This document shows positions 1 through 64,000 of a DNA stretch of 64,000 nucleotides, piece after piece; within the stretch, counting starts at the first letter, position 1, and each line of letters begins with the position of its first letter. The notes beneath the pieces are model-generated. The model had not been told where the DNA came from and did no database searches. It saw only the letters and a list, made by a program, of their open reading frames with translations. Source of the DNA: Candidatus Curtissbacteria bacterium RIFOXYA1_FULL_41_14 (GTDB taxonomy: Bacteria > Patescibacteriota > Microgenomatia > Curtissbacterales > GWA2-41-24). The position numbers and the translations under genes were made by a program. The stretch is taken from assembly GCA_001775095.1 (NCBI GenBank), contig MFCA01000025.1, positions 116,075 to 180,074 of the forward strand, written 5' to 3'.

Positions 1-272
1 ACAAAACGCTTTAATCTTTTTAAATTCATAAAGTCTTCCACTTTCTTTTATTCTGGGGAGTCGAGTTCCTCGAATATGAGTGGTCTCGGAATCGAAGATC
101 TGAACTCGACGACTCCAGAATCTAATTTGGGCCAGAATTTCAGGGGCAGAAAAAATCAAGAGGCAGGCAGATCGTTGATGAAGTATTCTATACTAAGTCT
201 TGATCCTACGCAAGTACAACGAGGTCCGACCTCGTCAAACTCCTCGGAGGTGAAGTAACGTATAATTAGACC

Positions 273-968
273 GTGCTTTCTTACCAACAGAAACAGCTTC
301 TGTTATTTGAAAAATTAGAAAAACAATTTAAGCAAGCTCAAACACCTACCACCCTCGTTATTCCGTCTTCCAACTATGTAAATGACAAAAGAATTTGTTT
401 AACCTGTGTCGTTTTCATTCCCGAAAATTTGCAAAGGTTAATTTTGAAAGAAATTATCAAGCCGCTCAAAAATGCGGATCCTAGTCAATATTATTACCTG
501 CCCCAATCTCTACACTTAACAATCCAAAACATAAGAACTATTAATTTGCCCCCTTTATTCATTGATGATGATATTGAAAAAGTGAAAACTGTTTTTGCCC
601 AAATAATACCAAAATATCAAGCGTTTGAATTTAACCTCGAAGGCCTCTTTGAATTACCAACCGGAATATCTATTCGAGGATTTACAAGTGAGGTTCTTGG
701 ACACTTAGTTATGGAACTTCGGGACAATTTAAAAAGAGTAGGTTTTGCCGATAATAAAACCTACTCGTCAGAGATAGTTTTTGGCAATATCAGCGTCTGT
801 CGTTATTACTTTAAAAAACCCAACTTGGCCTTTTTCAGAAAAGTTAAAGAGCTGAAAAAAATAAAAGTGGGAAAAATGAAAATAGAAGCAGTTTCTTTAA
901 TCACGGCCAATTGCGTTTGTCACCCTAACCTTACCAAAATCCTCAAAGAGTACAATTTACTTCCTTAA
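273..968 (+). CDS. hypothetical protein; weak 2H-phosphoesterase-like HxT ('HLTI') motif only
   Basis: Intact 231-aa ORF with no diagnostic motifs beyond a single H-x-T. Function not supported. Confidence 0.4.
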   Translation: MLSYQQKQLLLFEKLEKQFKQAQTPTTLVIPSSNYVNDKRICLTCVVFIPENLQRLILKEIIKPLKNADPSQYYYLPQSLHLTIQNIRTINLPPLFIDDDIEKVKTVFAQIIPKYQAFEFNLEGLFELPTGISIRGFTSEVLGHLVMELRDNLKRVGFADNKTYSSEIVFGNISVCRYYFKKPNLAFFRKVKELKKIKVGKMKIEAVSLITANCVCHPNLTKILKEYNLLP

Positions 969-1906
969 TTCACTACATTACTCGGAGAACCTTTTAGGAA
1001 GTTTTCCATATTTTTAATGAGAATCTCTTGTTTTGTCTGCCCCGCCTCTTTGGAAATGTACGCGATTGGCGGATAAATAATGCAGTTTTTGTATTTTGAG
1101 AGCCTTTTTAAATTCGCGCTCGACATTTCGTCGGAATGATCAAGAATAAAAGTAATATCCCCTGCTTTTAACCGCGTCTCTAATGCATCCAAATCCACCA
1201 GCTCCATCGGCGCGGTATTGATTACAACCGCTCCCTTTTTAACTTTTGCAATTCTTTTTTTATTTAAAAAATTCTCGGTCTCCTTATTTAAGGCAAAATG
1301 CAACGAAAGAAAATCACATTTGGGAATTAGAGTATCGGCATTTTCAAACTTTATCCCTTTTTTCTCTAAGACCCTTTTTCTTTCTCTTGACCAATAGCAA
1401 ACATTTGCTCCGAAACCCAAAGCCAGCTCTGCTACTCTTGACCCAATTCGTCCCAATCCCAAAATTCCAAAAGTTTTATCTTTAATTTCTGTTGCGCTAA
1501 ATCCGGATTCGGAATAATTACCCTTTCTTGCCTGCGCTTTTGCCTTTTCCAACTGGCGGATGTGTTCCAAAATTACTGCTATGACAAATTCCGCCACCGA
1601 CTCCGCGCTGTATCTAGGAACATTTGTCACCACAATTCCCTTGCTTTTTGCATAATTTGTATCGACTTTGGCATAACCGGTCGACATGACGCCGATGTAT
1701 TTTAAATTTGGTAAAGAATCGATAGTATTTTTATCAACAGGATTAAACTTACAGAGCAAACAATCAGTATTCTTTCGATCATTTGTATTGGGGTTAGAAG
1801 AAAAAATTACTTTTTGTACGAGAGAATTTAACTGTTTTAAAGTTGAGGGAGACAGCTCACTTTTCTCAAAGCCCGTAACCAGTACTTTCCCAAATTTCAC
1901 AGGCAA
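965..1906 (-). CDS. D-isomer-specific 2-hydroxyacid dehydrogenase (glycerate/phosphoglycerate dehydrogenase family)
   Basis: NAD-binding Rossmann motif 'GILGLGRIGSRVA'. Length and catalytic-domain layout are typical of the D-2-hydroxyacid dehydrogenase family. Confidence 0.8.
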   Translation of the reverse strand: MPVKFGKVLVTGFEKSELSPSTLKQLNSLVQKVIFSSNPNTNDRKNTDCLLCKFNPVDKNTIDSLPNLKYIGVMSTGYAKVDTNYAKSKGIVVTNVPRYSAESVAEFVIAVILEHIRQLEKAKAQARKGNYSESGFSATEIKDKTFGILGLGRIGSRVAELALGFGANVCYWSRERKRVLEKKGIKFENADTLIPKCDFLSLHFALNKETENFLNKKRIAKVKKGAVVINTAPMELVDLDALETRLKAGDITFILDHSDEMSSANLKRLSKYKNCIIYPPIAYISKEAGQTKQEILIKNMENFLKGSPSNVVN

Positions 1907-1990
1907 ATTATAGCAAAAGGCAGTTGAGGAGTCGATTTGCGAGAAAAAGTCCGATCTCGTTTAAGAAATTTTAAGGCTCAAGTTGATAAT

Positions 1991-2590
1991 TTAAAGAAAT
2001 AGCATGCGCCTGTAGACTTGGCGGGTTAACACGACATCTTTTTTACAATAAGTGTAGATTTCTTCGTAGCGTTTTTTAAGATAAAAATCATAAACTTGAG
2101 AACCGTCCATTTTATCTTTGGATGTTGGCAGATCTAAGGCAATGGATAAATTGTGAAGACTGGTTTGGGAAAAATTATCCCAGCGGCTCCATTCCTTAGC
2201 CGTATCAAAAATATTTTCAGTAGAAAATCTTTTTACGGGAAGTTGTTGGGAAGGTTTAATTTTGTTAACAACTGAGCGTTTATAAAGAAAAGGGATATCA
2301 AAATCGATAATATTGTGGCCGATAAATACATGGGCATCGCGGGCAATTGGCCACCATTTTTTAAGAATCTCGTCTTCTGAACCGGATATAATTTGGACAG
2401 GATCATCATCGATCGCGTAACCGATACAGAAAATTCTGCCAAAGTCTCCTGAAATGGCACTTGTGCGATATAGCGCTTCATCATCACCAGCGATTTCGCG
2501 ATTCCGAAACTTTTTGCGCTCAGCTTCAATTACAATTTGGCGTAATTTTTCCGGCGCCGGAATAGTTTCTAGATCAAAAAATAATTTCAT
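1991..2590 (-). CDS. DEDDy-type 3'-5' exonuclease (DnaQ/PolB-exonuclease-like)
   Basis: Exo I 'FFDLET', Exo II 'GHNIIDFDIPFL', Exo III 'YCKKD' motifs in order. Start lies 21 nt downstream of the stop of the 2612..3193 gene. Confidence 0.65.
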   Translation of the reverse strand: MKLFFDLETIPAPEKLRQIVIEAERKKFRNREIAGDDEALYRTSAISGDFGRIFCIGYAIDDDPVQIISGSEDEILKKWWPIARDAHVFIGHNIIDFDIPFLYKRSVVNKIKPSQQLPVKRFSTENIFDTAKEWSRWDNFSQTSLHNLSIALDLPTSKDKMDGSQVYDFYLKKRYEEIYTYCKKDVVLTRQVYRRMLFL

Positions 2591-2611
2591 ATGATACCTG
2601 AAATTCTACAA

Positions 2612-3193
2612 TTATCGTTCGAGCTTGTCGAGAACTTTTAAGTATAACCCCTGGCCAGTGGTAAGGGGTTGGGTGGTAAGAGTAATTGGGTCCGGGTTAA
2701 GAGTCAGGGTAGTTTCCAAAATATTATTGACTTGTCTCCAAGAGAAAACATTTCTATCTGCTTTACGTCGAGCATCTGCATCTTGCCCAGTTTTTGCGTC
2801 TACAATTGCAGCAGCGAGTCGGACTCTGGCAAAATCAATCAAGCTTTTGAGGGTGGTAGATCGAACAACTAGGGTATCTCTGGTAAGATCTTTGTCAGGC
2901 TCAGCATGTCCTTCTTTTAACTCTTTAAACTTGTCCAAGAAATCATTGGCTATCTTAAGATGGGAGTCTCCCATCTTAACTCTGGAGCGAATATAAGTTA
3001 CCACAAGGGGTGTCCAATACTCGGTAAAATCTTGTCTATAAGATTCTAAAGCATCTATTTGGTGTTGCTCTTCTTGTGGACTTGATACTGAGGGTTTGAT
3101 AAGACAAAGTTTGGGTCGCTCAGATTGATCTGGCCTGAAATGACCGATGTTTCCCTTCTGCTCTGCCGACATGGACGGACTTACTATGTCCAA
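2612..3193 (-). CDS. hypothetical protein in a GC-richer islet; has one R-x6-H string ('RSRVKMGDSH') but no recognisable fold
   Basis: 193-aa ORF, visibly GC-richer than its neighbours. Preceded on the minus strand by TTGCAA-18 nt-CATAAT promoter-like signals. Confidence 0.45.
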   Translation of the reverse strand: MDIVSPSMSAEQKGNIGHFRPDQSERPKLCLIKPSVSSPQEEQHQIDALESYRQDFTEYWTPLVVTYIRSRVKMGDSHLKIANDFLDKFKELKEGHAEPDKDLTRDTLVVRSTTLKSLIDFARVRLAAAIVDAKTGQDADARRKADRNVFSWRQVNNILETTLTLNPDPITLTTQPLTTGQGLYLKVLDKLER

Positions 3194-3198
3194 TTAAA

Positions 3199-3240
3199 AT
3201 TATGGCTACTTTTTGTGAAAATTTGCAAGGGGTGATTTTT
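3199..3240 (-). promoter_or_regulatory. sigma70-like promoter (TTGCAA / CATAAT) for the 2612..3193 gene; shares a 'CCCCTTGCAA(A)TTTTCA' box with 3505..3549
   Basis: Near-identical ~25-nt motif present twice, each immediately upstream of one islet gene. Confidence 0.4.
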
Positions 3241-3499
3241 ACTTGTGAGTTGCTGTCAAAAATGGCCTATCGTTAACGCTCACAGTTACCGGATGCCCCT
3301 GTGTAACAATTTTTTTTCGGGTACTACAACTGCCCGGAACCCGAGCCTCGATAGTGCTACGAGAACCGTCGCTCTCGCAGGAAGCTGCAACTTCAACTTC
3401 TGTGCTTAGTACCCCATATTGAAAACCAGGCTTGACAGTTTTAGGATCTGGTATCCGGCCGTCTACTTCCCTGTAAAATCTAATCTCCAATGGTGCCAT
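3239..3499 (-). CDS. hypothetical small protein (86 aa), apparently leaderless
   Basis: ORF in the GC-richer islet. On the minus strand TTGCAA-17 nt-TATAAT lies 8 nt before the ATG. Confidence 0.4.
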   Translation of the reverse strand: MAPLEIRFYREVDGRIPDPKTVKPGFQYGVLSTEVEVAASCESDGSRSTIEARVPGSCSTRKKIVTQGHPVTVSVNDRPFLTATHK

Positions 3500-3504
3500 A
3501 AATT

Positions 3505-3549
3505 ATAATTATAGGGTATTCCTTTGAAAATTGCAAGGGGGTTGTGTTT
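3505..3549 (-). promoter_or_regulatory. sigma70-like promoter (TTGCAA-17-TATAAT) giving a leaderless transcript for the 3239..3499 gene
   Basis: Consensus -10 lies 8 nt upstream of the ATG. Duplicate of the 3199..3240 motif. Confidence 0.45.
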
Positions 3550-4662
3550 TCATCTGAGATCTAAAGTTTCGCCCTTGAATGTAATATTTTTGGGTTTGAT
3601 GATGACTTGGCGGGGTCCTTTTTCTACGTAGCCGGCATTAAGACTTTTAAATCCGTTTTTGGGGATGATTTTTAGAGCTCTCGCGACGTCCCGTGACGGG
3701 AGGAAAATGGCGTAGTCCTGACCCATGTTAAAAGTCTGGTACATTTCAAAATCGTTGATTTTGGCATGTTTTTGAATAAAAAGAAATACTTCCTGAGGAT
3801 CAAAAATCTTTTCAACAACATAAGAACATTTTTGGCGCGCGCGCATGATCTTTCGCAAACCATGACCGGTAATATTTGAGATGTAATGGATTTGAATGCC
3901 AGCATCCAAAAGATCCTGGATTAATTTGGCATAGATGTTTGTTTTGGTAAGGATAGCTTCACCAAACGTTTTTCCATTTTTAAGTTTCGTTGCATAACCT
4001 TTTGGTAATTTAGCGGCAACTGCCCGGGCAAGGGAAATTCCATTGGCATTAATACCGGCAGACCTTATGAGTATAATTCTATCACCAATTTTAAGGTTTT
4101 GGTCTGTTACAAGGCGCTTTTTACTTTCGATTATTCCGACTGCAGAACCGGCTAAATCAACAGTGTTCGGCTTAATGATTCCTTTGAGTGTTGGTGTCTC
4201 CCCACCGCCCCAAGTCGCGCCCGCAAGATCACAAGCCTTTTTCCAGCCACTGATAAAATCTGTCATTCTATCCCTGTCATGTAACCAGTTATTATCTTCA
4301 ACTGCCCAATAAGCATGGACTACCAAAGGTTTTGCTCCAACCGTTGAAAGATCATTGATAAATGTAGCGACCGTATCCTGGGCAATAACATCATAGTAAG
4401 TTTTGCCGGTTATCTTTCTTACATCATCAGCAATTAAATTTTTGGTTCCAAGACATTCGACGACCGACGCCATATACACATCGCCCTGCTTCCAGACGAA
4501 GGCCGATTCACCGCGGGTTGCAGATACTTCAGAAAAGTTTGCTTTTTTAAGATGAACAGCAGTTTTTGCTGCGGCCTGTTGAGAAAGCTTGTTTACAGGA
4601 TCCTTCGTGTAATAATTATCGCCGACTTGGGCGTAAGTAATTTTTTGTCTCTTCATAATCAA
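3550..4662 (-). CDS. purM: phosphoribosylformylglycinamidine cyclo-ligase (AIR synthetase)
   Basis: PurM-like N- and C-domains over the expected length, within the pur operon. Confidence 0.8.
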   Translation of the reverse strand: MIMKRQKITYAQVGDNYYTKDPVNKLSQQAAAKTAVHLKKANFSEVSATRGESAFVWKQGDVYMASVVECLGTKNLIADDVRKITGKTYYDVIAQDTVATFINDLSTVGAKPLVVHAYWAVEDNNWLHDRDRMTDFISGWKKACDLAGATWGGGETPTLKGIIKPNTVDLAGSAVGIIESKKRLVTDQNLKIGDRIILIRSAGINANGISLARAVAAKLPKGYATKLKNGKTFGEAILTKTNIYAKLIQDLLDAGIQIHYISNITGHGLRKIMRARQKCSYVVEKIFDPQEVFLFIQKHAKINDFEMYQTFNMGQDYAIFLPSRDVARALKIIPKNGFKSLNAGYVEKGPRQVIIKPKNITFKGETLDLR

Positions 4663-4670
4663 CTCAATAT

Positions 4671-4734
4671 GTCATTCTGAGTGAAACGAAGAATCTCTAG
4701 TTCGTTACAGATCCTTCACTTCGTTCAGGATGAC
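4671..4734. repeat. miniature palindromic repeat 'GTCATTCTGAGTGAAACGAAGAATCT...CAGATCCTTCACTTCGTTCAGGATGAC'
   Basis: 64-bp imperfect palindrome, intergenic. Same family as 5412..5477 and 48533..48596. Resembles the widespread 'GTCATCCTGAGCG..GAAGGATCTC' repeat that generates spurious ORFs. Confidence 0.7.
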
Positions 4735-4738
4735 ATCC

Positions 4739-5401
4739 TCATAAACTTTGTAACAATTCTGGTGTCACGTCCGATAAGCTTTTTACTATTTTATCAGCTT
4801 TTGCGAAATTATGACTTTTTGTGTATTTATTGGGAATAGCAATTACTTTCATACCGGCTTTTTTTGCCGCAACAATTCCCGTTTCTGCATCTTCCAAAGC
4901 AACACAATCAGCGGGTTTTATTTTCAGTTCCCTTGCAACTTGTAAGTAAATATCAGGAGAGGGTTTTGGCTTTATTTCATCACTTGCCCCGACGATTACA
5001 TCAAATAGATCTTTTGCTTTTATTTTGTTTAGCATAAAAAAGACTAGATCGACAAATCTATTTGAAGCTAAAGCGATCTTCATTTTTTCTTCCTTTAGCA
5101 TCCTGACAAGATCAATAAAACCCGGTATGACTGTGAGCTTTTTCTCTACAAGATCTCGAAATATCTTTCTTTTTATCTTCTTTAATACTTCTATGTCCTC
5201 TTTCAGATTATATTTTTTACTAACTTGTTTATACGTCTCACCCGCCAGTCCGACAGTGTGGATTAGGCCTTCTTTGTTATATTGTGGAGTCTTTCCATAC
5301 TTTCGCAGGAGCTTTTCCAAGGACAATGATTCTATTGGTTCGCTGTCTACAATAACTCCATCCATATCAAAAATGACCGCTTTTATCTTTTTGCTCTTCA
5401 T
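4739..5401 (-). CDS. HAD-superfamily hydrolase (beta-phosphoglucomutase/phosphatase-like)
   Basis: Motif I 'VIFDMDGVIVDSEP'. Start moved to 'MKSKKIK' because the upstream codons lie inside the palindromic repeat. Confidence 0.7.
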   Translation of the reverse strand: MKSKKIKAVIFDMDGVIVDSEPIESLSLEKLLRKYGKTPQYNKEGLIHTVGLAGETYKQVSKKYNLKEDIEVLKKIKRKIFRDLVEKKLTVIPGFIDLVRMLKEEKMKIALASNRFVDLVFFMLNKIKAKDLFDVIVGASDEIKPKPSPDIYLQVARELKIKPADCVALEDAETGIVAAKKAGMKVIAIPNKYTKSHNFAKADKIVKSLSDVTPELLQSL

Positions 5402-5411
5402 AACATCGACT

Positions 5412-5477
5412 GTCATTCTGAGAGAAACAAAGAATCTATTATTTCAATGCAGATCCTTCACTTCCGTTCAGGATGAC
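5412..5477. repeat. miniature palindromic repeat, second copy of the 4671..4734 family
   Basis: 'GTCATTCTGAGAGAAACAAAGAATCT...CAGATCCTTCACTTCCGTTCAGGATGAC'. Confidence 0.7.
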
Positions 5478-5484
5478 AAAAAAG

Positions 5485-6261
5485 TTAATTCTGTTGCGCA
5501 AACTTTATCATTTCCTCGAAAATAAACGCTCCGTGGGGTTTGGTAATTTTCTCCCTTCGCCAGTTTGGATATTGGGTGATGTCGACAAATTTTTCCGGGT
5601 GAGGCATCAGACCTAAAATTCGGCCTGTCGGATCGCAAATGCCGGCAATAGCGTTTTGCGATCCATTGGGATTCTGCGGATAAGTCTGTGTCGGTTGACC
5701 GCTCTCGTCAACATACCTGAAAACGACTAAACTTTCATCTTCGACCTTTTGGATTGTTTTTGGCTCGGCGTAAAACTTGCCTTCGCCATGATTGACTGCG
5801 ATTCTAATAAGTTCATCTGAACCGTTGACAAAAAGACATTTGCTATCCCCTGTTTTTATTGTCACCCAGCGGCATTCAAAACGGCCGCTGTCATTACCAG
5901 CCAAAGTAACATCCATTTGGCCAAAGTTGTTAAAAGGTAAAAGACCGGTTCTGACCAGGGTTTGAAAACCGTTACAAATTCCCAAAATTAATCCCTTTTT
6001 TGAAATGAATTCTTGAAGTTCATTTTTCAAAAAACTAATAAGCTCCACTGCCAGAATTTTCCCGGAAGCGACATCGTCTCCATAAGAAAACCCGCCGGGA
6101 AGAGCCAAAATTTGGAAAGAGGATAACTTTTTACTTTTGCCTCTTAGTTGGTTAACATGAACCATCTCCGGCGCTGCCCCGAACTTTTCAAAAGCATAGA
6201 AAAGCTCCTCGTCACAATTAGTTCCGTCAGTTCTAAGAATGCAAATTTTCGGCTTGATCAT
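5485..6261 (-). CDS. purQ: phosphoribosylformylglycinamidine synthase, glutamine amidotransferase subunit
   Basis: Class-I GATase with catalytic 'GICNGFQ' Cys and 'HPE' His/Glu. Sits directly downstream of purL. Confidence 0.85.
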   Translation of the reverse strand: MIKPKICILRTDGTNCDEELFYAFEKFGAAPEMVHVNQLRGKSKKLSSFQILALPGGFSYGDDVASGKILAVELISFLKNELQEFISKKGLILGICNGFQTLVRTGLLPFNNFGQMDVTLAGNDSGRFECRWVTIKTGDSKCLFVNGSDELIRIAVNHGEGKFYAEPKTIQKVEDESLVVFRYVDESGQPTQTYPQNPNGSQNAIAGICDPTGRILGLMPHPEKFVDITQYPNWRREKITKPHGAFIFEEMIKFAQQN

Positions 6262-6262
6262 G

Positions 6263-9199
6263 TTAATGAAATATCTCCCTCATTGGTTTTTGCCAAGCAT
6301 TTTTGAGTTTATCTAAATCAAGATTACACAGATTCTTGCTACCACTGAATACACTGATTGTTTTGTCGGCTACTGTTTTTCCAAAAATAGCGTACGGTAT
6401 TCCAGTAAAAAGTTTTTTGGCAATTTGCGGATTTTCAACTTCAACTAAAAATGTTCCGGCTGTTTCAGAAAAAAGGATAAAGTCGGGACGTAGATTCACC
6501 CCCGGGGTGTCCTCATGGTGTCGTCCTGACTTCACCCCGGGGGTGTCAGTCTGGGTGACTACTGAAGACAGGTCGACCTCTGTCCCGCAATTTCCTCCAA
6601 AACACATTTCGGCAAGTGCCGCAGCCAAACCGCCTTCAGATATGTCATGACAGGATAAAATTTGACCTTGTGTTATTCCTTTTGTGACCGAGCCAAAAAC
6701 TTTCGTAAGAGACTTGAGATCAATCTTTGGAATTTCTGGATCTTTCGTGCCGAGAACATCGAAATAAGTAGATCCGCCAAGATTTTTAAAATCAGGTTTA
6801 CCAACTAAAACTATCGTTGATCCTTCTGATTTGAAATCAGAGCTGACTGTTTTTCTAACATCGGGAATTTTGCCAAAGACAGAAATAAGAAGGACAGGTG
6901 GTATCTTGAGAATTTTCCCCGAGGGGTACCTGTAAGTTGACGAAAGACTGTCTTTACCTGAAATAAATGGCATTTTTAAAAGTCTGGCCATATCAGAGCA
7001 GGCATCCACTGACTGGTCTAAGTCAAAAAGTGATTCTTCGTCGGGAAATGGCCAAATGAAATTGTCGATAAGAGCGGCGTTTTTAATATCACCACCGCAG
7101 GAGATGAAATTTGAAACCGCTTCAACAATTGCCCAAATGCTTCCCCCGTATGGATCAATAAGGTTAAGGGTGGGATTTAAACCATGGGTTATTACAACAC
7201 CGTATGGTTTTTTGAGGATTGGTCTAACAATAGTCCCGTCATTGGGTCCGTCTAAATTCACCCCGCTAAATGGATGCAGGGCATTTGTCCCTTGGACATT
7301 GTGGTCATACATTCTGACAATTGGTTCTTTGGAGCAGACATTGCCATGAGAAAGAACCTTCTCAAAAATCTCCTGCCAGTCATCTGCCTTTTTAGGAAGA
7401 GGTGGTAGTTTCTTGTTTCTTGTTTCTCCCGACCTCGTCTCGACTCGGTCGAGGACGGGTTGTTGCTTGTTTCTTGTTGTCTTCATGACTCTTTGAGGTA
7501 GTCCGTGATGTAAAAATTGCATTTCCAGATCACAAACTGGCTTTTTATCAAAAGTAACTCTTAGACGTTTAGAACCGTCGAATTTACCAATTACAGTCGC
7601 CTCAACGTTGTGAAGTTGGCAGATTTGAACAGCCTTTTTGAGATTTTGGGGATCAATTGCTAAAACCATTCGTTCCTGCGATTCGGAAATAAAAATTTCC
7701 CAAGGGGAAAGACCGGAATATTTAAGCGGCGCTTTCTCCAAAAAGACACGGGCGCCGATTTTTTGGCCCATCTCACCGATTGCCGACGAAAATCCACCGG
7801 CTCCGCAATCGGTGATTGCTCTTATTAATCCTTGATCGCGAAGGTCGTAAACTGCATCGATCATTCTTTTTTCCTCAATGGCATTGCCGATCTGAACCGC
7901 TGAACCTAAGACCGTTATTGTCCGATCTGTCATTTCTCCGGAGGAAAAAGTTGCTCCATGGATACCGTCTCGGCCAGTTCTACCCCCGATTGTTACAATT
8001 AGATCCCCTACTTTGGGGAATTGTTTTTTAGCGATTTTTTTGGGGATCAAACCGTAAGAACCGACCCCCACTGTGCATTTGGCGCGAAAATCCGGATGAA
8101 AATGCACGGATCCGTTATTTGTAGGGATGCCTACCCTGTTTCCGTAATCGCGGACTCCGGCAACAACTTTGCGCAGGATGTAGTCGGGAGGTAAACATCC
8201 GGGAGGAATAGATTTTGATGGAAGATCAGGCGGCGCAAAACAAAAAATATCAGTTGATGCGATAATTTTTGCACCTTTACCTGTTCCTAAAACATCACGA
8301 AAAACTCCACCGGAACCGGTCATTGCCCCACCGTACGGTTCAATTGCGCTAGGACTGTTGTGAGTTTCGACTTTGCCGGAAATTGCCCATCCGTCATAGA
8401 AATCAATGACACCGGAGTTATCGACAAATGCCGAAATGATCAGTTTTTTATTGTAGTTTGCTGTTTGCCGAATCCTGTCTATCAAGGGTTTTTTGACTTT
8501 TCCATCAACAATCAATTTTGCTTTGAAAGTCTTGTGGACGCAGTGTTCACTCCAGGTTTGAGCCAGGACTTCAATTTCGCAATCAGTCGGATCACGGCTG
8601 ATTTTGGCAAAATAGTTTTTAATTATCTTCATTTCCTGGCGGTTTAAGAAAAGACGATCTTTGGAAAGTTCCATTAACTGGCTATCTGATAGATTTCGAA
8701 CTGGGATTTTTTCGACTTTACCCTTTTGACCGGAAATCATCAGTGTCTTAGGAGGTTTTTTGACAACTTGTTCGACCGTTTCATTAACCAGAAGCCTATT
8801 CGTTATTATTGAGAGATCTTTGTCTTTCACCTTTCCCCAAAAGGCGTATTCGGTTGAGGTATCGGCAGCAGTCAATTTAATTTTCAAATCAGATGCTGCC
8901 TTGAGGAGCGATCCAACTTCAGGATTCATTACGCCGGGTTTATAGGCGACTTCGATTTTTTTATCGAAGCTGGAGAAAATTGGTTTGTTAAAAGACATTT
9001 GTTGATTAATTGGTTCAAATAAAACAGCTTGAGAAAATTTTTGGGCATCAGAGAAAGAGATTCCTTCAAGGCGGTAGACTTTGGATGAGCGGATATTTTT
9101 GATTGATTTGATGCCAAGCGTCCTTTTAATTTCGGCGAGGAGCTCCTGGCCTTTGGAATCGGTGGGGCTATTTGCAGTAATCCTTATTTCATAAATCAT
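6263..9199 (-). CDS. purL: PurS-PurL fusion: FGAM synthase II with an N-terminal PurS domain, carrying two in-frame repeat insertions
   Basis: First ~80 aa are PurS-like, followed by PurL AIRS/AIRS_C domains. At 978 aa it is ~150 aa longer than PurS+PurL. The extra length includes 'TDTPGVKSGRHHEDTPGV' and 'QQPVLDRVETRSGETRNKK', both encoded by palindromic repeats. Confidence 0.85.
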   Translation of the reverse strand: MIYEIRITANSPTDSKGQELLAEIKRTLGIKSIKNIRSSKVYRLEGISFSDAQKFSQAVLFEPINQQMSFNKPIFSSFDKKIEVAYKPGVMNPEVGSLLKAASDLKIKLTAADTSTEYAFWGKVKDKDLSIITNRLLVNETVEQVVKKPPKTLMISGQKGKVEKIPVRNLSDSQLMELSKDRLFLNRQEMKIIKNYFAKISRDPTDCEIEVLAQTWSEHCVHKTFKAKLIVDGKVKKPLIDRIRQTANYNKKLIISAFVDNSGVIDFYDGWAISGKVETHNSPSAIEPYGGAMTGSGGVFRDVLGTGKGAKIIASTDIFCFAPPDLPSKSIPPGCLPPDYILRKVVAGVRDYGNRVGIPTNNGSVHFHPDFRAKCTVGVGSYGLIPKKIAKKQFPKVGDLIVTIGGRTGRDGIHGATFSSGEMTDRTITVLGSAVQIGNAIEEKRMIDAVYDLRDQGLIRAITDCGAGGFSSAIGEMGQKIGARVFLEKAPLKYSGLSPWEIFISESQERMVLAIDPQNLKKAVQICQLHNVEATVIGKFDGSKRLRVTFDKKPVCDLEMQFLHHGLPQRVMKTTRNKQQPVLDRVETRSGETRNKKLPPLPKKADDWQEIFEKVLSHGNVCSKEPIVRMYDHNVQGTNALHPFSGVNLDGPNDGTIVRPILKKPYGVVITHGLNPTLNLIDPYGGSIWAIVEAVSNFISCGGDIKNAALIDNFIWPFPDEESLFDLDQSVDACSDMARLLKMPFISGKDSLSSTYRYPSGKILKIPPVLLISVFGKIPDVRKTVSSDFKSEGSTIVLVGKPDFKNLGGSTYFDVLGTKDPEIPKIDLKSLTKVFGSVTKGITQGQILSCHDISEGGLAAALAEMCFGGNCGTEVDLSSVVTQTDTPGVKSGRHHEDTPGVNLRPDFILFSETAGTFLVEVENPQIAKKLFTGIPYAIFGKTVADKTISVFSGSKNLCNLDLDKLKNAWQKPMREIFH

Positions 9200-10550
9200 A
9201 AAATCTCTCTAGATCACGAAAGCCTATGTCGGTGCGGTAATGTAAATTATTACCCTCGACATAGACTAAAGATAACGCATTATAAGTTTTTTGTCGGGCT
9301 TGCGCAACGTTTTTCCCTTGGCCGACAACATAAAAAAGGCGGCCGCCATTTACCAGATATTGACCGTTCGAGATCTTTACTCCGGCTCCAAAAATTTTGA
9401 TAGATCCTTTTCCTTCGACAAGCTCGGGATCGGGATGACGAAGAGAAGGAGCAGAATAGTCTAGGAGACGATCTAGTCCGAAAATTCGTTTTCCGATGAC
9501 GACTTTATAATCCTCTGGATAACCGCGGGAAGTAGCAGCTACCACGATTCGAAAGGTATTATCTTTTCTAATTTTAATTTTGTTGAATTGGTTATTTAGG
9601 ACGTAACTTGCGAGCTGAAAAAAATCGTCTTTTATGGCTGGGATTATAACCTGTGCTTCTGGATCTCCCCAGCGGGCATTAAATTCGATAACCCAAACAT
9701 TACCTTTTACGTCTATCATTCCTCCAAGATAAAGAATCCCTCGATACGGTCGATCCATTTTGGCCAGGCCTTCGACTGTTTTTTGGAAAATTGATTTTAT
9801 CTGATTTTCCATTTCGGAATTGATGACCATCGGCGGCGAAGAACAACCCATGCCGCCTGTATTCGGTCCAAGATTACCATCATAAACTTGTTTATGATCC
9901 TGAGCGTGGCCGACGACAATAAAATTCGGACCATCAACAATAGCAAATGAAGAAAACTCTTCACCGCGAAGACACTCTTCAATTAAAAATATCTCTCCGC
10001 TTTTGCCAAAATTTTTCATCTCGTGAATTTTCTCAATAGCATCAGAATTGTCTTTTGCGTAAAGCGCTCCTTTGCCTGCTGCTAAACCTGAAGCTTTAAC
10101 ATACCACTCACTTTCTTTTCGGGATTTAATGAATTTAATTCCATCTTGTTCTGATTTACAGATTTTAAAAGCCGGAGTCGGAATATCAAATTTTTCCATA
10201 AACCTCCGGGCAAAGGCCTTATCCCACTCAATTTGACCTGCGGTTTTAGTCGGACCAAAAACCTTGAAGCCTCCTTTCAAAAGAGTATCAGTTACACCAA
10301 CTGCAACCGCATCATCCTGGGCAACATCAACTAGATCGATTTTTTCCCTCTTGGCAATGGAGGCGATTTGATCAACATCGGTAGTTTTTATTTGAGGAAA
10401 GATCACAACTTTTTTTTTGTTTTGTGAAAGCATCAGATCATTGCCGGGAATGGCTAAGACTTTTGCGACATGGGGACTTTGTAGGTATTTGTCAACAAGA
10501 ACTGATCCGCGTCCGCCGCCGTCAATGACTAAAACTGTAGCTTTGTGCAT
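9189..10550 (-). CDS. purD: phosphoribosylamine--glycine ligase
   Basis: ATP-grasp fold with N-terminal 'VLVIDGGGRG'. Length is typical for PurD. Confidence 0.85.
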   Translation of the reverse strand: MHKATVLVIDGGGRGSVLVDKYLQSPHVAKVLAIPGNDLMLSQNKKKVVIFPQIKTTDVDQIASIAKREKIDLVDVAQDDAVAVGVTDTLLKGGFKVFGPTKTAGQIEWDKAFARRFMEKFDIPTPAFKICKSEQDGIKFIKSRKESEWYVKASGLAAGKGALYAKDNSDAIEKIHEMKNFGKSGEIFLIEECLRGEEFSSFAIVDGPNFIVVGHAQDHKQVYDGNLGPNTGGMGCSSPPMVINSEMENQIKSIFQKTVEGLAKMDRPYRGILYLGGMIDVKGNVWVIEFNARWGDPEAQVIIPAIKDDFFQLASYVLNNQFNKIKIRKDNTFRIVVAATSRGYPEDYKVVIGKRIFGLDRLLDYSAPSLRHPDPELVEGKGSIKIFGAGVKISNGQYLVNGGRLFYVVGQGKNVAQARQKTYNALSLVYVEGNNLHYRTDIGFRDLERFYDL

Positions 10551-10709
10551 AGATAAATTTCTAAATCCTAAATCCTAAATCCTAAATCCTAAACAAATTC
10601 TAATGACCAAAATCCAAATTTCAAAACTTTTTATTTTTTTTGAATTTAGATTTTTGATATTGTTTAGAGTTTAGATATTAGTGCTTAGGATTTATTTAGG
10701 TCAATTAGG

Positions 10710-11411
10710 TCAATTTAAATACCTGCTTATAACTTCATCAATTGCTTCGATAAATATTTCGTCCTCAATTGGCATAAATTTTGCCCGAAGATCCTCGATT
10801 GTTTTTATATCCCCTACTCTAATAAATTTTCTTCTGATAACTGCCCCCGTATCGTAAACTGTCGGCTTCATGAAATGAATCGTTGGACCAAAGTAAGTCA
10901 GTCTCTTAGCCAAGACCGCTTTGAAAACATCTGTTTGTTCCCCTTTGATAACTGGGCTGATTGTACCATCGGGGAGGGTAATTTTATCGCCTTCACCCTT
11001 TTTAGGTAGTAGTGCCGGATGTGCATTAATTGCCGCATACCCTTCACCGAAATTGCACTTGAAAAAATTGAAAAAGTTATCATCCATTACTAAATCCCAA
11101 CCGCCGAAAACCAGAAGCTTTGGCCTGTATTGCGGCTGAGATATGAACCAGCCCAAGTCCTTCATGTAGTTGGACCTTGCTTTTGAGTCACCACTGGCCA
11201 TCCTGCTGCGATAATCAGGAAGATTCCAATAAACTGCCGGTATTTGATTTTCAAGAGCAAATTTAAGTCCCCAAGATTCCTTCTTATGACTAACCACTAA
11301 TCTAATATAGAATTTACTTTGAGGCTTTTGGGCAGCTTTTATGATTGCCGGCAGCTTTGCACCTCCTCCAATCATAATAGCAATAGGAGTTTTTTGGGAT
11401 TGAGAGGCCAT
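10710..11411 (-). CDS. purN: formyltransferase, phosphoribosylglycinamide formyltransferase-like
   Basis: Formyl_trans_N signature 'INAHPALLP', in pur-operon context. Confidence 0.65.
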   Translation of the reverse strand: MASQSQKTPIAIMIGGGAKLPAIIKAAQKPQSKFYIRLVVSHKKESWGLKFALENQIPAVYWNLPDYRSRMASGDSKARSNYMKDLGWFISQPQYRPKLLVFGGWDLVMDDNFFNFFKCNFGEGYAAINAHPALLPKKGEGDKITLPDGTISPVIKGEQTDVFKAVLAKRLTYFGPTIHFMKPTVYDTGAVIRRKFIRVGDIKTIEDLRAKFMPIEDEIFIEAIDEVISRYLN

Positions 11412-11458
11412 TAATTTAGACCTAATATAACAATAGGTAGCTTCTAGTGCAAGAGGAG

Positions 11459-11695
11459 TTACTTTTCGTCTTTAAGGTAAAGTCCCAAAATCCCCAGAAC
11501 ACCGGCAACCAAAAAAAGCTGTGTAGGAGCGATCGATGTAAAGTCGTTTTGAGTAACAAACTCAAAAGCTCCAACCAGAATAATCACAGCTGTCGCTGCA
11601 ATTAATAGTTGCGACAAAGGGGCGCTTTTGGACCTTTTTAAAAGCGCTTTTTTGGCCATATAAATTATAATTGCATTTTTTGCCAAAAGTGTCAA
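11459..11695 (-). CDS. small two-TM membrane protein, first gene of the pur operon, leaderless
   Basis: 78-aa hydrophobic ORF. On the minus strand TTGACA-~17-AATTAT/TATAAT sits immediately before the ATG. Confidence 0.4.
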   Translation of the reverse strand: MTLLAKNAIIIYMAKKALLKRSKSAPLSQLLIAATAVIILVGAFEFVTQNDFTSIAPTQLFLVAGVLGILGLYLKDEK

Positions 11696-11770
11696 CTTCC
11701 ACTCTCTGCGTCATTCCCGCAAATGCGGGAATCTATACAATAATTTGATTTGGGGAATAAAAAAGATTAC

Positions 11771-12241
11771 GGGAAGAGAGTAAGCCAGATTCTGTTTTAC
11801 CCTTCGATTACACTCAGGGTAAAACCCTGAGCTTGTCGAATGGGTTTTAACGATCATCTATCTCGAAATGACAATTTGATCATTTCGGCTCGCCTTTTGG
11901 GCGGGCTGCCCCTACTTAGAACCTCCCGGAAGCATGGTCAAACGGTTCTAGTCTGGGTTGCAACAGGTAGGATTGTCAGCGTTTCACTCCCGCTCGTCTC
12001 TGTGACTCTCAAGTCTTGTCAGTTCAAGACCTGTTCTAAACCCCGTATGCGGGGAACATCTGCTGTGGAGCAGACAAGGGTCTAGACACCAGCTATTAGC
12101 CTTCGACTGTACTCAGGCTACCCTGAATTACATTGAAGGGTACTAGTCGGAGCTTACACTCCGTCCCTTGCTTCCTGTTGTCTGGACTTTCCTCCAGGTA
12201 CCGTACGGTACCTGGCGATCGTTCTTCTTCCCGAAATCAGA
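11771..12241 (-). ncRNA. rnpB: RNase P RNA (bacterial type)
   Basis: Minus strand carries the conserved 'GGAGGAAAGUCCAGAC' (P4 5' strand) near the 5' end and 'ACAGAAUCUGGCUUA' (P4 3' strand) near the 3' end, plus 'GUGAAACGCUG'-like segments. A T-run and the hairpin 'GATTCCCGCATTTGCGGGAATG' follow the 3' end. Confidence 0.7.
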
Positions 12242-12342
12242 TATGGATTATATCAAAAAATAGGCAAATCTTCCACTAACCGATAACACCCCGGGGTGCG
12301 CAAAGATACACCCAGGCTCACCTCGGGGGTGGATCTTTGACT

Positions 12343-13374
12343 TTACTGTTCCTTTAATCCGTCTTCAAATTTCTGATCTTCTTCTAAGAATTCTCTAAAA
12401 ATAATCCTGGCGACAACTACTGTCGGTACTGCCAGAACGGCTCCCCCAATCCCGGCAAGTTTGGCGCCAATTAAAAGGGCTAGAATAACCACAGGAGGTT
12501 GCAGTCCAACCGCTTTGGACATAACCACAGGAACAATAAGGTGGTTTTCCAGTTGCTGGACTATAAAGAACAAGGCAGCGATTGCTAAACCAATGAGTGG
12601 GGAGATAGTTAAACCGACAAGAATTGCCGGAATGGAAGAAACGATTGGTCCGACAATTGGTACAATTTCCAAGAGTCCGGCAACTAGAGCCAGTGGCAGC
12701 GCGAATGGAATTTGCAAGATTGTCAAACCAATAAATATTAATATACCCACAATAAATGACAGGGCGATTTGTCCTCTAACCCAGCTCCCTAAACCGGCCT
12801 CTACTTTTGAAATCGCACTGCTGACCTTTTTTTCTTGTTTCCCGGAAAATGGCGAAGCGATAAATTTGATGGCGCTTTTGTGCTCTAGAAGAAGATAGAA
12901 GGTAAATACAAAAATTGTAATTAATAAAAATATGCTTGAAAAAATCGCAGTCGATATTGAAATTAAATTGCCGATAACTGCTTGAATTTGTCTGGTTAAA
13001 ATGTCCGAAAGGTTCTGAACGGGGATTTGGTAAAAGACTAAAAAGTCATTAATCTTGGAGATGATTTGCGGTAATTTTGAAATAAAATCGGATGTCTGGG
13101 ATATCAGAGGCGGAATGATAATACCGACAATAAAGGAAATAACTGCAATGAGTATTATGTAAACGAATAAAATCGACAGGACTCTTGGAATTCGTCTTAC
13201 GTTTAACCATTCGACAGGTTTAAGAAGCGCCGAGAGCAGAATTATTGAGAAAAAAACAAAAACTAAAATTTGACGGATTTGAATTAGAAACCAAAGGCCA
13301 ATCAGAACCGAAACCGTAAAAATAACTGTTTTGTAGGAAATTTCGATTCTCAATGGCGTGTTATCTTGCGGCAT
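12343..13374 (-). CDS. AI-2E family transporter (PerM/YhhT-like permease)
   Basis: ~8-TM protein with the characteristic AI-2E topology and length. Confidence 0.65.
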   Translation of the reverse strand: MPQDNTPLRIEISYKTVIFTVSVLIGLWFLIQIRQILVFVFFSIILLSALLKPVEWLNVRRIPRVLSILFVYIILIAVISFIVGIIIPPLISQTSDFISKLPQIISKINDFLVFYQIPVQNLSDILTRQIQAVIGNLISISTAIFSSIFLLITIFVFTFYLLLEHKSAIKFIASPFSGKQEKKVSSAISKVEAGLGSWVRGQIALSFIVGILIFIGLTILQIPFALPLALVAGLLEIVPIVGPIVSSIPAILVGLTISPLIGLAIAALFFIVQQLENHLIVPVVMSKAVGLQPPVVILALLIGAKLAGIGGAVLAVPTVVVARIIFREFLEEDQKFEDGLKEQ

Positions 13375-13474
13375 TTGTCCTTCAGTATATCAGGAAGCCC
13401 ATTCAAGCGAAAGCTTGAAGCGCAATCTCGCCCTCCAAGAGACACACCCGGTGTGTGCTCGGATGGGACTTGGC

Positions 13475-14488
13475 TCACACCGGGTGCGAAACAAGTTTTT
13501 TCAACTCTTGCTGCCAGTTGGGTTTTGAAATATCAAAAAGCCTAATTTTGGGAAACTTTTTAAACCAGGTTTTTTGGCGTCTGATAAAACTATGAACGTT
13601 GCCTCTTAGGCGGTTAATCGCTTCTCTCTGACTGATTTTGCCCGAAAGGTATCTTGATATCCAGCGACATTCAAGGCCAAGATCATCAAGCCACTGGGGG
13701 CTAACCCTTTTCTCTAGAAGTGTTTGAACTTCTTCAATCATTCCGTGCTCCAATCGTTCCTCAAGCCATTTATCAGCGCGGCTGTAAAGATAATTGTTTG
13801 GTGCGGTTAAGCCGATGATTTGATATTCCCCATCAAGCGACACACCCGGTGTGCGCTTTGACGCGACCCCGCTCACACCGGGTGTGAGATAGGAAGCGCG
13901 AGCGATTTCAATCGCGCGAATCAAGCGTCTTGGGTTTTGACGATCCGACTCATTCATACTCTTCGCTCTTTTTGGATCAATCTTTTCAAGTTTTTGATAA
14001 AGATGATCAATCGATAATTTCTCAAGCTCTCGGCGAAGTGTTAAGTCAGAAGGAATGCCGACTGATCCAATTCCATCGAGCAATGCTTTAATATAAAATC
14101 CTGTACCGCCCACTACAATCGGTAATTTCTTTGATACTATGATTTGAATCATAGTATCAGAAGCAAATTTTAAAAAATCTGATACCGAAAAAATTCCTTG
14201 CTCCGAACCCGGTTCGCGCAAAGATCCATCTGGGCTCGAATCGGGTTCGTATCTGGGTGGTTCCACAAGGTCGAAGCCGTGGATTTTGACACCATCGACA
14301 ATCCAGAAACCTTTGTGCTTTTCGACTTTTGATTTGAAGGAGGCTTTACCTGTTGTGATATCAAGATTCTGATATACCTGTCTTGAATCGGCTGAAATAA
14401 GTTCACCCTGAAACTTGCGTGCAAGTTGAAGGGCTAAGGCAGTTTTACCTGTTGCTGTCGGTCCATAAATAATCAATCTCTTTTTCAT
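13475..14488 (-). CDS. miaA: tRNA dimethylallyltransferase, with in-frame palindromic-repeat insertions
   Basis: P-loop 'GPTATGKT' and IPPT core. About 30 aa longer than typical MiaA. Carries a repeated 'TPGVS' peptide encoded by GC-rich palindromes. Confidence 0.85.
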   Translation of the reverse strand: MKKRLIIYGPTATGKTALALQLARKFQGELISADSRQVYQNLDITTGKASFKSKVEKHKGFWIVDGVKIHGFDLVEPPRYEPDSSPDGSLREPGSEQGIFSVSDFLKFASDTMIQIIVSKKLPIVVGGTGFYIKALLDGIGSVGIPSDLTLRRELEKLSIDHLYQKLEKIDPKRAKSMNESDRQNPRRLIRAIEIARASYLTPGVSGVASKRTPGVSLDGEYQIIGLTAPNNYLYSRADKWLEERLEHGMIEEVQTLLEKRVSPQWLDDLGLECRWISRYLSGKISQREAINRLRGNVHSFIRRQKTWFKKFPKIRLFDISKPNWQQELKKLVSHPV

Positions 14489-16383
14489 CTAATTTGATAG
14501 AGCTTGTAATCAGGTCCGCCAGAAACAAAAGTAAAATTTTTGGCAAAATAATCTTCATTGAGTCGTGGTTCAAAATTGCGTTCGCGAGGACTTATTAATA
14601 CATAGTCAACCTTATACTTATTAAAAAGAAAGGATGGGCCACCTTTAAACATTGTGTGCACATCGGTTTCTCTTTGACTCCAATCGGCAAGTCCCCAAGA
14701 CCAGGCATTACCTGGAAATCCAATGATAATTTTTCTACCGGCAAGGGCAGTAACTGGGTGATCATGAATTGCTGCTGTTAAGATAAGAGACCTTGGTTCT
14801 GTTTTTGCTATGATTACATCGGCAAGTTCGATATCATTTCGAGACCATAGATTTATTTTGGTTTTTTGAGTGTTAAATATCCTTGTTACCTCAATAACTC
14901 CGGAAATGATAAGTGTTATAAACAATACTGTTGCGATAATTTTTCCTAGATCGTTTTTTTTATAAAAATATAACAAAGATTCTGCAACAAAGAATGCTCC
15001 AATTAGATACCAATAGGTCATTATTTTCAAATTATCGTATGGCCAAGGTGCAAAACGGATAATATTTGGCAAAATGAATAAAATGACTGAGGCTATCAGT
15101 ACATTTCTGGCAACCGGAGCCAGCTTTATTTTAAAAATAGCAAAAATAAAAAGAGGCCAGAAGAATCCAGTGTTTTTAAACCAGAATAAAAAAATATTCT
15201 CATGTCCTTTCATCCATCCCCAATTAAGTCCAACTGTCTGGCTCAAATTCAAAGATATGAATAAAGGTAACTGAATAAGACCAAGGGTTACTATCGGCAA
15301 CAAAAAACAAAAGATAATTGCTGCTAAATGACTTTTGGCTTTCGCCAAACCGTATTGAATAAAATCAGTAAGAATTGTAAGAGGAATTAAAACGCTAATT
15401 AAGAATAAGAAGCTAAGATATGAATGCATGTGGAAAAAGGGCATAATGGCTACTAAACAACCAGAGGCCAGTAAGTACGAATTTTTGTTCCTAGAAATAC
15501 CCAGAATCAAAAATATCAAGCCAAGTAAGAACATCGGCAAACCAAAAAGGAATCCTCTTTGAGGGAGAAGCTCTGAATATAAGAATGAGAAAAACCATAA
15601 ATTTTTCTCCCCATAAAAAGTGTATTCATGGGGAGGAAATAATAAAGTTTGCCAAAAGTTTGATGATGTCAGCAGGTCTTGCAAGAAGTACAAAAAACCC
15701 AATCCACCCCAAAAAATACCTATAAATAAACCAACTATTGCTGTTTTTTTTGAGCCGGTTAAGATAATTCCTAGAAAGTAAATCAAGACTATGACAGATA
15801 TACCCAAAATTATCCCAGGTATTATTAAAGATGTTTTTAAACTAGCCCCTAAAACCTGCAGAACAGCGGATAAGAAATCGGCGAAAAAAGGATAGGAGAT
15901 AGTTTGACCAGCATAAAGTGGATTTTGGGGAGGAAAATTATTCCCATGAACAAATGAGGAAATAATTGCTATATGGACCGGCCAATCTGTCCAAACGAGG
16001 CGGTTACCGGCAATGATACCATTTTCGTTAACATAGATTGATTTGAAAAAAAAGACGACTATAAATATTCCCAGAACTAAAAGACTGCCAACAATAAAGG
16101 GATTCTTTTTAACTTCTAATTTTCCAAAAATTTCGAAAGCTCCAGGTCTTTTAGTTAAAAAAATTAATGATGGGAAAAATGTCAAGGAGGTTGCTATTAA
16201 AACATTCGTTATATTAAGGCCGAACACTTGTGAAATCCCAAAAATTACAAGAATATTTACAATAACTCCAAGAATGATTGCAAAGAAAATTTTTATATAT
16301 GAGGGAAGAACTATTTTTACTGCTTCCATAATGGCCAGGCCGAGACCCATGGAGGCGAAAAAGAAAAGTAGTGTGAGTGGCAT
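14485..16383 (-). CDS. large polytopic membrane protein with a periplasmic C-terminal domain; paralog of 16422..18152; GT-C-like glycosyltransferase only suspected
   Basis: ~13 predicted TM segments. Shared motifs with its paralog: 'NFPPQNPLYAG..YPFFADFLSA' and C-terminal 'GFPGNAWSWG'. Confidence 0.5.
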   Translation of the reverse strand: MPLTLLFFFASMGLGLAIMEAVKIVLPSYIKIFFAIILGVIVNILVIFGISQVFGLNITNVLIATSLTFFPSLIFLTKRPGAFEIFGKLEVKKNPFIVGSLLVLGIFIVVFFFKSIYVNENGIIAGNRLVWTDWPVHIAIISSFVHGNNFPPQNPLYAGQTISYPFFADFLSAVLQVLGASLKTSLIIPGIILGISVIVLIYFLGIILTGSKKTAIVGLFIGIFWGGLGFLYFLQDLLTSSNFWQTLLFPPHEYTFYGEKNLWFFSFLYSELLPQRGFLFGLPMFLLGLIFLILGISRNKNSYLLASGCLVAIMPFFHMHSYLSFLFLISVLIPLTILTDFIQYGLAKAKSHLAAIIFCFLLPIVTLGLIQLPLFISLNLSQTVGLNWGWMKGHENIFLFWFKNTGFFWPLFIFAIFKIKLAPVARNVLIASVILFILPNIIRFAPWPYDNLKIMTYWYLIGAFFVAESLLYFYKKNDLGKIIATVLFITLIISGVIEVTRIFNTQKTKINLWSRNDIELADVIIAKTEPRSLILTAAIHDHPVTALAGRKIIIGFPGNAWSWGLADWSQRETDVHTMFKGGPSFLFNKYKVDYVLISPRERNFEPRLNEDYFAKNFTFVSGGPDYKLYQIR

Positions 16384-16421
16384 CTAATTATTTATTTTAA
16401 TACAGTTGATATACTATTAAC

Positions 16422-18152
16422 ATGTGGGTATTGCTCTCTCCTGCACTGGGACTTTTTGTTTTTACCCAATTGGCCCTGATTCTCGCCTTCATTTTTGGGG
16501 TCGGTTATACTTCAATCTCTCTTGCCTTGTTATTGACAGTAGTTTTATCCTTATTTTGCTTTCTCAAATTCAAACAAGAATTTTTACTCAAAAATATTTC
16601 AGTCCTGTTTCTTTCAACCATCTTTTTGGTAACGATTTTTTTTGCGTATATCTGGCTAACACAAACCCTGGCAGTTTCTCCTGAAGGATTCAAAACCGGC
16701 GGTGGAGGAATGTATGGGGATACCGCATTGCATGCTGCTTATACTTCTCGTCTAGAGACTGATAATTTTCCAATCCAAAATCCTCTTTTTGCTGGCCATG
16801 TTCTTGTTTATCCTTTTGCCAATGATTTGCTTTCGGCAACTCTCAAAATCATAGGCTTAAATTTTAACCTGGCTTTTTCTTTGCCGCAGATTTTGTTTTT
16901 AATTGGGTTTTTGGCGCTGTTTTATCAGATTACAAGAAAGTTTACTTCTGATTTTGGATTTTTGGCAGCCTTATTTATTCTATTCCTGGGCTGGGGTATC
17001 GGGGCGTTATTTTTCTCTAAAGAATGGATGGTATCCGGCTCATCTTTCTGGCAATTTTTGACCCATGATTATACAGATAATTCTCAATACAATTTATACT
17101 TTCATAATATTTTGACAGGGCTGGTATTCCCCGAGCGCAGTTTCCTACCGGGATTATTTTTGGGACTTTTTATGTTTTGGAATTTCTTGGAATATTTCAA
17201 AAGGCAAAATCGGATACTTCTTGTAATAAATGGGGTAGTTCTCGGGGCTTTACCGTTTTGGCATACTCATACTTTTATTTTCTTTCTGTTTGCCAGTGTG
17301 ATTTTTGCCCTGTGGTTAATGGGAAAAAATTTCAAAAAGGCTTTTATCGATTTTTTCTTAATGTCGATAGTGGCTTTGGTGATGACGATCCCTTTTCTAA
17401 TTTTGTTTTTCTCAAATCATGAGGTTGGTCAATTCTTGCATACAAATTTTGGGTGGCAAAACGGAAATGAGAATATTTTAGTCTTTTGGTTTAAGAATTC
17501 GTTCCTTACTATTCCATTGGCAATTCTAGGATTTATCCTGATTCCCAGAAATCAAAAAATATTTTTTATTCCTGCCTTCGTTGTCTTCGTAATTGCAAAC
17601 TTTGTTATCTTCCAACCTTGGGATTGGGATAACATAAAATTACTCTCATGGTCTTTTATCTTCTTTGCTATTCTAATGGGATTTTTACTCGCAAAATTCG
17701 CGCAAAAAGGAATAGTTGCAAAAATTATTGTTGGGTTTATCATTCTAACTTCTGTAGCTAGCGGATCTTTGTCTTTAGCATTGCAATTAAAAAATAAGTA
17801 CATGATTTATGATAAAGCGGATATCGATCTTGCCGACTGGGCAAGGAAAAACTCAGGCGTTGATGAGGTTTTTTTAATTGAACCCACCCCGAACCATCCA
17901 ATTCCGGGACTTGCCGGAAGGTTAGTTTATATGGGTTATCCTGGACATCTTTGGGTACATGGAATTAATTACCAAAAGAGAGAAACTGAAAATAGTCTAA
18001 TTTTGGCTGGTGATTTTACGCAAATTAATAATCTAGAGACACCAATTTCATACATCGTACTTTCAAGAAGCGATTTGACTTTTAAAATACCATCAGATAT
18101 TCAGGCAGCTTATCAAAATCAAAAATATAGGGTTGTAAGAATTAATCAATAA
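16422..18152 (+). CDS. large polytopic membrane protein, paralog of 14485..16383, divergently transcribed
   Basis: 'NFPIQNPLFAG..YPFANDLLSA' and 'GYPGHLWVHG' match the neighbouring paralog. Confidence 0.5.
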   Translation: MWVLLSPALGLFVFTQLALILAFIFGVGYTSISLALLLTVVLSLFCFLKFKQEFLLKNISVLFLSTIFLVTIFFAYIWLTQTLAVSPEGFKTGGGGMYGDTALHAAYTSRLETDNFPIQNPLFAGHVLVYPFANDLLSATLKIIGLNFNLAFSLPQILFLIGFLALFYQITRKFTSDFGFLAALFILFLGWGIGALFFSKEWMVSGSSFWQFLTHDYTDNSQYNLYFHNILTGLVFPERSFLPGLFLGLFMFWNFLEYFKRQNRILLVINGVVLGALPFWHTHTFIFFLFASVIFALWLMGKNFKKAFIDFFLMSIVALVMTIPFLILFFSNHEVGQFLHTNFGWQNGNENILVFWFKNSFLTIPLAILGFILIPRNQKIFFIPAFVVFVIANFVIFQPWDWDNIKLLSWSFIFFAILMGFLLAKFAQKGIVAKIIVGFIILTSVASGSLSLALQLKNKYMIYDKADIDLADWARKNSGVDEVFLIEPTPNHPIPGLAGRLVYMGYPGHLWVHGINYQKRETENSLILAGDFTQINNLETPISYIVLSRSDLTFKIPSDIQAAYQNQKYRVVRINQ

Positions 18153-18158
18153 TTGAGA

Positions 18159-19544
18159 TTAGTCGAATGGCTGGGGAGAACTTGGGTAAATTTGGTCAAG
18201 ATTTAAGATAATAATTATGTTAACGGCTAAAAAGATAATAAAAATCGTCATAAGAATTATCTTCTGATAGGCTGGTTTTAGAAAAAAGCTGCCAGTTAAA
18301 ATTAATAAAGGTACTGCTAAAATCCACTGCCATGTTTTTGCAAGCTGCGGAGTAAGCAGTAGAAAAAATCTGATCGTTGAAGATCCAATAATTAAATAGA
18401 AAAATAAAGATTTTAGTAAGTCTGGGTTTTGCCAAAGATCATGGAGGAGTTTTGCAAGAACAATTACGAGGAATGGAAAGAAGGGGAAGTAGTGCCATCC
18501 ATAAAAAGTTACATCTCCACCTTCTAGAATAGCTGAAACAGAAAGCAGGGAGAATGGGATTGCTAAGAACAGTTTAAAATTGTCATCATTCTTCGTATTT
18601 TTTAATAGCCAAAACGGGGAAGTAAAAAGTAATAGGTAACCAGCCAGGATTGATCCATCGAGAAAAATCTTCTCTTTATGGCCGATTACTGGGTATTGAA
18701 TAATTGAATATATAATTTGAGGAAGCCCAAGCGAATGAGCCTTTCGATAATCCTCAAGAACAGCCAAAAATAAATCCCAATCGTAATAAAGACCAATTAG
18801 CGGGTGTATGAGACCAGAGACTAAGGAAATAATGCTTATAATCACTACGTATCTCCATTTTTTTTTCAAAAGTAAGATTCCTATTAAGGCGATTGGCAGA
18901 AAGACACCAATGTCTTTAGTCAAAAGTGCCAGACCAGAACAGAGCCCTAACAGGTATGGTTTGGCAGTCTGCCATTTTCCTTTAGTTCTCAGAGAAAAAA
19001 TTAATAGAGCCAATAAAGTTATCGGGGTGAGTAAGTTTTCAGTTATCGATAGCCGATTGGCCATGACAATGGTTGGAATTGTTGCATAAAGGCTAGCGGC
19101 GATTAGGGCGGCTATGCTGTTAAAGAGTCTTTGAGTAACTAGCCCGATTAAAATTATGGTGATAACGCTTAAAGTTATCGGCACCAATCTGATTGTTGAA
19201 AGCCGTACTTCTTGGAGATTATCTTGGCCAAACATTAAGGCAACTATACCGGTTATTAGTGGATAAAGAGGTGGCTTTTCCATCCACGGAGAAACGATAT
19301 AATACCCTATTCCCCACGAGCTGAATAGTCCAACTGTATGCTCTTCTCCATATGAAGGGAACATCGACCAAGAAGATGGCGTACCTTTTGTCAGGAAAGT
19401 AATTCCTGCCCACGGATACATGAACTCATCCATTGTTTCTTTAAAAGGAGGTAATCTATCATAATTAATTAATCGAAGCGTTAAGCTGAGAAAGGCAATA
19501 AGGGCAAGCAAGAGATAGAACCCTGATTTGGACATTAAAAACAT
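18159..19544 (-). CDS. GT-C-fold membrane glycosyltransferase, ArnT/PMT-like
   Basis: Multi-TM protein with an N-terminal loop 'DEFMYPWAG' (DE motif). Confidence 0.5.
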   Translation of the reverse strand: MFLMSKSGFYLLLALIAFLSLTLRLINYDRLPPFKETMDEFMYPWAGITFLTKGTPSSWSMFPSYGEEHTVGLFSSWGIGYYIVSPWMEKPPLYPLITGIVALMFGQDNLQEVRLSTIRLVPITLSVITIILIGLVTQRLFNSIAALIAASLYATIPTIVMANRLSITENLLTPITLLALLIFSLRTKGKWQTAKPYLLGLCSGLALLTKDIGVFLPIALIGILLLKKKWRYVVIISIISLVSGLIHPLIGLYYDWDLFLAVLEDYRKAHSLGLPQIIYSIIQYPVIGHKEKIFLDGSILAGYLLLFTSPFWLLKNTKNDDNFKLFLAIPFSLLSVSAILEGGDVTFYGWHYFPFFPFLVIVLAKLLHDLWQNPDLLKSLFFYLIIGSSTIRFFLLLTPQLAKTWQWILAVPLLILTGSFFLKPAYQKIILMTIFIIFLAVNIIIILNLDQIYPSSPQPFD

Positions 19545-19571
19545 TATAGAGATTTAAGGTAAAATAAAAAA

Positions 19572-21080
19572 GTGAATCTGTGTAAAGCTTCAATAGTATT
19601 TTTGTTTGGAATAACCTTTTTAGGTTTTATATTGCGAATTTCTAACCTGGCCTCCAGTCCTGCCGGCCTATATATTGATGAAACATCTATTGGTTATAAT
19701 GCTTACTCTTTAATTACTACAGGTGGTGACGAACACGGCAAATTTTTGCCGCTTTTTTTTGAGGCATTTGGAGAATATAAGCTCCCTATTTATATTTACT
19801 CTGTGGCATTTGTTCAATTATTTCTTGGACCAACTGATCTTTCTGTTCGCCTACCCGCTGTCATCTTTGGGACACTTACGATACTACTTATTTTTTTTCT
19901 TTCAAAGGAGCTACTAAGGAATAACTCTAATCAGACTCTAAAAGTGTATGTGCCCCATCTGGCAGCATTTCTTCTAGCTATTTCTTCATGGCATCTACAA
20001 TTTTCAAGACCTGGGTTTGAAGCAAGTGTAGGTCTCTTTTTCCTGACACTTGCTTTATACACTTTTTTCAGGGCAGTTAGAGAAAACTCTACTTTTGTTT
20101 TGAGTATCTCGACCTTGAGTTTCGTCCTGACTCTCTATTCCTATAATAGCGCGAGGATTGTAACACCGATAGTTCTTGCGACATTACTAATTCTTTATTT
20201 TAAGAAGTTCCCTTTATTTACCTGGGTGAAGGTTCTTTTGATCGGCACAGTTATTGCTTTACCTTTTATTATTTTCTCGGTAAGCCTCGAAGGTTTACTA
20301 AGGGCAAGGCAGGTTTCTATTTTTTTTCAATCTACCAATAACTCAATTTTAAAACAGTTTCTCATAAACTACTGGGCAAATATTTCGCCCTTTTATCTTT
20401 TCATGAAAGGTGACCCAACGATAGCCCATTTGACTTCCCATCGGATGAGTCTTCTATATTTGGTCGAATCTCCATTTTTCTTTTTCGGTTTTGCAATGTT
20501 ATTTATTAAAAGATCGAGAGAATATTTTTTTGTCTTGATACTCCTTTTAACAGCGTTTATTCCACCTGCAATTTCTACTCTAAACCCTCATGCTCTTCGC
20601 TCTGTCTTGGTTTTGCCTGCAACAGTTTTTATCTCTGCTTTGGGATTTGGATATTTTTTGGCAATATTTAAAAGTAAAGATTTTCAAAAAATTGCTGCGG
20701 GAGTATTCGTTGCCATACTATCAATATCAACATTGCGATTTTTGAATGTTTATCATAATAAGTATGTAATCGATGCGGGCTGGGATTGGCAGGTAGGGAT
20801 CAGAAGGGCGAGTCAACGGGTTTTGGAAGTCGAGAATAAATATAATGATATATATTTTGATTTGGATCCTCGACGAATTCCTTTAGTTTGGTACTTGAAA
20901 ATCAATCCTAAACTTTATCAAACCAATCCAAACAAAAATCATCTAGGAAAGTACCATATAAACGAGAATATTTCCTCTGTACATGGTTTATATATCGGTC
21001 TTCAGCAACCTGAAGGGAAATTATTAGAATACGTATATTATCCTAATAATACAGTTGCATATGGAATTTGGGAATTCTAA
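19572..21080 (+). CDS. glycosyltransferase family 39-like (PMT_2 / ArnT-like) membrane protein
   Basis: GTG start. First-loop motif 'YIDETSIGYNAYSL', ~11 TM. Confidence 0.55.
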   Translation: MNLCKASIVFLFGITFLGFILRISNLASSPAGLYIDETSIGYNAYSLITTGGDEHGKFLPLFFEAFGEYKLPIYIYSVAFVQLFLGPTDLSVRLPAVIFGTLTILLIFFLSKELLRNNSNQTLKVYVPHLAAFLLAISSWHLQFSRPGFEASVGLFFLTLALYTFFRAVRENSTFVLSISTLSFVLTLYSYNSARIVTPIVLATLLILYFKKFPLFTWVKVLLIGTVIALPFIIFSVSLEGLLRARQVSIFFQSTNNSILKQFLINYWANISPFYLFMKGDPTIAHLTSHRMSLLYLVESPFFFFGFAMLFIKRSREYFFVLILLLTAFIPPAISTLNPHALRSVLVLPATVFISALGFGYFLAIFKSKDFQKIAAGVFVAILSISTLRFLNVYHNKYVIDAGWDWQVGIRRASQRVLEVENKYNDIYFDLDPRRIPLVWYLKINPKLYQTNPNKNHLGKYHINENISSVHGLYIGLQQPEGKLLEYVYYPNNTVAYGIWEF

Positions 21081-21098
21081 AAAGATAAAATAGAAAAA

Positions 21099-22403
21099 GT
21101 GATAAACATTGACAGATTTTCCATTGCTTTTATCATTTTTCTGACATTTTTTTCGCTTATTCTTCGCACCTACCGGCTGACTGAGCCGAATCATTATTAC
21201 TTTGATGAGGTTTATCATGCGGTTACTGCCAAGGCTTATGCAGATAATAATCCGGCAGCATATAATCCTTTTTCACCGCCGCCTAAAGAAGGGACAGCTT
21301 ATGACTGGCTTCACCCGCCTCTTGCGAAATTAATCCAGGCAGGATCAATAAAAATCTACGGGGATGTGTCTTTCGGGTGGCGTTTGCCAAGTTTGGTCTT
21401 TGGAACTGCAATTATTCCTGCTACTTTTATTCTTGCCTATATCCTTTTTGGTCCACTGGCAGCCATTTTTGCATCGACTGTTATTGCCTTTGAAAATCTG
21501 ACGTTTGTGATGAGCCGTATTACGATGAACGATGTATTTGTGACCTTTTTTGTGATTGTGTCGTTCATTTTTGCTGCTTTGTATGTTAAATCCACCTCCC
21601 AAGAGTCAAAGTCCACCTCGAAGGTTACTCTCTATTTATTATTGACAAGTATTTTCTTAGGACTTGCCTTGGCATCGAAGTGGACCGGACTTTACGCCAT
21701 AGTTGTTATTTTCGGGTATATTGTCTGGCCAAGTATCAAGAAGAATGAATTCTATTTTAAATTTTTACTGCTTTTAATAGTTCCAATTCTGATTTATCTT
21801 GGCAGTTACGGACAGTTTTGGATTCAAGGCCATAGCATCCGACAGTTTATTGATCTTCACAAACAAATTTGGTGGTATCAAAATACACGAAATCTTAAGC
21901 ATTCCTATTCAACAACACCGCTTTACTGTGTTCCAGAAGGTTTGGACGGACCTAAAACTTGGTGCCCGTGGGCCTTGGATACTCGGGGCGTCTATTTTTC
22001 ATATGAACAGTACGGCACTAAGGCCGGCTACATTTATGCGCTGGGGAATCCGTTGATTCTATGGGCAGGAATTGTGGCTGTTTCTTATCTTATTGGAAAA
22101 TTTATTGAGGAAAAATCAAAAACATATCTTTTGGTGCTTGCGGGTTATTTTATCTTTTGGCTGCCCTGGATTTTTACTCCGCGGGTTTTATTTTTTTACC
22201 ATTATCTTTCCTCAATACCGTTTCTGTCGATTGCGCTTGGATTAACCCTCGCTAAATTATTTGGAACAAAACTTGTGTTTATTTCGATTTTAATCCTGGG
22301 AATTTTTATAGCGGTCTTTTTCTATTTTTACCCGATATCATCCGGTTGGCCAATTGAGGTTGCGGCTATTGAAAAATACATGTGGCTTAAGACCTGGCGT
22401 TAG
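21099..22403 (+). CDS. glycosyltransferase family 39 (polyprenyl-phosphate-mannose protein mannosyltransferase-like)
   Basis: Canonical PMT first-loop motif 'YFDEVYHAVTA', polytopic. Confidence 0.7.
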   Translation: MINIDRFSIAFIIFLTFFSLILRTYRLTEPNHYYFDEVYHAVTAKAYADNNPAAYNPFSPPPKEGTAYDWLHPPLAKLIQAGSIKIYGDVSFGWRLPSLVFGTAIIPATFILAYILFGPLAAIFASTVIAFENLTFVMSRITMNDVFVTFFVIVSFIFAALYVKSTSQESKSTSKVTLYLLLTSIFLGLALASKWTGLYAIVVIFGYIVWPSIKKNEFYFKFLLLLIVPILIYLGSYGQFWIQGHSIRQFIDLHKQIWWYQNTRNLKHSYSTTPLYCVPEGLDGPKTWCPWALDTRGVYFSYEQYGTKAGYIYALGNPLILWAGIVAVSYLIGKFIEEKSKTYLLVLAGYFIFWLPWIFTPRVLFFYHYLSSIPFLSIALGLTLAKLFGTKLVFISILILGIFIAVFFYFYPISSGWPIEVAAIEKYMWLKTWR

Positions 22404-22472
22404 CTAAACTTCGCGAATTGGATGCGAATTTGATTAATGCGAATAGATGCGAATGAGCGTATGGGTACTGAC

Positions 22473-23747
22473 TTAGTGAACGGCACTTCGAGGATTACCT
22501 TTGTGATTAATTAGCTTATCAAGGATCTGGAAGCGGCGCTGTTTTTCTTTGTAGGAAACATCATCGTCAAACGCTTTCGCAGCGGCAGTATTTGGTCGAG
22601 GGGAGTATTTGGCAATATAAGCATAGGCAAAATTAACTGTTTGAGCTAACTTAACTGTGTTTTGAAAATTTCTTTCGCTTTCTTGGCAAAAGCCGACAAT
22701 AATATCTGTCGAAATCTGAGTGTCGGGAATCTCCTTTCTGATTTTTTTGACCAAATTGATATACTGGCTCGCTGTATACCATCTATTCATTTTTTTAAGC
22801 ATTTGGTCATCTCCGGACTGAACAGGCAGATGAATGTTTCTGTCAATTTTGGGATTTTTGGAGATTGTCTCGATGAGCTCATCGGAAAAATCCCAGGGAT
22901 TTGAAGAAATGAATTTAACCGTTTCAACTCCCCCACTTCGTCCGGCTTTGCCGGACTTCGAGGGGCAAGCTTCTATTTTGCAAACTTCTTCAAGAAGATA
23001 AGGAAACAATGTTGGAATTCGCAATTTTCCCAAATGCTTTACCATCACCGGTTTAACTACTCGACCATTAGGAAGCTTATAACCGGCTTTTGTATTTTTG
23101 ACTCGATCAGATCCATATGAATTAACATTTTGGCCAAGGAGGGTAATTTCTCGGCATCCTCTTTCCGCCAGTTCTTTGACTTCATCGATAACATCTTCAA
23201 ATGGCCTTGATACTTCTTGCCCTCTGGTAAAAGGTACGACGCAATAAGTACAAAAATTATTGCAGCCGTTGGAAATTGGTATCCAAGCATGAGTTGCGTC
23301 ACTTCGAAGTGCCGGATAATTAAAACCAACCTCTTCCAGAGGTAAAAATTCATCAACTTGGGGTATTCTCTTGTGAAGAGTATTAAGATACTTACCACTC
23401 GTGTCCCTGGCGACCATTCCAGTCATGCAGCCGGTAAGAACAATTTTAGGCCTCCGGCCCGGTCTCCGACGTAGAGACGTCTCTGACTCGGAACGAGGGC
23501 CTCCGGCCCGGTGGGCCTCTTTGATAATATTTCTGATAAATCCGGTCACTTTATCTTCTGCAGATTGACGGACCATGCAGGTGTTGATGATTATTTCAGA
23601 AGCTGATTTGAGATCCTTTGCCCTTTTAAAACCCCTTGCCAAATAGTAACTGGCAATTCTTTGGCTATCTGCCCAGTTTTGCTGGCAACCGAAAGTTTTG
23701 ATGTAAAATGTAGGAGATTTCATTGTTAAATTGTTAAATACGCACAA
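22473..23747 (-). CDS. radical-SAM methylthiotransferase (MiaB/RimO family), with two in-frame GC-rich repeat insertions
   Basis: N-terminal MTTase 'KTFGCQQNWADSQ', radical SAM core and TRAM-like C-terminus. Insertion peptides are 'RAGGPRSESETSLRRRPGRRP' and 'CPSKSGKAGRSGG'. Confidence 0.7.
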   Translation of the reverse strand: MCVFNNLTMKSPTFYIKTFGCQQNWADSQRIASYYLARGFKRAKDLKSASEIIINTCMVRQSAEDKVTGFIRNIIKEAHRAGGPRSESETSLRRRPGRRPKIVLTGCMTGMVARDTSGKYLNTLHKRIPQVDEFLPLEEVGFNYPALRSDATHAWIPISNGCNNFCTYCVVPFTRGQEVSRPFEDVIDEVKELAERGCREITLLGQNVNSYGSDRVKNTKAGYKLPNGRVVKPVMVKHLGKLRIPTLFPYLLEEVCKIEACPSKSGKAGRSGGVETVKFISSNPWDFSDELIETISKNPKIDRNIHLPVQSGDDQMLKKMNRWYTASQYINLVKKIRKEIPDTQISTDIIVGFCQESERNFQNTVKLAQTVNFAYAYIAKYSPRPNTAAAKAFDDDVSYKEKQRRFQILDKLINHKGNPRSAVH

Positions 23748-23796
23748 TATATCGATTTAACGATTTATGTCAGAGAAATTCTATCACAAGCAAAAC

Positions 23797-24204
23797 TCAG
23801 CCGAAAATCTTGGGGATAAAGATCAGTAATCCAATAATAACCGCTGCAATCGACAAAATTAAAACACCGCCGGCAGCACAGTGTTTGGCAAGTTTGGCTT
23901 TCGGATGTAAATCTGGATGCAGAAGGTTACAGGTTTCCTCGATAGCGGTATTTAGAGCCTCGGCTGCGATAACTGCTGATGAGATTAAGATTACTGCTAG
24001 CCATTCCAGAAGACTAATCGAGAAAATAAATCCCAAAACAGACACCAGAGCAAAGGCTAAAATATGGATCCTAAAATGTAACCCTTTTTGAAAACTGTAA
24101 ACCAGGCCCTCAATGGCATAGCCAAAACTATTAATTTGATGCTTAACAAAGCCATCCCGATGTTCCATGTAAATAATCTTATCACTTATTCGACTACACA
24201 GCAT
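23797..24204 (-). CDS. dgkA: diacylglycerol/undecaprenol kinase (DgkA family)
   Basis: 3-TM protein with the DgkA signature 'EALNTAIE'. Confidence 0.75.
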   Translation of the reverse strand: MLCSRISDKIIYMEHRDGFVKHQINSFGYAIEGLVYSFQKGLHFRIHILAFALVSVLGFIFSISLLEWLAVILISSAVIAAEALNTAIEETCNLLHPDLHPKAKLAKHCAAGGVLILSIAAVIIGLLIFIPKIFG

Positions 24205-24245
24205 CCGTCATCCTGAGTCCGGCTTTGCCGGACGAAGGATCTAGA

Positions 24246-25031
24246 CTATGTGGAAATAGACGAATATCTTCTAAGAGCAAAATGCCAAAATTTGATGCCT
24301 ATTCCAAAAAAAGTTAGACCGATAGCAAAAGAAATCAATATCCACTGCCAGGATAAAATTCCGAGAAGCACTTTGGCAGGAATCGAAACCATTACCGCAA
24401 TTGGGATAATAAAGGTTAAAACAAATTGGACTAGTGATGAATAAATATCAACAGGGAACCGCCCCATTGTCATTAAATCCCGATAAACCCAAATTTCGGA
24501 AGAGATTTCTTGAGTCAGAATAGAAAGGGCGATAATAACAACATGGATGGAGAAAGCGATTAGAAGTGCATTGAAGCAGAGAAGCAAATAGAAAATAAAG
24601 TTATAAAAAGTGATGGATGTTTCCAGTCTCGCAACGATTATTCCTAAAACTATTACCACTGGTACTAAAGTGGCTAAATCCAGAAGGTCAATAATATCTG
24701 AAACAATTCTAAATAATGTGTTTACCGGCTGAGTAAGAATATAATCTATTTCTCCTTTATTAATCATCCAGCCAATCGCATATGCACTCCTTAGGAAAAA
24801 CTGACTTACGATATCAATTAAATTGAATGTCATAAAAAAAAGTAAGGTTTGATAGAGGCTAAACCCGGCCAAGGTTTGGGTTTTGGTTAAAAGGGCAATA
24901 ATAAAAATAAAAAAGAAAGAGAAACGAATTAACTTTCCTGAAATCAAAAATATTGAATGGAGACGCGATTCAATGTAATATTCACGAAATCTCATCTTGG
25001 CTAATCTCGTCCATACTCGTAGGTATTTCAT
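24246..25031 (-). CDS. ABC-2 type transporter permease
   Basis: 6-TM ABC-2 topology. Start trimmed to 'MKYLRV' because the upstream codons are two palindromic repeats. Confidence 0.55.
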   Translation of the reverse strand: MKYLRVWTRLAKMRFREYYIESRLHSIFLISGKLIRFSFFFIFIIALLTKTQTLAGFSLYQTLLFFMTFNLIDIVSQFFLRSAYAIGWMINKGEIDYILTQPVNTLFRIVSDIIDLLDLATLVPVVIVLGIIVARLETSITFYNFIFYLLLCFNALLIAFSIHVVIIALSILTQEISSEIWVYRDLMTMGRFPVDIYSSLVQFVLTFIIPIAVMVSIPAKVLLGILSWQWILISFAIGLTFFGIGIKFWHFALRRYSSIST

Positions 25032-25134
25032 AATTTGAAATTCCTGCCTGCCGGCAGGCAGGTGCAATTTGACATTTGAAATTCCCGGCCTTGTCTCGAC
25101 TTTGTCGAGGACGGGTTGAAATTTGAAATTGATA

Positions 25135-25932
25135 TTAGCCTCCCCAGGCTTCATAAGCTTTTAAGCCTTTGTTCCAAACAAATTTTGTAACTGAAAAAAC
25201 CGCAAAAAGCCAAAGTGTTGAGATCAAGATTACCCGAATCGACTCAATATATGATAATTTACCAAGAAAAATACTGATCGGATAATATAAAAGATAAGGA
25301 AATGGGGTTAGTTTGATAACAGATTGAATGGTAGCTGGCAATACATCCAACGGAAAATAAGCGCCTGCTGAAAATTCCAGTATCAAGAGCATCATAAATT
25401 GTAAGCCCCAGACTTGAGGGGTCCAAAATCCCGTCGTTGACACTAAGATACCCATGTAAAAATAAATTAAAATTGCAATAAAGGTTGCTAGCAAAAATAA
25501 CAAAAAAGTTAATATTCCTGCCGGTTGAACAAAAGGAATTTGGAAAAAAATAGTTGGAATAATAATTATTAGAATAATTGAAACCAGGCTAGTTAATTTA
25601 TAGACTAAATCAACGGTAAACCAATAGGAAAAATAACCAATCGGTTTTAATAAGTAAGAGAAAAATTTTCCCCATGATTGTAGTTCCTGAGCAATCTGAT
25701 CAGTCGCGCTGATAATTACAAATTGGCGAAGAATAGTCGCTAAGAATACATAAGTAATAATCTGTTCCCTGTCAAAATTAAAAAGAATTATTCTTGTCTT
25801 AAAAACTTGTGTCCAAAGAAAATATAAAGTGATCAAAAGTAAAATAGCCCGAAATTGACTAATTAAATATTCCCAGCGGTAAACAAGAACATTAGCAAAT
25901 GTGATTCGCGCGACTGCGAGATATTTCCTCAT
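25135..25932 (-). CDS. ABC-2 type transporter permease
   Basis: 6-TM permease overlapping the ATPase gene. Confidence 0.6.
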   Translation of the reverse strand: MRKYLAVARITFANVLVYRWEYLISQFRAILLLITLYFLWTQVFKTRIILFNFDREQIITYVFLATILRQFVIISATDQIAQELQSWGKFFSYLLKPIGYFSYWFTVDLVYKLTSLVSIILIIIIPTIFFQIPFVQPAGILTFLLFLLATFIAILIYFYMGILVSTTGFWTPQVWGLQFMMLLILEFSAGAYFPLDVLPATIQSVIKLTPFPYLLYYPISIFLGKLSYIESIRVILISTLWLFAVFSVTKFVWNKGLKAYEAWGG

Positions 25933-26906
25933 TTATTTTTTGCAAAAATTAATCTGATTATTTCTTCGATCGGCGGTTCCTCTATCGAAAGATCGTTAAT
26001 CGGCAACCGCTTGAGAAGTTGGCCGGTGACATCAGCCACCCTGTTTCTTTCAACCTCAATTTTGGCATTTGAAAGATCAAAATTAATAATCGTTCCATAT
26101 TCCTTAAGATTTTCTTTATCGATTTCTTTTGTAAAATCAAGACTAATGATTTTATTCTTGGCAAACTTTGTTACTATTTTTGAAAGTTTACCGTCGTAGA
26201 TAATTTTCCCACTGTTAATAATAATTACACGCTCGCAAAGCTTTTCGACATCATCCATATAGTGAGATGTCAGAATTATTGTGGCATTAAATTTCTGGTT
26301 GTAGTCTTTAATAAAATCATGCATGTTTTTCTGGGCAATAATATCAAGACCGATTGTCGGCTCATCCAGGAAGAGAACTTTGGGTTGGTGAATCAGCGCC
26401 GCGACAAGTTCAGCCTTCATCCGTTGCCCAAGCGATAATTTTTTTACTTGGGTTTTCAAAAGGTCACCAATATCTAATATTTGTGAAAGATAGTCTATCC
26501 GCTGTCTGAAATCCTTATCGGAAACTTCATAGATTTCTTTATTGAGAAGAAATGTTTCATAAGCAGGTAGATCCCACCAGAGTTGATTTTTTTGACCAGC
26601 CACAAAGACAATTTGTTTTTGAAAATTGCTTTTTCTTTGCCAGGGGATAAATCCTAAAACTGAGATTTCGCCGGATGTTGGATAAAGAAGACCGGACAAA
26701 ACTTTGAGGGTTGTTGTTTTACCGGCCCCATTTGGCCCAATAAAACCTACTAATTCTCCCTCTTCAATTTTAAAAGATATGTTATCCACTGCTTTGGTTT
26801 CTTTGTATTTTCGATGAAAAAATGATTTTAGAGTTTGACCTATTCCGGGATTTTTTTGCGGAACTTTATATATTTTTGTCAGATTTTGAACCTTGATCAC
26901 AGTCAT
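25929..26906 (-). CDS. ABC transporter ATP-binding protein
   Basis: Walker A 'GPNGAGKTT', ABC signature 'LSLGQRMK', Walker B 'LFLDEPT'. Confidence 0.85.
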   Translation of the reverse strand: MTVIKVQNLTKIYKVPQKNPGIGQTLKSFFHRKYKETKAVDNISFKIEEGELVGFIGPNGAGKTTTLKVLSGLLYPTSGEISVLGFIPWQRKSNFQKQIVFVAGQKNQLWWDLPAYETFLLNKEIYEVSDKDFRQRIDYLSQILDIGDLLKTQVKKLSLGQRMKAELVAALIHQPKVLFLDEPTIGLDIIAQKNMHDFIKDYNQKFNATIILTSHYMDDVEKLCERVIIINSGKIIYDGKLSKIVTKFAKNKIISLDFTKEIDKENLKEYGTIINFDLSNAKIEVERNRVADVTGQLLKRLPINDLSIEEPPIEEIIRLIFAKNK

Positions 26907-26955
26907 GTCTGAATTCTAGCATAGACTTACGATATTAATTCTGTCCAGAAGTTAT

Positions 26956-27161
26956 GTCATCGCGAGTCGAATCTTGTTCGACGTGGCGATCTTTTATATT
27001 CGCTCGCAGAACACCGTGGACTATTAGTCCACGGATGAATGCGAGAGAATACATACTTCCGAGGAGCGGGATGTTCTGCTCGCTCATGTAAACTTAAAGA
27101 ACAATACCGAGGACTCTTAGCCCTCGGAAGTTTATAGATTGCTTCGCTGCGCTCGCAATGA
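26956..27161. repeat. ~206-bp structured element with terminal inverted repeats 'GTCATCGCGAG...CTCGCAATGAC' and several internal perfect hairpins
   Basis: Termini are reverse complements of each other. Internal palindromes include 'CCGTGGACTATTAGTCCACGG' and 'CCGAGGACTCTTAGCCCTCGG'. The 97-aa ORF inside it is likely spurious. Confidence 0.5.
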
Positions 27162-27233
27162 CAACATCTTCTTCTTTCAGTCGGGTTGATTTTTAGCCTT
27201 ATTTGGGGTATATTGCAGCCTTGGAGGGAACAA

Positions 27234-27617
27234 ATGCCGGAATATGACAAAGAGAGAGCTGCAGGGAGTCTGACTGGTGAAACAACTAGTACCAGTTCTG
27301 ACGAAGCGATCAGGGCAATTCTTAGAGATTTAGCTCGTGAATATCACGGTCTCCGTAACACAGAGAAGACTGATGACGCAGAATTGTTCTCAGCAACAGA
27401 ACAATTGCCTCCGAGACCGATAGGCAGTACATTCCAGCAACCCATAATTACTGAAATTAAGCTTCCTGATTCTTTGAGAGAACCTTCTGAGGAATTAACT
27501 GGAAATCAAATTGCGGGGATTAAAGCAGAACAAAAGGTAGCGTATGCGGAACAAGATGATAGGAAAAGACGAAAATTTCGTTTTCCCCTTGGACTTCTAA
27601 ACGTACTTTTGCATTAA
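27234..27617 (+). CDS. hypothetical acidic low-complexity protein
   Basis: Upstream 'TTGATT-17-TATATT' and RBS 'GGAGG' 7 nt before the ATG. No recognisable domain. Confidence 0.45.
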   Translation: MPEYDKERAAGSLTGETTSTSSDEAIRAILRDLAREYHGLRNTEKTDDAELFSATEQLPPRPIGSTFQQPIITEIKLPDSLREPSEELTGNQIAGIKAEQKVAYAEQDDRKRRKFRFPLGLLNVLLH

Positions 27618-27628
27618 GATTTTAGAAA

Positions 27629-27901
27629 TTACTTAATGAGTCTCTTGAGGGTTTTGCCTGCGGTAAAGCCGGGAAGTTTGTGGCCGGCTATTTGAATCGT
27701 GTCACCGGTTTGAGGGTTTCTGCCTTTACGAGTTGCTCTGCTTCTAACTTCGAAAGTCCCAAAACCGGTTATAACCACTTTGTCGCCTTTCGAAAGAGAC
27801 TCTTTAATTAACCCAAAAACTGAATTAACCGAATCAAAGGCAGCTTTTTTAGTTAGCCCTACTTTTTTGGAAAGTTTTTCTGTAAGTTCTTTTTTAGTCA
27901 T
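27629..27901 (-). CDS. hup: DNA-binding protein HU
   Basis: 90 aa with '[21 protein letters not shown]' arm motif. Confidence 0.9.
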   Translation of the reverse strand: [90 protein letters not shown]

Positions 27902-27961
27902 TTGTTAAATGCGAATGTATGCGAATGGTTAAAATCTATCTTACAAGATTAGATTGTTCTA

Positions 27962-27996
27962 ACAAAGCATTATATCTCAAAAAATATTATTGTCAA
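27962..27996 (-). promoter_or_regulatory. sigma70-like promoter (TTGACA-17-TATAAT) for hup, flanked by ATGCGAAT-type direct repeats
   Basis: Minus strand reads 'ATTCGCGTACATTCGCATTTGACAATAATATTTTTTGAGATATAAT'. The same ATTCGC(A/G)TACATTCGCATTT box recurs abutting the hup ATG. Confidence 0.55.
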
Positions 27997-28015
27997 ATGC
28001 GAATGTACGCGAATA

Positions 28016-29524
28016 TTACTTGGCGATGTCAACTGCTCGAGTTTCTCGAATAACTGTAACCGTAATTTGGCCAGGATATGTTAATTCCTTTTCCAGTTTT
28101 TCTCGAATAGCGTGTGAAAGAGTAACTATACCATCATCGTCAACCATGGTCGGCTCGACAATTACCCTAACTTCTCTGCCAGCCTGAATTGCGTAAGCTT
28201 TATCAACCCCCGAGAAAGAGGCCGCAATTTTTTCAATATCCGAAAGACGCCTCAGGTAGTCTTCAACTGGTTCATGCCGGGCTCCGGGTCTGGCACCGGA
28301 AACTGCATCGGCAATATGAACAATCACTGATTCTATAGAAGTGAAGGGCTCGTCTTCATGATGTTGAGCAATACAAGCAATAACTTCTTTGGGAAAACCC
28401 CATTTTTTAGCAAGTTCCACTCCTAGCTGGACATGAGTGCCCTCTTTTTCTACTTCGATTTTTCCGATGTCATGAAAAAGTCCGCCAGTTGCGCAAATGG
28501 TAACATTGGCGCCTAATTCTTCGGCAATTTTTTTGGCAATTTTGGCTGTTTCAATAGACGCTATCAGTTGATTTTGGCCGTAGGAATATCGGAATTTTAA
28601 TCGGCCTAATCCATCAAGGGCTTCTTGGGATAAGTTGTAAAGACCCAATTCACCGGCAGCCCGCCTGCCTGCTTCAGACATATCTTGGTCCACTAATCTT
28701 TTGGCTTTGGCAACTGATTCCTCTATCCTTGTGGGCTGGATCCTCGTATCTTTTACTAGCCACTCCAGTGCAATTCTGGCAATTTCACGGCGAATTGGAT
28801 CAAATGAAGAAAGCCTCACCTCATCTGGTACATCACTATCCAGTTCGACATCAACGCCGGTTGCCAGTTCAAAAGCCCGGATGTTGCGGCCTTCTTTGCC
28901 GATAATTCTGCCTTTAATATCTTCAGACTCCAGCTTTACAACAGAAACTGTGTATTCGGCTATCCAGTCAGTAGCACCGGCAATCATGGCATTGGCCAGT
29001 ATTTCGCGGGCCAGATGTTGCGACTGCGACTTAATTTCTTCTTCAGCCTCTTTTATCCTTTTGGCAACTTCATCTTTAAGTTGAGATTCTAAATTTTCGA
29101 TAATGAGTGTTTTTGCTTCTTCGGATGTCAAAGAGCTTGTTTTTTCAAGTTTGGTAACAAGATCGCTTCTTAGCCTGGAAATTGCATCCTCTTGAGTGGA
29201 TAAAGCAACCCTTAGGTCTGCTAACTGTTTCTCTTGTTTTTCGATTTGAGCTATTCGCTGATCAAGTGAATCTTCTTTGGCCGCTATTCTTTTTTCAAAC
29301 TCTAAGGATTCCTGTCTAATCCTGGTAGCTTCTTCTTCGGCGGCTTTTCTTATGCGGTAGGCTTCGTCTCTGGCGTCTTGAATTATCTCGCGAGCCGTAG
29401 CTTTTATATCGAACCGATCTTGTCGTCCTGTTGATTGTTTACCAACAGAAACCACTACCCTTTTAGGATTCTGGGTTAATCTTTTTTTCGGTTTTTGGCC
29501 TGGTAAAATTCCAAATGGTGCCAT
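28016..29524 (-). CDS. rny: ribonuclease Y
   Basis: N-terminal coiled-coil, KH domain and HD domain ('FHDIGK'). ~500 aa. Confidence 0.85.
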   Translation of the reverse strand: MAPFGILPGQKPKKRLTQNPKRVVVSVGKQSTGRQDRFDIKATAREIIQDARDEAYRIRKAAEEEATRIRQESLEFEKRIAAKEDSLDQRIAQIEKQEKQLADLRVALSTQEDAISRLRSDLVTKLEKTSSLTSEEAKTLIIENLESQLKDEVAKRIKEAEEEIKSQSQHLAREILANAMIAGATDWIAEYTVSVVKLESEDIKGRIIGKEGRNIRAFELATGVDVELDSDVPDEVRLSSFDPIRREIARIALEWLVKDTRIQPTRIEESVAKAKRLVDQDMSEAGRRAAGELGLYNLSQEALDGLGRLKFRYSYGQNQLIASIETAKIAKKIAEELGANVTICATGGLFHDIGKIEVEKEGTHVQLGVELAKKWGFPKEVIACIAQHHEDEPFTSIESVIVHIADAVSGARPGARHEPVEDYLRRLSDIEKIAASFSGVDKAYAIQAGREVRVIVEPTMVDDDGIVTLSHAIREKLEKELTYPGQITVTVIRETRAVDIAK

Positions 29525-29669
29525 ATTTTAAATTTTGGGAAAGAAACAGCAAGAATCCACCGCAACTAACGCGGTTCAAAAAGAAGTGCTTTTGTGGCTA
29601 TAGTTAAAAGCTTCATTTTTACTTATCACTTGCTTTTTTAACTTTTCTTTCCTTGTTTCTTTGTAAATT

Positions 29670-30326
29670 TTAATGTTTTTTTTCTAAATTTGCAAATACC
29701 TCTCCTATCGTCTCAAAATTAAAGCCGCGACTCGCAAGATATTGATATATTTTTTTCTTAAAATCTCCTTTTGGCAATTTTTGCCAGTTTGCCAGTTTTT
29801 TTTCAATCGCTCTTTTAGCAAGTACTGTCTGGTCGGGATACTTAGCGATAATTGAATTGATAATTTCATCGTCTATTCCTTTCTTTTCAAGATCGAACTT
29901 AACAAGTGACAAACCCTGCGGCTTTGATCTTATTCGGGACCTGACAAGCCAGTTGGCAAATTCAAAATCGTCAAGATACTTATATTTTTTGAGTTTTAAG
30001 ACTACCTGTTTGATTAGGGGACTTTCCTTTGCTTGGGAATATTTAATGTTTTCTTTTTGAGAAATTTTCCCGATTAAATAATCAACTACCTCTTTTTCGC
30101 TTCTGGGTCGATATGATAAAAATCTCAGTGATTGATCCATAAGCTTTCCAAGTTCGTTTTCTTTTATTAACTTTTCAATTTGGGATTGGGTTAGGCTTTG
30201 ACTAATTTTCAAGTTGTATTTGAGAAGAACATTTTCATCAGCTGCGAAACCAAATTCTTCGTCTAAAAAAATATTAAATCTATTTTTTCTTTTTTTCTGA
30301 GGCTCAATCGAAGTAATAAGGGGCAT
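29670..30326 (-). CDS. recX: regulatory protein RecX
   Basis: RecX-like helical repeats, immediately downstream of recA. Confidence 0.6.
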   Translation of the reverse strand: MPLITSIEPQKKRKNRFNIFLDEEFGFAADENVLLKYNLKISQSLTQSQIEKLIKENELGKLMDQSLRFLSYRPRSEKEVVDYLIGKISQKENIKYSQAKESPLIKQVVLKLKKYKYLDDFEFANWLVRSRIRSKPQGLSLVKFDLEKKGIDDEIINSIIAKYPDQTVLAKRAIEKKLANWQKLPKGDFKKKIYQYLASRGFNFETIGEVFANLEKKH

Positions 30327-31393
30327 TAAGCTGCGGCAATTTCTTCTAAAATTTCCTCATCTTCCGATTCTGAGTTGGTAACCTTGGGTTTTGTGGGTAG
30401 ACCCTTTTTAACTTTGGCCCAAATTTCCTTTTCCAAAACAGCAAATTCCTTTTTGTGTTCCCGGAAATATTCCTTGGCACTTTCCCTGCCCTGGCCTAGC
30501 ATTTTGGCGCCCCAGCGGAAGAATGCTCCGCTTTTGGTAACAAGACCTAATTCGAGTGCGACATCCAGAAGTCCACCCTCTTTTGAAATTCCTTCCTCGG
30601 CCATGATGTCGAATTCGGCGACTCTAAAAGGAGGGGCGATTTTATTTTTAACTATTTTTACCCGATGACGGGTACCGATCACCTTATCGCCTTCCTTTAT
30701 ATTATCTATCTTACGAATATCGATTCTGACTGACGAGTAGAATTTCAAAGCCCGCCCGCCGGGAGTAACTTCCGGATTGCCAAACATCACGCCGATTTTT
30801 TCCCGAAGTTGATTGGTAAAAATAACGACAGTTTTTGATTTGGAAATTGCACCGGTTAATTTTCTCAATGCCTGAGACATTAATCTTGCTTGAACCCCCA
30901 TCATCGAATCGCCCATTTCTCCTTCTATTTCAGCCCTTGGTACAAGAGCGGCAACAGAGTCAATAATAACAACGTCGATTGCGCCGGAACGAATTAAGGT
31001 TTCGGTTATTTCAAGTGCCTGTTCCCCCGTATCCGGCTGGGAAATAAGAAGATCGTCCAGAGTAACGCCAACTTTTTGAGCCCAAGCTGGATCAAGGGCA
31101 TGTTCGGCATCAATTAGTGCTGCCGAGCCGCCGTTTTTTTGGGCCTGGGCAATAATTGAAAGAGCCAAGGTTGTTTTACCGGATGCTTCCGGGCCAAAGA
31201 TTTCAATGATTCTGCCGCGAGGAAGTCCGCCGGCTCCTAAAGCCAGATCGACAGGCACTGCCCCGGTTGGAATTGTTTCAATTTCAAGTTTGCCTATTGA
31301 CTCGCCCATTTTCATAATGGAACCCTTGCCGTATGCTTTTTCGATTTGAGAAATTGCGGTGAGGATTGCTTGCTTTTTAGCGTCAGTGGTCAT
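30326..31393 (-). CDS. recA: recombinase RecA
   Basis: '[12 protein letters not shown]' P-loop with L1/L2 loops. Confidence 0.95.
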
Positions 31394-31510
31394 ATTTTCC
31401 CGCGGCAGTTCAGACTAGTTTTACTATAGATTTGCTAAAAATACAAGAGGTGATAGAATATCCTAGACTTTTTGTGTTTTAGAGTTATAATCAAATGCTT
31501 TAGCATTTGG

Positions 31511-31584
31511 CGGGGTGTAGTTCAGTTGGCCAGAACGCCAGGCTGGGGGTCTGGAAGTCGTCGGTTCAAGTCCGACCACCCCGA
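31511..31584 (+). tRNA. tRNA-Pro (anticodon GGG)
   Basis: Cloverleaf by hand: acceptor CGGGGTG/CACCCCG, D-arm GTTC..GAAC, anticodon arm CCAGG-CU GGG GG-TCTGG, T-arm GTCGG-TTCAAGT-CCGAC, discriminator A. No encoded CCA. Confidence 0.75.
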
Positions 31585-31807
31585 CCCTTCGACTCACTTC
31601 GTTCGCTCAGGGTCTTCGACCCGCGAAGTGGGGTGAAGGGCGTGGAGACAGCGCAGAATTCACTTGCAGAAATAAAACATTTAAAGTTGTATACAAAGAG
31701 GAATATGCAACTTTAAAAATTTCACCCCCGATGTGTACAAGCATTCATACGTCGGGATTAAAATTGCTATTTGACAAAGTTCAATTAAATAGGGTTATAT
31801 ATTAGGT

Positions 31808-31960
31808 ATGTCATTTCTAGACTTCTTTAAAAATCTGTTTGGCAAGAAAGACAAAGGACCAGATCAGCCGCAAGAAGGAATGGATCAGCCCTCACCACAG
31901 CAGACCCCACAAACAGGTCCTGCACAAACATCAACACCTCCCCCGACGAGCCAGTCCTAA
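31808..31960 (+). CDS. putative small protein (50 aa), N-terminal 'MSFLDFFKNLFGKK', Pro/Gln/Thr-rich tail
   Basis: Not in the ORF track (<60 aa). Preceded by TTGACA ... TATATA promoter-like signals. Confidence 0.3.
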   Translation: MSFLDFFKNLFGKKDKGPDQPQEGMDQPSPQQTPQTGPAQTSTPPPTSQS

Positions 31961-32037
31961 ACTCGGCTAGAATTGTGATTTTTTACTATCGATTTATTGG
32001 AAATTTTAATATGAAGTGATCTTTTTGCGATCGCTTA

Positions 32038-32478
32038 TTAACGTTTAGGACTCTGCTTTCCTTTTCTGGCCTTTTGGGCCAAGCCGTATTTGCGGCGTTC
32101 TTTAACTCTAGAATCACGGGTCAAAAGGTGGGCCTTTTTTAAAATGGGACGAAAGTCGGAATTTGCTAGAATAAGTGCACGCGACAGGCCATGAATAACA
32201 GCTTCGAGCTGGCCATTTTTACCAGATCCTTCAACTTTAATAGTTGCAAAATAAGCACCATCTGATTTTGTCAAAACAAAAGGCCTTTGCCATTTAATTT
32301 TAGCAATTTCTCCCGGAAAGTATTGCTCTATCGGTTTTTCATTAACAATCATCTGGCCCTTTCCTTTAAACAATCGTACTCTGGCTGCGGCTTCTTTTCT
32401 TCGACCATGGGCTACAACGAATTCTGCGTTCTTTTTTTTACTGGCAGATGTTGATTTTATCTGATCTTTTGGTTTCAT
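32038..32478 (-). CDS. rpsI: 30S ribosomal protein S9
   Basis: Conserved C-terminal 'KQSPKR'. Confidence 0.85.
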   Translation of the reverse strand: MKPKDQIKSTSASKKKNAEFVVAHGRRKEAAARVRLFKGKGQMIVNEKPIEQYFPGEIAKIKWQRPFVLTKSDGAYFATIKVEGSGKNGQLEAVIHGLSRALILANSDFRPILKKAHLLTRDSRVKERRKYGLAQKARKGKQSPKR

Positions 32479-32987
32479 TTTCTTGCAACCACTGAAGACA
32501 CTGATTTATTTTCAGTATTTTCAGTTTTCCTTTCAGTGATTTCAGTGGTTGCAGGTTTTTTGATCACTGAAGGCGCTGAGTCTTTGAATTTATCCTGGTA
32601 AGGGTGATCGGTATCCGGATAGATGTAGAGTTTCTTGAGCATAAGTTTACCAAGTTTGGACTTAGGAAGCATACCAATAACCGCATGTCTTATTAAATTT
32701 TCTGGTTTTTGTTTTCTCGCCTGAGAGGCGGTTTTAACATAAAGACCGCCCGGATATTGGGAATGGTGATAATATTTTTTCTGACTTTCTTTCTTGCCGG
32801 AAAGAATTATATCTTTGGCGTTAATGACAACAATATAATCCCCTGTATCCAGATTAGGGGTGTAATAGCTTTTATTTTTACCCATTAGGATCTGGGCGGT
32901 TTCCGATGATAAACGTCCTAAAATTTTATTTTTAGCATCAATAAGATGCCACTCTCTTTGAATGTCTGCTGATCTAATGTTTTTCAT
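32475..32987 (-). CDS. rplM: 50S ribosomal protein L13, with C-terminal extension
   Basis: L13 N-terminal 'WHLIDAKNKILGRL'. Confidence 0.85.
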   Translation of the reverse strand: MKNIRSADIQREWHLIDAKNKILGRLSSETAQILMGKNKSYYTPNLDTGDYIVVINAKDIILSGKKESQKKYYHHSQYPGGLYVKTASQARKQKPENLIRHAVIGMLPKSKLGKLMLKKLYIYPDTDHPYQDKFKDSAPSVIKKPATTEITERKTENTENKSVSSVVARK

Positions 32988-33471
32988 TTTTTGATTTTCG
33001 CGGATTTGTAGCGGATTTTCGCTGATTTTTGGTCGTCGCAGAGGACACAGAGGCTCTTTGCTTTTTCTTAATTCTCTGTGCCTTCTTTTTATTCTCTGTG
33101 TTTTCTGTGATCCCTTCTTTCCAGTCTAAAAGCTCAATTCTGGCCATTGGGGCATTATCTCCGCGCCTGGGACCCATTTTAGTAATCCTTGTAAATCCGG
33201 ATGTCCTATTCTCGTAAAGCCCTTTGGCCTGTTTAAATAGACTTTTAAATGCCTGGCTGGTTAATTTAGACGCCAGTAGTCTATTTGAGCTAAGGCGATT
33301 CTTTTTCGCTTCTGTTACTAATTTCTCAACCTGAGACCTGGCAAATTTAGCCTTCGCCAGGGTGGTATTAATAGAACCATTTACAAACAGGGAGCTTGTT
33401 AAATTACCAAGCAGCGCGTGTCTCGCGTTAGTGTCCCTGTTAAGCTTACGTCCAAATCTTGCGTGCCTCAC
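32974..33471 (-). CDS. rplQ: 50S ribosomal protein L17, with basic C-terminal extension
   Basis: 'MRHARFGRKLNRDTNARHALL'. Confidence 0.85.
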   Translation of the reverse strand: MRHARFGRKLNRDTNARHALLGNLTSSLFVNGSINTTLAKAKFARSQVEKLVTEAKKNRLSSNRLLASKLTSQAFKSLFKQAKGLYENRTSGFTRITKMGPRRGDNAPMARIELLDWKEGITENTENKKKAQRIKKKQRASVSSATTKNQRKSATNPRKSKNEKH

Positions 33472-34388
33472 TCTTTAATAAGTCCTTTCTCTTTTAATTT
33501 CTCTTCAACTAAACTAATCGACTTTGGACCCATGTTCTTCATCTTGAGAAGCTCTGTTTTCTGTTTAGCCATGAAATCACCAATGGTTTCAACTTTTTCT
33601 GACTTTAAACTATTAGTTAGCCTCACCGGTAAGTCTAATTCTTCAAGTGATGTTTTTAAGAGATCTTCGGAAATTGGCTCAACTTCGATTGCTTTTGGTT
33701 TTTTAACACCAGATGTTGGTTGATGAATCACCATAAAATGATCCGCTAAAATCTTCGCCGCTTCTTTTAGTGCTTGTGACGGTTTAATCGTTCCATCAGT
33801 TGTTATTTCAAGAGTTAACTTATCATAATTTGTCAGTCTTCCTACACGCGTTGCCTCAACTTTGTAATTGACGCTTAGAACAGGTGAGAAATTGGCGTCA
33901 ATTGGAATGACACCGATTTCACCACTTCTCCTTTCATCTGCCAGTGAATAGCCAGTCCCATTCTCAGCCATCAGATGAGATGATAACTTTGCTTTAGAAT
34001 CAACTAAATGGGCAAGAGTTAAATCACCATTAATAATCTCAACTCCGGCAGCTTTCTGGATATCTTTTGCTTTTACCTCTTTCGGTCCCCGGACGTCCAG
34101 AACCAACTTTACTGGCTTGTCCGACGAAATAGTTAATCTGACTTTTTTAAGATTTAGGATAAATTCAACAATGTCCTCGGCCATTCCAGTCATTGATGTA
34201 AACTGATGCCGAACGCCGGTGATTTTTGCTTGGGTAATGGCAGCACCGGGAAGTGAAGTCATAAGAACCCTGCGCAGAGAATTACCGAGAGTATGGCCAT
34301 AACCTTGATCTAAAGGTTCAATAACAAATTTTCCAAAATCCTGGGTTTCTTTTTCTGTTTGAACTTCAATTAGCGATAAATCAAGCAC
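33468..34388 (-). CDS. rpoA: DNA-directed RNA polymerase subunit alpha
   Basis: N-terminal dimerisation domain, alpha-CTD, and operon position. Confidence 0.9.
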   Translation of the reverse strand: MLDLSLIEVQTEKETQDFGKFVIEPLDQGYGHTLGNSLRRVLMTSLPGAAITQAKITGVRHQFTSMTGMAEDIVEFILNLKKVRLTISSDKPVKLVLDVRGPKEVKAKDIQKAAGVEIINGDLTLAHLVDSKAKLSSHLMAENGTGYSLADERRSGEIGVIPIDANFSPVLSVNYKVEATRVGRLTNYDKLTLEITTDGTIKPSQALKEAAKILADHFMVIHQPTSGVKKPKAIEVEPISEDLLKTSLEELDLPVRLTNSLKSEKVETIGDFMAKQKTELLKMKNMGPKSISLVEEKLKEKGLIKE

Positions 34389-34404
34389 TCAAATTTCACC
34401 TCCT

Positions 34405-35013
34405 TTATCTCGAGTAGTATTCTACAATCAACTTTTCATTAATATTTGCTTCTAAATCCTCACGTTTTGGTAATGCGATAATTTTTCCAACTAGCGCTTT
34501 TTTTTCAAGCCAGGATGGCAATTTTGCATCCTTTGTGTTTTCTGTTGTTTGTTTTATGAACTGAAAACCCGTGGCTTTAGTGGAAAGGGAAATAACATCG
34601 CTGATTTTAACATTAAATGAAGGAATAGTCACTTTTTTCCCATTAACCAAAACATGACCATGAGAAACTAGTTGTCTTGCCGCAGGACGACTGGCTGCTA
34701 AATTTAATCTATAAATAATATTATCGAGTCTGGTTTCCAAAAGTGTAAGCAGTGCTTCCCCGGTCAAACTCCTTTTGCGAGATGCTAAACTGAAATATCT
34801 TTTGAACTGTCTCTCTAAAAGTCCGTACATTCTTTTTACCTTTTGTTTTTCTCTCAGTTGCTGTCCATATTCAGAGATTTTTCTACGGCCCTTTAAACCA
34901 TGTTGGCCAGGAGGAGGTGCATTTTTTCTAATAACTGGGCACTTAGCTGAACCACAGATGGCAACTCCTTCTGCTCGACAAAGCCTATGTTTTGGACCTG
35001 TATAACGCGCCAT
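34405..35013 (-). CDS. rpsD: 30S ribosomal protein S4
   Basis: 'MARYTGPKHRLCR' and S4 domain. Confidence 0.9.
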   Translation of the reverse strand: MARYTGPKHRLCRAEGVAICGSAKCPVIRKNAPPPGQHGLKGRRKISEYGQQLREKQKVKRMYGLLERQFKRYFSLASRKRSLTGEALLTLLETRLDNIIYRLNLAASRPAARQLVSHGHVLVNGKKVTIPSFNVKISDVISLSTKATGFQFIKQTTENTKDAKLPSWLEKKALVGKIIALPKREDLEANINEKLIVEYYSR

Positions 35014-35015
35014 AG

Positions 35016-35414
35016 CTAGACCCTTCTCCTTTTTGAAGCTCGAGGACCATTATGTGGAATTGGTGTCACATCGGCAATCATAGAAATATTAATGCCCGCC
35101 GCTTTAAAGGCCCTGATTGCTCCGTCTCTTCCTGGTCCTGGCCCCTTGACATAAACTTCAACAGATGTGAGGCCTTTCTCTTTGGCCTTCTGGGCAACCT
35201 GCTCGACTGCGGTAGTCGCTGCATAGGGGGTTGATTTTCTGGCACCTTTAAAACCACTACTACCAGCTGAATTCCACAAAAGGGTATTACCATCCTGGTC
35301 GGTGATCGTCACAAGCGTGTTATTAAAAGTGGCTGTGACATAAGCACGGCCGCGGCCATTGGTAATCTTTAAATCTTTCGATTTTTTAACTTTTTTGTTA
35401 ATTTTTTTGGTCAT
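35016..35414 (-). CDS. rpsK: 30S ribosomal protein S11
   Basis: S11 core in conserved order. Confidence 0.9.
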
Positions 35415-35840
35415 TTACTTTCCAGACTCCTTTGTACTTTTCCCGGTTGGGGCTGTCCCCATTCGCGCAGTAACTTCTTTCCTGACGGTACCGATAGTTA
35501 CTTTTTTCCCTCTTTTTGTCCGGGCATTGACTCTTGTTCTTTGGCCTCTCACAGGTAAATTTTTACTGTGTCTTAAACCACGATAGCTTGCAATTTCCTG
35601 AAGTCTTTTGATATTACTTTGGGTTTCTCGCCTCAAGTCACCCTCCACTTTGTATTTTTCTATTTCTCTGGCAAGTTTATTGACTTCTTCTTCTGATAGG
35701 TTTTTAGTTCTCTTATTCGGGTCCAGACTGCAGTCTGCAAGAATTTTTTTTGCCAAAGTCGCACCGATTCCGTATATATACGGCAGCGCGGCCTCTATTC
35801 TTTTCTCACTTGGCAAATCTACACCAGCAATTCTAGCCAT
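35415..35840 (-). CDS. rpsM: 30S ribosomal protein S13
   Basis: '[10 protein letters not shown]'. Confidence 0.9.
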
Positions 35841-35841
35841 G

Positions 35842-35955
35842 CTAACCTTGACGCTGCTTGTGACGGGGATTACTGCAGATCACATACAGCCTGCCTTTCC
35901 TTTTAACTATTTTGCAGTTTATGCATCTTTTTTTAACGCTTGCTTGAACCTTCAT
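35842..35955 (-). CDS. rpmJ: 50S ribosomal protein L36
   Basis: Hand-translated 37 aa '[37 protein letters not shown]' with C4 zinc-ribbon. Not in the ORF track. Confidence 0.85.
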
Positions 35956-36191
35956 CTGTATCTAAAAGTTATTCTGCCTTTTGCTAAATCGTATGGTGTC
36001 ATTTCTATCTTTACTTTATCTCCGGGTAAAATGCGCACATAATGTATCCTCATCTTACCAGACAGATGACATAAAACATTTTTATCAGCTTCAACGCTAG
36101 GAAGTTGCCCAGCCTTTACCAAAACTCTAAACATGGTATTTGGTAGAGCCTCAATTACTTCTCCTTCAACTTCTATAACTCCCGCTTTCAT
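35952..36191 (-). CDS. infA: translation initiation factor IF-1
   Basis: S1-like OB fold, 79 aa. A perfect hairpin 'AAGGGGA...TCCCCTT' lies immediately upstream. Confidence 0.9.
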
Positions 36192-36314
36192 ACTTTAAGG
36201 GGACAACCTACGGTTTTTCCCCTTAATATTCTCCTTCCCCTTTAGTGGACAAATTTAAACTGGCAGAGCCAGATTCAAATTTAATTAAAGTAATAAATTC
36301 TAATTTTACCAGAT

Positions 36315-37085
36315 TCATAAATACGGCGTCAATACTATAGGGCCACTTTTAGTTACTGCGACAGTTTGTTCAAATAAGCCCGCAAGCGAGCCGTCAATAG
36401 TTGATATCGTCCAGTTATCTTCCTCCAGCTTGACATCGCCAGAACCTTGTGCGTAAATCACTTCTATTGCTAAAACCATATTTTCTAAAATTTTTGCCCC
36501 TGTTGCCTTTTTACCAAACCCTGGAATCATTGGTTCCTCATGAAGGTTTTGACCAATTCCATGTCCAGTCAGGTTTTTAACAATTGAAAATCCAGCTTTT
36601 TCAATTTGCTCCTGAATCGTTGCTGATATATCGCCAATTCTATTTCCTATTTTTGCCTGTCTAATGGCGTTTACTAAAGTACTCTTTCCAACTGATAAAA
36701 ATTTTTTAACATTGTCTTTGACTTCACCTATCGGAACCGTGATAGCCATATCACTATGAAAACCTTTAGAGAACACACCAATGTCAATCCCTAAGATATC
36801 ACCGTTTTTTAAAATGCGGTCTTTAGGAATTCCATGAACAACTTGTTCATTGACTGTCGTACAAATTGCCCATTTATAGTCATCAACTGTCATAAAAGAT
36901 GCAGCTGCCTTTCTTTTATTAATTTCTTCTTGTGCAATAATATCCAGATCACGACAGCTAATACCCACCTTTACATTTTTTAAAATAATTTTTAGTACTT
37001 GGGCACAAATTTGCCCTGACATTTTCATAAGTGCGATTTCTTCGTTGGTTTTAACTATACTAGGACTGTTTCGTAACTTTTGCAT
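36315..37085 (-). CDS. map: methionine aminopeptidase type I
   Basis: Pita-bread fold metal ligands. Start set at 'MQKLRNSP', overlapping the adk 3' end. Confidence 0.8.
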   Translation of the reverse strand: MQKLRNSPSIVKTNEEIALMKMSGQICAQVLKIILKNVKVGISCRDLDIIAQEEINKRKAAASFMTVDDYKWAICTTVNEQVVHGIPKDRILKNGDILGIDIGVFSKGFHSDMAITVPIGEVKDNVKKFLSVGKSTLVNAIRQAKIGNRIGDISATIQEQIEKAGFSIVKNLTGHGIGQNLHEEPMIPGFGKKATGAKILENMVLAIEVIYAQGSGDVKLEEDNWTISTIDGSLAGLFEQTVAVTKSGPIVLTPYL

Positions 37086-37611
37086 CTTCCAGCCGCCTTT
37101 CAATATCTTCTGCAACCTCCTCAATAGTCCTATCACCATTTATTTCTTCAAGAATTCCTCTTTGTCTGAAATAAGAAAGAAGGGGTTCAGTCAATTCATG
37201 ATAGACTTGTAGTCTTTTGGTTACCACAGGTAAATTATCATCGTCTCGGGCTCTTCTGATTAGTCTTTGAATACCTTCCTGGTCGGAGACTTTTATATAA
37301 AAAACTTTATCGATGTCTTTTTCTAAGCCTTCAATTTGAGCATAATTTCTTGGATAACCATCAAGGATGTAACCGCTTCCGTAATCAGATTGACTGATTC
37401 GAGACTTTAAAGTCTTAATGGCAATTTCATCAGGAACAAGTACCCCGACTTCCAGGGCTCTTTTAATTTGGAATGACTCAGAGTCTTGACTTGCGGCTTT
37501 ATCCCGAAACAACTGACCCATTTCAATAACGGGAAGTTTAAGCTTCTTCGCAGCAAGCTTTGCCTGCGTCGATTTCCCTGAACCTTGGCTTCCTAAAAAA
37601 ATAATTTTCAT
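37060..37611 (-). CDS. adk: adenylate kinase (short form, no Zn lid)
   Basis: 'GSQGSGKSTQ' P-loop. Confidence 0.9.
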   Translation of the reverse strand: MKIIFLGSQGSGKSTQAKLAAKKLKLPVIEMGQLFRDKAASQDSESFQIKRALEVGVLVPDEIAIKTLKSRISQSDYGSGYILDGYPRNYAQIEGLEKDIDKVFYIKVSDQEGIQRLIRRARDDDNLPVVTKRLQVYHELTEPLLSYFRQRGILEEINGDRTIEEVAEDIERRLEDAKVTKQS

Positions 37612-37615
37612 AGAT

Positions 37616-38899
37616 TTACTTTGATCTCCTTAAAAAGGAATCGTAATCTCTCATTACAAGATGAGACTCAACTTGCTTGGAAGTCTCAAGAATTACGGCA
37701 ACCACTATCAAAAGTCCTGTACCGCCGATTAACAGCGTTGTAATACCTGTGAACGCCTGTCCAATTGAAGGAAGTATTGCAATAAGTCCTAAAAATATTG
37801 CACCAAAAAGGGTAACTCTCAAGGACACATAATCCAAAAAGGCCTTTGTCGGAGTTCCGGGTCTTATTCCTGGCAAAAATCCTCCTTGTTTCATTAACAT
37901 CTCCGAGATTTGTTTGGTATTAAAAACAACTGTGGTGTAAAAATATGTAAAAGCAACTACTAATAAAAAGTAGGTAATATTATAGGCATAACCTTCCGGG
38001 GAAAAGAATCTTTGAATATCTTGCGCGAAATTGGCTAGGGACACACTGGGCGAACTTTCAAAAAATCTAGCAAAGGTTGTCGGCAGTAGAATTAGGGAAA
38101 TTGCAAAAATAATAGGGATAACGCCGGCTTGATTAACTCTATATGGAATATAGCTGGTCACCGCTGCTCCTGTGCCTGCGCGCCTTGAATAATTTACTTG
38201 AATAGGACGTCTTGCCTCTGTAACTATCACAATCGAAACAACTACAATAATAGCCATTGCGATAAAGATTAAAATATTCCTAAACTGAGAGGGATCAAAG
38301 ACCGAGGCTGTCTGGGCAAAACCTATTGGCAGTCTTCCGACTATTCCGGCAAAAATTATCATCGAAATGCCATTACCGATACCTTTTTCTGAAATTAATT
38401 CGCCTAACCACATTAAAAATATGGTACCGGCGGTTATAGTGGCTATCAGAGACAACAAGGTTAGTGGGGTAACTTGAGTAATAATTTGCGAATTTCGGAG
38501 AAGTATATACATACCAAAGGCTTGAATAGTAGTTAAAGGGACAGTCAGATATCGTGTATACATATTAATTTTCTCCCGTCCAGCTTCGCCTTCTTTAGCT
38601 AACTGTTCCAGTTTAGGAAATACTAACTGTAAAAGTTGTATTATGATGCTGGCATTAATATAAGGATTTAAACCAAGAGACATTACAGAAAAATTTGCCA
38701 GCGTTCCTCCGGAAAAGATATCAAGAAGTGAAAGCAGTTGACTTTCGGAAAAAAGTTGTTTCAGTGAGGCTACATCGACCCCAGGCACTGGTATGTGAGC
38801 AAATATTCTAAAAATAAGAAAGATAAAGGCTGTAAACAGAATTCTTCTTCTCAGATCTTTAACTTCAAAAATTTTCAGTATTGCTTTTAGATATTTCAT
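37616..38899 (-). CDS. secY: preprotein translocase subunit SecY
   Basis: 10-TM SecY in operon context. Confidence 0.9.
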
Positions 38900-39367
38900 T
38901 TACTTTTTGGGTGCACTGTTGTTGATTTTGCCTCCCGACTTTATAATTTTTTTAGCTGCGCTTTTTGAAACTGGCAAATTATTAATAGTAAATGCTCTGC
39001 TAATCTGTCCATCGCCCAATATTTTTACTCCATAAATTTTTGCTTCAGATTCTGTTACAATTCCGAATTTAATCAAGGCCTCAAGGTCAATACCGGAAAC
39101 ATTATTGGGTAGAATATTTAATGCTTTCAAATTTACGATAAGGGGTTTTGTAGAAATTTTAGAATTATTTTTACCGCGCCTTACGGGAAGCCTTTTAATA
39201 AGCGGTCTTGTACCCCCTTCAAAGTGCGGATGGGTGATGGGTAGTTTGCCTCTTGCATTCTGTCCTTTCGTCCCACGACCTGCTGTTTTCCCTTTGCCAG
39301 AACCGTGGCCGCGTCCAATTCTCTTTGTCCTCTTTGTGGTTAGTTTTGGTAGAGTATCTAGTTTCAT
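38900..39367 (-). CDS. rplO: 50S ribosomal protein L15
   Basis: Gly/Arg-rich L15 N-terminus. Directly follows rpsE with no L30 gene between them. Confidence 0.85.
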   Translation of the reverse strand: MKLDTLPKLTTKRTKRIGRGHGSGKGKTAGRGTKGQNARGKLPITHPHFEGGTRPLIKRLPVRRGKNNSKISTKPLIVNLKALNILPNNVSGIDLEALIKFGIVTESEAKIYGVKILGDGQISRAFTINNLPVSKSAAKKIIKSGGKINNSAPKK

Positions 39368-39822
39368 TTCATTAGTTTTTGTAAAGCTTGCAGTGTCGCA
39401 TAAACATTAGATGCTTGATTTTTAGTTCCTAAAACTTTACTGGAAATATTTCTTATACCAGCTGCCTCAACGACGGTGCGAACAGCCCCGCCAGCAATAA
39501 TGCCTGATCCTTCCGGTGCTGGTTTGAGTAATACTTTTGCGGCTCCTCTTTTTAGAAAGATGTCGTGGGTAATAGTCCCGTTTATCATATGTACGGATAT
39601 TAGATGTTTTTTAGCATAGCTGGCTGCTTTTCTGATGGCAGAGGCCACATCTCTGGCTTTGCCCAGCCCGACTCCAACCTGGCCTTTTTTATCACCTACG
39701 ACAACTAAAACTGAAAAGCCTATTTTATTCCCGCCTTTTGTTTTTTTAGAAACGCGATTAACCTGTACGACCTTTTCTTCGTATTCATTTGCCTGTTGGA
39801 TGAATCGACCTTCTGCAGTCAT
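39364..39822 (-). CDS. rpsE: 30S ribosomal protein S5
   Basis: S5 dsRBD and C-terminal domain. Confidence 0.9.
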   Translation of the reverse strand: MTAEGRFIQQANEYEEKVVQVNRVSKKTKGGNKIGFSVLVVVGDKKGQVGVGLGKARDVASAIRKAASYAKKHLISVHMINGTITHDIFLKRGAAKVLLKPAPEGSGIIAGGAVRTVVEAAGIRNISSKVLGTKNQASNVYATLQALQKLMK

Positions 39823-40179
39823 TTAAAAATTTAATCCTCCCTTCCTTGCGCCTTCGGCTAGTGATTTAACTCTTCCATGGTACTTAAAACCGCCACGGTC
39901 AAAAATAACCTTTTTGATGTTTTTTTTGGTTGCCTCTTTTGCCAAATTGGCACCAACCTCAAAAGCTTTATTTAACTTACTAGCTTTTTTACTAGCGTCA
40001 GCAGGTAAATCCATGTCTGATGAAGCAACAACTGTCACTTTTGAAACATCATCGACTAGTTGTGCATAAATATATTTGTTAGAACGAAATACAGCCAGTC
40101 TGAGTACTTTAGGTGAGCCCATTATTTTTTTTCTTACTCTTTTGTGTTTTAAGATCCTCTGTGATTTCTTATTTATCAT
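39823..40179 (-). CDS. rplR: 50S ribosomal protein L18
   Basis: L18 family, conserved position. Confidence 0.85.
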   Translation of the reverse strand: MINKKSQRILKHKRVRKKIMGSPKVLRLAVFRSNKYIYAQLVDDVSKVTVVASSDMDLPADASKKASKLNKAFEVGANLAKEATKKNIKKVIFDRGGFKYHGRVKSLAEGARKGGLNF

Positions 40180-40727
40180 ATACTACCCCCGACAGCCTTA
40201 ACTGTCTTGCCGGCTTTTCTTCTAACTATTTCGTCAATATACTTAATCCCCTTGCCTTTATAAGGTTCCGGCGGCCTGACTCTTCTTATTTTCGCTGCTG
40301 TCTCGCCGACCAGTGCCTTGTCTGTGCCAGAAACAATAATTTTGTTTTCTTTTGTTTCAATCTGAATTCCTGGAACCGAATTGATAGTAACTGGATGAGA
40401 ATAACCAACGTTTAGTACCAAATCTTCACCTTCTTTTGCGGCGCGATAACCGGTACCAACTATTTCTAAAGTTTTCTGATGACCATCAAGGGCCCCTTTA
40501 ATCATATTAGCAATCAAGCTCCTGGTTAAACCATGAAGAGATTTAGAAAATTTATTTTCCGATTTTCGGGAAACTCTTATTTTATCCTCTGTCACTTCGA
40601 CTTTTACTTCCGGACGAAATCTAAAAGAAAGATTCCCTTTCGGGCCGGAAACATTAATTTCTGAGTTCTCGACTTTAACGCTTACTCCTTGCGGTATTAA
40701 TATAGGTTGTTTGCCGATCTTTGACAT
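40176..40727 (-). CDS. rplF: 50S ribosomal protein L6
   Basis: Two L6 repeats. Confidence 0.9.
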   Translation of the reverse strand: MSKIGKQPILIPQGVSVKVENSEINVSGPKGNLSFRFRPEVKVEVTEDKIRVSRKSENKFSKSLHGLTRSLIANMIKGALDGHQKTLEIVGTGYRAAKEGEDLVLNVGYSHPVTINSVPGIQIETKENKIIVSGTDKALVGETAAKIRRVRPPEPYKGKGIKYIDEIVRRKAGKTVKAVGGSI

Positions 40728-40733
40728 ATTTCT

Positions 40734-41129
40734 TTACCAAATCTGGCAGATGATTTCACCGCCAAGATTTTTTGCTTTCGCCTCGCTTCCGGTCATTACA
40801 CCATTTGGCGTAGAAATAATAACAATACCCCTACCCCCTTTTAATTTTTTGATATTTTTACTTTTTGTATAGACACGCAGACCCAATTTTGAAACTCGTT
40901 TAATCTGCCAAACTTTGGGTTTTCGGCCTTCATACAAAAGTTCGATTTCGATCTCTGGCTTGTCTTTCAGGTCGCGGGTACTTTTTTTAGTAACTTTACT
41001 CACAACTTTCTCCTTTTCCAAGACTTTAGCAATTTGCAATTTAAAACCTGAATAGGGAACAAAAACCTTCGGCTTTTGCGCCATGTACCCATTTTTGATA
41101 GTAACCAACATATCAGCTATCGGATCCAT
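40734..41129 (-). CDS. rpsH: 30S ribosomal protein S8
   Basis: S8 family. SD 'AAGGAGG' upstream. Confidence 0.9.
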   Translation of the reverse strand: MDPIADMLVTIKNGYMAQKPKVFVPYSGFKLQIAKVLEKEKVVSKVTKKSTRDLKDKPEIEIELLYEGRKPKVWQIKRVSKLGLRVYTKSKNIKKLKGGRGIVIISTPNGVMTGSEAKAKNLGGEIICQIW

Positions 41130-41184
41130 ACGCCCTCCTTCGTCGGGAATTTTAAATTTAAAATTTCAAATTTAAAATTAATTA

Positions 41185-41370
41185 TCACCATGATGCTTTT
41201 TTGACTCCCGGTATTTCACCACGATGAACAAGATCCCTGAAACAAAGACGGCAGATACCGAATTTTCGCAAGTATCCTCTGGGTCTTCCACAGAGCCGGC
41301 AACGATTCCGATGTCTTATTTCAAATTTTAACTTTTGTTCGTTTTTAACAATTTTTGATTTTTTAGCCAT
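41185..41370 (-). CDS. rpsZ: 30S ribosomal protein S14 type Z (zinc-binding)
   Basis: 61 aa with '[20 protein letters not shown]'. Confidence 0.9.
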
Positions 41371-41388
41371 TGTAACCTCCTGTTAATT

Positions 41389-41931
41389 CTAATTTTTTTT
41401 GAATGGGATCCCTAAAAGTTCAAATAGTCTTTGTGATTTTTGCTTATTACTATTTCTGATAACTATTGTAGCCACTAAACCTCTAATCTTATCAATTTTA
41501 GAGTAGTCAATTTCTGGAAAAAGGATCTGTTCATCAATTCCTAAACTATAATTGCCAAACTCGTCGAAGCTAGAGGGTGTTAGTCCTCGAAAATCACGCA
41601 TTCTGGGCAAAACAATTGAAATTAATTTTTCAAAAAAGTACCAAGCCTTTTTACCACGCAAGGTCACCATTGCCCCGATTGGGTCTTTTTCTTTTAACTT
41701 AAAAGAAGAAATTGATTTTTTCGCTTGTCTAGTAGCAGGTCTTTGTCCCGTAATTGTCGCAAGCTGATCCTTGACTCTTTCAAGTACCTCTTTGTTGCTG
41801 ATGGCTTCGACCACGCTGCTATTTATAACAATTTTCTCAATTCTTGGCACTGCCAGATCATTTGACAGTTCAAATTCTTCCTTCAATTTGGGCAATGCTA
41901 CTTCTTGATACTTTTTATTAAGATTCGTCAT
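41389..41931 (-). CDS. rplE: 50S ribosomal protein L5
   Basis: L5 family. Confidence 0.9.
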   Translation of the reverse strand: MTNLNKKYQEVALPKLKEEFELSNDLAVPRIEKIVINSSVVEAISNKEVLERVKDQLATITGQRPATRQAKKSISSFKLKEKDPIGAMVTLRGKKAWYFFEKLISIVLPRMRDFRGLTPSSFDEFGNYSLGIDEQILFPEIDYSKIDKIRGLVATIVIRNSNKQKSQRLFELLGIPFKKN

Positions 41932-41932
41932 G

Positions 41933-42253
41933 CTAGCTCCTCTGGGCTGTTAATTCACCTTTACATTTTTTACAGAGTCTCGTTTTTGTTTTTCCTTCAA
42001 TAATAAATCCTATCCTAGTTAATTTTGAACATTTTGGGCAAATAATTCTAACCTTAGAAACAGGAATTGGTCTGGCGATTTCATAAATACCAGCGCTTTG
42101 ACTCCTGGTAGCTTTTCGGTGCCTTTTGTAAATATTTACGCCACTAACGATAAGCTTATTTTCAGATGGAAGAACTTTTTCGACTGTTCCTTTTTTCCCC
42201 TTATCCCGACCGGATACTATTTGTAATTGGTCTCCAACTTTAAATTTAAACAC
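41933..42253 (-). CDS. rplX: 50S ribosomal protein L24, with CxxC...CxxC zinc-ribbon in the C-terminal half
   Basis: KOW motif 'GDQLQIVSGRDKGKKG'. GTG start overlaps the L14 stop. 'CPKCSKL...CKKCKGE'. Confidence 0.8.
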   Translation of the reverse strand: MFKFKVGDQLQIVSGRDKGKKGTVEKVLPSENKLIVSGVNIYKRHRKATRSQSAGIYEIARPIPVSKVRIICPKCSKLTRIGFIIEGKTKTRLCKKCKGELTAQRS

Positions 42254-42254
42254 T

Positions 42255-42623
42255 TTAGATAACCTCCTTTGCCAGGGATGCAATTTTAACAAATCCCTTA
42301 TCTTTAATTTCTGAGGCCATTGGTCCAAAAATCCTCGTTGCTCTAGGTATCTTATTTGCATCCACAATCACGGCAGCATTATCGGAAAATCTTATATATG
42401 AACCATCCTTGCGGCGTGTTTCTTTTTTGGTTCTAACGATTACGGCTTTCACAATTTCATGGTCCTTAACTTGACCCATAGGATTTGCACCAAAAACAGC
42501 ACATGTTACTAAATCCCCAAGTTTGGCAAATCGGGTACCGGAGCCTTTCCCGATTCCGATAACTCTAAGGCGTTTGGCGCCACTATTGTCGGCAACTTTT
42601 AATATCGACCTTTTTGCGACCAT
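42255..42623 (-). CDS. rplN: 50S ribosomal protein L14
   Basis: L14 family. Confidence 0.9.
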   Translation of the reverse strand: MVAKRSILKVADNSGAKRLRVIGIGKGSGTRFAKLGDLVTCAVFGANPMGQVKDHEIVKAVIVRTKKETRRKDGSYIRFSDNAAVIVDANKIPRATRIFGPMASEIKDKGFVKIASLAKEVI

Positions 42624-42884
42624 TTATTTCAAAACCTCCATCACCTTAAAATGAATATCTTTTGAAATTGGTTTGGTCTCCATAATTTTGACTTTTTGGC
42701 CAACCTTAACTTCTAAATCATTGCGGGCTTTAAATTTCTTAGTCTTGGTAATTAATTTTTTATAAAGCGGATGCCTAACTTTTGTACTAACTTTGACAAC
42801 AACTGTTTTTTGCATCTTGTCGGAAATTACAATTCCCGTTTTAACTTGAGGCATTTTTCTCCTTTCCTGTTTCTGTCTTTTCAT
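42624..42884 (-). CDS. rpsQ: 30S ribosomal protein S17
   Basis: Start chosen at '[10 protein letters not shown]', by analogy with the Bacillus-type 'ERNQRK' N-terminus. Overlaps the rpmC tail. Confidence 0.8.
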   Translation of the reverse strand: MKRQKQERRKMPQVKTGIVISDKMQKTVVVKVSTKVRHPLYKKLITKTKKFKARNDLEVKVGQKVKIMETKPISKDIHFKVMEVLK

Positions 42885-43101
42885 GGTCGTCTGTGCTTTT
42901 CTGAATGAAAATTTTGGCATTCAATATAGTCTTCACTTTGGCGATATCCTTTTTTATTTGTTTTAGGCAGTGAACATTTTTAGCCTTTCCCATTCGCAGC
43001 TCTATAAGAGCATCGGTTTTTTCTTTCTCTAACTGGCCAATTTTTTTCTCTAGATCACTAGTGCTACCGGTCTTTAGGTTACCAAAATCTTGTTTTTTCA
43101 T
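42841..43101 (-). CDS. rpmC: 50S ribosomal protein L29, with C-terminal extension
   Basis: L29 helical hairpin in conserved position. Confidence 0.75.
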
Positions 43102-43502
43102 CTTGAGATCATCTTAGTTTTTATTGGTAATTTATTTGCTGCTAATCTCATTGCTTCCTGGGCAATTTTTGCATCAATCGCTCCCATTTCAAACAGGATT
43201 AAGCCAGGTTTTACAACTGCAACATAGCCTTCGACATCCCCCTTGCCTGATCCCATTCTCGTTTCGGCGGGTTTTTTGGTTACCGGTTTATCCGGAAAAA
43301 CTCTGATCCAAATACGACCGCCTCTTTTGGTATAGTGGGTCATTGCCCGACGGGCAGCCTCAATTTGTCTGGCAGTTAACCAAGCTGTCTCCAGACTCTT
43401 TAATCCATATGTGCCAAAGGAGATGGTGCTGCCACGAGTAGCTATACCCTTCATCCTGTTTCTAAATTGTTTTCTATATTTTGCTCTTTTAGGCGCTAAC
43501 AT
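43098..43502 (-). CDS. rplP: 50S ribosomal protein L16
   Basis: '[11 protein letters not shown]'. Confidence 0.9.
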
Positions 43503-43595
43503 ATGCTCTCCTTCGGAGGAATTTCTAATTTCTAATTTCTAATTTCCAATATTTGAAATTTGACATTTGAAATTGGTAATTATTTGAAATTCTCA

Positions 43596-44237
43596 TTAGC
43601 TCTCCCCCTTAAATATCCAAACCTTAACACCAATAATCCCGGATCTGGGTACCTTGGCATCAATTTTTGCAAAGTCAATTTCAGCTCTAAGAGTCTGCAG
43701 AGGTATCGAACCTTCTTTGATCGTTTCACGCCGGGCAATTTCCGAGCCGCCAAGTCTTCCAGCTAAAGAAATTTTAACGCCTTTTGCTCCAGATCTTTTG
43801 ACCCGTTCTAAAGATTGTTTCATCACCCTTCTAAAGGGGAATCGTCTTGCAAGTTGGTCAGCAATATTAACTGCAATCAGGTAAGCATCTAAATCTGGGG
43901 ATTTTACCTCTTCAAATCTAATATCTAATTTGCTTGCATCGGTAATCTTAAATTTCTTCATCAGGGCCGATTTTAACTGTTCATGACCCGTCCCCCCCCG
44001 GCCAATAGCAACCCCAGGCCTCGAAACATGAATTGCGATAATTCTTTTGTCAAAGGAACGCTCAATTTCGACCTTAGAAATTCCAGCTGCTTTTAAGATC
44101 TCCATCAAAAACTTTCTAATTTTTTGATCCTCTAAAAGCTGCTGCGCATAAATATTATCTTTAGCGGCGAACCAACGCGAACTCCAGGTATAAACATTAC
44201 CAAGCCTGAAGCCAATAGGATTAACTTTTTGTCCCAC
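43596..44237 (-). CDS. rpsC: 30S ribosomal protein S3
   Basis: GTG start preceded by SD 'AAGGGAGG'. KH and S3-C domains. Confidence 0.9.
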   Translation of the reverse strand: MGQKVNPIGFRLGNVYTWSSRWFAAKDNIYAQQLLEDQKIRKFLMEILKAAGISKVEIERSFDKRIIAIHVSRPGVAIGRGGTGHEQLKSALMKKFKITDASKLDIRFEEVKSPDLDAYLIAVNIADQLARRFPFRRVMKQSLERVKRSGAKGVKISLAGRLGGSEIARRETIKEGSIPLQTLRAEIDFAKIDAKVPRSGIIGVKVWIFKGES

Positions 44238-44318
44238 AGAACCTCCCTTCGATCGGTAGTGAAAAGTGAAAAGTGAAAAGTGAAAAGTTATTGAAAAATT
44301 TTTCTAAATTTTGATTTG

Positions 44319-44741
44319 TCATTTTGTCGCTTTTGACTCCTTTGATACTTTTGATACTGATCCTCTTGATGCTTCTGGTACTTCTGGCACCTTTGATACT
44401 TCTTTCCTTTGTTCTCCTTCGAGTACTACTTTAATATGGCTTGTTCTTTTTAGAATCGGATGAGCGCGCCCTCGTGCCACGGCTTTAAACCTCTTAAAAA
44501 CAATACCCTTAGTTACCGAAATTTCCCTGAAAGTTAAACTATTTTCAGTAAGATCAAAATTGTTTTTAGCGTTGGCAATAGCTGACGCTATGACTTTTTT
44601 GAGAGGCAATGAAGATCTTTTGGAAACGTAGTTTAGGATCTCCACGGCTTCTTTCGGTGGTAATTTCTTTATTTGTGCAACGACAAGTCTCACTTTCTCT
44701 GGTGATATTCGGACATTTTTCGCAGTTGCCGTTACTTCCAT
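44319..44741 (-). CDS. rplV: 50S ribosomal protein L22, with low-complexity C-terminal tail
   Basis: L22 family. Confidence 0.85.
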   Translation of the reverse strand: MEVTATAKNVRISPEKVRLVVAQIKKLPPKEAVEILNYVSKRSSLPLKKVIASAIANAKNNFDLTENSLTFREISVTKGIVFKRFKAVARGRAHPILKRTSHIKVVLEGEQRKEVSKVPEVPEASRGSVSKVSKESKATK

Positions 44742-44750
44742 GATTCCTCC

Positions 44751-45035
44751 TTATTTTTTAGAGGTAGATTTCTCAGTAATTTTGCCATGTCCTCTGAAAG
44801 TTCTCGTAGGTGCAAATTCGCCGAGTCTATGACCGACCATTGGTTCACTAACGAAAACATTGATAAATATCCTGCCGTTATGAACTGCGAGAGTATGATT
44901 GACAAACTCCGGCGGAATTTGTGAATGTCTGGCCCAAGTCTTAACAGGCTCTTTCTTGCCAGATTCTTTCTGAGCCATAACTTTTTTTAATAATTTCTGA
45001 TCCACATACGGACCTTTTTTAGACGAACGACTCAT
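44751..45035 (-). CDS. rpsS: 30S ribosomal protein S19
   Basis: S19 family. Confidence 0.9.
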
Positions 45036-45077
45036 GTTTGCATAAGATTCTTAAGTCACCTAAGTCACTTAAGTAAC

Positions 45078-45899
45078 TTATTTTCTCTTCCTTTGCAGGA
45101 TGAATTTCCCTGACGGTTTATTCTTACTTCTGGTCTTTTTAAAAGCCGGTTTACCCCAGGGGGTCTTAGGATGCATACCAATGCCGGATTTACCTTCACC
45201 GCCTCCATGCGGATGCGAGCCCGGATCCATGGCTACGCCTCTAACTTTTGGTTTTTTGCCCATGTGGCGGAGCCTGCCGGCTTTACCAAAAGTAATATTT
45301 TTCCAATCAGCATTGCCCACTTGACCAATAGTCGCAAAACAGGCGGCATTAATTTTTCTAAGCTCCTTTGAAGGAAGTTTAAGGTGAATCCATTTGCCTT
45401 CTTTAGCTGCAATAATTGCTCCTGTTCCGGCGCTTCTAACTATTTGGGCACCAGCCCCAGGTGTTAATTCGACATTATGAACGACTGTTCCGATTGGCAT
45501 TTTTCCTACCGGTAGTGCATTTCCTACTTTAATATCAGCTTTTTCTCCAGCAATAATCTGATTGCCTACCTCAAGACCTAGCGGTGCCAAAATGTACTTT
45601 TTCTCGCCATCCAAATAATGCAGAAGGGCAACATTGGCTGATCTATTTGGATCATATTCAATAGCGGCAACACGAGCCTTAATATCTCGTTTATTGCGGG
45701 TAAAATCAACTATTCTTAGATTTCTTTTATGCCCCCCTCCTTTGCCTCTCACTGTGACTCGACCACCAGATCTGCCTCCGGCTTTTGACAAAGGCGCAAC
45801 CAGACTTTTTTCCGGTTTAGTTTTGGTAATCTGCGAAAAATCTAAACCGGTTTTAAATCTGGTTCCCGGTGTTTTTGGTTTATAAACTTTGATTGTCAT
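45078..45899 (-). CDS. rplB: 50S ribosomal protein L2
   Basis: L2 family, 273 aa. Confidence 0.9.
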
Positions 45900-45908
45900 T
45901 TCTCCTTC

Positions 45909-46271
45909 TTACCCTCGGCTTTTTTGTATATCTTTCTCTTTGCCTTTATCTTTGTCTTTTTGTTTTTTACCTTTTGTTTCTGATTTTGGCATAAGCATAG
46001 CAATCGTTTGCCCTGATTTAAGATAAACAATTGCCTTTTTGCCGCCGCCGGTCTTTACTTGCTTTCGAGTCTTGGCAACTCTTTTAGTCTTTGGTGCAAT
46101 ATTGGTCATATTTACTCGCATAACATCGACACCGAACTGAGAAAAAACCTGTTTTGCTACCGCGTTTTTGGTTGCCTGCGTTACCACTAGAAAAGTATAA
46201 ATACCTTTCTCCATCTGCTTATAAGCTTTTTCCGAAAGTATGGCTTTTTTGATAACACTTTTTAATTTCAT
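45909..46271 (-). CDS. rplW: 50S ribosomal protein L23, with Lys-rich C-terminal tail
   Basis: L23 family. Confidence 0.85.
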   Translation of the reverse strand: MKLKSVIKKAILSEKAYKQMEKGIYTFLVVTQATKNAVAKQVFSQFGVDVMRVNMTNIAPKTKRVAKTRKQVKTGGGKKAIVYLKSGQTIAMLMPKSETKGKKQKDKDKGKEKDIQKSRG

Positions 46272-47110
46272 TTAGCGACTCCTATTGCCTCTTTGGATAG
46301 CAATATATTTCTATTCTTAATAATTTCGAAGGCATTGAGATTGGCCATACGACTGACTAGTATTCTCTGAATATTTCGCGTCGCCAGTTTCACATCTTGT
46401 CCATTGTTTACCGGTTTGTCGGAAATTACTAAAAGACAATTTCCTTGTAAATCTAATTTTTTAAGTAAACTTGCAATAATTTTCGTCTTAGCTTGAATTT
46501 TTTCGATATTAGTAATTACTTTGACACTTCCTTCTTGGGCTTTTAATGAAAATGCACTCACCAGAGCCTTTCTTTTCATTTTCTTAGGCAAAGTTAAAGT
46601 TACCTTTCTGAATTTAGGGCCATGGGCAACACCTCCGCCTACCCAAAGCGGTGAGCGGATTGATCCTGCGCGGGCTCTGCCAGTGCCTTTTTGGCGCCAG
46701 GGCTTGCGGCCCCCGCCTCTTGTCTGGGAACGAGTTTTTGTAGAACCCGCGTGAACTGACTGGTTTACCGAATAGATGCGAATTGCCTGGGCTAAAAGCT
46801 TTTCGTTTGGCTTTTGACCGAAAATTTCGCGAGGAAGAGCAACTTTGCCAATAGATCGGCCGTTTATGTCAAAAGCAGGAGCCAAAAGTCCTCCACCAGC
46901 GGATTTAACCTGCCTGCCGGCAGGCAGGCTCTTGACGGTTTTTGTCTTTCTCGGTGCCTTCTGTTTATCTTCTGTGCCTTCTGTGATTATCTTTTTATCC
47001 ACGATCTTAGAACTGGTCTTCGATCTAATTTTGACCTGTTTAGATTTTGCTATCTTTGTTATTTTTTTTGCTGCTGCCATAATTATTTCTCTTGAAACCA
47101 CTGAGAGCAC
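46268..47110 (-). CDS. rplD: 50S ribosomal protein L4, with ~75-aa N-terminal extension containing an in-frame palindromic repeat ('LPAGRQ')
   Basis: L4 core begins near 'FDINGRSIGKVALP'. The extension contains 'CTGCCTGCCGGCAGGCAGG'. Confidence 0.8.
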   Translation of the reverse strand: MLSVVSREIIMAAAKKITKIAKSKQVKIRSKTSSKIVDKKIITEGTEDKQKAPRKTKTVKSLPAGRQVKSAGGGLLAPAFDINGRSIGKVALPREIFGQKPNEKLLAQAIRIYSVNQSVHAGSTKTRSQTRGGGRKPWRQKGTGRARAGSIRSPLWVGGGVAHGPKFRKVTLTLPKKMKRKALVSAFSLKAQEGSVKVITNIEKIQAKTKIIASLLKKLDLQGNCLLVISDKPVNNGQDVKLATRNIQRILVSRMANLNAFEIIKNRNILLSKEAIGVAK

Positions 47111-47137
47111 TGAACGTTACTGAATACACTGAAATAT

Positions 47138-47917
47138 TTATTCAGTGGTTTCAGGTCTTTTCTCAGTGACTTCAGTGGTTACAGGCTTTGTCCCTTCTGT
47201 TCCTTTTGTTTTCTCTGATACTTCTGATACCTGTGATGCTTCTTCTTTTGTCTCCTCTTCTTCTTTCTCCTTAGGAGGTGGAGGAGGTGTGTATCCCTTT
47301 ACCTTTCCAGTTTTCTTAATAACCAAAAGGCCATTTATCGCACCGGGAACTGAACCCTTGACTAAAAGTAGATTTTTACCAGGATCAACTTCAATAACTT
47401 CAAGACCACCAATTGTTAATTTTGAAACGCCCATATGACCAGCCATCTTTTTACCCTTAAACACTCTTCCAGGGGTGGTAGTTTGTCCGATCGATCCCGG
47501 TGCCCGATGGCGGTCGGATTGCCCGTGAGTTTTTGGACCCCCTGCAAATCCCCATCTTTTGACTACCCCTGCAAATCCTTTCCCTTTCGTAATACCTGTC
47601 ACTTTAACTTGATCTCCAGGTTCAAAAATTGAAACCGTTAGCTTTTCACCGGCGCAGTATTTTGACGATTGATCTTCCAATGGTTTGACTACTAGTACTT
47701 CTTTGACAACTCTTGGGGCAAATCCGCAAATCTTTACAAACGCATTTTCGGTTTTTTTAACTTTTTTCTTCTTCCCAAACCCCAGTTGTACCCGATCGTC
47801 GCGAGTTCCTAAAATAATATTAGGTTCGGCCACTACCTGAGTTACCGGAATGCGATGACCAAATTGGTCAAACCGGACTGACATTTCCTTTTTTAAACCG
47901 ATCAATGTATTAATCAT
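47138..47917 (-). CDS. rplC: 50S ribosomal protein L3, with Pro/Glu/Lys-rich C-terminal extension
   Basis: Start set at 'MINTLIGLKKEMSVRF'. ~50-aa low-complexity tail. Confidence 0.85.
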   Translation of the reverse strand: MINTLIGLKKEMSVRFDQFGHRIPVTQVVAEPNIILGTRDDRVQLGFGKKKKVKKTENAFVKICGFAPRVVKEVLVVKPLEDQSSKYCAGEKLTVSIFEPGDQVKVTGITKGKGFAGVVKRWGFAGGPKTHGQSDRHRAPGSIGQTTTPGRVFKGKKMAGHMGVSKLTIGGLEVIEVDPGKNLLLVKGSVPGAINGLLVIKKTGKVKGYTPPPPPKEKEEEETKEEASQVSEVSEKTKGTEGTKPVTTEVTEKRPETTE

Positions 47918-48147
47918 TTTTACACCAAAAAGGCAGGACTCCTTAGATGTCTTCAGGTGTCCCACCACAACGATTTTAAAATGTTCTGTTAATCGTTAAT
48001 GGCCAGTTGTTATTAAATTTTTTACTTATTAACCTCCGCCGTAAAATTTCTAATTTCTAATTATTCTAATTTCTAATCAATTCCTAAATTTAAAAATTTC
48101 TAAATTATTTAGGTCAATTAGGTTACTTAGAGCAATTAGAAATTAAC

Positions 48148-48456
48148 CTACATCTTAAGTTCTATATTCACCCCGGCAGGTAGATCCAAATGAGTTAAAG
48201 AGTCAATTGTCTTATTCGTCGGCTCAATGATATCGATCAACCTTTTGTGAATTCGCATCTCAAATTGTTCACGCGCATCCTTATCTGTATGCGGGCTGGT
48301 AAGAACCGTGAATCTTTCAATTCTCGTCGGCAATGGAATTGGCCCGGAAATTTTAGCGCCGGTCGACAGCGCCGTGTTGATGATATCACGGCATGCCGCA
48401 TCGATTACCCGCGCGTCATATGCTTTAAGTTTGACTCGAATTCTTCCTTTTGGCAT
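48148..48456 (-). CDS. rpsJ: 30S ribosomal protein S10
   Basis: S10 family, 102 aa. Confidence 0.9.
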
Positions 48457-48532
48457 AGTTATCTTCTTTTAATGTGCTACTCTTATTGACTAATGATTAG
48501 AGACTAAGGACTATACAAGTTTCGCACTTTTT

Positions 48533-48596
48533 GTCATTCTGGCTTGTCCAGAATCTGATTCTGGATGCGCTCGTTTCACTCGCTTACCAGAATGAC
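48533..48596. repeat. miniature palindromic repeat 'GTCATTCTGG...CCAGAATGAC', related to 4671..4734
   Basis: 64-bp inverted repeat in the tuf-rpsJ spacer. A partial copy lies at 48738..48765. Confidence 0.6.
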
Positions 48597-48848
48597 AAAT
48601 ACGGTTCGAGTTGGAAAGTCGAGAAGAAAACTATTCTAAGCGGTTAGGCTTGAAGTAAAATCTTGTGATTATCATACCTTTATAGTTCTCGACTATGCTC
48701 GAACAATAATTAGATTCTATCGTCCTTCGATAAACTCAGGACTCCAGAATGACATTTGATTGTCAATTCTATATCAGCAGGTCGCCCTTCGACAAGCTCA
48801 GGGCGCTCCTCTGATATATCAGACTCAGCGGAGCTGAGGGCTGATATC

Positions 48849-48881
48849 AAAAAAAAGACCCCTGAGGCAAAGCTTAGGGGT
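48849..48881 (-). terminator. rho-independent terminator downstream of tuf
   Basis: Minus strand: GACCCCTAAGCTTTGCCTCAGGGGTC followed by T8. Confidence 0.75.
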
Positions 48882-48893
48882 CGATTCTGCCAT

Positions 48894-50078
48894 TTAAGCA
48901 AGAATCTTGGAAACCACTCCGGCACCAACCGTGTGGCCGCCTTCGCGGATTGCAAACCTTAAGCCTTCTTCAAGAGCAACGGGGGAAATTAACTTTACCT
49001 TCATTTTAATATTATCACCCGGCATAACCATCTCAGTGCCCTCGGGTAAAGTGGCTTCGCCGGTAACATCAGTCGTTCGAATATAAAATTGAGGCCTGTA
49101 GCCGGTAAAGAACGGTGTGTGACGACCGCCTTCTTCCTTGGCTAGAATATAAACTTCCGACTCGAATTCGGTGTGCGGAGTAGTGGTGCCGGGTTTTGCC
49201 AAAACCTGCCCTCTTTCAACTTGATCTTTTTCGACGCCCCTAAGCAAAACGCCGATATTGTCCCCGGCCTGACCTTCGTCCATCGACTTTCTGAACATTT
49301 CAACTCCGGTGACCACAGTTTTTTTAGTTGCTTTAATTCCGACAATTTCAACCTCTTCATTAACTTTAACAACTCCCCGCTCGACACGACCGGTGACCAC
49401 CGTTCCCCGACCCTTGATTGAAAAGACATCTTCAACCGGCATCAGGAAAGGTTTGTCTAGATCGCGGGCAGGAGTTGGGATTTTCTCATCAACTGCAGCC
49501 ATTAATTCTTCGATTGACTTAACTGCTTCGGCATCGCCTTCCAGGGCTTTTAAGGCTGAACCGCGGATAATAGTGGCATTTTTGCCGTCAAACTGGTATT
49601 TATCTAAAAGCTCACGGATCTCCAACTCGACAAGATCTAAAAGTTCCTTATCCTGGACCATATCCGTCTTGTTCAAATAGACTACCATTGCCGGAACATT
49701 AACTTGGCGGGCCAAAAGAACGTGTTCCCGGGTTTGAGGCATCGGGCCGTCGGGAGCGCTAACAACTAAAATAGCGCCGTCCATTTGGGCGGCACCGGTA
49801 ATCATGTTTTTGATGTAATCTGCGTGTCCGGGAGCGTCAATATGGGCATAATGTCGTTTTTCGGTTTCGTATTCGACGTGGGTGATATTGATGGTGATTC
49901 CGCGCTGTTTTTCCTCCGGTGCATTGTCGATCTGATCGAAAGACTTGGCCTGAGCCAGACCTTTTTTGGAGAGAACCTGAGTGATTGCGGAAGTTAACGT
50001 GGTCTTGCCATGGTCGACGTGACCAATCGTTCCGATATTAACGTGCGGTTTAGTTCTTTCAAATTTTCCTTCAGCCAT
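48894..50078 (-). CDS. tuf: elongation factor Tu
   Basis: '[10 protein letters not shown]', 394 aa. Confidence 0.95.
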
Positions 50079-50168
50079 TTTTGATTAAAACAAAACATCA
50101 GTCGATTAGACTGATTGTATTGGATAGTTTATACGATTCCCGCAGCAAAATGCAAGAGGTGAAAAAAA

Positions 50169-52304
50169 TTAGCTGTCCTTGGTCTCACCCTTGGCTTTTG
50201 CGACTATTTTCTCCGTAATATTTTGCGGGACTTCCTGATAGTGAGACGGCTCCATATAAGTTGATCCACGACCTTGGGTCATTGACCGCAGGGTGGTCAC
50301 ATAACCTGACATTTCGGCTAAGGGCACTAAGGCAGTAATGATGACGCTGTTTGCCCGATGGTCGCTTGATAAAATTTGAGCTCTTTTGGAGGACAGATCA
50401 CCGATCACATCGCCCATAAATTCTTCCGGGATTGTTACTTCAACCTTCATAATTGGCTCAAGAAGAGTGAGGTTAGCCTTTTTGACAGCTTCCTCAAAAC
50501 CTATACTGCCGGCAATTTTAAAGGCAATATCCGAGGAGTCTACATCGTGATAAGTACCATCATATACCGCAACTTTCATATCAACCATCGGGTATCCGGC
50601 CAGTACGCCCATTTCCATTTTTTCCTTAACCCCTTTTTCAATTGAAGGAATAAATTCGGAAGGGATGGCTCCGCCCCTAATCTCGGATTTAAATTGGAAT
50701 CCTTCTCCTCGCGGCAGAGGCTCAACCCTTAAGAAACAATGACCGTATTGACCACGACCGCCGGATTGCTTGATATATTTACCTTCACCCGTTGCTTCTT
50801 TGGCAATGGTTTCTTTATAGGCAACTTGCGGACTACCGACTTTTGCACCGACAGCAAACTCCCGTTTCATGCGGTCAACAAGAATCTCCAGATGTAATTC
50901 CCCCATGCCGGATATAATCGTCTGGCCTGTTTCTGAGTCACTTTTTATTCTAAAGGTTGGATCTTCTTCGGAAAGACGGTTTAGAGCGTAACCTAACTTT
51001 TCCTGATCAGCTTTGGTATTAGGTTCAATTGCCATGGCAATTACCGGCTCGGGGAAAGAAATTGATTCCAGAGTGATCGGTGCCCCCTCACTGCATAAGG
51101 TATCGCCGGTTTGCGTATTTTTAAGGCCGATAACAGCAATAATTTCTCCTGCATATGCTTCAGGTATTTCCTCTCTGGTATTGGCGTACATCAAAAGAAT
51201 CCGGCCAATTCTCTCACGGTCCCTTTTTGTAGCATTTAAGGTTGACATTCCGGATTTAAGGGTTCCCGAGTAAACTCTTACATAAGTAAGTTTTCCGACA
51301 TGCGGATCTATTTGAATCTTGAATGCCAGACCGCAAAACGGAGCGTCAATATCCTGTTTGCGTACCTCTTTCTCATTATTTTTGGGGTTGACCCCTTCGA
51401 TTTGGGTAATGTCCAAGGGAGAGGGAAGATATTCGACAATCGCATCAAGAAGAGGCTGGACGCCTTTATTTCTAAGACTGGAACCGGCTAGAACAGGAAC
51501 AATTTTGTAATCAATGACTGCTTTCCTCAAGGCCTTTTTGACCTCATCAATTTTTAACTCTTCCCCTTTCAAATATTTTTCAAGAAGGACATCATCGTTT
51601 TCCGCAATTTTTTCTACCAGTTCATGCCGGTATTTTTTGACATTAGCTTTATCCTCATCGGGAATCGGCGCTTGCGAAAATTTCATACCTGTTGCATCGT
51701 CGGCCCACTCATAGGCTTTTTCTGACAGGAGATCAATTACACCCCTAAATTCATTTTCCTTACCAAGAGGAAGATTGTAAGGGTAAGCTGGAGCACCGAG
51801 TCGTTCTCTTATAGACTTTAGAGTCGCAAAGTAATCGGCACCAAGTTTGTCCATTTTATTAATAAAGCAAAGCCGGGGAACTTTGTATTTGTCGGCTTGT
51901 CGCCAGACTGTTTCCGATTGGGACTGAACACCTTCTTCGGCATCAAGAACCGTCACGCCTCCATCCAAAACTCGCAGGGATCGTTCGACTTCTGCCGTAA
52001 AATCAACGTGTCCTGGGGTATCAATAATGTTAATTCTGCTTTCAATATCCTTATAAGGACCGGTTGTTGGAGTCCAAAAGGTAGTAACTGCTGCCGAAAC
52101 AATTGTGATTCCCCTCTCTTTTTCCTGGGCCATCCAATCGGTAACAGTGGTCCCCTCGTCGATATTGCCAAGCTTGTAGGTCTTGCCGGTGTAGTAGAGA
52201 ATCCGCTCGGTGGTCGTAGTTTTACCGGCATCAATATGGGCAATAATGCCAATATTTCTTATCCTGTCTAATGGATATAGCCGACTTTTAATATTTGTTG
52301 CCAT
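50169..52304 (-). CDS. fusA: elongation factor G
   Basis: 'AHIDAGKTTTTE', five-domain 711 aa. Confidence 0.95.
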   Translation of the reverse strand: MATNIKSRLYPLDRIRNIGIIAHIDAGKTTTTERILYYTGKTYKLGNIDEGTTVTDWMAQEKERGITIVSAAVTTFWTPTTGPYKDIESRINIIDTPGHVDFTAEVERSLRVLDGGVTVLDAEEGVQSQSETVWRQADKYKVPRLCFINKMDKLGADYFATLKSIRERLGAPAYPYNLPLGKENEFRGVIDLLSEKAYEWADDATGMKFSQAPIPDEDKANVKKYRHELVEKIAENDDVLLEKYLKGEELKIDEVKKALRKAVIDYKIVPVLAGSSLRNKGVQPLLDAIVEYLPSPLDITQIEGVNPKNNEKEVRKQDIDAPFCGLAFKIQIDPHVGKLTYVRVYSGTLKSGMSTLNATKRDRERIGRILLMYANTREEIPEAYAGEIIAVIGLKNTQTGDTLCSEGAPITLESISFPEPVIAMAIEPNTKADQEKLGYALNRLSEEDPTFRIKSDSETGQTIISGMGELHLEILVDRMKREFAVGAKVGSPQVAYKETIAKEATGEGKYIKQSGGRGQYGHCFLRVEPLPRGEGFQFKSEIRGGAIPSEFIPSIEKGVKEKMEMGVLAGYPMVDMKVAVYDGTYHDVDSSDIAFKIAGSIGFEEAVKKANLTLLEPIMKVEVTIPEEFMGDVIGDLSSKRAQILSSDHRANSVIITALVPLAEMSGYVTTLRSMTQGRGSTYMEPSHYQEVPQNITEKIVAKAKGETKDS

Positions 52305-52404
52305 AACTTTTACTTCTCTTATTTAACCTTCTTTTGTACAGCCTTGAGCTTTTGTCTACCATATTAGTTCTGTTTTTTAACAATTATCATAATTTTTGCC
52401 GGAA

Positions 52405-52674
52405 TTATTTTGCTTTTTTGCCGTTTTGCTCCAGAGGGGCTAATGGGCGAGGATGTTCTAGGGTGTGGATCTCATTTTTAATTTCGGTGACCATTGCTCT
52501 TAGAACAGAAACTTCCTCATCGGCAAGTTCCCAGGCGGCATTTTCATTCCACGCCGAACCAGACTCTTGATAGGCCTCACCGTATTTGGCTAAGGCCTCT
52601 CTGAGCTTTACTTCTTCAAGCTCTTTGAGCTTATTTTTGAGTTGTTTTAACTTCTGTGCTTTTGTCATTGGCAT
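52405..52674 (-). CDS. hypothetical small coiled-coil protein between rpsG and fusA
   Basis: 89-aa Lys/Glu-rich ORF with no known domain. Occupies a normally tight intercistronic junction. Confidence 0.4.
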   Translation of the reverse strand: MPMTKAQKLKQLKNKLKELEEVKLREALAKYGEAYQESGSAWNENAAWELADEEVSVLRAMVTEIKNEIHTLEHPRPLAPLEQNGKKAK

Positions 52675-52775
52675 ATTACAAGTAAACTGTTTTTACAAAT
52701 TTTATTTAAGCAGAAAATAGCCGGTTGTGACAACAATTAAAAACTAAGCGGGAATTATATCATAAATGAGGCTGA

Positions 52776-53270
52776 TTACCAACGAAAATGTGCAAAAGCC
52801 TTATTTGCTTCGGCCATGCGGTGCATTTCCTCCTTCTTGGATACTGCTTTGCCCGTACCCTGCGCCGCTTCTAAAATTTCAGTGGCAAGCTTGACAATCA
52901 TCAACGGTTTGTTTTTGAGCTGTTCGGTCTCTTTGGACGAGCGATTTCTGGCTGAAGTGACCAGCCATGAAATGGCCAAAGACTGCCTTCTCGGTCCTCT
53001 AACTTCCATTGGTACCATATAAGAAGCTCCGCCAACTCTTCTTGGTCTAACTTCCATTCTGGGAGTTATGTTCTCTAGAGCCGATTCAAAGGTTGCCAGC
53101 GGATCTTTGTCTTTTTGCGCAATTAATTTAAATGCTTCATAGACAATTTTTTGCGCTAGGGATTTCTTGCCGCTAACCATTAGTTTATTAATTAATTTAG
53201 CTACTTGCGGCTTTTGATAAATAGGATCTGGTTGGATTTGTTTTTTTTCTATTCTTCCGGTTCTTGACAT
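52776..53270 (-). CDS. rpsG: 30S ribosomal protein S7
   Basis: S7 family. Confidence 0.9.
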   Translation of the reverse strand: MSRTGRIEKKQIQPDPIYQKPQVAKLINKLMVSGKKSLAQKIVYEAFKLIAQKDKDPLATFESALENITPRMEVRPRRVGGASYMVPMEVRGPRRQSLAISWLVTSARNRSSKETEQLKNKPLMIVKLATEILEAAQGTGKAVSKKEEMHRMAEANKAFAHFRW

Positions 53271-53305
53271 AGTACTTTCTCCCTTTGGTCGCTACATTTG
53301 AAATT

Positions 53306-53800
53306 TTATTCCGCCGGTTGCGCCGGCGTTGGAGCCTGATTTGCAGCGGCGGTTGCCCCGACAGTAGCTGCTGCCTGAACACCAGTAACAGCCCCTGATT
53401 TTTTAGTTCCATACAGGGAACGTCCCTGCTTTCTGCTAACAACGCCGGTAGTATCGTATCTGCCGCGAATTATGTGATATTTAACTCCAGGCAAATCTTT
53501 AACCCGTCCGCCTCGTATTAAGACTACTGAGTGTTCAGCCAGTTCGTGTCCTATTCCGGGAATGTAAGCAGTAACTTCTTGTTTATTGGACAGACGGACT
53601 CTTGCTACTTTCCTAAGTGCCGAATTGGGTTTTTTTGGTGTCATTGTTTTAACAACAACACACACACCCCTCTTTTGTCCGGAAGGGTAATAAACATATC
53701 TATTTTTGTGTGTGTTAAAAGCACGCCGAAGAGCTGTCGCTCTAACCCTTTTGGGTTTTGCTTTTCGGCCTTTTCTCACAAGTTGATTTACTGTCGGCAT
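53306..53800 (-). CDS. rpsL: 30S ribosomal protein S12, with ~13-aa internal insertion and Ala-rich ~35-aa C-terminal extension
   Basis: '[11 protein letters not shown]...[10 protein letters not shown]...[11 protein letters not shown]'. 164 aa against the usual ~124. Confidence 0.9.
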
Positions 53801-53805
53801 GATAT

Positions 53806-53850
53806 TAAGTTATAAGTTATAAGTTATAAGTTGTAAGTTAAAAGTTAAAA
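53806..53850 (-). repeat. heptamer tandem array (AACTTAT/AACTTTT x7 on the minus strand) in the rpsL 5' leader
   Basis: Perfect and near-perfect 7-bp units between a 'TGATATAAT' extended -10 and the rpsL ATG. Confidence 0.7.
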
Positions 53851-53993
53851 GTTGTTGAGAAATTATATCAGAAACTTGGCCGCTTTTCATTGTATTTTTG
53901 CCCTTTCCGGACTAGTAGGAATTAAGCGGCCAATTATATCAGCTGTCGCCTTCTGAAATGCAGAAGTATACTCCACTGATATAATTGTCAGGC

Positions 53994-56900
53994 TCATTGG
54001 ATTTTAGCCCTTTCGGGGCTCGTTGGTATTAGCCTTCCAATTATGACGTTTTCTTTAAGACCAAGAAGTTTGTCTTCTTTGCCTTCAATGGCAGCGTCGG
54101 TCAAGATTCGAGTCGTTTCTTGAAATGATGCGGCCGAAAGAAAACTCTCGGTGTACAGGGCAGCCCTAGTGATACCAAGGATAATTACCTGAGCAGTCGC
54201 TGGCTCCCCACCTTCGGCTAATACTTTGGCATTTTCTTCTTCAAAGCGGTTCTTATCAATTAATTCTCCCGGCAAAAGAACCGTGTCTCCAGGAGTCTCG
54301 ATTCTAACTTTGTCACTCATCTTTCTGACAATTACCTCAAAATGTTTGTCGTTGATAGCCACACCCTGACTTTCATAAACTTCCTGAGCACCACTCGTAA
54401 TATATTTCTGGGCCATTCTTAAACCTGAGATACTCAACATTTCTTTAACATCGAGATAACCGCTGGACAGGGGAGTGCCGGCAGCAACTAATTGACCATC
54501 CTCAACAGTCAATTCGGAGGTCGGAGGGATAAAATATTCCTTTTCTATAGGCGGTTTCAAGTTCGTGCTTTTGACTATAATCAGAAATCCATCAGGTGAT
54601 TCTTCTATTTTGACCTTACCGGCAATTTCTGAGATATGGGCAGCAAATTTAGGTGTTCGTGCTTCAAAAAGCTCCTCAACTCTTGGCAAACCTTGAGTAA
54701 TATCCAGTCCAACGATACCGCCAGTATGAAATGTTCTCATAGTTAATTGGGTTCCCGGTTCACCAATTGATTGAGCGGCAATAACTCCTACTGGCGTACC
54801 GATAGCAACTAATTTTCTTGTGACCAGGTCTCTGCCATAGCACATACTACATAAACCATACCTAGCCTCGCATGTAAGAACAGATCTTACCAAGACTTTT
54901 TCGATGCCACTTTTTTCTATCTCGACAGCAACCTCTTCATCAATTAGAGTACTGGCTTTAACTAGAATCTTTTTGCCCTTAGGCTGAATAATATCCGCAG
55001 CAGCTACTCTGCCGGTTAGTCTTGCTGTAAAAGATGCTTGTCTTCTTTCATTTTTATCTATAATGATACCTTCCTTAGTTTGACAATCTTCCAGGCGAAT
55101 AATTGCGTCGTGGGCCACATCAACAAGTCTTCTAGTCAAATACCCTGATTCAGCGGTTTTGATCGCCCTATCAGCAAGACCTTTTCTGGCACCCCGTGCG
55201 GATGTGAAATACTCAAAAACAGAAAGGCCTTCTCTAAAGTTAGATTTGATCGGCAAGGGAACAATTTGTCCGGACGGATCCGTTACCAGTCCGCGGATTG
55301 CCGCCAGTTGTTTTATCTGTTCGGCGGTTGCTCTAGAGCCTCCAGAATCGGAAATGATCTTAATAGAATTATCTTTTGGCAAGCTTCTCCAGGTAAGATC
55401 TGCCAGATCATTAGTAACTGAAAGCCAAACTTCTTGAGAAAGACGTTTCTGTTCATCTTTAGTAATTAATCCCTGTTTAAAATTCTTTTCGATAGCTTCG
55501 ACCTCTTTTTCTGCCTTTTGGATTATCTGTTTTTTCTCGGCAACTATCATACAATCAAAGACAGAGACTGAAAGACCAGAGAAAGTAGCTCCTTCAAAGC
55601 CAAAGGCCTTAAGTCTGTCAATAAGATCACTTACTTCATCTTCTGTCAATTGGTCTATGGCTTTGCTAATTAACTTTTTAATAGCTGCTGCTCCTACTGC
55701 TTCATTAATAAAACGAAGTTTTTGAGGAAGTTGCATATTGAAAAGAACTCTACCGGCCGAAGTCTCAATAATCTCTTTGCCAATTTGTACTTTTACAGGC
55801 TGCCTGAGGCCAATTTTGTTCGAGTTCAAAGCAATAACCACGCCCAGTTCGTTTTCGAAAGGATTCTCAAAGGGAGAGCTTTCTGGGTCAATCGATGTTA
55901 GAAAATAAACACCGAGCGCCATTTCCTTATTGGGTAAGGTGATTGGTGAACCATCAGCAGGTCGCAGCAGGTTTCTGCCTGCCATCATTAAGCCCGTTGC
56001 TTCTTCCTTTGATTTAGCAGAAAGAGGTACATGAATAGCCATCTGATCACCGTCAAAATCGGCATTAAAGCCTGCACAGATACAAGGATGAATCCTAATT
56101 GCATCGCCCTCAATTAAAATTGGATAAAACGCCTGGATACCCAGACGATGCAGAGTTGGCGCTCTGTTGAGAAGAATGGGGTGATTTTTGGTAATCTCTT
56201 CTAAAATATCCCAAATTTCGCCGCTTCTCCTTTCAAGGTAATGCTTGGCACTTTTGACATTGGGAGCAAAACCCCGGCCAATTACTTCTCGAAGAACGAA
56301 CGGTTTGAATATTTCAAGAGCCATTTCTTTAGGAATACCGGCTTGATTAAGAGAAAGTTCCGGCCCGACAACAATAACTGACCTTCCTGAGTAGTCAACG
56401 CGTTTACCCAAAAGATTCTGTCTAAATCTTCCTTGTTTGCCTCGAAGCATGTCGGAAAGAGACCTTAAGTCTTGAGAAGCTCTGGTTGATTTAACCCTCT
56501 GGGAATCAACAAGGGCATCAGCGGCTTCCTGTAACATTCTCTTTTCATTCCTAAGAATAATCTCCGGAGCCCCAAGTTCTATTAATTTCTTCAACCTATT
56601 ATTTCTATTAATTACCCTCCTATAGAGATCGTTGAGGTCGGAAGTTGCAAACCGGCCACCGGAAAGTTGAACCATCGGACGCAGGTCAGGCGGGAGAACA
56701 GGTAAGGTCTTGATTATCATCCAGGTAGGACTAATACCGGCTTTTCTCATACTTTCAACAACTCTCAATTTTTTAGTCGCCCGGATATATTTCTGGCCGC
56801 TTGCTCTTCCAATTTCTTCACGAAGACTTGTGGACAATTGAGAAAGATCAATTTTTTCAAGAACCGCGTATAGAGCCTCTGCTCCCATGCCAATTTTAAC

Positions 56901-57677
56901 AAAATCCCCAACCTCGTAATCTGCAAGTTTCTGATATTCTTCCTCTGAAAGAAGATTCAGGGGCTTAATCGCTGAAACCATATCTGAAATATTTTTGTAA
57001 ATTTCTTCAAGCCTGCTAATTTCCTGGGCATTTTCGTCTCTAAGTCTTGCTTGTCTTTGTCGCATAGAAAGCTGTATTTCTTCGATGTGCAATTCGGTCT
57101 GTTCTTTAATCTTGCCTTTTGACTTAACTTGCGAGACTTCTTTTTGAACTTCTTTTTCCTCTTCTTCTAATTTCTTTTGAAGGACTTTTTGTTGTTCCTT
57201 GCGCTTTCTTTCAAGCTCGTCATGTAGTTTTTTAAGAATTTGCTTTTTCTTTTCAATATCGACTTCAAGTACTAAATAAGAGGCAAAATAAACAACCGCG
57301 TCCAAACTCCTTGGAGAAAGGTCAAGTATTAATCCTAATTTCGAGGGACTTCCTTTAAAAAACCAGTTATGGGCCACAGGTGCGGCCAGTGTGATATGTC
57401 CCATACGCTCGCGCCTGACGCGAGACTGAGTAACCTCGACTCCACATTTATCACAAATAATTCCGCGATATCTGATTCGTTTATATTTGCCACAGTAACA
57501 CTCCCAGTCTTTGGTCGGCCCAAATATTCGTTCATCGAAAAGACCGTCTTTTTCCGGTTTTAATGTCCGGTAATTGATAGTTTCCGGCTTGGTAACCTCG
57601 CCAAATGACCACGCTTTGATGTCATCTGTCGATGCCAGTGTCAATTTCAGTGCTTCAAAATCAATTAGCTCATTCAT
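53994..57677 (-). CDS. rpoC: DNA-directed RNA polymerase subunit beta'
   Basis: Zinc-finger 'CYCGKYKRIRYRGIICDKCG', 'NADFDGDQM' catalytic loop. 1227 aa. Confidence 0.95.
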   Translation of the reverse strand: MNELIDFEALKLTLASTDDIKAWSFGEVTKPETINYRTLKPEKDGLFDERIFGPTKDWECYCGKYKRIRYRGIICDKCGVEVTQSRVRRERMGHITLAAPVAHNWFFKGSPSKLGLILDLSPRSLDAVVYFASYLVLEVDIEKKKQILKKLHDELERKRKEQQKVLQKKLEEEEKEVQKEVSQVKSKGKIKEQTELHIEEIQLSMRQRQARLRDENAQEISRLEEIYKNISDMVSAIKPLNLLSEEEYQKLADYEVGDFVKIGMGAEALYAVLEKIDLSQLSTSLREEIGRASGQKYIRATKKLRVVESMRKAGISPTWMIIKTLPVLPPDLRPMVQLSGGRFATSDLNDLYRRVINRNNRLKKLIELGAPEIILRNEKRMLQEAADALVDSQRVKSTRASQDLRSLSDMLRGKQGRFRQNLLGKRVDYSGRSVIVVGPELSLNQAGIPKEMALEIFKPFVLREVIGRGFAPNVKSAKHYLERRSGEIWDILEEITKNHPILLNRAPTLHRLGIQAFYPILIEGDAIRIHPCICAGFNADFDGDQMAIHVPLSAKSKEEATGLMMAGRNLLRPADGSPITLPNKEMALGVYFLTSIDPESSPFENPFENELGVVIALNSNKIGLRQPVKVQIGKEIIETSAGRVLFNMQLPQKLRFINEAVGAAAIKKLISKAIDQLTEDEVSDLIDRLKAFGFEGATFSGLSVSVFDCMIVAEKKQIIQKAEKEVEAIEKNFKQGLITKDEQKRLSQEVWLSVTNDLADLTWRSLPKDNSIKIISDSGGSRATAEQIKQLAAIRGLVTDPSGQIVPLPIKSNFREGLSVFEYFTSARGARKGLADRAIKTAESGYLTRRLVDVAHDAIIRLEDCQTKEGIIIDKNERRQASFTARLTGRVAAADIIQPKGKKILVKASTLIDEEVAVEIEKSGIEKVLVRSVLTCEARYGLCSMCYGRDLVTRKLVAIGTPVGVIAAQSIGEPGTQLTMRTFHTGGIVGLDITQGLPRVEELFEARTPKFAAHISEIAGKVKIEESPDGFLIIVKSTNLKPPIEKEYFIPPTSELTVEDGQLVAAGTPLSSGYLDVKEMLSISGLRMAQKYITSGAQEVYESQGVAINDKHFEVIVRKMSDKVRIETPGDTVLLPGELIDKNRFEEENAKVLAEGGEPATAQVIILGITRAALYTESFLSAASFQETTRILTDAAIEGKEDKLLGLKENVIIGRLIPTSPERAKIQ

Positions 57678-60600
57678 TTTGATGGCCCCGCTTCTTCAAT
57701 TTCCATTGCGCTTTCACTTCTTGCGATTTCTGAATTTTCAGCAACCACTTGCGCTCCGGCAATCTGGGCAAACTCCTGCGCGCGTTTTGATTCCTCTTCG
57801 GTCCGCGGCTCAACTTTTGCCTCCTCGATAGTCCTGGCACCAATTGTGCTGACATTGAGGCTAAGACTGTTTAATTCCTTAACTAACACCTTAAATGATT
57901 CCGGTATTAATGCTTGGGGTATTTCTTCACCTTTAATAATGGCTTCGAAAGCTTTGGCTCTGCCCACAATATCATCTGATTTAATCGTGAGCATTTCCTG
58001 CAGTGTATAGGCTGAGCCGTAAGCTTCCAGTGCCCAAACTTCCATCTCCCCAAGCCTTTGACCACCCATTTGGGCTTTTCCTCCCAAAGGCTGCTGAGTA
58101 ATTAGAGAATAGGGGCCTGTTGATCTCGCATGGGTTTTATCCTCTACCATGTGAATTAACTTCATAATGTAGGCGTTGCCGACAACAATTGGCCTGTCAA
58201 ACGGCAAACCGGTTCTGCCATCATAAAGGGTAATCCGGCCATCATTCGGCAGATTAGCCTTTACTAGCTCCCTAATAATTCTTTCCTCTTGGACATGTTC
58301 AAAAACCGGCAGGGCAACCTTGTAGCCCAATTCATAAGCAGCCCATCCAAGATGAGCCTCCAAAAGCTGTCCTAAATTCATTCTTGATAGTACTGATAGA
58401 GAGCTAATAATAATGTCAATTGGTGTACCGTCTGCAAGATAAGGCATGTCAGATGTAGGAACAATTTTTGAGATAACTCCTTTATTGCCATGGCGTCCGG
58501 CCAGTTTGTCGCCGACAACGACCTTGCGCATCTGAGCAACTTTGACAATTATTTTTGTAAGTGCTCCGTGTTCAAGTTCGTCGCCTTTCTCATGCGAAAG
58601 AACCTTAACGTCAATAACTGTTCCTTTTTCGCCGTGAGGTACACGAAGCGAGGTATCCCTAACTTCACGAGCCTTCTCACCAAAGATCGTCCGAAGCAGT
58701 CTTTCTTCGGCAGTCAATTCAGTTTCACCCTTCGGAGCAATCTTGCCGACTAAAATATCATTCGGTCCAACTTCAGCACCGACAACGACAATACCCTTTT
58801 CGTCCAGTTTCGACAGGTCTTCCTCGGAGACATTGGGAATATCGCGGGTTGTTTCTTCCGGTCCCAGCTTAGTTTCGACAACTGTGGTCTCATATTCTTC
58901 GATATGAATTGAGGTTAAAACATCTTCTTTGAAGAGCCTATCGGAAATAACAATGGCATCTTCATAACCCAAGCCGTCAAAACTCATATAGGCGATAGTT
59001 AGATTTTGTCCGAGCGCCAGTTCACCATTATCGGTTGTCGAACCATCGATAAGAATTTCTCCCCTTTTCACCTTTTGACCCCTAACCACTTTTGGCCTTT
59101 GGGAATAGCAGGTGCTTTGGGGGGATCTGGTGAACTTTGCAAGCGGGAATGTTACCTCCTGGGATTTGCCGGGCGAGCCGGATTTATTTTTCAAAATAAT
59201 TTTTTTACTATCAACATAAATGACTTCCCCGTCAAAAGGTGAACGAACTACCCGTCCCATATTTGTACCAACTACCTCCTCCATACCGGTACCGATAAGT
59301 GGTGACTCGGGTTTGATAAGAGGAACTGCCTGACACTGCATGTGAGTGCCCATAAGTGCACGGTTAGTTTCATCGTGGGCTAAAAATGGAATTAAAGAGG
59401 CTGATGTCCCAACTACCTGTCTGGGAACAACATCAATAAAATTAACCATATCCCGGCTGGCGGTTGTAAATTCACCTTGATAACGAACCGGTACAACTTC
59501 ATCTTCAAAATAGCCTTTAGAATCAACTGGAATTTGTGCATGGGTAATATAATAATCCTCTTCATCATCGGCGGCTAAGTAAACAATTTCATCGGTAACT
59601 TTAGCCTTGCCATTTTTATCTTTGGAGACTTTACGATAAGGAGCTTCTAAAAAACCATATTCGTTAACCCGGCAGTAAAGGGCCATATAGGTAACGAGAC
59701 CAATGTTGGGTCCTTCCGGCGAACGGATCGGGCAAATCCTTGAGTACTGAGAATGGTTAATGTCTCGGATGGAAAAGGCCGCTCTTTCTCTAGCGATTCC
59801 TCCTGTACCCATGACTGTCAGTCGCCTGAGATTATCCAGTTCTGAAAGAGGGTTAGTTTGGTCTAAGATTGTTGAAAGCTGGCTGGATCTAAAAAATTCG
59901 TTAATTGCGGAAATAATTGGCCGCGCATTAATAAGAGAAGCTGGCGAAGGTACCGTATCTGCCGGTGTCAGGCTCATTCTCTCTTTAATAACTCTTTCGA
60001 GTCTTAGTATGCCGACCCTAAATGCATTTTGGGCGACTAATTCACCTACACGCCTGACTCTTCGATTGCCAAGATGGTCAATATCGTCAACCCGGCCGTT
60101 ACCCGCTATTAACTCAAAGAGATAAGCAATCGTAGCAACAAAATCAGATGGGGTAAGGATCTGGCTATCTTTGTCATTATCCCCAAGCGCCATTTTTTCC
60201 TTGATACTTGCCAGGCGCTTCTCCATTTTGTATCTGCCGACTCTACCTAAAGAGTATCGGCGGGGACTGAAAAACATATTTTCAATCAGGGCTTTGGCAT
60301 TATCAAGAATGACATGATCACCCGGACGCATCCTTCTGTAGATTTCCAGTAGTGCTTCTTCTTGAGAGGAAGTCGCATCCTTGGCGAAAGTGTTTTTCAG
60401 AAGTTGCTCGGTATATTCATTTTTTGCGAAGCTAAAAAGCTTAGCGATCTGGGCATCTTCGGAAAAACCGATGGCTCTTAAAAATGTGGTTACCGGGAAT
60501 TTTCTGCGCCTGTCGATTTTAACAGTGATAATATCGTTTTTGGTTATGGCAAACTCCAGCCATGAACCATGAAGGGGTCTTATCTCGCAGCTGTAGATCA

Positions 60601-61051
60601 TTTTACCGGTAGAAATATCGATCTCTCCTGAATAATAAACTCCGGGCGCCCTGACAAGCTGACTGACTACTGCTCTTTCAATTCCATTAACTACAAAAGA
60701 CCCTTTATCAAGCATCATCGGCAGATCACACAAGAATACTTCTTGGGTATTTTTACCGCCTGTCTGCTTATTAACAACTTGAGTTTCGAGCCTGAGAGGC
60801 ACATCGTAAGTGACACCTTTTTCTATGGCTTCTTCCGGAGTATATTTGGCTTTGCCGAAGCTATATTCACCAAAGGTCAGGATGAAGTTTTTACCGGTAA
60901 AATCTTCGATTGGGGAAACTTCGTTCAATATCTGGCGAATTCCGGTATTTAAAAATTCCTCGAATGACTCCCTCTGGACCCTAACTAAGTCTAGAGTAGG
61001 TAGGTTAATACTATCAAATTTTCCCCAGGAAATTCTGTTGGTCACTGGCAA
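57674..61051 (-). CDS. rpoB: DNA-directed RNA polymerase subunit beta
   Basis: Conserved beta-subunit blocks. 1125 aa. Overlaps the rpoC start. Confidence 0.95.
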   Translation of the reverse strand: MPVTNRISWGKFDSINLPTLDLVRVQRESFEEFLNTGIRQILNEVSPIEDFTGKNFILTFGEYSFGKAKYTPEEAIEKGVTYDVPLRLETQVVNKQTGGKNTQEVFLCDLPMMLDKGSFVVNGIERAVVSQLVRAPGVYYSGEIDISTGKMIYSCEIRPLHGSWLEFAITKNDIITVKIDRRRKFPVTTFLRAIGFSEDAQIAKLFSFAKNEYTEQLLKNTFAKDATSSQEEALLEIYRRMRPGDHVILDNAKALIENMFFSPRRYSLGRVGRYKMEKRLASIKEKMALGDNDKDSQILTPSDFVATIAYLFELIAGNGRVDDIDHLGNRRVRRVGELVAQNAFRVGILRLERVIKERMSLTPADTVPSPASLINARPIISAINEFFRSSQLSTILDQTNPLSELDNLRRLTVMGTGGIARERAAFSIRDINHSQYSRICPIRSPEGPNIGLVTYMALYCRVNEYGFLEAPYRKVSKDKNGKAKVTDEIVYLAADDEEDYYITHAQIPVDSKGYFEDEVVPVRYQGEFTTASRDMVNFIDVVPRQVVGTSASLIPFLAHDETNRALMGTHMQCQAVPLIKPESPLIGTGMEEVVGTNMGRVVRSPFDGEVIYVDSKKIILKNKSGSPGKSQEVTFPLAKFTRSPQSTCYSQRPKVVRGQKVKRGEILIDGSTTDNGELALGQNLTIAYMSFDGLGYEDAIVISDRLFKEDVLTSIHIEEYETTVVETKLGPEETTRDIPNVSEEDLSKLDEKGIVVVGAEVGPNDILVGKIAPKGETELTAEERLLRTIFGEKAREVRDTSLRVPHGEKGTVIDVKVLSHEKGDELEHGALTKIIVKVAQMRKVVVGDKLAGRHGNKGVISKIVPTSDMPYLADGTPIDIIISSLSVLSRMNLGQLLEAHLGWAAYELGYKVALPVFEHVQEERIIRELVKANLPNDGRITLYDGRTGLPFDRPIVVGNAYIMKLIHMVEDKTHARSTGPYSLITQQPLGGKAQMGGQRLGEMEVWALEAYGSAYTLQEMLTIKSDDIVGRAKAFEAIIKGEEIPQALIPESFKVLVKELNSLSLNVSTIGARTIEEAKVEPRTEEESKRAQEFAQIAGAQVVAENSEIARSESAMEIEEAGPSK

Positions 61052-61189
61052 TTAAAAATGAGACTTTCTTTAGAGGATCCCCTAAGACCAAAGGTCTTTC
61101 GAATCTAGTTGTAGGGATGATCCACAGGATTCTTTACAACAACAACAAGAAGGTACAAAAAATACCTCCTTGTTCAGGATTTGTCTAGT

Positions 61190-61225
61190 TTGATTTTATA
61201 CCACTTGGTGAATGCTTTGTCAACT
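61190..61225 (-). promoter_or_regulatory. sigma70-like promoter for rpoBC (TTGACA-17-TATAAA) with ~140-nt leader
   Basis: Minus strand: TTGACAAAGCATTCACCAAGTGGTATAAAATC. Confidence 0.5.
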
Positions 61226-61679
61226 AAGATGATTCGGGAGGTCGTAGGTTATTCAAGATCCAATCAGGTATGATGACAGGTTTTCCATCTCTATTTACCA
61301 ATGCCACACCAACAATAGCTTCAACTAGATCTTGTCCATCTATATTAATGGTCTGATGGAAAGACAACAGTGCCGGACGGCTAAGAAATATTCGCGAGGT
61401 AACTTCTACTTCAGCACCTTTGGCAATCTGCCCACTGTATCTTACAGAAATTTCATAAACAAAACCCCACAACCCATGTTCCTCAGCCATCATTTTTGCA
61501 GGCATACCGTGTTCTTCAAAAATATGGGTTCTCACTTTCTCAAACAGTTTAAGTGAACCGGTATGATGTAGGTGTTGTCCGTAAGGGTCAATATTTGTTT
61601 CTATGGTATATTTCTCTGTCGATTCCACCAATAGTTCTTTTTGTTCTAGTTCTGCTAGACGCTCTTTTATACTGCTCAT
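61224..61679 (-). CDS. acyl-CoA thioesterase (4HBT/YbgC hotdog family)
   Basis: Hotdog-fold hallmarks 'DPYGQHLHHTGSLKLFE' and 'GLWGFVYEISVRY'. Start trimmed to 'MSSIKERL'. Confidence 0.6.
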   Translation of the reverse strand: MSSIKERLAELEQKELLVESTEKYTIETNIDPYGQHLHHTGSLKLFEKVRTHIFEEHGMPAKMMAEEHGLWGFVYEISVRYSGQIAKGAEVEVTSRIFLSRPALLSFHQTINIDGQDLVEAIVGVALVNRDGKPVIIPDWILNNLRPPESS

Positions 61680-61745
61680 GGGAGATAATTCTAGCAGCAT
61701 CGCAAGATTTTGACTAATCTGCCAATTTTCTGCTAAAGTTCGACT

Positions 61746-62060
61746 ATGACAGATAGAGATCATGGCTGTAGTCCAAACGAACCGGTAGTATTATTCGCAC
61801 CAGTAGAAAGCAGGGTTCACAGTGACGGAACAGAACACGTAATTATTCGATCTTATACGCTTGCAAATGATGAGCAAACAGCAGTGAAAGCAACAGAAGA
61901 ATTTAGACAAATAATGGGTCTACGGAAACTAACAACCCGGGAACGGAGATCACTGCACGTACTTTCTTCTGAAAAGTGGACTTCTCCTTGGGACCCTCCG
62001 CACAAACCGATTAATCACCAATCTTCAAAAGATCCCCACTCTAATAATCTAGATAATTAG
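61746..62060 (+). CDS. hypothetical protein (low confidence)
   Basis: 104-aa ORF, the only plus-strand ORF in a minus-strand block. No motifs. Confidence 0.25.
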   Translation: MTDRDHGCSPNEPVVLFAPVESRVHSDGTEHVIIRSYTLANDEQTAVKATEEFRQIMGLRKLTTRERRSLHVLSSEKWTSPWDPPHKPINHQSSKDPHSNNLDN

Positions 62061-62157
62061 AGTTTTTAGGCGAAGAGTCTGGTATGTTATGATAGCAAAT
62101 TGGAACCAATTGTACTCCGGATTATGGGAAGGGGACAACAAAGAGGAAAAATGGGGA

Positions 62158-63273
62158 TTAGGGAGTAGCGGATGTTGTGGCTGATGCGGTTGATTCGGAG
62201 GGCTGGGCTGAAGGTGTTGCAGGTTGCGCCGAAGGTGTGGATTCTTGTTCTGGTGTTGGAGAAGGGACGGGAATGTCAACATCCAAATTCTTAAATTCTT
62301 CAAGCACTTTTGCCTCTAAATCCGGTAATTTAGCAAAACCTATGGCTGACTCTGACTCAACAACAAATCTATTGGCTAATTCCTGAATTCCTTCATTCAA
62401 TTTTTTAGTTCTTTTTCCAAAAGCACTGATGAGTTCCAGCCCAGCCTGATCATTCCGTTGTTCAAAAAGCAAAGCTGCCTCTCTATAAGACTGGCCGAGA
62501 TCTTGAAAATATTGGATTCTTGATTTGATCTGAACTTCCTCTAGCGAATCGGTATTGCTTATAAGCTCTGTTCTTGCTTTTGCTGCAAATGCTTCATCGG
62601 ATATTTTCCTCAGTAGGCTAATATATTCAATTCTTTCAACATCCCCTACTATTGCTTCTTGTTTTATAAGTAAATCGTACAATTCCTGTCCGTGGGCATC
62701 TATTTCTTTAAGCTGAAGGTTTTCCTGCTCCAGTAAATTTTCAAGAGTTACCTTCAAGGTCGAATAATAGTCTTGGAGGGCGGTTGCTAATTTTTCTACC
62801 TTTTGCGGTTTTTCCAAGTTTTCAATTTGTGCTTTGGCTTCTTTAACTTTGGGGAGAACTGTGGATATATCATTGATATCCTCCTGCGTATCTTTTTTTG
62901 TGTAGTTGTAATCCTTAGTGGTTTTGGTAATTTCAGTAAAGGCAGCTTTGGCCAAGGTGCCTTCTTCCTTAATTTTTTGAAAATTGGCAAAAACCGTGTC
63001 GACCTCACCATTTATCTGGGAAAAGCTGGCACTAGTTTTTTCAATAAATTCTTTTGCGGCGGCCTCTGGCACCCACCAGAAAAAATAACCGGAGGAAAGA
63101 GTAAGAATAAGCAATAATGATACCGCCGATATAAGTAGTGTCTTAAATTTGAATCTTTTCGGGGATACGGGTTGATCTTGAGGAAGAGATTCTGCGGTTG
63201 GTTCTTGGGTGTTTATAGATTGGGGATCAAAGGTTTGTATGGGTTGTGGCGGTTGATTCTGGACAGGTTCCAT
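62158..63273 (-). CDS. hypothetical membrane-anchored protein with coiled-coil middle and Pro/Thr/Ser-rich C-terminus
   Basis: Single N-terminal TM ('LLISAVSLLLILTLSSGYFFWW'). 371 aa. Confidence 0.5.
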   Translation of the reverse strand: MEPVQNQPPQPIQTFDPQSINTQEPTAESLPQDQPVSPKRFKFKTLLISAVSLLLILTLSSGYFFWWVPEAAAKEFIEKTSASFSQINGEVDTVFANFQKIKEEGTLAKAAFTEITKTTKDYNYTKKDTQEDINDISTVLPKVKEAKAQIENLEKPQKVEKLATALQDYYSTLKVTLENLLEQENLQLKEIDAHGQELYDLLIKQEAIVGDVERIEYISLLRKISDEAFAAKARTELISNTDSLEEVQIKSRIQYFQDLGQSYREAALLFEQRNDQAGLELISAFGKRTKKLNEGIQELANRFVVESESAIGFAKLPDLEAKVLEEFKNLDVDIPVPSPTPEQESTPSAQPATPSAQPSESTASATTSATP

Positions 63274-63276
63274 TTG

Positions 63277-63999
63277 TTAGAGGAAATCTTGGATGTTTTG
63301 GTTGTGTTCTTCGGCGGTTGTGGCGTAGTGGACTTTGCCCTCGGCGTCATGCAGGTAATAGAAATATTCGGTTTGAGCCGGTTCGGCTGCTGCTTGGAGC
63401 GATTCTAAACCCGGATTGGCAATTGGTGCTGGCGGCAGACCTGGATAAAGATAAGTGTTGAAGCGGGATTTGACCGTTTCGTACTCGCTGGGTGTTACTT
63501 GTCCCCACCAAGTGTTTTCGTTTGAATCATAGCCTTTGGCGTACTGGATAGTGGCATCAACCTGCAGAGCCATACCAGTATTTAAGCGGTTAAGCAAAAT
63601 GCCGGCAATAATTGGTCTTTCCTGGGGAGACTTTGACTCGCGTTCCACAAGCGAGGCTAAAATTAAAACTTCTTCTTCTGTTAGACTGTTCTTTTCTCCT
63701 TTTGCAAGAAGTGTGTCTACTTTTTCGTCAAAAGTTTGGCGGAGTCTTTGGGCAACATCGGCAGCAGTTGCATCTTTGGCTACCAGGTAAGTATCCGGAA
63801 ACATATAGCCTTCTTGGGCTGTTTTTATGTACTGGCCTTTATCGAATTGATATTTTTCGTTTGAACCAAATTTAAGCTTTTCTTCCAAACGCGCCGCTTG
63901 CTCTTCTATACGCATGCCCTCAGGCAATGTAATCCAAACATCTATGGCGCCATGAGTTAGCTCTGTGGCGATTTCACGGGAAGTTTTATCGGGCGACAA
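63277..63999 (-). CDS. mltG: endolytic murein transglycosylase MltG (YceG-like), C-terminal portion; 5' end beyond the window
   Basis: YceG signature 'ERPIIAGILLNRLNTGMALQVDATIQY'. ORF runs to the window edge. Confidence 0.75.
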   Translation of the reverse strand: MSPDKTSREIATELTHGAIDVWITLPEGMRIEEQAARLEEKLKFGSNEKYQFDKGQYIKTAQEGYMFPDTYLVAKDATAADVAQRLRQTFDEKVDTLLAKGEKNSLTEEEVLILASLVERESKSPQERPIIAGILLNRLNTGMALQVDATIQYAKGYDSNENTWWGQVTPSEYETVKSRFNTYLYPGLPPAPIANPGLESLQAAAEPAQTEYFYYLHDAEGKVHYATTAEEHNQNIQDFL

Positions 64000-64000
64000 G

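Follow-up and report, generated by a model that had tools for sequence, protein, structure and literature searches.

Through the analysis of a 64,000-nucleotide stretch of DNA (the window) from Candidatus Curtissbacteria (CPR/Microgenomates), five consecutive genes, A to E, have been identified that probably all encode GT-C glycosyltransferases; A and B fall into an unnamed family, here called X, which would work with a GT-C enzyme of the PMT/PMT_2 type, and the nearby MiaB, DgkA and ABC transporter genes would merely be neighbours. GT-C enzymes act at the outer face of the cytoplasmic membrane, where they pass a polyprenyl-phosphate-linked sugar to a cell-surface acceptor (protein or wall glycopolymer), and nearly all major cell-surface glycoconjugates are built or decorated by them. 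The list of GT-C families continues to grow, e.g. with GT136 in 2024 (PMC11127046). An earlier note on this DNA had read the whole region as one coherent glycosylation locus. This reading is only partly supported: there is a real GT-C cluster with a new GT-C family.

Organization of the gene cluster

The five polytopic membrane genes lie back to back at 14485-22403, in a row as described in the earlier note, but their strands (-, +, -, +, +) do not strictly alternate as it had stated. The genes of the stretch are listed in Table 1. In the ABC operon (24246-26906) the reading frames of the three genes overlap. An Rfam scan of the window gave a tRNA-Pro gene as its only match, and a promoter scan found 42 sites against 41.9 expected.

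Table 1. Genes of the GT-C cluster and of the adjoining region (positions in the window)
Gene	Position	Strand	Length (aa)	Features
A	14485-16383	-	632	Family X; 14-TM GT-C core and ~128-aa extracytoplasmic C-terminal domain, AglB C-terminal domain-like
B	16422-18152	+	576	Family X paralog of A, divergent, 38-nt intergenic gap
C	18159-19544	-	461	PMT_2-type GT-C; first-loop motif MDEFMYPWAG
D	19572-21080	+	502	Borderline PMT_2-type GT-C; first-loop motif YIDETSIGYNA
E	21099-22403	+	434	PMT + PMT_4TMC (GT39-like), no MIR domain; first-loop motif YFDEVYHAVTA
MiaB tRNA methylthiotransferase	22473-23747	-	424	TIGR01574 (E 3.7e-95); Radical_SAM + UPF0004
DgkA-family lipid kinase	23797-24204	-		PF01219 (DAGK_prokar), 104.7 bits, E 2.6e-30
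ABC permease	24246-25154	-		PF06182 ABC2_membrane_6
ABC permease	25135-25932	-		PF06182 ABC2_membrane_6
ABC ATPase	25929-26906	-		PF00005; best match DrrA subfamily, below cut-off

Genes A and B

The proposed kinship of A and B is confirmed: the proteins are paralogs from end to end (29% identity, E 3e-60), and the shared motifs QNPL(Y/F)AG-x4-YPF and G(F/Y)PGxxWxxG are found in their translations. The predicted structures (pLDDT 92.3 for A and 91.0 for B) contain a polytopic membrane core with a GT-C fold, whose top structural matches are STT3/AglB/PglB, ArnT, DPY19 and PMT. Behind this core comes a globular C-terminal domain, extracytoplasmic and of the OST core fold, which the C-terminal domains of AglB, STT3 and PglB match. 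The models thus match GT-C structures and do not point to a non-glycosyltransferase family, an outcome that the earlier note had left open.

The alignment of 38 sequences of family X (27-67% identity) has 24 invariant columns, and its invariant polar residues all lie on extracytoplasmic loops, according to a topology derived by the positive-inside rule. The family possesses characteristic features: (i) an invariant Asp (D133 in A, D100 in B) inside W(T/G)DWPxH of the first loop, external by the same rule, which is a single acid and neither a DxD nor a DE pair; (ii) a conserved C-terminal motif, (Y/F)PGxxWxxG; (iii) the most conserved Trp/Asp motif, PWxWDNxK, located in the loop before the last two transmembrane (TM) helices.

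Family X resembles STT3/AglB/PglB (CAZy GT66) in the order of membrane core and C-terminal globular domain and in the conserved Asp of the first external loop. In contrast to these enzymes, gene A has 14 predicted TM helices, the extra ones being N-terminal, the PWxWDNxK motif lies outside the C-terminal domain, and sequence similarity is not detectable. Neither A nor B matches the STT3 profiles PF02516 and TIGR04154, STT3 is reached at E <= 1 by 0 of the 38 family members, and neither A, B nor the family X consensus shows the WWDYG motif; PDB sequence searches with A, B and the 38-sequence profile returned nothing relevant and no OST. A kinship of the family X profile with gene E was rejected (hhalign probability 0.3%). 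Pfam scans of the 38 members gave sub-threshold matches to DUF6798 (8 sequences), Dpy19 (2) and DUF2298 (1), which were unused for classification, and literature searches on GT-C enzymes in Patescibacteria, CPR O-mannosyltransferases, DUF6798 and TIGR03663 yielded nothing on family X. Judged by its sequences, family X appears to be a new GT-C family, without an entry in Pfam or NCBIfam.

Genes C, D and E

The Asp-Glu motifs announced for these three proteins have all been located in the translations (MDEF in C, IDET in D, FDEV in E), each at most 45 residues after TM1. Gene C matches PF13231 (PMT_2; E 4.8e-15, 56.6 bits), with weak matches to NF046093 and archaeal STT3, both under cut-off. Gene D passes the PF13231 cut-off narrowly (27.6 against 26.1 bits) and scores 251 bits with a PMT-like profile made from the neighbours of X. 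Only gene E combines PF02366 (PMT; E 6.6e-23, 82 bits) with PF16192 (PMT_4TMC; E 1e-13, 51.7 bits). PDB sequence searches with C, D and E found no match.

Like the GT39 enzymes (Pmt1/2/4, bacterial Pmt), gene E has both PMT domains and a loop-1 DE motif; unlike them, it is devoid of MIR domains and reaches 72.8 bits against a cut-off of 800 for the NCBIfam bacterial Pmt equivalog NF058602, which C and D do not match at all. The label "at least three GT-C/GT39" of the earlier note is, as regards GT39, apt for E, as a GT39-like protein, but not for C and D, which match only the generic PMT_2. A GT39 label for all three is too specific; the targets of PMT_2 proteins in Gram-positive bacteria are teichoic acids and wall polysaccharides (PMC8035078). 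A and B also depart from GT39, having no profile similarity to E.

PMT proteins adjacent to X in other lineages align with gene E in phmmer (Beckwithbacteria 3.7e-71, Gottesmanbacteria 8.2e-63, Dormiibacterota 3.1e-27), and gene E is a homolog of the PMT-type partner that adjoins X in other phyla.

MiaB, DgkA and ABC transporter genes

That DgkA, two permeases and an ATPase follow the membrane proteins is correct insofar as all are present, but MiaB, which lies between E and DgkA, had been overlooked. MiaB does not belong to a glycosylation module and separates the GT-C genes from DgkA. The MiaB, DgkA and ABC genes are all minus-strand genes, convergent with E, and they therefore constitute a separate transcription unit.

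It is highly improbable that the whole 12.4-kb stretch is one unit, with DgkA regenerating undecaprenyl-phosphate, the ABC-2 transporter exporting or flipping a lipid-linked glycan and the five GT-C enzymes using it. All the components do lie inside 12.4 kb, Gram-positive homologues of DgkA are undecaprenol kinases, and a second Curtissbacteria genome (L001, 67% identity) shows the same order ABC2-DgkA-MiaB-E-D-...-B-A-MiaA. However, the order conserved in L001 also takes in MiaA, an AI-2E transporter and purine genes, hence it reflects whole-genome synteny rather than a module, and a tRNA-modification gene stands between the two convergent groups. DgkA accompanies the GT-C genes only in the Curtissbacteria relatives L001 and L010, the latter (54% identity) having no ABC genes beside DgkA. 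Among the loci compared, DgkA and ABC genes occur neither at the Gottesmanbacteria and Beckwithbacteria clusters nor at any non-CPR X locus.

A glycan-exporting role of the ABC-2 transporter, suggested earlier, also finds no backing. In contrast to the Wzm/Wzt and TagGH exporters, the permeases belong to PF06182 and not to the Wzm/TagG-type ABC2_membrane, the DrrA-like ATPase (below cut-off) has no glycan-binding C-terminal domain, and neither L010 nor the genomes outside Curtissbacteria retain the linkage to glycan genes.

The GT-C genes are clustered, not scattered, in relatives, in agreement with the earlier note. Gottesmanbacteria keep two X genes side by side with three PMT_2 and one PMT gene, without DgkA, ABC, MiaA/B or other housekeeping neighbours, which indicates that the clustering of GT-C genes goes beyond general synteny. 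Support for a link between the GT-C genes and DgkA or the ABC genes is thus lacking, and both look like unrelated neighbours.

Distribution of family X and its proposed GT-C partner

Family X comprises about 5,600 clusters at 50% identity and is present in at least 586 species. Of 80 species loci, 46 have a PMT/PMT_2-type GT-C as the direct neighbour of X and 50 have one no more than two genes away; among the rest, many are truncated by contig ends or merged by the ORF caller. The arrangement recurs across many bacterial phyla. Pfam analysis of the neighbours revealed PMT_2 downstream in 35/54 and PMT + PMT_4TMC upstream in 9/46. The pair stands amid unrelated housekeeping genes (YchF, SMC, DnaE), so that conservation concerns the pair as such. 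In the window, A does not adjoin E and is translationally coupled to miaA; adjacency in this compact genome can thus be non-functional, which counts against the proposed partnership. Long X proteins of Dormiibacterota and Chloroflexi were rejected as fusions, being ORF-caller extensions in high-GC DNA. A single X-PMT_2 fusion (P0176, 1135 aa) was not counted as evidence: numerous genes of its contig are fragmented, and an indel artefact may account for it.

The partner differs between lineages. In the CPR it is of the gene-E (PMT) type, and elsewhere of the type of Agl23/TIGR03663, a Haloarcula hispanica GT-C-type protein implicated in the use or flipping of Dol-P-hexose. Bona fide TIGR03663 members, with 221-248 bits against a cut-off of 126.25, occur beside X in Acidobacteriota, anammox bacteria and two other loci (L029, L015, L008 and L005 in all), whereas gene D, at 30.3 bits, stays below that cut-off. 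Agl23 has been studied in archaea only (PMC11182771).

Relatives with a GT2 gene are L013, L015, L027, L025, L007 and L089; ArnC/PgfS/AglJ-like GT2 genes directly adjoin X in anammox loci, L025, L007 and L089, and these GT2 proteins are of the polyprenyl-monophosphate-sugar synthase type. In anammox bacteria, PA14 lectin-type domains are fused both to X and to its partner. The GT2 neighbours and the PA14 fusions both speak for a carbohydrate-related role, the former also, indirectly, for a polyprenyl-linked sugar donor.

A very unlikely explanation is that X is a divergent oligosaccharyltransferase (OST), moving a glycan en bloc from polyprenyl-diphosphate to protein, i.e. a bacterial AglB analogue with an Agl23-type partner. 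The AglB-, STT3- and PglB-like C-terminal domain and the true TIGR03663/Agl23 partner in several phyla are consistent with it, as are the anammox bacteria, in which the pair and a GT2 coincide with a heavily O-glycosylated S-layer (PMC5088730; this glycan-structure paper names no transferase). Against it, neither WWDYG nor a DK/MI-type motif is recognisable in X, Pfam STT3 and TIGR04154 do not match, the adjacent GT2 proteins are of the monophosphate type, and neither an initiating phosphoglycosyltransferase nor a Wzx flippase was seen in the X loci examined.

Proposed function of the cluster

Under the favoured reading, A-E would transfer sugars from a polyprenyl-phosphate-linked donor to a surface protein or wall glycopolymer on the outer side of the cytoplasmic membrane. 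In X, a transmembrane core resembling STT3/AglB is joined to a small, AglB-like C-terminal domain on the extracytoplasmic side. Its putative active site is placed at the membrane-periplasm interface and would be formed by the invariant Asp-x3-His of the first loop (WTDWPVH), the Arg with which TM7 begins, HxH at the TM8/9 turn and the PWxWDNxK loop. X and the PMT/PMT_2-type GT-C might perform consecutive steps on one acceptor or form a heteromeric complex. Catalysis by X, its donor, its acceptor and the physical partnership are what we infer from fold, conservation and gene neighbourhood. The single first-loop Asp counts against the favoured reading, as do the missing GT2, flippase and acceptor in the window and the report that Agl23, the TIGR03663 prototype, is a lipid-linked-glycan flippase (PMC11182771).

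It seems quite unlikely that X is instead a GT-C-fold accessory of the adjacent PMT/Agl23-type enzyme, e.g. a subunit that presents the acceptor or the donor, or a scramblase of lipid-linked sugars. Its pairing with a second GT-C looks obligate, and non-catalytic GT-C-fold proteins are known, PIGU and GAB1 being among the structural matches of X. Agl23 translocates lipid-linked oligosaccharide in proteoliposomes (PMC11182771), and two-protein GT-C systems with one member binding the acceptor have been speculated upon (PMC8035078). Nevertheless, some complete genomes, e.g. Bdellovibrio (L052), have an X gene with no PMT beside it, and its invariant first-loop Asp and extracytoplasmic His, Arg, Asp, Asn and Lys are kept down to ~27% identity, a pattern typical of an active site and not of a scaffold.

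In multi-component systems such as GtrABC, CsbB-GtcA-YfhO, GacI-K-L, GT136 and S. mutans Pgf, extracytoplasmic GT-C enzymes, often of the PMT_2 type, use C55-P-sugars made by a GT2 (PMC8035078; PMC11127046). The ArnC/PgfS-like GT2 beside X in several lineages corresponds to these systems, and the PA14 fusions have a parallel in GT-C-fused carbohydrate-binding modules. In contrast to them, the window has five GT-C genes with no GT2, GtrA, Wzx or MATE nearby, and the pairing of two different GT-C enzymes is foreign to the classical scheme. Neither phmmer, run against the ORFs of the window with three GT2 queries, nor Pfam on neighbours revealed a GT2 donor synthase, and there was no GtrA-, Wzx- or MATE-type flippase among the Pfam-scanned genes at 273-31393. 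The acceptor (pilin, S-layer) that the earlier note suggested seeking near the locus has no candidate in the window, where no class-III (pilin) signal peptides were found. Ser/Thr/Pro-rich ORFs were discarded as acceptors; they look spurious, since longer ORFs occupy the same DNA in a different frame or on the other strand.

Significance of family X

A bolder and, on balance, unlikely proposal is that X and its PMT/Agl23-type neighbour form an unrecognised, widespread two-GT-C machine, in which X would be OST-like and recognise a protein or wall acceptor via the AglB-like C-terminal domain, with the partner in charge of supplying, flipping or pre-modifying the lipid-linked donor. If true, its carriers, at least 586 species, would include CPR, Acidobacteriota, Dormiibacterota, Chloroflexota and anammox Planctomycetota, and it could explain orphan surface glycosylation, e.g. 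of the heavily O-glycosylated anammox S-layer. The likeness of family X to OST exceeds that of any other bacterial family except PglB. For annotation, the two "hypothetical proteins" A and B become "GT-C fold, OST-like", and DgkA and the ABC transporter should not be read as members of the pathway. The X-GT-C pairing offers a testable hypothesis of surface glycosylation for CPR episymbionts, soil Acidobacteriota and anammox bacteria.

Gene organization

The gene order was established from the ORF listing together with Pfam and NCBIfam scans. The five polytopic genes (A to E) described in the earlier note, the three DE motifs and the motifs common to A and B were all found in the sequence, and A and B are paralogs (full-length alignment, 29% identity, E 3e-60). 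The GT39 label holds for E only, as C and D are matched by the generic PMT_2 model. In Gram-positive bacteria, teichoic acids and wall polysaccharides are glycosylated by GT-C enzymes of the PMT_2 type (PMC8035078). Flanking genes encode purine biosynthesis, an AI-2E transporter, HU, RNase Y, RecX and RecA. The best database match of gene A is a hypothetical protein of Candidatus Curtissbacteria bacterium RIFCSPLOWO2_01_FULL_41 (100% identity), which places the window in a CPR/Microgenomates genome. The G+C content is 0.355-0.373 over the GT-C cluster (window 14000-22000) versus 0.40-0.44 over most of the window. The difference probably stems from membrane proteins rich in Phe, Ile, Leu and Lys and not from foreign origin.

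Coordinates and family matches of the GT-C genes and their neighbours
Feature	Position	Strand	Length	Match
MiaA	13475-14488	-	337 aa	IPPT
Gene A	14485-16383	-	632 aa	no family
Gene B	16422-18152	+	576 aa	no family
Gene C	18159-19544	-	461 aa	PMT_2, 56.6 bits
Gene D	19572-21080	+	502 aa	PMT_2, 27.6 bits (cut-off 26.1)
Gene E	21099-22403	+	434 aa	PMT, 82 bits; PMT_4TMC, 51.7 bits
MiaB	22473-23747	-	424 aa	TIGR01574, E 4e-95
DgkA	23797-24204	-	135 aa	PF01219
Permease	24246-25154	-	302 aa	PF06182 ABC2_membrane_6
Permease	25135-25932	-	265 aa	PF06182 ABC2_membrane_6
ABC ATPase	25929-26906	-	325 aa	PF00005

Fold and conserved residues of the A/B family

Searches of Pfam, NCBIfam and PDB sequences gave no significant match for A, B or the 38-sequence family profile (alignment A1); scans of individual members gave weak, sub-threshold matches to the GT-C-type families DUF6798, Dpy19 and DUF2298. 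The AlphaFold2 models of A (pLDDT 92.3, pTM 0.92) and B (pLDDT 91.0) are of high confidence. All 17 significant Foldseek matches in the PDB are GT-C enzymes (E 1e-7 to 2e-4, TM 0.41-0.49), namely the DPY19 C-mannosyltransferase, archaeal AglB, yeast and human STT3, PglB and ArnT. Since only GT-C enzymes occur among these matches, the predicted structures place A and B in a GT-C family with oligosaccharyltransferase (OST)-like architecture, here called family X. That X is a true en-bloc OST is a less likely rival explanation. By sequence X does not belong to GT66, there being no STT3 Pfam match and no WWDYG motif; the conserved C-terminal motif of family X is (Y/F)PGxxWxxG.

Conservation was measured over 38 sequences of 27-67% identity. 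In A numbering the invariant residues include D133 and H137 (WTDWPVH), Y164-P165-F166, R276, H318 with the near-invariant H320 beside it, G389-W390, F400-W401-N404 and W447-D450-N451-K453 (PWxWDNxK). B retains nearly all of these positions; in the B-centred alignment D100, H104, R239, D403, N404 and K406 are invariant, and at least 90% of sequences share H281, H283 and W400. Topology was assigned from the model helices and the positive-inside rule. Loops rich in Lys and Arg alternate regularly, giving 14 transmembrane helices in A, with the C-terminal domain and every invariant polar residue assigned to the extracytoplasmic side, the side on which GT-C active sites lie. D133 would be the first-loop acid, catalytic or metal-binding, and R276, H318 and H320 would serve as phosphate or metal ligands. 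This arrangement speaks against a second rival explanation, in which X is non-catalytic or of the flippase type.

Distribution

Searched exhaustively with HMMER, 1.84 billion representatives yielded 5,581 proteins at E <= 1e-3, of which 2,474 also pass E <= 1e-30. When one genome per GTDB species was scanned by motif plus tblastn, a relative was present in at least 586 species. Most of these belong to Acidobacteriota (Pyrinomonadaceae, Blastocatellia), Dormiibacterota, Chloroflexota and the anammox Planctomycetota (Kuenenia, Brocadia); the family also occurs in a Bdellovibrio isolate, Heliomicrobium MAGs and Microgenomates. Closely related genomes differ in copy number: a Curtissbacteria locus of 64% identity (L009) has a third X gene (642 aa). 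Gene C is split into two fragments in L009 and is absent altogether from another Curtissbacteria locus, L010.

The GT-C partner of family X

The entire gene order of the window, housekeeping genes included, is kept in a Curtissbacteria genome of 67% identity, which reflects general synteny and is little informative. At 40% identity, a Gottesmanbacteria cluster combines a divergent X-X pair with three PMT_2 genes, a PMT/PMT_4TMC gene and a 568-aa gene of no family, and contains no DgkA, ABC, MiaA or MiaB gene. On four unrelated non-CPR contigs a PMT or PMT_2 gene directly adjoins X, the frames overlapping or lying a few bases apart. An iteratively built profile, which never matches X itself, identified a PMT-like gene directly next to X in 46 of 80 species loci and within two positions in 50; many of the 30 negative loci are truncated contigs, and in five, of high GC, the ORF caller over-extended X across the upstream gene. 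Pfam bears out this pattern: the downstream neighbours are PMT_2 (35/54) or PMT (14/54), and the upstream ones PMT with PMT_4TMC (9/46) or the unrelated GTPase YchF (20/46). Because the context outside the pair is housekeeping (YchF, SMC, DnaE, PriA), the two-gene pair is the conserved unit.

Two kinds of partner were recognized. Members of TIGR03663 lie downstream in Acidobacteriota, anammox bacteria and two further loci (221-248 bits, cut-off 126); window gene D matches this model weakly (30 bits). Agl23 of Haloarcula hispanica, from which NCBI took the name of this family, is a GT-C-type protein for which flipping or use of hexose-P-dolichol has been proposed; when purified, it moves lipid-linked oligosaccharide across a liposome membrane (PMC11182771). 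PMT/PMT_4TMC partners homologous to gene E occur in Dormiibacterota (phmmer E 3e-27), a Deltaproteobacteria MAG (5e-8), Gottesmanbacteria (8e-63) and Beckwithbacteria (4e-71).

One predicted protein, P0176 (L089:6001-9408, 1135 aa), joins family X (residues 8-598) and PMT_2 (710-873), and a GT2 gene lies 13 nt upstream of it. Since this contig has numerous fragmented small genes, an indel may have created the apparent fusion. Additional Pfam-less genes occur within GT-C clusters of Gottesmanbacteria and of one other Curtissbacteria genome (L003:4607-6313, 568 aa; L012:4790-6646, 618 aa; L001:5430-6770, 446 aa), the first with a faint match to S. mutans PgfM1 (E 8e-4); they may represent another unrecognised GT-C-like family, and the window has no such gene.

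DgkA, the ABC transporter and tRNA-modification genes

The earlier note read the GT-C genes, DgkA and the ABC-2 exporter as one coherent locus, a rival explanation for which their proximity in the window speaks. Its gene list omitted MiaB, which separates the GT-C genes from the DgkA and ABC genes, and it did not take into account that these genes, MiaB included, all run in one direction on the minus strand as a block convergent on E. In a Curtissbacteria genome of 54% identity (L010) the ABC genes are not beside DgkA, and neither DgkA nor ABC genes occur in the Gottesmanbacteria and Beckwithbacteria clusters or at any non-CPR locus. By family the permeases are PF06182 and not Wzm/TagG proteins, and the ATPase is DrrA-like. 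DgkA and the transporter are thus very probably neighbours and not components, and the earlier interpretation as a whole is partly supported.

The stop codon of gene A overlaps the miaA start codon by 4 nt (window 14485-14488, minus strand), and the X-miaA arrangement is kept in three other Curtissbacteria genomes (L001, L009, L010). Here a gene for tRNA modification and one for a membrane glycosyltransferase apparently share a transcript. Close spacing in these compact genomes thus need not imply a common function. Both MiaB and MiaA carry short basic or low-complexity insertions (in MiaB, for example, ...AHRAGGPRSESETSLRRRPGRRPK... and ...EACPSKSGKAGRSGGVETV...), and the matches of MiaB to NCBIfam models are split into two or three stretches. 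From the end of the ABC ATPase gene to HU, a stretch of approximately 720 nt (window 26907-27628) has as its only ORFs two odd-looking ones of no family (97 and 143 aa); it contains a terminator-like hairpin (27127-27107, minus strand) and no Rfam match, and an unannotated small gene or RNA could lie here.

Carbohydrate context and proposed function

In anammox bacteria, C-terminal PA14 (and GLEYA) lectin-type domains are carried both by X (L013:9554-12490, L015:9911-12328) and by its TIGR03663 partner (L015:12325-14325); two further representatives also end in PA14 domains. Other GT-C enzymes with carbohydrate-binding modules offer a parallel (PMC11127046). Small GT2 genes adjoin the X-partner pair in Kuenenia, Brocadia, a Pseudonocardiaceae MAG, a Deltaproteobacteria contig and L089. 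Their best NCBIfam matches are polyprenyl-phosphate sugar synthases (ArnC, PgfS, AglJ, Dol-P-hexose transferase, PpgS), all below the curated cut-offs; the Pseudonocardiaceae protein scores 373.7 bits against PgfS (cut-off 500). At the Kuenenia and Brocadia loci the adjacent GT2 is ArnC/PgfS-like, and type II secretion/pilus genes (T2SSF) are close by. The 64-kb window contains no GT2 of the polyprenyl-phosphate-sugar-synthase type, no pilin- or S-layer-like acceptor and, among its genes scanned with Pfam (273 to 31393), no GtrA, Wzx or MATE flippase.

A to E are most likely five extracytoplasmic GT-C transferases using polyprenyl-phosphate-linked sugars made elsewhere in the genome, with A and B as members of a new OST-like GT-C family. 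Family X probably functions with a PMT/Agl23-type GT-C; the two would modify one acceptor in successive steps or form a heteromer. A protein acceptor is suggested by the AglB-like C-terminal domain and by the partner with PMT and PMT_4TMC, a glycan acceptor by the PA14 fusions and by what PMT_2 enzymes are known to do. Kuenenia, which carries X, partner and GT2, has a heavily O-glycosylated S-layer, for which the glycan-structure paper names no transferase (PMC5088730); this co-occurrence is a lead, not a test.

The GT-C superfamily and GT-C gene clusters are well known, and the cluster itself is unremarkable. What is new is a large, unnamed, predicted OST-like GT-C family, conserved beside a second GT-C in six or more phyla and duplicated as a divergent gene pair in Microgenomates.

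Follow-up and report, generated by a model that had tools for sequence, protein, structure and literature searches.

The miaB gene of Candidatus Curtissbacteria, an uncultivated groundwater bacterium, contains two GC-rich, repeat-like segments, which we call elements A and B. Their presence raises the question of whether such segments belong to the enzyme or are repeat DNA that entered its gene. The gene lies in a 64 kb stretch of 40% GC, referred to here as the window, in which 15 repeated 17-mers were found vs 1.0 in Markov simulations. The gene order around miaB (ABC transporter, dgkA, miaB, glycosyltransferases, with miaA nearby) is kept in relatives. A preliminary description had interpreted both segments as insertions and listed exact 15-mers for the repeats of A and the core of B, all of which are present where it placed them. 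The segments themselves are also real, but their limits had to be redrawn, from 23448..23514 to about 23457-23510 for A and from 22932..22965 to 22932-22970 for B. The features in the gene are as follows.

22473..23723, minus strand: miaB, encoding a MiaB/RimO-family radical-SAM methylthiotransferase of 416 aa (Pfam, TIGR00089, fold match).
22932..22970, minus strand: element B, a 39-nt (13-codon) in-frame insert (codon alignment).
22940..22956, no strand assigned: the apical hairpin of B, the 17-mer GTCCGGC-TTT-GCCGGAC with a 7-bp stem (repeat search, fold).
23457..23510, minus strand: element A, an 18-codon in-frame composite insert relative to the closest orthologue, L083 (codon alignment).
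23461..23493, minus strand: the inner 33-nt imperfect palindrome of A, in mRNA sense T TCC GAG TCA GAG ACG TCT CTA CGT CGG AGA CC.
23449..23463, plus strand: first copy of the direct repeat GGCCTCCGGCCCGGT (exact match).
23498..23512, plus strand: second copy of the direct repeat GGCCTCCGGCCCGGT (exact match).

The host protein (P0001; KKR58205.1 among its accessions) is identical on 57 contigs, one of them of 432 kb, and named MiaB of Candidatus Curtissbacteria. Pfam placed a UPF0004 domain at residues 7-103 (PF00919, 5.4e-16) and a Radical_SAM domain at residues 149-361 (PF04055, 3.8e-25). The protein passed the cut-off of 251 for the MiaB/RimO subfamily TIGR00089 with a score of 321.6, and fell below the cut-off of 355.3 for the MiaB equivalog TIGR01574 with 319.6 bits. 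The AlphaFold model (pLDDT 79.5) had the MiaB structures 7MJZ and 7MJV as its best fold matches. A MiaB role is further supported by miaA, found at a distance of 9 kb in the window and near miaB in relatives. The cysteines of the auxiliary cluster (C13, C49 and C99) and those of the CxxxCxxC motif (C154, C158 and C161) were invariant in the same set of 59 orthologues. No Pfam match to a TRAM domain was found in the host protein. Its sequence alignment to 7MJV ended at chain residue 384 of 457, where TRAM would start, and the protein terminates 11 residues further on. TRAM was absent from all Curtissbacteria MiaB orthologues.

Orthologues were retrieved from metagenome contigs with a 72-aa family-specific MiaB fragment as query, and the MiaB orthologues were aligned first as 120 and later as about 145 sequences. 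Insert limits were taken from the codon alignment of the window gene (WIN) with the orthologues L081, L083 and L085. The MiaB orthologues had a base length of 383-385 aa, with three hot spots for additional residues. Both segments were optional, not conserved: they were absent from most of the roughly 145 orthologues and had whole-codon bounds, in agreement with the insertions proposed earlier. The B site was filled in 16 of 145 orthologues, 14 of these with an insert of B type, and the A site carried a short form in 26 and a long insert in 4. Carriers were scattered over the orthologue tree, which was computed with the insert columns left out, and most were nearer to a non-carrier than to another carrier. 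P0006, which has B, was 94.5% identical to P0060, which lacks it, and its nearest fellow carrier of B reached just 84.6%. Similarly, P0049, with the short form of A, was 95.8% identical to P0036, which has no A. The long form of A occurred in three separate lineages (P0001, P0004 and P0019), and P0054 had a different long insert at the A site. Insert variants measured 18, 24, 30, 33, 39, 42 or 72 nt; all were multiples of three without stop codons in frame, and none of 85 loci had a frame-broken miaB. In other Curtissbacteria, further GC-rich palindromes occupied these two loops as well as a third one.

The clearest single case came from L169 and L170, which were about 99.3% identical over about 4 kb. 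They differed by 28 SNPs, and the sole indel was a 42-nt GC-rich hairpin exactly at the B site. Import of this insert by recombination was rejected, as no SNP cluster surrounded it, and the DNA of the window and the orthologous neighbourhoods held no donor copy. Exchange of larger gene segments was visible elsewhere. P0127 was a mosaic: its N-terminal part is A-less and resembles P0002, and its C-terminal part has exactly the sequence of the window protein. P0129 and P0130 corresponded to P0004 with a diverged, A-less stretch of 75 N-terminal residues. The scattered distribution is due partly to recombination of whole gene segments instead of insertion. Judging from these sequence comparisons, the gains and losses of inserts are recent and repeated.

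Element B has the sequence GCT TGC CCC TCG AAG TCC GGC AAA GCC GGA CGA AGT GGG and encodes ACPSKSGKAGRSG (residues 252-264, including 2 Lys and 1 Arg), placed between K-I-(E/K) and G-(I/V) in the protein alignment. In the model it occupies the loop between the helix 240-248 and the strand 268-272, with a pLDDT of 55 for the block 251-260. Element A likewise lies in a loop, between the helix 53-73 and the strand 93-98 (pLDDT about 51-62), so both inserts map to helix-to-strand loops of low pLDDT. The RNA of B folded into a single long hairpin (-26.4 kcal/mol, z = -4.5 vs shuffles), built from CCCC/GGGG, a U-U mismatch, a C-G pair, a GAA/GAA internal loop, a G-C pair and an apical stem of 6-7 bp. 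Between WIN and L083 all 39 of its nucleotides were identical, compared with 85.8% for the genes overall and 73% at third positions. In seven orthologues with DNA, the outer shell of B was constant and the apex was variable. The apex was the 15 nt of the window, TCCAGCATTGCGGGA, CCCCGCGAAGCGGGA, no hairpin at all, or a 48-nt palindrome. The CCCCGCGAAGCGGGA apex, found in L117, differed by one compensatory exchange of G-C for C-G. In L168, the apex was replaced by the 48-nt palindrome, which contains a CTGAG...CGAAG unit. The encoded apex residues varied correspondingly from GKAG, SIAG and REAG to W or 24 residues. No target duplication was seen at B or at the 42-nt insert of L169/L170 beyond an ambiguity of 1-2 nt.

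Element A is more complex. It amounts to about 54 nt, its alignment being slightly ambiguous, and is 18 codons longer than the form in L085 as well. It comprises residues 72-89 of a minus-strand stretch encoding HRAGGPRSESETSLRRRPGRRP (residues 71-92), in which 7 of 22 residues are Arg. Its RNA fold had an energy of -37.4 kcal/mol (z = -2.3 vs shuffles). The direct repeat GGCCTCCGGCCCGGT occurs exactly twice in the window, at a spacing of 49 nt, and 3 matches were found in no shuffle; between the copies lies the palindrome AGAGACGTCTCT, placed by the position ruler at 23473-23484. The other genomes clarified this arrangement. Some of them have a short form of A at the same site, about 8 codons above the base sequence, with the layout arm / complement / arm. 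In L166 it reads ACT CTC CGA GCC AGA GGC TCT CTG AGC CGG CGG CCC, comparable forms exist in L167, L168 and L173, and the layout is exemplified by GGGCC AGA GGCCC TCTT GGGCC in L173. When the inner 33 nt are removed, what is left of the window sequence is AHRAGGPRGRRP, a match to the ALR(A/V)RGPLGRRP / TLRARGSLSRRP short form of L166, L167 and L168. The inner palindrome thus occupies the apical loop (that of the second hairpin) of an older 24-nt GC-rich insert. The combination of short form and inner palindrome was found in the window, L081 and L108, diverged in the last.

The direct repeat did not arise with the arrival of the inner palindrome: 12 of its 15 nt (GGGCCGGAGGCC, mRNA sense) form one arm of the older insert of 24 nt, and we assigned the repeat core to that insert because a typical short form reappears once the 33 nt are taken out. 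A reading of GGCCTCCGGCCCGGT as the target duplication of a 34-nt element was rejected for the same reason and because 49 nt break the frame. A single 49-nt event comprising repeat and palindrome was rejected likewise, since it would disrupt the reading frame.

Outside miaB, related sequences were found in the neighbouring spacers, where the following features are relevant.

23797..24204, minus strand: dgkA, diacylglycerol kinase (Pfam DAGK_prokar).
24207..24241, plus strand: a palindrome resembling REP, GTCATCCTGAG-[apex]-CGAAGGATC, in the spacer that separates dgkA from an ABC-2 permease gene (repeat search, fold).
25043..25062, no strand assigned: the palindrome CCTGCCTGCCGGCAGGCAGG between two ABC-2 permease genes, flanked by ATTTGAAAT-type repeats.
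25083..25118, no strand assigned: the 'PVLDKVETRPG' element between two ABC-2 permease genes, flanked by ATTTGAAAT-type repeats.

Upstream of dgkA, 1.3 kb from B, the arms GTCATCCTGAG (24207-24217) and CGAAGGATC (24233-24241) enclose an apex (24217-24233) that is the same 17-mer as in B, within a different shell. The 15-mer TCCGGCTTTGCCGGA is exact at 22941-22955 and 24218-24232, with 0.09 occurrences expected even when up to 2 mismatches are allowed. The exact stretch common to both loci measures 17 nt, GTCCGGCTTTGCCGGAC (GTCCGGCAAAGCCGGAC), and by our own calculation about 4e-4 repeated 17-mers with at least 12 G/C are expected in a window of 40% GC. Element B had been said to recur near dgkA within miniature-palindrome termini; this is correct for its 17-nt apex, but the whole element was found at the miaB site only. 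The intergenic palindrome also folds stably as RNA (-23.3 kcal/mol, z = -4.3). It was absent in L081 and L085, and L083 keeps it with a compensatory stem change from ATCCT/AGGAT to ATTCT/AGAAT. Terminator prediction called nothing at B or at this hairpin, its sole call being a 5-bp antisense-strand stem inside A, and no T-run follows the palindrome by inspection. Rfam contained no family matching A, B or the dgkA-upstream element. Translation of dgkA probably begins at the second ATG in frame (MEHRDGF), some 12 codons downstream of the ORF start; dgkA orthologues have 123 aa.

Other modules extend the picture, with copy numbers that cover the 64 kb of this genome and the matching neighbourhoods in other genomes. 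Each family had 2-3 copies in the 64 kb, and some modules recurred at unrelated sites (genes, spacers and a tRNA gene), sometimes in another frame. In this data set the B outer shell and the A inner unit occurred at the miaB site only, bar one look-alike in L138. Optional inserts are also present in the miaA gene of the window, as a comparison with L081 and L085 confirmed. The PVLD element, 32 nt long and present in purL and in a window spacer, was found inside miaB of L089 in a different reading frame, and its flanks are tandem heptamers that vary by locus. In L081 the two ABC-2 permease genes abut. The 20-mer CCTGCCTGCCGGCAGGCAGG was present at miaB sites 1 and 2 of relatives, in rplD and in one window spacer, and at site 2 it was read in two frames (L088 and L096). 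Similar-looking candidate palindromes were also noticed in purL (two), in rplD (one) and in several window spacers.

Two of the families reach much further. CCTGCCTGCCGGCAGGCAGG had 42 exact copies in IMG/VR contigs, and in a tRNA-Met gene one of them makes up the long variable arm. The direct repeats flanking the 20-mer ranged from 0 to 14 nt, and they reached 7 nt or more in 8 of 45 distinct copies vs 1.8% in controls. For the GTCATYCTGAG...CGAAGRATC shell, 120 viral-contig stretches contained at least 177 copies. The apex was 5 nt in 65 of the 177; in 76 it measured 12 nt or more, and 45 of these apexes form a hairpin. In the window, GTCATTCTGAG...CGAAGAATC units form inverted dimers at 4669-4731 and 5411-5478, and in L081 one such unit is nested within another. 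Nesting of repeat families, one of the earlier proposals, was therefore seen repeatedly: in the 33-in-24-nt structure of A, the apex of L168, the unit-in-unit of L081 and the GTCATYCTGAG copies of viral contigs. Recombination between families had also been suggested, and the only form of it that we found was mosaic alleles between strains. An association of GTCATYCTGAG units with GIY-YIG genes was rejected (0 of 177 sites). The B-shell pattern gave one match in viral contigs, in a contig of 71% GC, which is chance level. Both the GTCATYCTGAG...CGAAGRATC and CCTGCCTGCCGGCAGGCAGG families appear to occur in many phyla and phage-like contigs and seem to be undescribed. For the A and B peptides, a six-frame search against 5.8 billion proteins gave no other host at E <= 10, the segments being too short for this to be informative.

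Based on these observations, we consider it likely, though well short of certain, that A and B represent short, GC-rich repeat DNA able to form hairpins, optionally inserted in two surface loops of an otherwise intact miaB. The modules would behave like REP, RPE or mitochondrial GC-cluster elements, that is, as selfish or neutral palindromic DNA. New copies might arise by a copy-and-insert process that favors the apical loop of an existing hairpin. Selection would leave only copies whose length is a multiple of three in tolerant protein loops, and survival would be confined to harmless places: spacers, surface loops in frame, and tolerant RNA loops. GC-richness would help, since nearly all six frames stay open (6 of 6 for B and for the 20-mer, 5 of 6 for A). 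Filled and empty alleles could then be shuffled between strains through homologous recombination, and the inserts would be translated as disordered loops, presumably neutral or nearly so for the enzyme. To judge by the fold z-scores, the compensatory pairs and the identity of B between WIN and L083, the hairpins are maintained. No uniform mechanism is evident, because B and the 42-nt insert lack a target duplication beyond 1-2 nt and other families have variable flanks. Also counting against this reading are the lack of a mobilising enzyme among the ten ORFs scanned, the near-confinement of the B shell and the A inner unit to miaB, the chance-level match of the B pattern in viral contigs, and the share of the scatter that recombination explains.

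An alternative is that nothing here is mobile. The inserts would have grown locally in unconstrained loops, where quasi-palindromes would give rise to replication slippage and template switching, with hairpins stimulating the duplication of their neighbours and alleles spreading by homologous recombination only. The short form of A does resemble a local duplication, with direct repeats of 11-12 nt that are 4-5 nt apart. The locus-specific tandem heptamers flanking PVLD, the recombination revealed by the mosaic alleles, the confinement of the B shell and the A inner unit to one locus in the window and neighbourhood data, and the lack of a transposase in the ten ORFs scanned all fit this explanation. 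However, local growth does not readily produce a 42-nt hairpin in one step in a background of about 99% identity, or an identical 17-mer at two loci. It is also difficult to reconcile with an exact 20-mer and a 32-nt element at unrelated loci of unrelated genomes in differing frames, and with an A inner unit in three lineages whose nearest relatives are without it. We therefore regard local growth as unlikely, although worth taking seriously.

A more far-reaching version of the repeat-insertion reading would make the modules mobile DNA of a separate kind. Tiny hairpins, 15-50 nt long, would spread by template switching during replication or repair, without a dedicated transposase, inserting preferentially at hairpin apexes with target duplications of variable length and persisting in tolerant loops of proteins and tRNAs. 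If this were so, palindromes would grow from the centre outward by apex insertion. The scan of ten window ORFs detected no transposase or other mobilising enzyme, including RAYT. We put this forward as speculation and think it rather improbable. Transposase-independent and apex-targeted spread would extend the range of selfish palindromes (REP, RPE and mitochondrial GC clusters) to ultra-small bacteria, and the mechanism would provide a link to two widespread, seemingly undescribed palindrome families in viral contigs. Mobile hairpin modules would then act as a general source of variety in protein loops.

The inserts might instead be retained for a function, either as Arg/Lys-rich loops that aid tRNA binding in an enzyme without TRAM, or as mRNA hairpins that control stability or translation. 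The universal lack of TRAM in the Curtissbacteria orthologues, the basic residues (7 Arg among 22 in A, 2 Lys and 1 Arg in B), the compensatory stem changes and the better conservation of B than of its flanks are consistent with such a role. By sequence reading, the 3' arm of the intergenic hairpin also overlaps a possible ribosome-binding site. On the other hand, carriers are a minority (16 for the B site, 26 for the short form of A and 4 for a long insert at the A site, of 145) although every orthologue is without TRAM. In addition, the residues of the B apex change radically, the same modules occur in different frames in different hosts, and near-identical strains differ in the presence of an insert. 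The amino acid bias of the inserts is explained by their GC-rich codons. Functional retention thus seems decidedly improbable, carriers being a minority despite universal TRAM loss. Elements that are bypassed are under no constraint to keep a length divisible by three or to be free of stop codons. It is accordingly barely credible that the ribosome skips the inserts or that they are cut from the RNA, like the 'byp' GC clusters of Magnusiomyces mitochondria; the hairpins are strong and GC clusters in coding regions offer a precedent, but every variant keeps the gene frame open and none of the 85 loci has a frame-breaking insert.

In-frame palindromic repeats within genes are a known kind of element, and the small size, apex nesting and recurrent hot spots set the present ones apart. 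Literature searches by sequence and by topic retrieved no description in CPR bacteria or of these families. A close precedent in bacterial genes is RPE, described by Ogata et al. (2000) and, in the outline given by PMC10969869, consisting of palindromic repeats in frame in unrelated housekeeping genes. According to the same outline, RPE are translated and fold-compatible, as the present modules would be, and like these they occur also in spacers and vary in presence among relatives. RPE are about 100-150 bp long, form defined high-copy families and are Rickettsia-specific; in contrast, the inserts here measure 18-54 nt, are GC-rich in a 40% GC genome, are nested, and have low copy numbers in the window and neighbourhoods. 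Given size and host phylum, membership among the RPE is implausible, and the likeness is one of analogy, drawn from general features and not from RPE sequences.

REP sequences are similar in size. Some GTAG/CGTC-tagged REPs are intragenic, and dimers placed there code for 20-30 residues (Di Nocera et al. 2013, PMC3733652). REP and BIME elements are imperfect palindromes of 20-40 nt, numerous, mostly extragenic and often in inverted dimers; the modules here are short palindromes as well, and the GTCATTCTGAG...CGAAGAATC units of the window form such dimers. However, by inspection no terminal GTAG/CGTC occurs on A, B, the GTCATYCTGAG family or the 20-mer (both motifs are present in the A inner unit, internally only), and no gene for RAYT, an IS200/IS605-like Y1 transposase, was among the ten window ORFs scanned. 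Nesting at the apex, as seen here, is not a described REP feature. Bacterial MITEs such as Correia, ERIC, BOX and RUP are small non-autonomous repeats that can fuse in frame with host ORFs (PMC10969869). Their length is typically 50-500 bp, their terminal inverted repeats match a known IS, and their target duplication has a fixed length. The units here are far shorter, no parent IS was seen in the scanned ORFs, and flanking repeats are absent or variable.

Yeast mitochondrial GC clusters resemble the modules in further respects. They occur as optional in-frame inserts in a coding gene (var1; review PMC8811140), and are short GC-rich palindromes in AT-rich DNA whose terminal repeats are read as target duplications. 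Their loops change fast, existing clusters fuse and are reshuffled into new ones, and gene conversion spreads them (PMC8811140). The two differ in sequence and in setting, an organelle versus a bacterium. For some GC clusters a ribozyme-like nature has been proposed, or translation bypasses them; there was no sign of either here.

For the annotation of CPR genomes, these results imply that an unusual Arg/Gly/Pro-rich loop in a conserved enzyme or ribosomal protein can be repeat DNA and not a lineage-specific functional motif. Repeat-derived loops also matter for structure prediction and for alignments of phylogenetic markers. The three recurrently struck loops provide a natural map of insertion tolerance in the MiaB fold, and filled and empty alleles at the strain level could serve as a population marker. 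If the inserts are translated, the predicted peptides spanning them are GGPRSESETSLR, IEACPSKSGK, GPRSESETSLR and ACPSKSGK.

Palindromes also occur in the coding sequences of purL, rplD and miaA, the last of which encodes MiaB's partner enzyme. The features in the window are as follows:

6263-9199, purL
6482-6564 and 7427-7462, two in-frame GC-rich palindromes in purL
13475-14488, miaA
13827-13893 and 14205-14248, two in-frame inserts in miaA, both palindromic and GC-rich (SYLTPGVSGVASKRTPGVSL and YEPDSSPDGSLREPGSEQG)
46268-47110, rplD (ribosomal protein L4), whose product is extended at the N terminus by about 90 aa
46909-46928, the 20-nt palindrome CCTGCCTGCCGGCAGGCAGG, within this extension and read as SLPAGRQ

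The miaA inserts vary among relatives. The second was missing from one related neighbourhood (L085) and shortened in another (L081), and the miaA of L081 carried a different insert, in which EESKPTSEV was duplicated. In purL, the palindrome at 7427 had tandem heptamers, (GTTTCTT)n, on either side. Related copies at window 25083 and in a third relative's neighbourhood (L089) were flanked by other heptamer arrays, ATTTGAA and AGTTCAA.

The 20-nt palindrome of rplD was also associated with tRNA genes. In the tRNA-Met gene of locus L318 (2239-2330), it occupied the position of the variable loop, and ARAGORN still called a 92-nt tRNA despite its presence. Further tRNA-associated copies lay at L296 8616 and L325 515. 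The latter was located within an apparent tRNA D-loop, and ARAGORN called no tRNA at this site.

The palindrome shell GTCATYCTGAG-N-CGAAGRATC has a very wide distribution. Among the matches listed from IMG/VR viral contigs (L175-L294), the copies numbered at least 177 over 120 stretches. Inverted pairs and contigs with several copies were frequent, and the median contig GC was 0.58. No Rfam family matched the window's copy of the shell, and a literature search by sequence gave no match. Within the window, inverted dimers of GTCATTCTGAG...CGAAGAATC units were found at 4669-4731 and 5411-5478. Each dimer fills one spacer and forms a hairpin roughly 63 nt long, an arrangement similar to that of BIMEs.

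MiaB/RimO/MtaB enzymes share a conserved RNA-binding domain, TRAM, at the C terminus. This domain was missing across the Curtissbacteria MiaB clade (the window protein and its orthologues, P0001-P0120), whose basal length was 383-385 aa, and no TRAM-encoding gene was noticed beside miaB in the loci with gene lists. Three members of the clusters of P0001 and P0004 (P0127, P0129 and P0130) were mosaic miaB alleles with breakpoints between the sites of Elements A and B, the two miaB inserts. These alleles show homologous recombination among co-occurring Curtissbacteria strains; for P0127, which is read-derived, chimeric assembly is the alternative.

Other repeats and hairpins were also seen in the window. 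Around 930 nt without a long ORF (11411-12343) were dense in strong hairpins (11613, 11801, 11865, 12033, 12097, 12181 and 12289), and Rfam gave no match for this region. Within 31511-31650, a tRNA gene (31511-31584) was directly followed by a roughly 60-nt palindrome, CCCTTCGACTCACTTCG...CGAAGTGGGGTGAAGGG, which has the CACTTCG/CGAAGTG motif in common with Element B. GCGAAT arrays with 5-7 nt spacing were located just downstream of miaB (22417-22460), at 27902-28014 and at 46769. Finally, AT-rich exact repeats of 17-19 nt, such as CCTAATTGACCTAAATAA, recurred in spacers (10692/48105, 43520/48045 and 25066/43557) and could be regulatory motifs.

Follow-up and report, generated by a model that had tools for sequence, protein, structure and literature searches.

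An 8-bp unit repeated around the hup promoter of a Curtissbacteria genome as a candidate REP-like dispersed intergenic repeat

In a genome of Candidatus Curtissbacteria, a CPR lineage, two similar boxes of direct repeats bracket the promoter of hup, the gene for the main nucleoid protein HU, which raises the question of whether they form an operator dedicated to this gene or belong to a repeat that happens to lie there. To our knowledge, CPR bacteria have tiny genomes in which regulators are known in very small number and hardly any cis-elements have been mapped. A preliminary description of the 64,000-nt stretch analysed here (the window) had proposed an operator-style array, possibly serving autoregulation by HU, and we followed its motif through the window, through relatives of the source genome and through a wider genome collection.

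The genes named in that description were confirmed: hup (HU, 90 aa; 27629..27901, minus strand; PF00216, E 9e-30), the upstream rny (RNase Y, 502 aa; 28016..29524, minus strand) and, at a second locus, a PMT/GT39 gene and a MiaB-like gene with UPF0004 and radical-SAM domains; the conserved neighbour gene at 27186-27617 showed no Pfam domain. The hup promoter (27969..27996, minus strand; 12/12) consists of TTGACA (27996-27991), a spacer that measures 16 nt and not the 17 nt originally given, and TATAAT (27974-27969), and it is the only perfect sigma-70 promoter match in 7.8 kb (21.9-29.7 kb). The duplicated box is real and has the sequence described: it is a 25-nt module, occurring three times in the window, of two ATTCGCAT units 10 nt apart followed by TTTRACAA. 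Box 1 (ATTCGCGTACATTCGCATTTGACAA; 27990..28014, minus strand), with 8-mer units at 28014-28007 and 28004-27997, starts 1 nt past the stop codon of rny and ends in six or more bases that form the -35 region. Box 2 (ATTCGCATACATTCGCATTTAACAA; 27902..27926, minus strand), with units at 27926-27919 and 27916-27909, lies in the predicted hup 5' leader, ends at the ATG and is flanked by a direct repeat of TTTAAC (plus-strand GTTAAA at 27904-27909 and 27928-27933). The overlap with the -35 hexamer and the contact with the ATG, both described earlier, hold for the 25-nt modules, whereas the 8-mer unit merely abuts the hexamer in box 1 and the last 8-mer ends 7 nt short of the ATG in box 2. Folding of the hup leader was no better than that of shuffled sequence (z = -0.58), leaving a structured leader unsupported, and the absence of a Shine-Dalgarno sequence is no peculiarity of hup, as many window genes are without one. 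Other 7-10-nt tandem repeats are numerous in the window's spacers, directly upstream of start codons.

The third module copy, in what we call cluster 3, occupies the 69-nt spacer (22404..22472, minus strand) between the stop codons of the convergent PMT/GT39 gene (22401-22403, plus strand) and MiaB-like gene (22473-22475, minus strand). The three to four further units reported there are four, with GCGAAT at 22413, 22424, 22439 and 22449, that is, minus-strand ATTCGC at 22454, 22444, 22429 and 22418. Their pitch is 11, 15 and 10 nt; in the two hup boxes, for which a spacing of about 10-11 bp had been stated, it is 10 nt. The first two units and the spacer after them match box 2 at 22 of 26 bases, and an independent repeat search grouped the same three 25-nt copies into one family (D6), with 27902-27926 as reference, 27990-28014 at 92% and 22430-22454 at 84%; cluster 3 holds a diverged copy of the module inside its four-unit array, at convergent gene ends that have no promoter. 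The whole spacer is a 69-nt insertion between duplicated TTAG (22400-22403 and 22473-22476), and all five of the relatives examined carry an empty site, GCGTTAGTGGAC, with overlapping or adjacent stop codons, a single TTAG and no spacer. A target-site duplication with an empty site in relatives, as expected of a MITE-like element, was found here, though neither gene can do without its stop codon and the TTAG duplication may therefore have been forced. The insert has no terminal inverted repeats, its ends (CTAAAC... and ...GTACTGAC) not being complementary.

Chance does not explain these clusters. The window contains 8 exact copies of ATGCGAAT where 2.5 would be expected, a count reached in none of 100 shuffles, and six of these matches fall in the three intergenic clusters, the other two being single and intragenic (46776 and 48251). 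Relaxed forms of the motif (GCGAAT alone, or one-mismatch variants) were not enriched in the window, and the signal therefore resides in the clusters. The core ATTCGC is invariant in all eight units at the two loci, 5.5 kb apart, and ATTCGCAT is intact in 6/8, with inter-unit spacers that vary (AC, TT, CT, TAATCAA, CCA). All window copies are direct repeats without an inverted partner, every unit reads AUUCGC in the sense of rny, hup and miaB, and no regulator gene was seen adjoining the window arrays. Within the approximately 82 kb of the source genome examined, hup and PMT/MiaB-like are the only two array loci, with none found in the approximately 18 kb flanking the window.

Relatives retain the recA-recX-rny-hup order. 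Where RNase Y is at most 78% identical, the rny-hup spacers are 26-59 nt long and contain the promoter without any unit; L123-L126 and L168 have none, and L126 carries TTGACG-N17-TATAAT. Nearer the window, units stand at matching positions between promoter and ATG in L121, L122 and L166, though as a different variant (written ATTCGGAT/ATTAGGAT in two closer relatives), and L167 has a single ATTCG, 4 nt ahead of its ATG. Box 2 is orthologous to CCATTCGGATAAATTAGGAT in L122, L166 and L121. Box 1 is absent from L122 and L123-L126; L122 and L166, which share the promoter homologue TTTGACAAT...TATAAT, have four units ahead of the ATG and zero upstream of the -35. L121, with a rny nucleotide identity of 94%, has a spacer merely 45% identical and four additional inverted NCGAAT units, with a unit-to--35 gap of 2 nt against 0 nt in the window; the spacers of the window and L122 are 72% identical against 77-83% for the flanking genes. 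The hup units differ in concert from their counterparts, reading ATTCGC in the window and ATTCGG in the relatives. On the tree ((window, L121), L122), ATTCGGATAAATTAGGAT is common to L121 and L122, and the window has ATTCGCATACATTCGCAT there and ATTCGC in all other units. The AGGA Shine-Dalgarno sequence of L121 and L122 lies in the last unit.

Scanning the genome collection with the motif itself as seed placed 69 of 117 genome matches in intergenic positions spanning all four gene-orientation classes, the spacers being co-directional in 42/69, divergent in 18/69 and convergent in 9/69. Extra arrays numbered 12, against at most 11 for composition-matched control 5-mers (median near 4), a modest enrichment. 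Arrays in CPR genomes usually take the form [NCGAAT]n-loop-[ATTCGN]n, and several loci have more than one, including two homologous copies of about 95 nt each in L066. They lie in rplN-rplX, rplO-secY, nusG-rplK and atpF-atpH spacers and before groEL, dnaE and murC, and in a single case (L088) within a 143-nt hairpin inserted where a conserved 23S rRNA helix has its tip. Across 119 CPR units the consensus is ATTCG, C (0.52) or T (0.32), A (0.87) and T (0.70), with free spacers and a unit spacing of 8 to 11 nt or more. The last unit often stands 4-8 nt ahead of a start codon, as in hup, L121, L122, groEL in L104 and secY in L012. Further arrays occur in Verrucomicrobia, Planctomycetes, Treponema and Elusimicrobia. 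Those of the PVC type (Verrucomicrobia, Planctomycetes and allied phyla) adjoin unrelated genes, among other places in an exbD-exbD spacer and between the flavoprotein and Fe-S subunits of succinate dehydrogenase/fumarate reductase, with no transposase among 20 neighbouring proteins scanned. Two recurring features fall outside the search pattern: the inverted CGAAT arms in CPR, and a third unit, ATTCGCGG, in approximately 19 loci of the PVC type, which come from several phyla. Folding energies of inverted arrays range from -17 to -74 kcal/mol, arrays run both with and against transcription, the spacers between arms showed no complementarity, and the genes beside the arrays have no function in common. 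Rfam gave no match at gathering score for the window arrays or 18 related loci, and permissive scans gave only sub-threshold microRNA-type hairpin matches. A phage origin was set aside when the viral scan returned mostly coding or chance matches and a few pure tandem arrays; such arrays, of variable copy number, are found among phage and bacterial matches alike (L127, L137, L141, L053). We found no paper describing the motif: searches for ATTCGCAT, ATGCGAAT, ATTCGCGG, CCGCGAAT and CPR/Patescibacteria intergenic repeats returned only primers and the CGCGAATTCGCG dodecamer.

The copies in this genome are homologous, relatives are without them or have other versions, short direct repeats bound them, and many other genomes have similar arrays, in intergenic spacers of every type. 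Because the repeat also lies between unrelated genes and in many other bacteria, it is not an HU-specific operator. We give an even chance to the reading that it is a REP-like dispersed intergenic repeat, laid around an older hup promoter, in which the 8-mer is probably the recognition unit for a putative factor. A repeat built from 8-bp ATTCGCAT units at a pitch of about 10 bp would have been laid down, or overwritten, as a 25-nt module at three places in this Curtissbacteria lineage: in the gap separating the rny stop codon from the -35 of the older promoter, immediately ahead of the hup ATG and, as a longer version, between the PMT and MiaB-like genes. The 8-mer would be recognised by a single sequence-specific nucleic-acid-binding factor, whether a host protein or an enzyme that mobilises the element, and selection or conversion may keep the units of one genome identical. 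If occupied, the unit pair next to the -35 and the one ending 7 nt short of the ATG could incidentally modulate promoter use and ribosome access, though the element would be dedicated to neither hup nor HU. Counting against a dispersed repeat are its low copy number in the source genome, the lack of any match to the exact 24-nt box in the JGI metagenome collection, the direct rather than palindromic repeats without the classical REP hairpin, the absence of terminal inverted repeats and of an associated transposase, the modest enrichment over control 5-mers and the possibly forced TTAG duplication. The leader units at matching positions in four genomes, together with the 72% identical spacer, look more like a maintained local function than junk.

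Of the operator-style array first proposed, the appearance of one recognition unit survives, in the invariant core, differing spacers and concerted change, and its restriction to hup or to promoters does not: relatives keep a TTGAC-N17-TATAAT hup promoter without any unit, and one window array is a lineage-specific insertion between convergent gene ends. This largely corresponds to the outcome that the preliminary description itself had set against an operator, a dispersed repeat with no promoter association. A dedicated operator, in which the direct-repeat pairs flanking the promoter are bound by a transcription factor or by HU and hup is regulated by occlusion or looping, strikes us as unlikely. 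Direct-repeat operators typically have a 10-bp pitch, a unit abuts or nearly abuts the -35 in the window and L121, promoter-to-ATG units recur at matching positions in L121, L122 and L166 (with one ATTCG in L167), and the joint G-to-C switch across all units fits co-evolution with a binding protein. Yet deeper relatives retain the promoter and the rny-hup synteny without units, four units lie where there is no promoter, and elsewhere arrays occupy intra-operon spacers, 3' ends and 23S rRNA beside unrelated genes. No regulator gene adjoins the window arrays. The centre-to-centre distance of the boxes, 88 bp, is about 8.4 helical turns and would place them out of phase for looping. HU is not known to have sequence specificity, nothing in the analysis links the motif to it, and the proposed autoregulation is unsupported.

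Units acting as RNA, in the hup 5' leader and at the rny and miaB 3' ends, as sites for an RNA-binding protein or as RNase III-type processing or stabilising hairpins, would account for the common AUUCGC sense of all window units, for arrays that lie in operon-internal, transcribed spacers or within a 23S rRNA insertion, for the folding of inverted arrays and for last units placed just before start codons, with AGGA in L121 and L122. We nevertheless hold this to be rather improbable: the window copies have no inverted partner and the leader folds unremarkably, 17 co-directional arrays show no sense/antisense asymmetry in stability (10 vs 6, equal means) and no signal of hairpin selection through G-U strand asymmetry, arrays run in both orientations relative to transcription, their inter-arm spacers are not complementary, and no Rfam family matches. 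The scan was seeded with the motif itself, many other short tandem repeats stand upstream of window start codons, and L127, L137, L141 and L053 are pure tandem arrays of variable copy number, all of which would suit functionless replication-slippage duplications in AT-rich spacers, their likeness owed to chance and to ascertainment by the search pattern. We regard such a neutral by-product as very unlikely, since slippage copies whole periods, whereas here the 8-mer is constant and the spacers differ, one 25-nt module recurs at loci 5.5 kb apart, and features that were not searched for recur. By analogy, the units might also be clustered targets of an asymmetric DNA methyltransferase or Type III restriction-modification system: every unit has CGAAT/ATTCG at its core, cleavage by Type III enzymes requires sites placed head to head as CGAAT...ATTCG, and the ability of restriction-modification systems to cross phyla could explain one core in unrelated lineages. 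Both HinfIII and the H. influenzae Rd Mod enzyme recognise CGAAT, and Mod acts as an epigenetic regulator (PMC1976455). The likeness is a resemblance and no more, the window and its flanks contain neither a mod nor a res gene, and the units are conserved across 8 bases, not 5. Restriction sites are usually depleted rather than clustered in genomes, and we consider the idea highly improbable.

A wider reading, which we advance as a fairly doubtful conjecture, would make ATTCG-unit arrays one cross-phylum intergenic class read by a conserved or horizontally spreading putative factor, and in small CPR genomes a general punctuation or regulatory signal of highly expressed operons, hup included. 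On the same slender likelihood, its members would include ATTCG[C/T]AT in CPR and, in Verrucomicrobia, Planctomycetes, Lentisphaerae, Hydrogenedentes, Treponema and Elusimicrobia, an arm of three units, ATTCGCGT-nn-ATTCGCAT-nn-ATTCGCGG; a sequence-specific DNA-binding protein or a Mod-type methyltransferase specific for CGAAT are examples of what its reader might be. A unit maintained without variation in a single genome would be among the first candidate genome-wide signals in CPR. This one also changes in concert from one close relative to another, flanks the promoter of the main nucleoid protein gene on both sides and reappears in the spacers of ribosomal-protein operons in other CPR lineages. 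If it is merely a selfish or neutral repeat, such boxes at CPR promoters need a genome-wide check before they are read as operators.

Among known systems, the closest comparison is with the REP/BIME/REPIN elements of Proteobacteria and other phyla, which are likewise short, non-coding and intergenic, lie inside operons, between convergent genes and beside unrelated genes, often form inverted pairs, as the related arrays do, and have a genome-specific consensus that changes in concert and a presence that varies among close relatives. Unlike REPs, the window arrays carry no GTAG or CGTC tag at their ends, consist of 8-mer units at 8-11-nt pitch instead of one 20-40-bp palindrome, are few and directly repeated only, and share their unit core with several phyla; no REP-associated (RAYT) transposase was seen in approximately 82 kb of the source genome. 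The three window arrays are all extragenic, at two loci in that length, and the imperfect palindrome or stem-loop missing from the window copies occurs in many of the related arrays, both in CPR and of the PVC type. The strings GCGAAT, ATTCGC and TTCGCG are absent from a REP survey (PMC3733652). Several other motifs were rejected for sequence or architecture: the DnaA box, parS/Noc sites, ARG box, Spo0A box, GlpR half-sites, tRNA T-loop, LexA (CGAAC-N4-GTTCG), anti-SD or 16S 530-loop pairing and the IS5 terminal repeat (GGAAGGTGCGAAT...), as well as NusB/E BoxA, of which only TTTAACAA matches, and CsrA, whose GGA is in the units of L121/L122 and not in the window's. Like MITEs, the arrays are discrete insertions relative to orthologous sites, with short flanking duplications (TTAG at cluster 3, TTTAAC at box 2) and several homologous copies per genome, but they are 18-70 nt long, without terminal inverted repeats or an identified parent insertion sequence. 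The short core, free spacer, pitch of about 10 bp and direct or inverted arrangement recall direct-repeat operators (Pho-box-type, plasmid iterons, ribbon-helix-helix ParG/omega/MetJ), as does the unit pair abutting the -35 hexamer. In contrast to such operators, the arrays have no cognate regulator beside them, are spaced 8 to 11 nt or more apart in CPR and extend to gene 3' ends, intra-operon spacers and rRNA; instead of marking the promoters of a coherent gene set, they include a convergent array and occupy all spacer classes. The 143-nt insertion of L088, finally, resembles the intervening sequences and expansion hairpins of 23S rRNA, from which the window arrays differ in lying outside rRNA and in being direct repeats, not palindromes.

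On the minus strand, the rny gene (28016-29524) lies upstream of the HU gene hup (27629-27901), and the stretch between them opens with the rny TAA stop, one T and ATTCGCGTAC-ATTCGCAT, with TTGACA immediately after, then 16 nt and TATAAT; 42 nt later, CC-ATTCGCATAC-ATTCGCAT-TTAACAA leads into the hup ATG. The first unit pair directly adjoins the -35, and the second stops 7 nt short of the ATG, with a TTTAAC direct repeat on both sides of the second box. An independent repeat search grouped both boxes in one 25-nt family (27902-27926 as reference, with 27990-28014 and 22430-22454 being 92% and 84% identical to it), which, together with the spacer sequence, bears out the duplication at the hup promoter and start codon reported in the preliminary description. 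The consensus promoter reported there (TTGACA-17-TATAAT) is indeed a perfect 12/12 sigma-70 match and the sole one within 7.8 kb, although its spacer measures 16 nt, not 17.

The 64 kb contain 8 exact copies of the 8-mer ATGCGAAT where 2.5 would be expected, a count reached in 0 of 100 shuffles; relaxed forms of the motif show no enrichment in the window. Three intergenic clusters account for six of the eight exact matches, and the remaining two are isolated inside genes. The third cluster (22404-22472), described earlier as three to four further units between convergent genes, proves to hold four between the PMT/GT39 and MiaB-like stop codons. Five relatives have no spacer here, the stop codons overlapping (GCGTTAGTGGAC), and compared with them the window carries 69 additional bases between two TTAG copies. 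On the plus strand, the first two units of this cluster form a 6-bp hairpin (22410-22428; TTCGCG...TGCGAA) followed by TTTGATTAAT, a weak terminator-like site just past the PMT stop. No further ATTCG arrays were found in ~18 kb of additional flanking sequence from the same organism, the exact 24-nt box was not found in the JGI metagenome collection, and the motif is not enriched in viral contigs.

The window's RNase Y matches a partial Candidatus Curtissbacteria protein at 100% identity, which assigns the window to a CPR (candidate phyla radiation; Microgenomates) organism, and Rifle aquifer contigs carry an unchanged HU protein with an identical spacer. Relatives' loci, six retrieved by way of RNase Y homologues and several others by way of HU, keep the gene order recA-recX-rny-hup in all cases examined, with varying spacers. 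Where RNase Y is 74-78% identical (four relatives), the rny-hup spacer is 26-59 nt long, with a TTGAC-N17-TATAAT-type promoter and no units. Two others (L122 and L166) share the window's promoter; upstream of it they have no unit, and a series of four (three ATTCGGAT followed by ATTAGGAT) ends 4 nt before the hup ATG. In the closest relative (L121; rny 94% identical at the nucleotide level) the spacer spans 183 nt, with four inverted NCGAAT units past the end of rny, a single ATTCGGAT 2 nt upstream of the -35, and ATTCGGATAAATTAGGAT preceding the ATG. Aligned pairwise, these units fall opposite those of the window, and the tree drawn from gene identities is ((window, L121), L122), which makes ATTCGG/ATTAGG the older state. 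In the window, all units have changed to ATTCGC, with two gained upstream of the promoter, and the promoter itself is older than the units. The last unit before the ATG is ATTAGGAT in L121 (5362-5389), L122 (8560-8605) and L166 (~3600-3642), giving an AGGA Shine-Dalgarno 4-5 nt upstream of the hup start; the window's ATTCGCAT version gives none. We rejected this absence as a peculiarity of hup, since many window genes likewise lack a Shine-Dalgarno.

A scan for ATTCGCRT-NN-ATTCGCAT, with each species represented by one genome, matched at least 117 stretches. About one third of the matches listed are chance or coding, such as a conserved GIRVDSH stretch of biotin carboxylase; 69 of those listed are intergenic, with co-directional (42), divergent (18) or convergent (9) neighbours. 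In CPR genomes, the matches listed usually consist of consecutive NCGAAT units, a short loop and then consecutive ATTCGN units. Several loci hold extra arrays apart from the seeded match, and one (L066) has two homologous ~95-nt copies. Sites of the CPR arrays include the rplN-rplX, rplX-rplE, rplO-secY, nusG-rplK and atpF-atpH spacers, the region after rpsR, and those before groEL, dnaE and murC. A 23S rRNA gene also contains one array, within a 143-nt insertion at the tip of a hairpin (a CPR gene, L088 ~7580-7722, minus strand; model position ~282); the insertion combines five GCGAAU units with a degenerate complementary arm. The CPR unit consensus (n=119 units) is ATTCG, C or T, then A, T, with free spacers and a pitch of 8-11 nt; in the PVC-type arrays, those of Verrucomicrobia, Planctomycetes and allied phyla, pitch peaks sharply at 10 nt. 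A ~30-nt three-unit arm, ATTCGCGT-nn-ATTCGCAT-nn-ATTCGCGG(TT), is common to Verrucomicrobia, Planctomycetes, Victivallales, Hydrogenedentota, Treponema and Elusimicrobia (L004, L019, L022, L038, L058, L060, L065, L069, L081, L097 and others), often opposite an inverted arm; its third unit lies outside the search pattern, so its recurrence is no search artefact. At L097 (426-484) the arm forms a perfect 30-bp inverted repeat, with a T run before and an A run after. Genes adjoining PVC-type arrays are functionally unrelated (a glycosyltransferase, an exbD pair, two succinate dehydrogenase/fumarate reductase subunits, aconitase, a LysR-type regulator, ABC transporters and a Mur-ligase-family protein), and no transposase was found among those scanned.

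Many other tandem repeats (period 7-10 nt, 3-7 copies) fill window spacers directly upstream of start codons, so repeat-filled spacers are a general habit of the source genome. These lie at 10561-10593, 32993-33029, 41148-41179, 43520-43574, 44258-44288, 45050-45080, 48043-48139 and 53806-53853, mostly within the region of the ribosomal-protein and rpoBC genes. Read on the minus strand, they include AACTTAT (~7 copies, before rpsL), CTTTTCA (~4), GAAATTA (~4) and GATTTAG (~5), and certain units reappear in spacers far apart (TTAGGTCAA at 10696 and 48109; AATTTCT at 43520 and 48045). A second dispersed intergenic repeat, TGTCATTCTGAG(T/A)GAAAC(G/A)AAGAATCT, unrelated to the ATTCGCAT units, has 93% identical copies at 4670-4696 and 5411-5437, with similar GTCATTCTGG/CCAGAATGAC arms at 48509-48620. 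Inverted copies of the GC-rich, self-palindromic CCTGCCTGCCGGCAGGCAGG lie at 25043-25068 and 46903-46928 (26-nt arms, 92% complementary; the window is otherwise 40% GC). A divergent class A bacterial RNase P RNA (11765-12234, minus strand; 76.9 bits where the gathering score is 100; E 2e-23) probably carries insertions, because its 470-nt match exceeds the 367-position model; a tRNA gene (31511-31584, plus strand) is the single Rfam match anywhere in the window that reaches its gathering score.

The unit belongs to a dispersed, fast-turnover intergenic repeat. The preliminary description had named a dispersed-repeat fragment lacking promoter association as the finding that would count against its operator-style array, and this is largely what emerges, with arrays in every spacer context. 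Against that proposal for hup, the unit is dispersed, one window array lies where no promoter is possible and the promoter predates the units; we consider a dedicated hup operator unlikely, even with a pair abutting the -35. An element acting as RNA, to which the two-armed layout might point, seems somewhat less probable still: Rfam yields no family for any of the arrays, folding of the window's hup leader is no better than that of shuffled sequence, and inter-unit spacers show no complementarity between arms. Across 17 two-armed arrays between co-directional genes, the sense strand is no stabler than the antisense (10 vs 6, equal means), so G-U pairing gives no sign of RNA-level selection. 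Neutral slippage, which would make the boxes filler in a genome rich in spacer repeats, is improbable in our judgement; the boxes do not look like random filler, because the 8-mer is identical across loci with varying spacers, the variant switched in concert and leader units are kept in four genomes. Clustered methylation or restriction targets are very improbable: HinfIII and the H. influenzae Rd Mod enzyme both recognise CGAAT (PMC1976455), but this is no more than a resemblance.

REP-type elements keep a genome-specific consensus, as do the window units, with their constant 8-mer and concerted variant switch; this behaviour, with the retained leader units, suggests that a sequence-specific factor recognises them. 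From dispersal, rapid turnover and REP-type unit behaviour we therefore favour, at about an even chance, a REP-like dispersed repeat whose units are putative recognition sites. Any effect on hup would be purely positional, through the pair abutting the -35 and the pair ending 7 nt before the ATG. Within an incomplete body of literature, searches by string and by topic found no description of the motif, so an earlier one may exist, and the motif is absent from a cross-phylum survey of REP families (PMC3733652). In kind, the element is a dispersed extragenic repeat; it differs from others in its 8-mer units, a core common across phyla and concerted variant switching.

Follow-up and report, generated by a model that had tools for sequence, protein, structure and literature searches.

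Tandem heptanucleotide arrays in the ribosomal-protein gene leaders of a Candidatus Curtissbacteria bacterium are probably hypermutable simple-sequence repeats

Results

Tandem heptamers in the leaders of ribosomal-protein genes

The DNA analysed here, referred to as the window, is a 64,000-nucleotide stretch from Candidatus Curtissbacteria (CPR / Patescibacteria), an uncultured groundwater bacterium. Reading it with Tandem Repeats Finder and directly by eye shows that tandem repeats of 7-base units fill long gaps between its ribosomal-protein genes. We consider that these arrays are probably hypermutable heptanucleotide simple-sequence repeats (long SSRs, or microsatellites) in non-coding transcribed leaders, since comparison of strains shows whole-unit changes together with concerted evolution of the units. 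Nothing shows the arrays to be specific regulatory sites.

The 5,010 nt of intergenic DNA contain seven period-7 arrays of at least three copies; 200 dinucleotide shuffles gave 0.035 on average and never more than one. The tandem heptamers noted in the first-pass annotation are thus real and non-random. The coding DNA (58.5 kb, 91.5% of the window) has a single weak period-7 array, so that seven of the eight in the window are intergenic and the arrays are clearly not equally frequent in genes. Period-7 arrays are kept out of coding sequence, where most of the window's arrays repeat every 6 or 9 nt and periods 7, 8 and 10 are seen once each.

The genes downstream of the arrays are rpsC, rplP, rpsH, rpsS, rplC, rpsL, and purD. 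Units are given in mRNA sense; this is the minus strand, on which all of the features described below lie, and arrays were located with Tandem Repeats Finder. Spacers that had been described as unusually long do measure 55, 93, 81, 42, and 193 nt, and that between rpsJ and rplC is ∼230 nt. The period-7 arrays are all on the coding (minus) strand side, with 5–20 nt separating the array end from the start codon; the earlier placement just upstream of starts, in mRNA leaders, therefore holds, but not the distance of 20–40 nt. Shine-Dalgarno (SD) sequences are present for rpsC, rplP, and rpsH, and absent for rpsL, rpsS, and purD. There are also 9-mer arrays at 45050–45080, 48109–48139, and 10696–10715. 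Several of the 'arrays' are in fact two arrays of complementary units placed face to face, which are predicted to fold as hairpins. Only two units recur between loci, AGAAATT in the rplP and rplC leaders and TTGACCTAA in the purD and rplC leaders. A dispersed repeat of the REP/BIME or MITE type, in which one sequence of 30 nt or more would be found at many loci, was rejected because the units differ from locus to locus.

Unit number and unit sequence change between strains

Across 12,734 nt the assembly L173 has no substitutions relative to the window and exactly two differences, both of them losses of a single unit; the rpsC array and the rplP array are each one unit shorter and have three left. 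L174 differs from the window over 20.7 kb by 15 mismatches and one indel, and the indel is the absence of four units (28 nt) from the rpsL array, leaving three. Four of the 15 mismatches are alignment noise at the indel, and two are conversions in the rpsH array, where two units have become TTTGAAA. Whole-unit (7-nt) changes thus distinguish otherwise identical genomes. Assembly artefact was rejected as a source of these arrays, which at 28–49 nt are far shorter than k-mers or reads and recur in independent assemblies.

Unit sequences also change in concert. In L164, whose rpsC protein is 93% identical, units 1–3 of the rpsC leader have changed from CTTTTCA to CTTTACA and the spacer is still 81 nt, and the variants CTATTCA and CTCATCA found in the rpsC leaders of L001–L003 are each homogeneous. 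Such homogenisation of units within an array constitutes concerted evolution. Genomes with 93% identity in the rpsC protein differ in their rplP leader by wholesale replacement. The earlier argument that a unit differing from gene to gene counts against slippage is not upheld: whole-unit gains and losses are nearly the sole differences between otherwise identical sequences and the units within an array change together, a signature of slippage at each locus on its own. Arrays that originate by slipped-strand mispairing, separately at each leader, would be expected to differ from gene to gene.

The habit is clade-wide. The spacers of 19 related clusters (21.8 kb) contain 49 intergenic arrays, 35 of period 7, nine of period 8, and none of period 6, and arrays in the coding DNA of these relatives have periods of mostly 6, 9, or 12. 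Recurrence in orthologous spacers of relatives, which the first-pass annotation had proposed as a check, is therefore borne out. Arrays of CTNTTCA occupy the orthologous rpsC leaders of L001–L004 and L007, and two unit families upstream of rpsC persist over deep divergences within the clade, one (CTNTTCA) in seven genomes and the other (RTTAGTC) in five. On the mRNA strand G makes up 9.9% of the arrays versus 18.2% of the remaining spacer DNA. The close relatives L006, L085, L166, and L171 have no spacer at the corresponding junctions. A metagenome scan yielded few close relatives, its search patterns being too generic.

The rpsC and rplP leaders and the frame of short upstream ORFs

The rpsC-leader array (CTTTTCA ×4.4, 44258..44288) consists of 100% identical copies, has no G in mRNA sense, and is predicted to be unstructured, with a fold z-score of +1 to +1.7. 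Beyond it is a ribosome-binding block (44238..44257), (CA)CTACCGAYCGAAGGGAGGTYYT followed by the GTG start, with the SD GAAGGGAGG. The block is conserved among relatives, being near-invariant across the window, L164, and L001–L003 and more divergent in L004 and L007. A short upstream ORF of 33 codons (44221..44322), whose ATG overlaps the rplV stop (ATGA), traverses the array and terminates 14 nt into rpsC. This ORF is open in four of seven genomes, and shuffled leaders are open in 26–53% of cases; the difference is not significant, and we rejected the ORF as a meaningful feature.

In the rplP leader, AGAAATT ×4.4 (43520..43550) is adjacent to an oppositely oriented array of AATTTCA/TTCAAAT ×3.4 (43551..43574). 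The two are roughly complementary, and a weak A/U hairpin is predicted (−15.5 kcal/mol, z = −2.0). The ribosome-binding block is CCTCCGAAGGAGAGCAT (43503..43519), and in the predicted fold its SD can pair with a preceding CUCC. AGAAATT is also the unit found before rplC in the window and before rpsH in L085. Here the AUG overlaps the rpsC stop (UAAUG), and the short ORF of the 4-unit leader ends inside the array.

In the 3-unit alleles the stop-overlapping ATG falls in frame with rpsC and with rplP, respectively. Changes in unit number could in principle switch the reading frame of core ribosomal proteins reversibly: the AUG of a 4-unit leader would open only a short ORF, perhaps relaying translational coupling over the long spacer, and from the 3-unit leaders of L173, S3 and L16 would be made in N-terminally extended forms of 239 and 163 aa, respectively. 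We regard such a switch as very improbable; if true, it would mean heritable and reversible ribosome heterogeneity, or tuning of coupling, in a CPR bacterium.

Facing arrays and predicted hairpins

The rpsH-leader array (41148..41179) can be described as TKAAATT ×4.6 or alternatively as a 14-mer ×2.3. It is predicted to form a 14-bp A/U hairpin and is kept in L004 and L005. The 9-mer array at 45050..45080, TGACTTAAG ×3.4, had been assigned to the region before rplB, although it is actually downstream of rplB and upstream of rpsS, which has no SD. It is self-complementary, with a predicted 13-bp hairpin (−12.9 kcal/mol, z = −3.5), and is identical in L164, L174, and L177.

In the rplC leader, AGAAATT ×4.4 is found at 48045–48077, and the upstream part of the rpsJ–rplC spacer (48040..48147) has AATTTCT-type and AGAAATT-type arrays in inverted order, for which a long imperfect hairpin is predicted (−26.1 kcal/mol, z = −4.5 to −5.8). 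Since rplC starts with the ATG at 47917, its array is ∼130–230 nt upstream and not the 20–40 nt previously given. Hairpins built from other units are predicted at the same site in L001, L002, and L005 (z −5.5 to −7.2), with weaker ones in L004 and L006.

The purN–purD spacer (10551..10700; both genes identified by Pfam) contains GGATTTA ×4.7 (10561–10593) in 100% identical copies. This array is the 3′ arm of a predicted hairpin (−37.3 kcal/mol, z = −4.8 to −5.9) whose 5′ arm is made of degenerate complementary ATCCTAA/ATCTAAA units.

One interpretation of these structures is that they are mRNA processing or stabilising elements, either RNase III sites or protective stem-loops, which segment the polycistronic transcript. 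They are far more stable than shuffles (z ∼−5 for purD and rplC, −3.5 for rpsS), hairpins of different units recur upstream of rplC, and there is a precedent in the ATCTTTC repeats that form an arm of an RNase III-cut hairpin (PMC12721329). However, the rpsC and rpsL arrays form none, and neither strand is favoured: the hairpin is more stable in sense in 12 cases and in antisense in 8, with inconsistent z-scores. We accordingly rejected RNA-specific hairpins, and DNA-level palindromes explain the data equally well. A compensatory change in the rpsH hairpin was also considered and rejected; the L174 substitutions do hit pairing partners, but they homogenise the repeat and break the stem, turning U-A into G.G, and are best read as repeat homogenisation and not as stem maintenance. 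A processing role is therefore unlikely.

Accessibility of ribosome-binding sites

The array AACTTAT ×6.9 is in the rpsL 5′ UTR (53806..53853), with the ATG 5 nt beyond it and no SD. It too has no G in mRNA sense and is predicted to be unstructured, and the L004 rpsL leader has AAACTTG ×2 at the equivalent place.

We computed opening energies of positions −18 to +12 for native leaders and for leaders with the array deleted, shuffled, or replaced by coding-like sequence. The rpsL array lowers that of the start region to 2.6 kcal/mol, compared with 8.5 kcal/mol for coding-like replacements, none of the 25 replacements being as low, and the purD array gives a marginal gain. For rpsC, rplP, rpsH, and rpsS there was no gain in accessibility over shuffled or coding-like replacements. 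The rpsC, rplP, and rpsH ribosome-binding sites are locally structured, with opening energies of 13–17 kcal/mol. We therefore rejected the idea that the arrays are general improvers of ribosome-site accessibility, and the earlier suggestion of translational enhancers or standby sites, in its accessibility form, survives for rpsL and marginally for purD, but not for the other four leaders.

In a broader form this suggestion is possible but doubtful. The arrays would be selected as enhancers or ribosome standby sites in which A/U-rich single strands load the 30S subunit, possibly through S1, and they may permit independent initiation at cistrons without translational coupling. Their position close to start codons is consistent with this, as are the G-free, predicted unstructured arrays of rpsC and rpsL, the rpsL opening energy, and the persistence of arrays at corresponding junctions across the clade. 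Initiation at rpsL, rpsS, and purD, which lack an SD, must use something else, and the structured sites of rpsC, rplP, and rpsH are just the case where standby helps. Set against these are the absence of a computed gain in four leaders, the prediction of hairpins and not open tracts in five of the seven, the four close relatives that do without any spacer, the difference in unit number between co-occurring strains, and the wholesale replacement of the rplP leader.

Protein-binding motifs, promoters and DNA bending

A UCAC(U) core spans the unit junctions of most rpsC-leader variants (CTTTTCA, CTATTCA, CTCATCA), whose inner positions vary, and is also present in the L004 rpsG leader (CTTATCA). 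Such a core could reflect multivalent sites for a single-strand RNA-binding protein (S1, a cold-shock domain or KH-domain protein such as S3, or CsrA) acting as translational operators, and a 7-nt spacing suits the footprint of small RNA-binding domains. But L164 CTTTACA has ACAC in place of UCAC, different genes have unrelated units, the unrelated RTTAGTC family serves rpsC in five genomes, and unit number is polymorphic. We found no candidate protein or shared motif and no matching Rfam leader family. Nothing found here requires a protein-binding role, and we think it quite improbable. Protein binding with a 7-nt spacing has been proposed for the TAACTGA repeats of other bacteria (PMC4679880).

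Neither the window nor L001–L007 contains a sequence that reaches the gathering score of any Rfam 15 family, and at permissive E-values (to 5) only chance-level matches were obtained in 40500–54500. A multi-copy covarying leader RNA motif that is absent from Rfam was met in passing.

Action at the DNA level, through promoters or UP elements, phased bends, or iteron-like protein-binding sites, is hardly credible. The arrays are A/T-rich, one unit includes TTGACC (48109–48139), and weak promoter-like matches are present on both strands of the rpsH array. However, promoter-like matches in the region as a whole (29) are no more numerous than in shuffles (25.7 ± 6.2), and none coincides with either the rpsC or the rplP array; a scan for promoters and terminators gave no promoter signal at the internal arrays. 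The genome's genuine promoters (TTGCAA-17-TATAAT) are unlike the array matches, and the arrays sit within operons. A good promoter match is present in the rpsL leader alone; it is the best of the region (ATGAAA-17-TG-TATAAT, 53862..53890; 10/12 positions, extended −10) and lies just upstream of the array, placing the array in the 5′ UTR. This arrangement, with the location of the other arrays inside operons, indicates a transcribed position. Phased bending, raised in the first-pass annotation, was rejected on helix geometry: a 7-bp period on a 10.5-bp helix puts successive A-tracts 240 degrees apart, so that the bends cancel.

Discussion

Relationship to known heptamer repeats

The arrays are a known kind of element, the heptamer SSR, in an unusual place. 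In most prokaryotic genomes long SSRs are more often heptamers than any other class, which has been put down to polymerase slippage (Mrazek 2007, as cited in PMC4679880 and PMC4692102). In those citing accounts the LSSRs of Mrazek, Guo and Shah (2007) are head-to-tail units of 5–11 nt, longer than chance and with heptamers dominant; units of a length not divisible by three are restricted to non-coding DNA, and replication slippage is proposed. Above-chance direct repeats, confinement to non-coding DNA, and a change of unit number between strains, all of the LSSR features, are found here. Relative to the LSSRs so described, what is particular to the present arrays is the CPR lineage, their concentration inside core ribosomal-protein operons, and the many different A/T-rich units, which are often inverted pairs forming predicted hairpins.

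The TAACTGA repeats of marine Beggiatoaceae, some Cyanobacteria, and Bacteroidetes (MacGregor 2015, PMC4679880) are likewise heptamer direct repeats internal to ribosomal-protein operons (there L3, S4, S1, S21, and fusA). They lie a few nt upstream of start codons in 2–6 copies, often without an SD; the arrays here end 5–20 nt before the start, with an SD at rpsC, rplP, and rpsH and none at rpsL, rpsS, and purD. Binding of S1, Csp, or CsrA has been proposed for the TAACTGA repeats (PMC4679880). Unlike our arrays, in which units vary by gene and by genome, they use a single genome-wide unit shared across phyla; the change of unit number between strains documented here is a further difference. 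TAACTGA occurs six times in the window, always singly and never in tandem, and the closest unit is TAACTTA of the rpsL leader, with a 6/7 match. The unit sequence thus differs, and we rejected membership of the TAACTGA family.

The (ATCTTTC)n repeats of Haemophilus influenzae hmw1A/hmw2A (PMC12721329) are also heptamer SSRs in a 5′ UTR, with slippage-variable unit number and a possible role as a hairpin arm. They have at least 11 copies, serve phase variation of a surface adhesin, and RNase III processing has been demonstrated, whereas the arrays here precede housekeeping genes, have 3–7 copies and a major allele that is stable across most assemblies, and have predicted hairpins. By prediction the repeat is an arm of a long hairpin of the hmw type at purD, rplC, and rpsS, weakly so at rpsH and rplP, and not at rpsC or rpsL. 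We rejected a phase-variable contingency locus, given that the arrays are outside ORFs and outside −35/−10 spacing and that the downstream genes do not have surface or host-interaction functions.

Cyanobacterial STRRs (Mazel 1990, as cited in PMC4692102) and the G-rich heptamers of Xanthomonas and Nostoc (Rehm 2015, PMC4692102) are intergenic or intercistronic tandem heptamers that vary in length and sequence among close relatives at a kept position, with occasional inverted pairs. Their units are G/C-rich (CCCCAGT, GGGAATC, GGGGATT) and capable of forming G-quadruplexes; the units described here are A/T-rich. None of the known units TAACTGA, STRR1-3, ATCTTTC, GGGAATC, or GGGGATT is tandem in the window.

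A model for the arrays and its implications

A model consistent with these observations is that SSRs have colonised the leaders of the ribosomal-protein cluster and the purN–purD spacer. They would accumulate where leader length is free, from the upstream stop codon to the SD or start, and because only that stretch has free length the arrays would stop 5–20 nt short of the start. As transcribed, they would take one of two forms, either G-poor unstructured tracts (rpsC and rpsL) or facing complementary arrays that give A/U-rich hairpin arms (purD, rplC, rpsS, rpsH, and weakly rplP). The arrays most likely affect expression in a small, quantitative way, and we infer that this could come from altered leader length, from a single-stranded platform beside a structured ribosome-binding site, or from a shifted frame or end point of the short ORFs that begin at a stop-overlapping AUG. 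The arrays would then be a tolerated 'tuning knob' rather than a sequence-specific operator.

Four observations are not predicted by a purely neutral version of this SSR model: the persistence of the CTNTTCA and RTTAGTC families upstream of rpsC across deep splits, the constant length of the window and L164 spacer despite turnover of its units, the hairpins of unrelated units at one site upstream of rplC in at least four genomes, and the depletion of G on the mRNA strand of the arrays. Together they hint at some selection for array presence, length, or form.

Few stretches of a bacterial genome are usually as compact and conserved as the ribosomal-protein operons. Here these operons hold several mutational hot spots that outpace point substitutions, and the fastest-evolving bases in 12–20 kb consequently lie directly before essential genes. 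The comparisons also document the behaviour of heptamer SSRs in a CPR lineage, with unit-number polymorphism, concerted evolution, and wholesale leader replacement. In practical terms, genome annotators should be wary of the spurious N-terminal extensions that the arrays give to S3 and L16, and the arrays are useful as strain markers. They also provide a natural allelic series (three versus four and three versus seven units) with which the role of start-proximal heptamers can be tested.

Heptamer arrays in the ribosomal-protein gene cluster

The minus strand of the window carries one unbroken cluster, rpoB-rpoC-rpsL-rpsG-(89-aa ORF)-fusA-tuf-rpsJ-rplC-...-rplO-secY-adk-map-infA, in which the L30 gene is not present. 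For its S3 protein, every top match comes from Candidatus Curtissbacteria (CPR/Patescibacteria, Microgenomates), and contig MFCD01000016.1 (assembly GCA_001775165.1) is identical to the window over 12.6 kb except at 4 positions. The conserved 89-aa ORF in the rpsG-fusA gap (52405-52674, minus strand) shows weak similarity to the GreA/GreB N-terminal coiled coil (E = 6e-4, short of the cut-off), and related coding sequence lies between rpsG and fusA in three related contigs (L001, L004 and L006).

Period-7 arrays were called with Tandem Repeats Finder (TRF); all lie on the minus strand, and units are given in the mRNA sense. They comprise GGATTTA (4.7 copies, 10561-10593, with purN upstream and purD downstream), TKAAATT (4.6 copies, 41148-41179), AGAAATT (4.4 copies, 43520-43550), AATTTCA (3.4 copies, 43551-43574), CTTTTCA (4.4 copies, 44258-44288), a second AGAAATT array (4.4 copies, 48045-48077) and AACTTAT (6.9 copies, 53806-53853); minus-strand 9-mer arrays were called at 45050-45080, 48109-48139 and 10696-10715. 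The array-bearing spacers are 55, 93, 81, 42, about 230 and 193 nt long. Using a curated ORF map and 200 dinucleotide shuffles, we found seven period-7 arrays of at least three copies in the 5.0 kb of intergenic DNA, where the shuffles average 0.035 and never exceed 1, so the heptamer arrays reported in the first-pass annotation are real. Their placement needed revision: they end 5-20 nt before start codons and not 20-40 nt, the 9-mer array assigned to rplB precedes rpsS, and rplC actually begins with the ATG at 47917, ORF callers placing its start too early, at GTG 47968.

In coding DNA, which makes up 91.5% of the window, a single weak period-7 array was called; other in-gene arrays are mostly of period 6 or 9. 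In-frame tandem repeats of these periods occur at the 3' end of rplV (44330-44401, minus strand), in rplC (47214-47243) and in rplW (45931-45959). They give rise to low-complexity tails, an example being the L22 C-terminal extension, which is rich in lysine and serine; its GTATCAAAA-type units are also found in L001 and L002. The in-frame repeats of ribosomal-protein genes reflect the same slippage tendency as the arrays, filtered by the reading frame.

Array turnover among close strains

Over 12.6 kb, two related contigs (L081 and L082) match the window exactly, and a third (L083) differs at 4 positions, none of them in arrays. L173, from a separate assembly, aligns over 12,734 nt with no substitutions and exactly two differences, the loss of one CTTTTCA unit from the rpsC array and of one AGAAATT unit from the rplP array. 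L174, which has one amino-acid change in S3, shows 15 mismatches and a single indel over 20.7 kb; the indel removes 28 nt, or four units, from the rpsL array (seven units to three), and four of the 15 mismatches are alignment noise at this indel. A further two lie within the 32-nt rpsH array, where they turn two units into TTTGAAA, homogenising the repeat and breaking a predicted stem pair. The 81-nt rpsC leader of L164 keeps four units as in the window, with units 1-3 now CTTTACA. These comparisons show that the arrays outpace point substitution in the surrounding 12-20 kb, by whole-unit and concerted change, and as read from the alignments this turnover is slipped-strand behavior. The arrays are thus hypermutable heptanucleotide simple-sequence repeats (SSRs) in transcribed leaders.

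In L176 and L177, rpsC and its two leaders are identical to those of the window and the flanks have diverged strongly, with 168 mismatches in part of 2.9 kb and, in L176, insertions as well, a pattern that suggests recombination mosaics among co-occurring strains.

Leader anatomy and tests of function

The arrays take two forms. The first is a direct array with no G on the mRNA strand, predicted to be unstructured, as in the rpsC leader (CUUUUCA; fold-energy z-score against shuffles +1 to +1.7) and the rpsL leader (AACUUAU; predicted fold just -2.4 kcal/mol). In the second, facing arrays of complementary units, or a self-complementary unit, give predicted A/U-rich hairpins, strongest in purD (-37.3 kcal/mol, z = -4.8 to -5.9) and the upstream part of the rplC leader (-26.1 kcal/mol, z about -5.5), followed by rpsS (z = -3.5) and by rpsH and rplP (z about -2). 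Among 20 hairpins the sense strand is the more stable in 12 and the antisense in eight; there is no systematic sense advantage, and selection on RNA is therefore inseparable from palindromes at the DNA level. No Rfam family matches any leader.

Every array adjoins a ribosome-binding block, for example CTACCGATCGAAGGGAGGTTCT-GTG for rpsC and CCTCCGAAGGAGAGCAT-ATG for rplP, and a Shine-Dalgarno (SD) sequence is absent from the rpsL, rpsS and purD leaders. Promoter-like matches show no excess over shuffles, and the rpsC and rplP arrays carry none of them; the best promoter match in the region sits just upstream of the rpsL array, which places that array in a 5' UTR. Phased bending is unlikely on geometry, as a 7-bp period turns successive A-tracts by 240 degrees.

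A selected role for the arrays as ribosome standby sites or enhancers was weighed by computing the opening energy of the start region (-18 to +12) with native arrays and with shuffled or coding-like replacements. Relative to the replacements, the native arrays bring no reduction in opening energy for rpsC, rplP, rpsH or rpsS; the rpsL array lowers it (2.6 versus 8.5 kcal/mol, with 0/25 replacements as low), and the purD array does so marginally. The binding sites of rpsC, rplP and rpsH are themselves locally structured (13-17 kcal/mol, computed), so that the arrays could possibly act as a standby platform for them. We regard a selected role of this kind as unlikely. Our preferred reading is that the arrays are probably slippage products whose effect on expression is at most modest and sequence-independent.

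Changes in unit number might instead switch reading frame, an idea that rests on an in-frame ATG through the array in three-unit alleles. Both the rpsC and rplP leaders have an ATG that overlaps the preceding gene's stop codon. In four-unit alleles this ATG begins a short ORF, of 33 codons ending 14 nt inside rpsC, or of 23 codons ending inside the rplP array; with three units the ATGs are in frame, and gene callers give an S3 of 239 aa and an L16 of 163 aa (L173, 6001-6720 and 6720-7211; proteins P0131 and P0132). These extended calls are likely annotation artefacts. Most alleles have four units (the window, L081-L083 and L174-L177). Although the rpsC-leader ORF is open in 4/7 genomes, this is no evidence of translation, since 26-53% of shuffled leaders are open as well. 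A frame switch is less probable again than a standby role.

Arrays across Curtissbacteria

TRF analysis of 19 Curtissbacteria clusters (21.8 kb of spacer DNA) found 49 intergenic arrays, 35 of period 7, nine of period 8, two of period 9, three of period 10 and none of period 6. Their mRNA strand is 44% A, 33% T, 13.5% C and 9.9% G, compared with 18.2% G elsewhere in the spacers. In seven genomes (the window, L164, L001-L004 and L007) the rpsC leader has CTNTTCA arrays, interrupted by a G+C-rich hairpin in L001, L002 and L004, and then a conserved SD block and GTG (ATG in L004). Five others (L005, L165, L168, L169 and L172) have RTTAGTC arrays and an ATG start without an SD; of the remainder, one has ATTCGCA-type repeats, one a structured leader motif and five no spacer. 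At the same position upstream of rplC, hairpins are built from unrelated units (z = -5.5 to -7.2): CCGAAU/AUUCGGA in L001, GGAAAUU/AAUUUCC in L002 and AUUGUUA/UAGCAAU in L005. Between the window and L164, whose rpsC proteins are 93% identical, the rplP leader is swapped wholesale. Persistence of unit families in the clade, the leader length shared by the window and L164, and G-depletion of the mRNA strand are the features least explained by a purely neutral model.

Other repeats were also seen. ATGCGAAT/ATTCGCAT motifs recur at irregular 9-11-nt spacing at 22404-22472 and 27902-28015, in a convergent spacer and to either side of a TTGACA-17-TATAAT promoter; leaders in L001, L003, L164, L167 and L168 are filled by related repeats (ATTCGCA, CCGAAT and ATTCGGA). 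Palindromic elements (GTCATTCTGG...CCAGAATGAC or GTCATCCTGA...TCAGAATGAC) and CTGATATA(TCAG) motifs lie at 48457-48893, 4663-4738 and 5417-5484 (minus strand), in the 437-nt tuf-rpsJ spacer and at other sites, and relatives' spacers contain similar elements. A bacterial class A RNase P RNA at 11765-12234 (minus strand) carries insertions (470 nt against a 367-position model) and scores 76.9 bits; as this does not reach Rfam's gathering score of 100, default thresholds miss it.

Structured leaders

Many Curtissbacteria translation genes are directly preceded by a structured motif of roughly 100 nt, its end lying 0-10 nt from the start codon. In it, a GC-clamped A/U stem is joined by the purine-rich linker GGGAAAGGGAAUAUU to a second stem, AAGGGAAAACC-GNNA-GGUUUGCCCUU, and the 3' arm of this second stem overlaps the position of the SD. 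An AAATCAA heptamer array often flanks the motif on its 5' side. A covariance-model search of 303 kb returned 33 sense-strand copies, preceding rplP, rpsQ, rplN, rplF, rplV, rpsS, rpsH, rpsC and infA; one locus has eight copies in 13.7 kb. The sole window copy (36184-36290, minus strand) is upstream of infA, and others include L001 13526-13628, L002 7970-8072, eight copies in L003, four in L165 and those in L168. Compensatory changes occur in 18/23 pairs, 94.9% of cells are paired and 0/500 shuffles reach the observed values, in an alignment fitted to the model and so favoring structure. The motif can stand in for an SD, the rplV spacer being 9 nt in the window and 189 nt in L164. It is not in Rfam 15 and is a candidate new cis-regulatory RNA family.

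The rpsJ-rplC spacer holds a conserved leader (47918-48039, minus strand), with no Rfam match, in which an SD-like GGAGGT without an ORF is followed by a hairpin looped by a heptamer array of TTAACGA type; this unit is conserved across about 10 genomes. At the spacer end, a conserved hairpin GGGACACCU[variable insert]AGGAGUCCU-GCC-U5-7 (about 47925-47963) looks like an intrinsic terminator or attenuator.

Comparison with known heptamer repeats

Heptamers are described as the commonest long SSR class in most prokaryotic genomes, with polymerase slippage blamed (Mrazek 2007, as summarised in PMC4679880 and PMC4692102). In Xanthomonas and Nostoc, G-rich heptamers stay at the same positions but differ in length among close relatives (PMC4692102). 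In marine Beggiatoaceae, TAACTGA repeats sit a few nucleotides upstream of start codons, for the most part with no SD, and are found within ribosomal-protein operons, L3 being among the genes that they precede; the proposed binders are S1, Csp or CsrA (PMC4679880). The Haemophilus hmw repeat (ATCTTTC)n, in the 5' UTR, forms a hairpin arm cut by RNase III and phase-varies (PMC12721329). These cases offer precedents for protein binding and hairpin processing, to which we give smaller probabilities than to a standby or enhancer role; none of the TAACTGA, Xanthomonas/Nostoc or hmw units is tandem within the window.

Our literature search found no description of such repeats or leaders for CPR bacteria. 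What is notable here is the presence of heptamer SSRs inside the core ribosomal-protein operons of a CPR lineage, with unit turnover seen directly at the level of strains.
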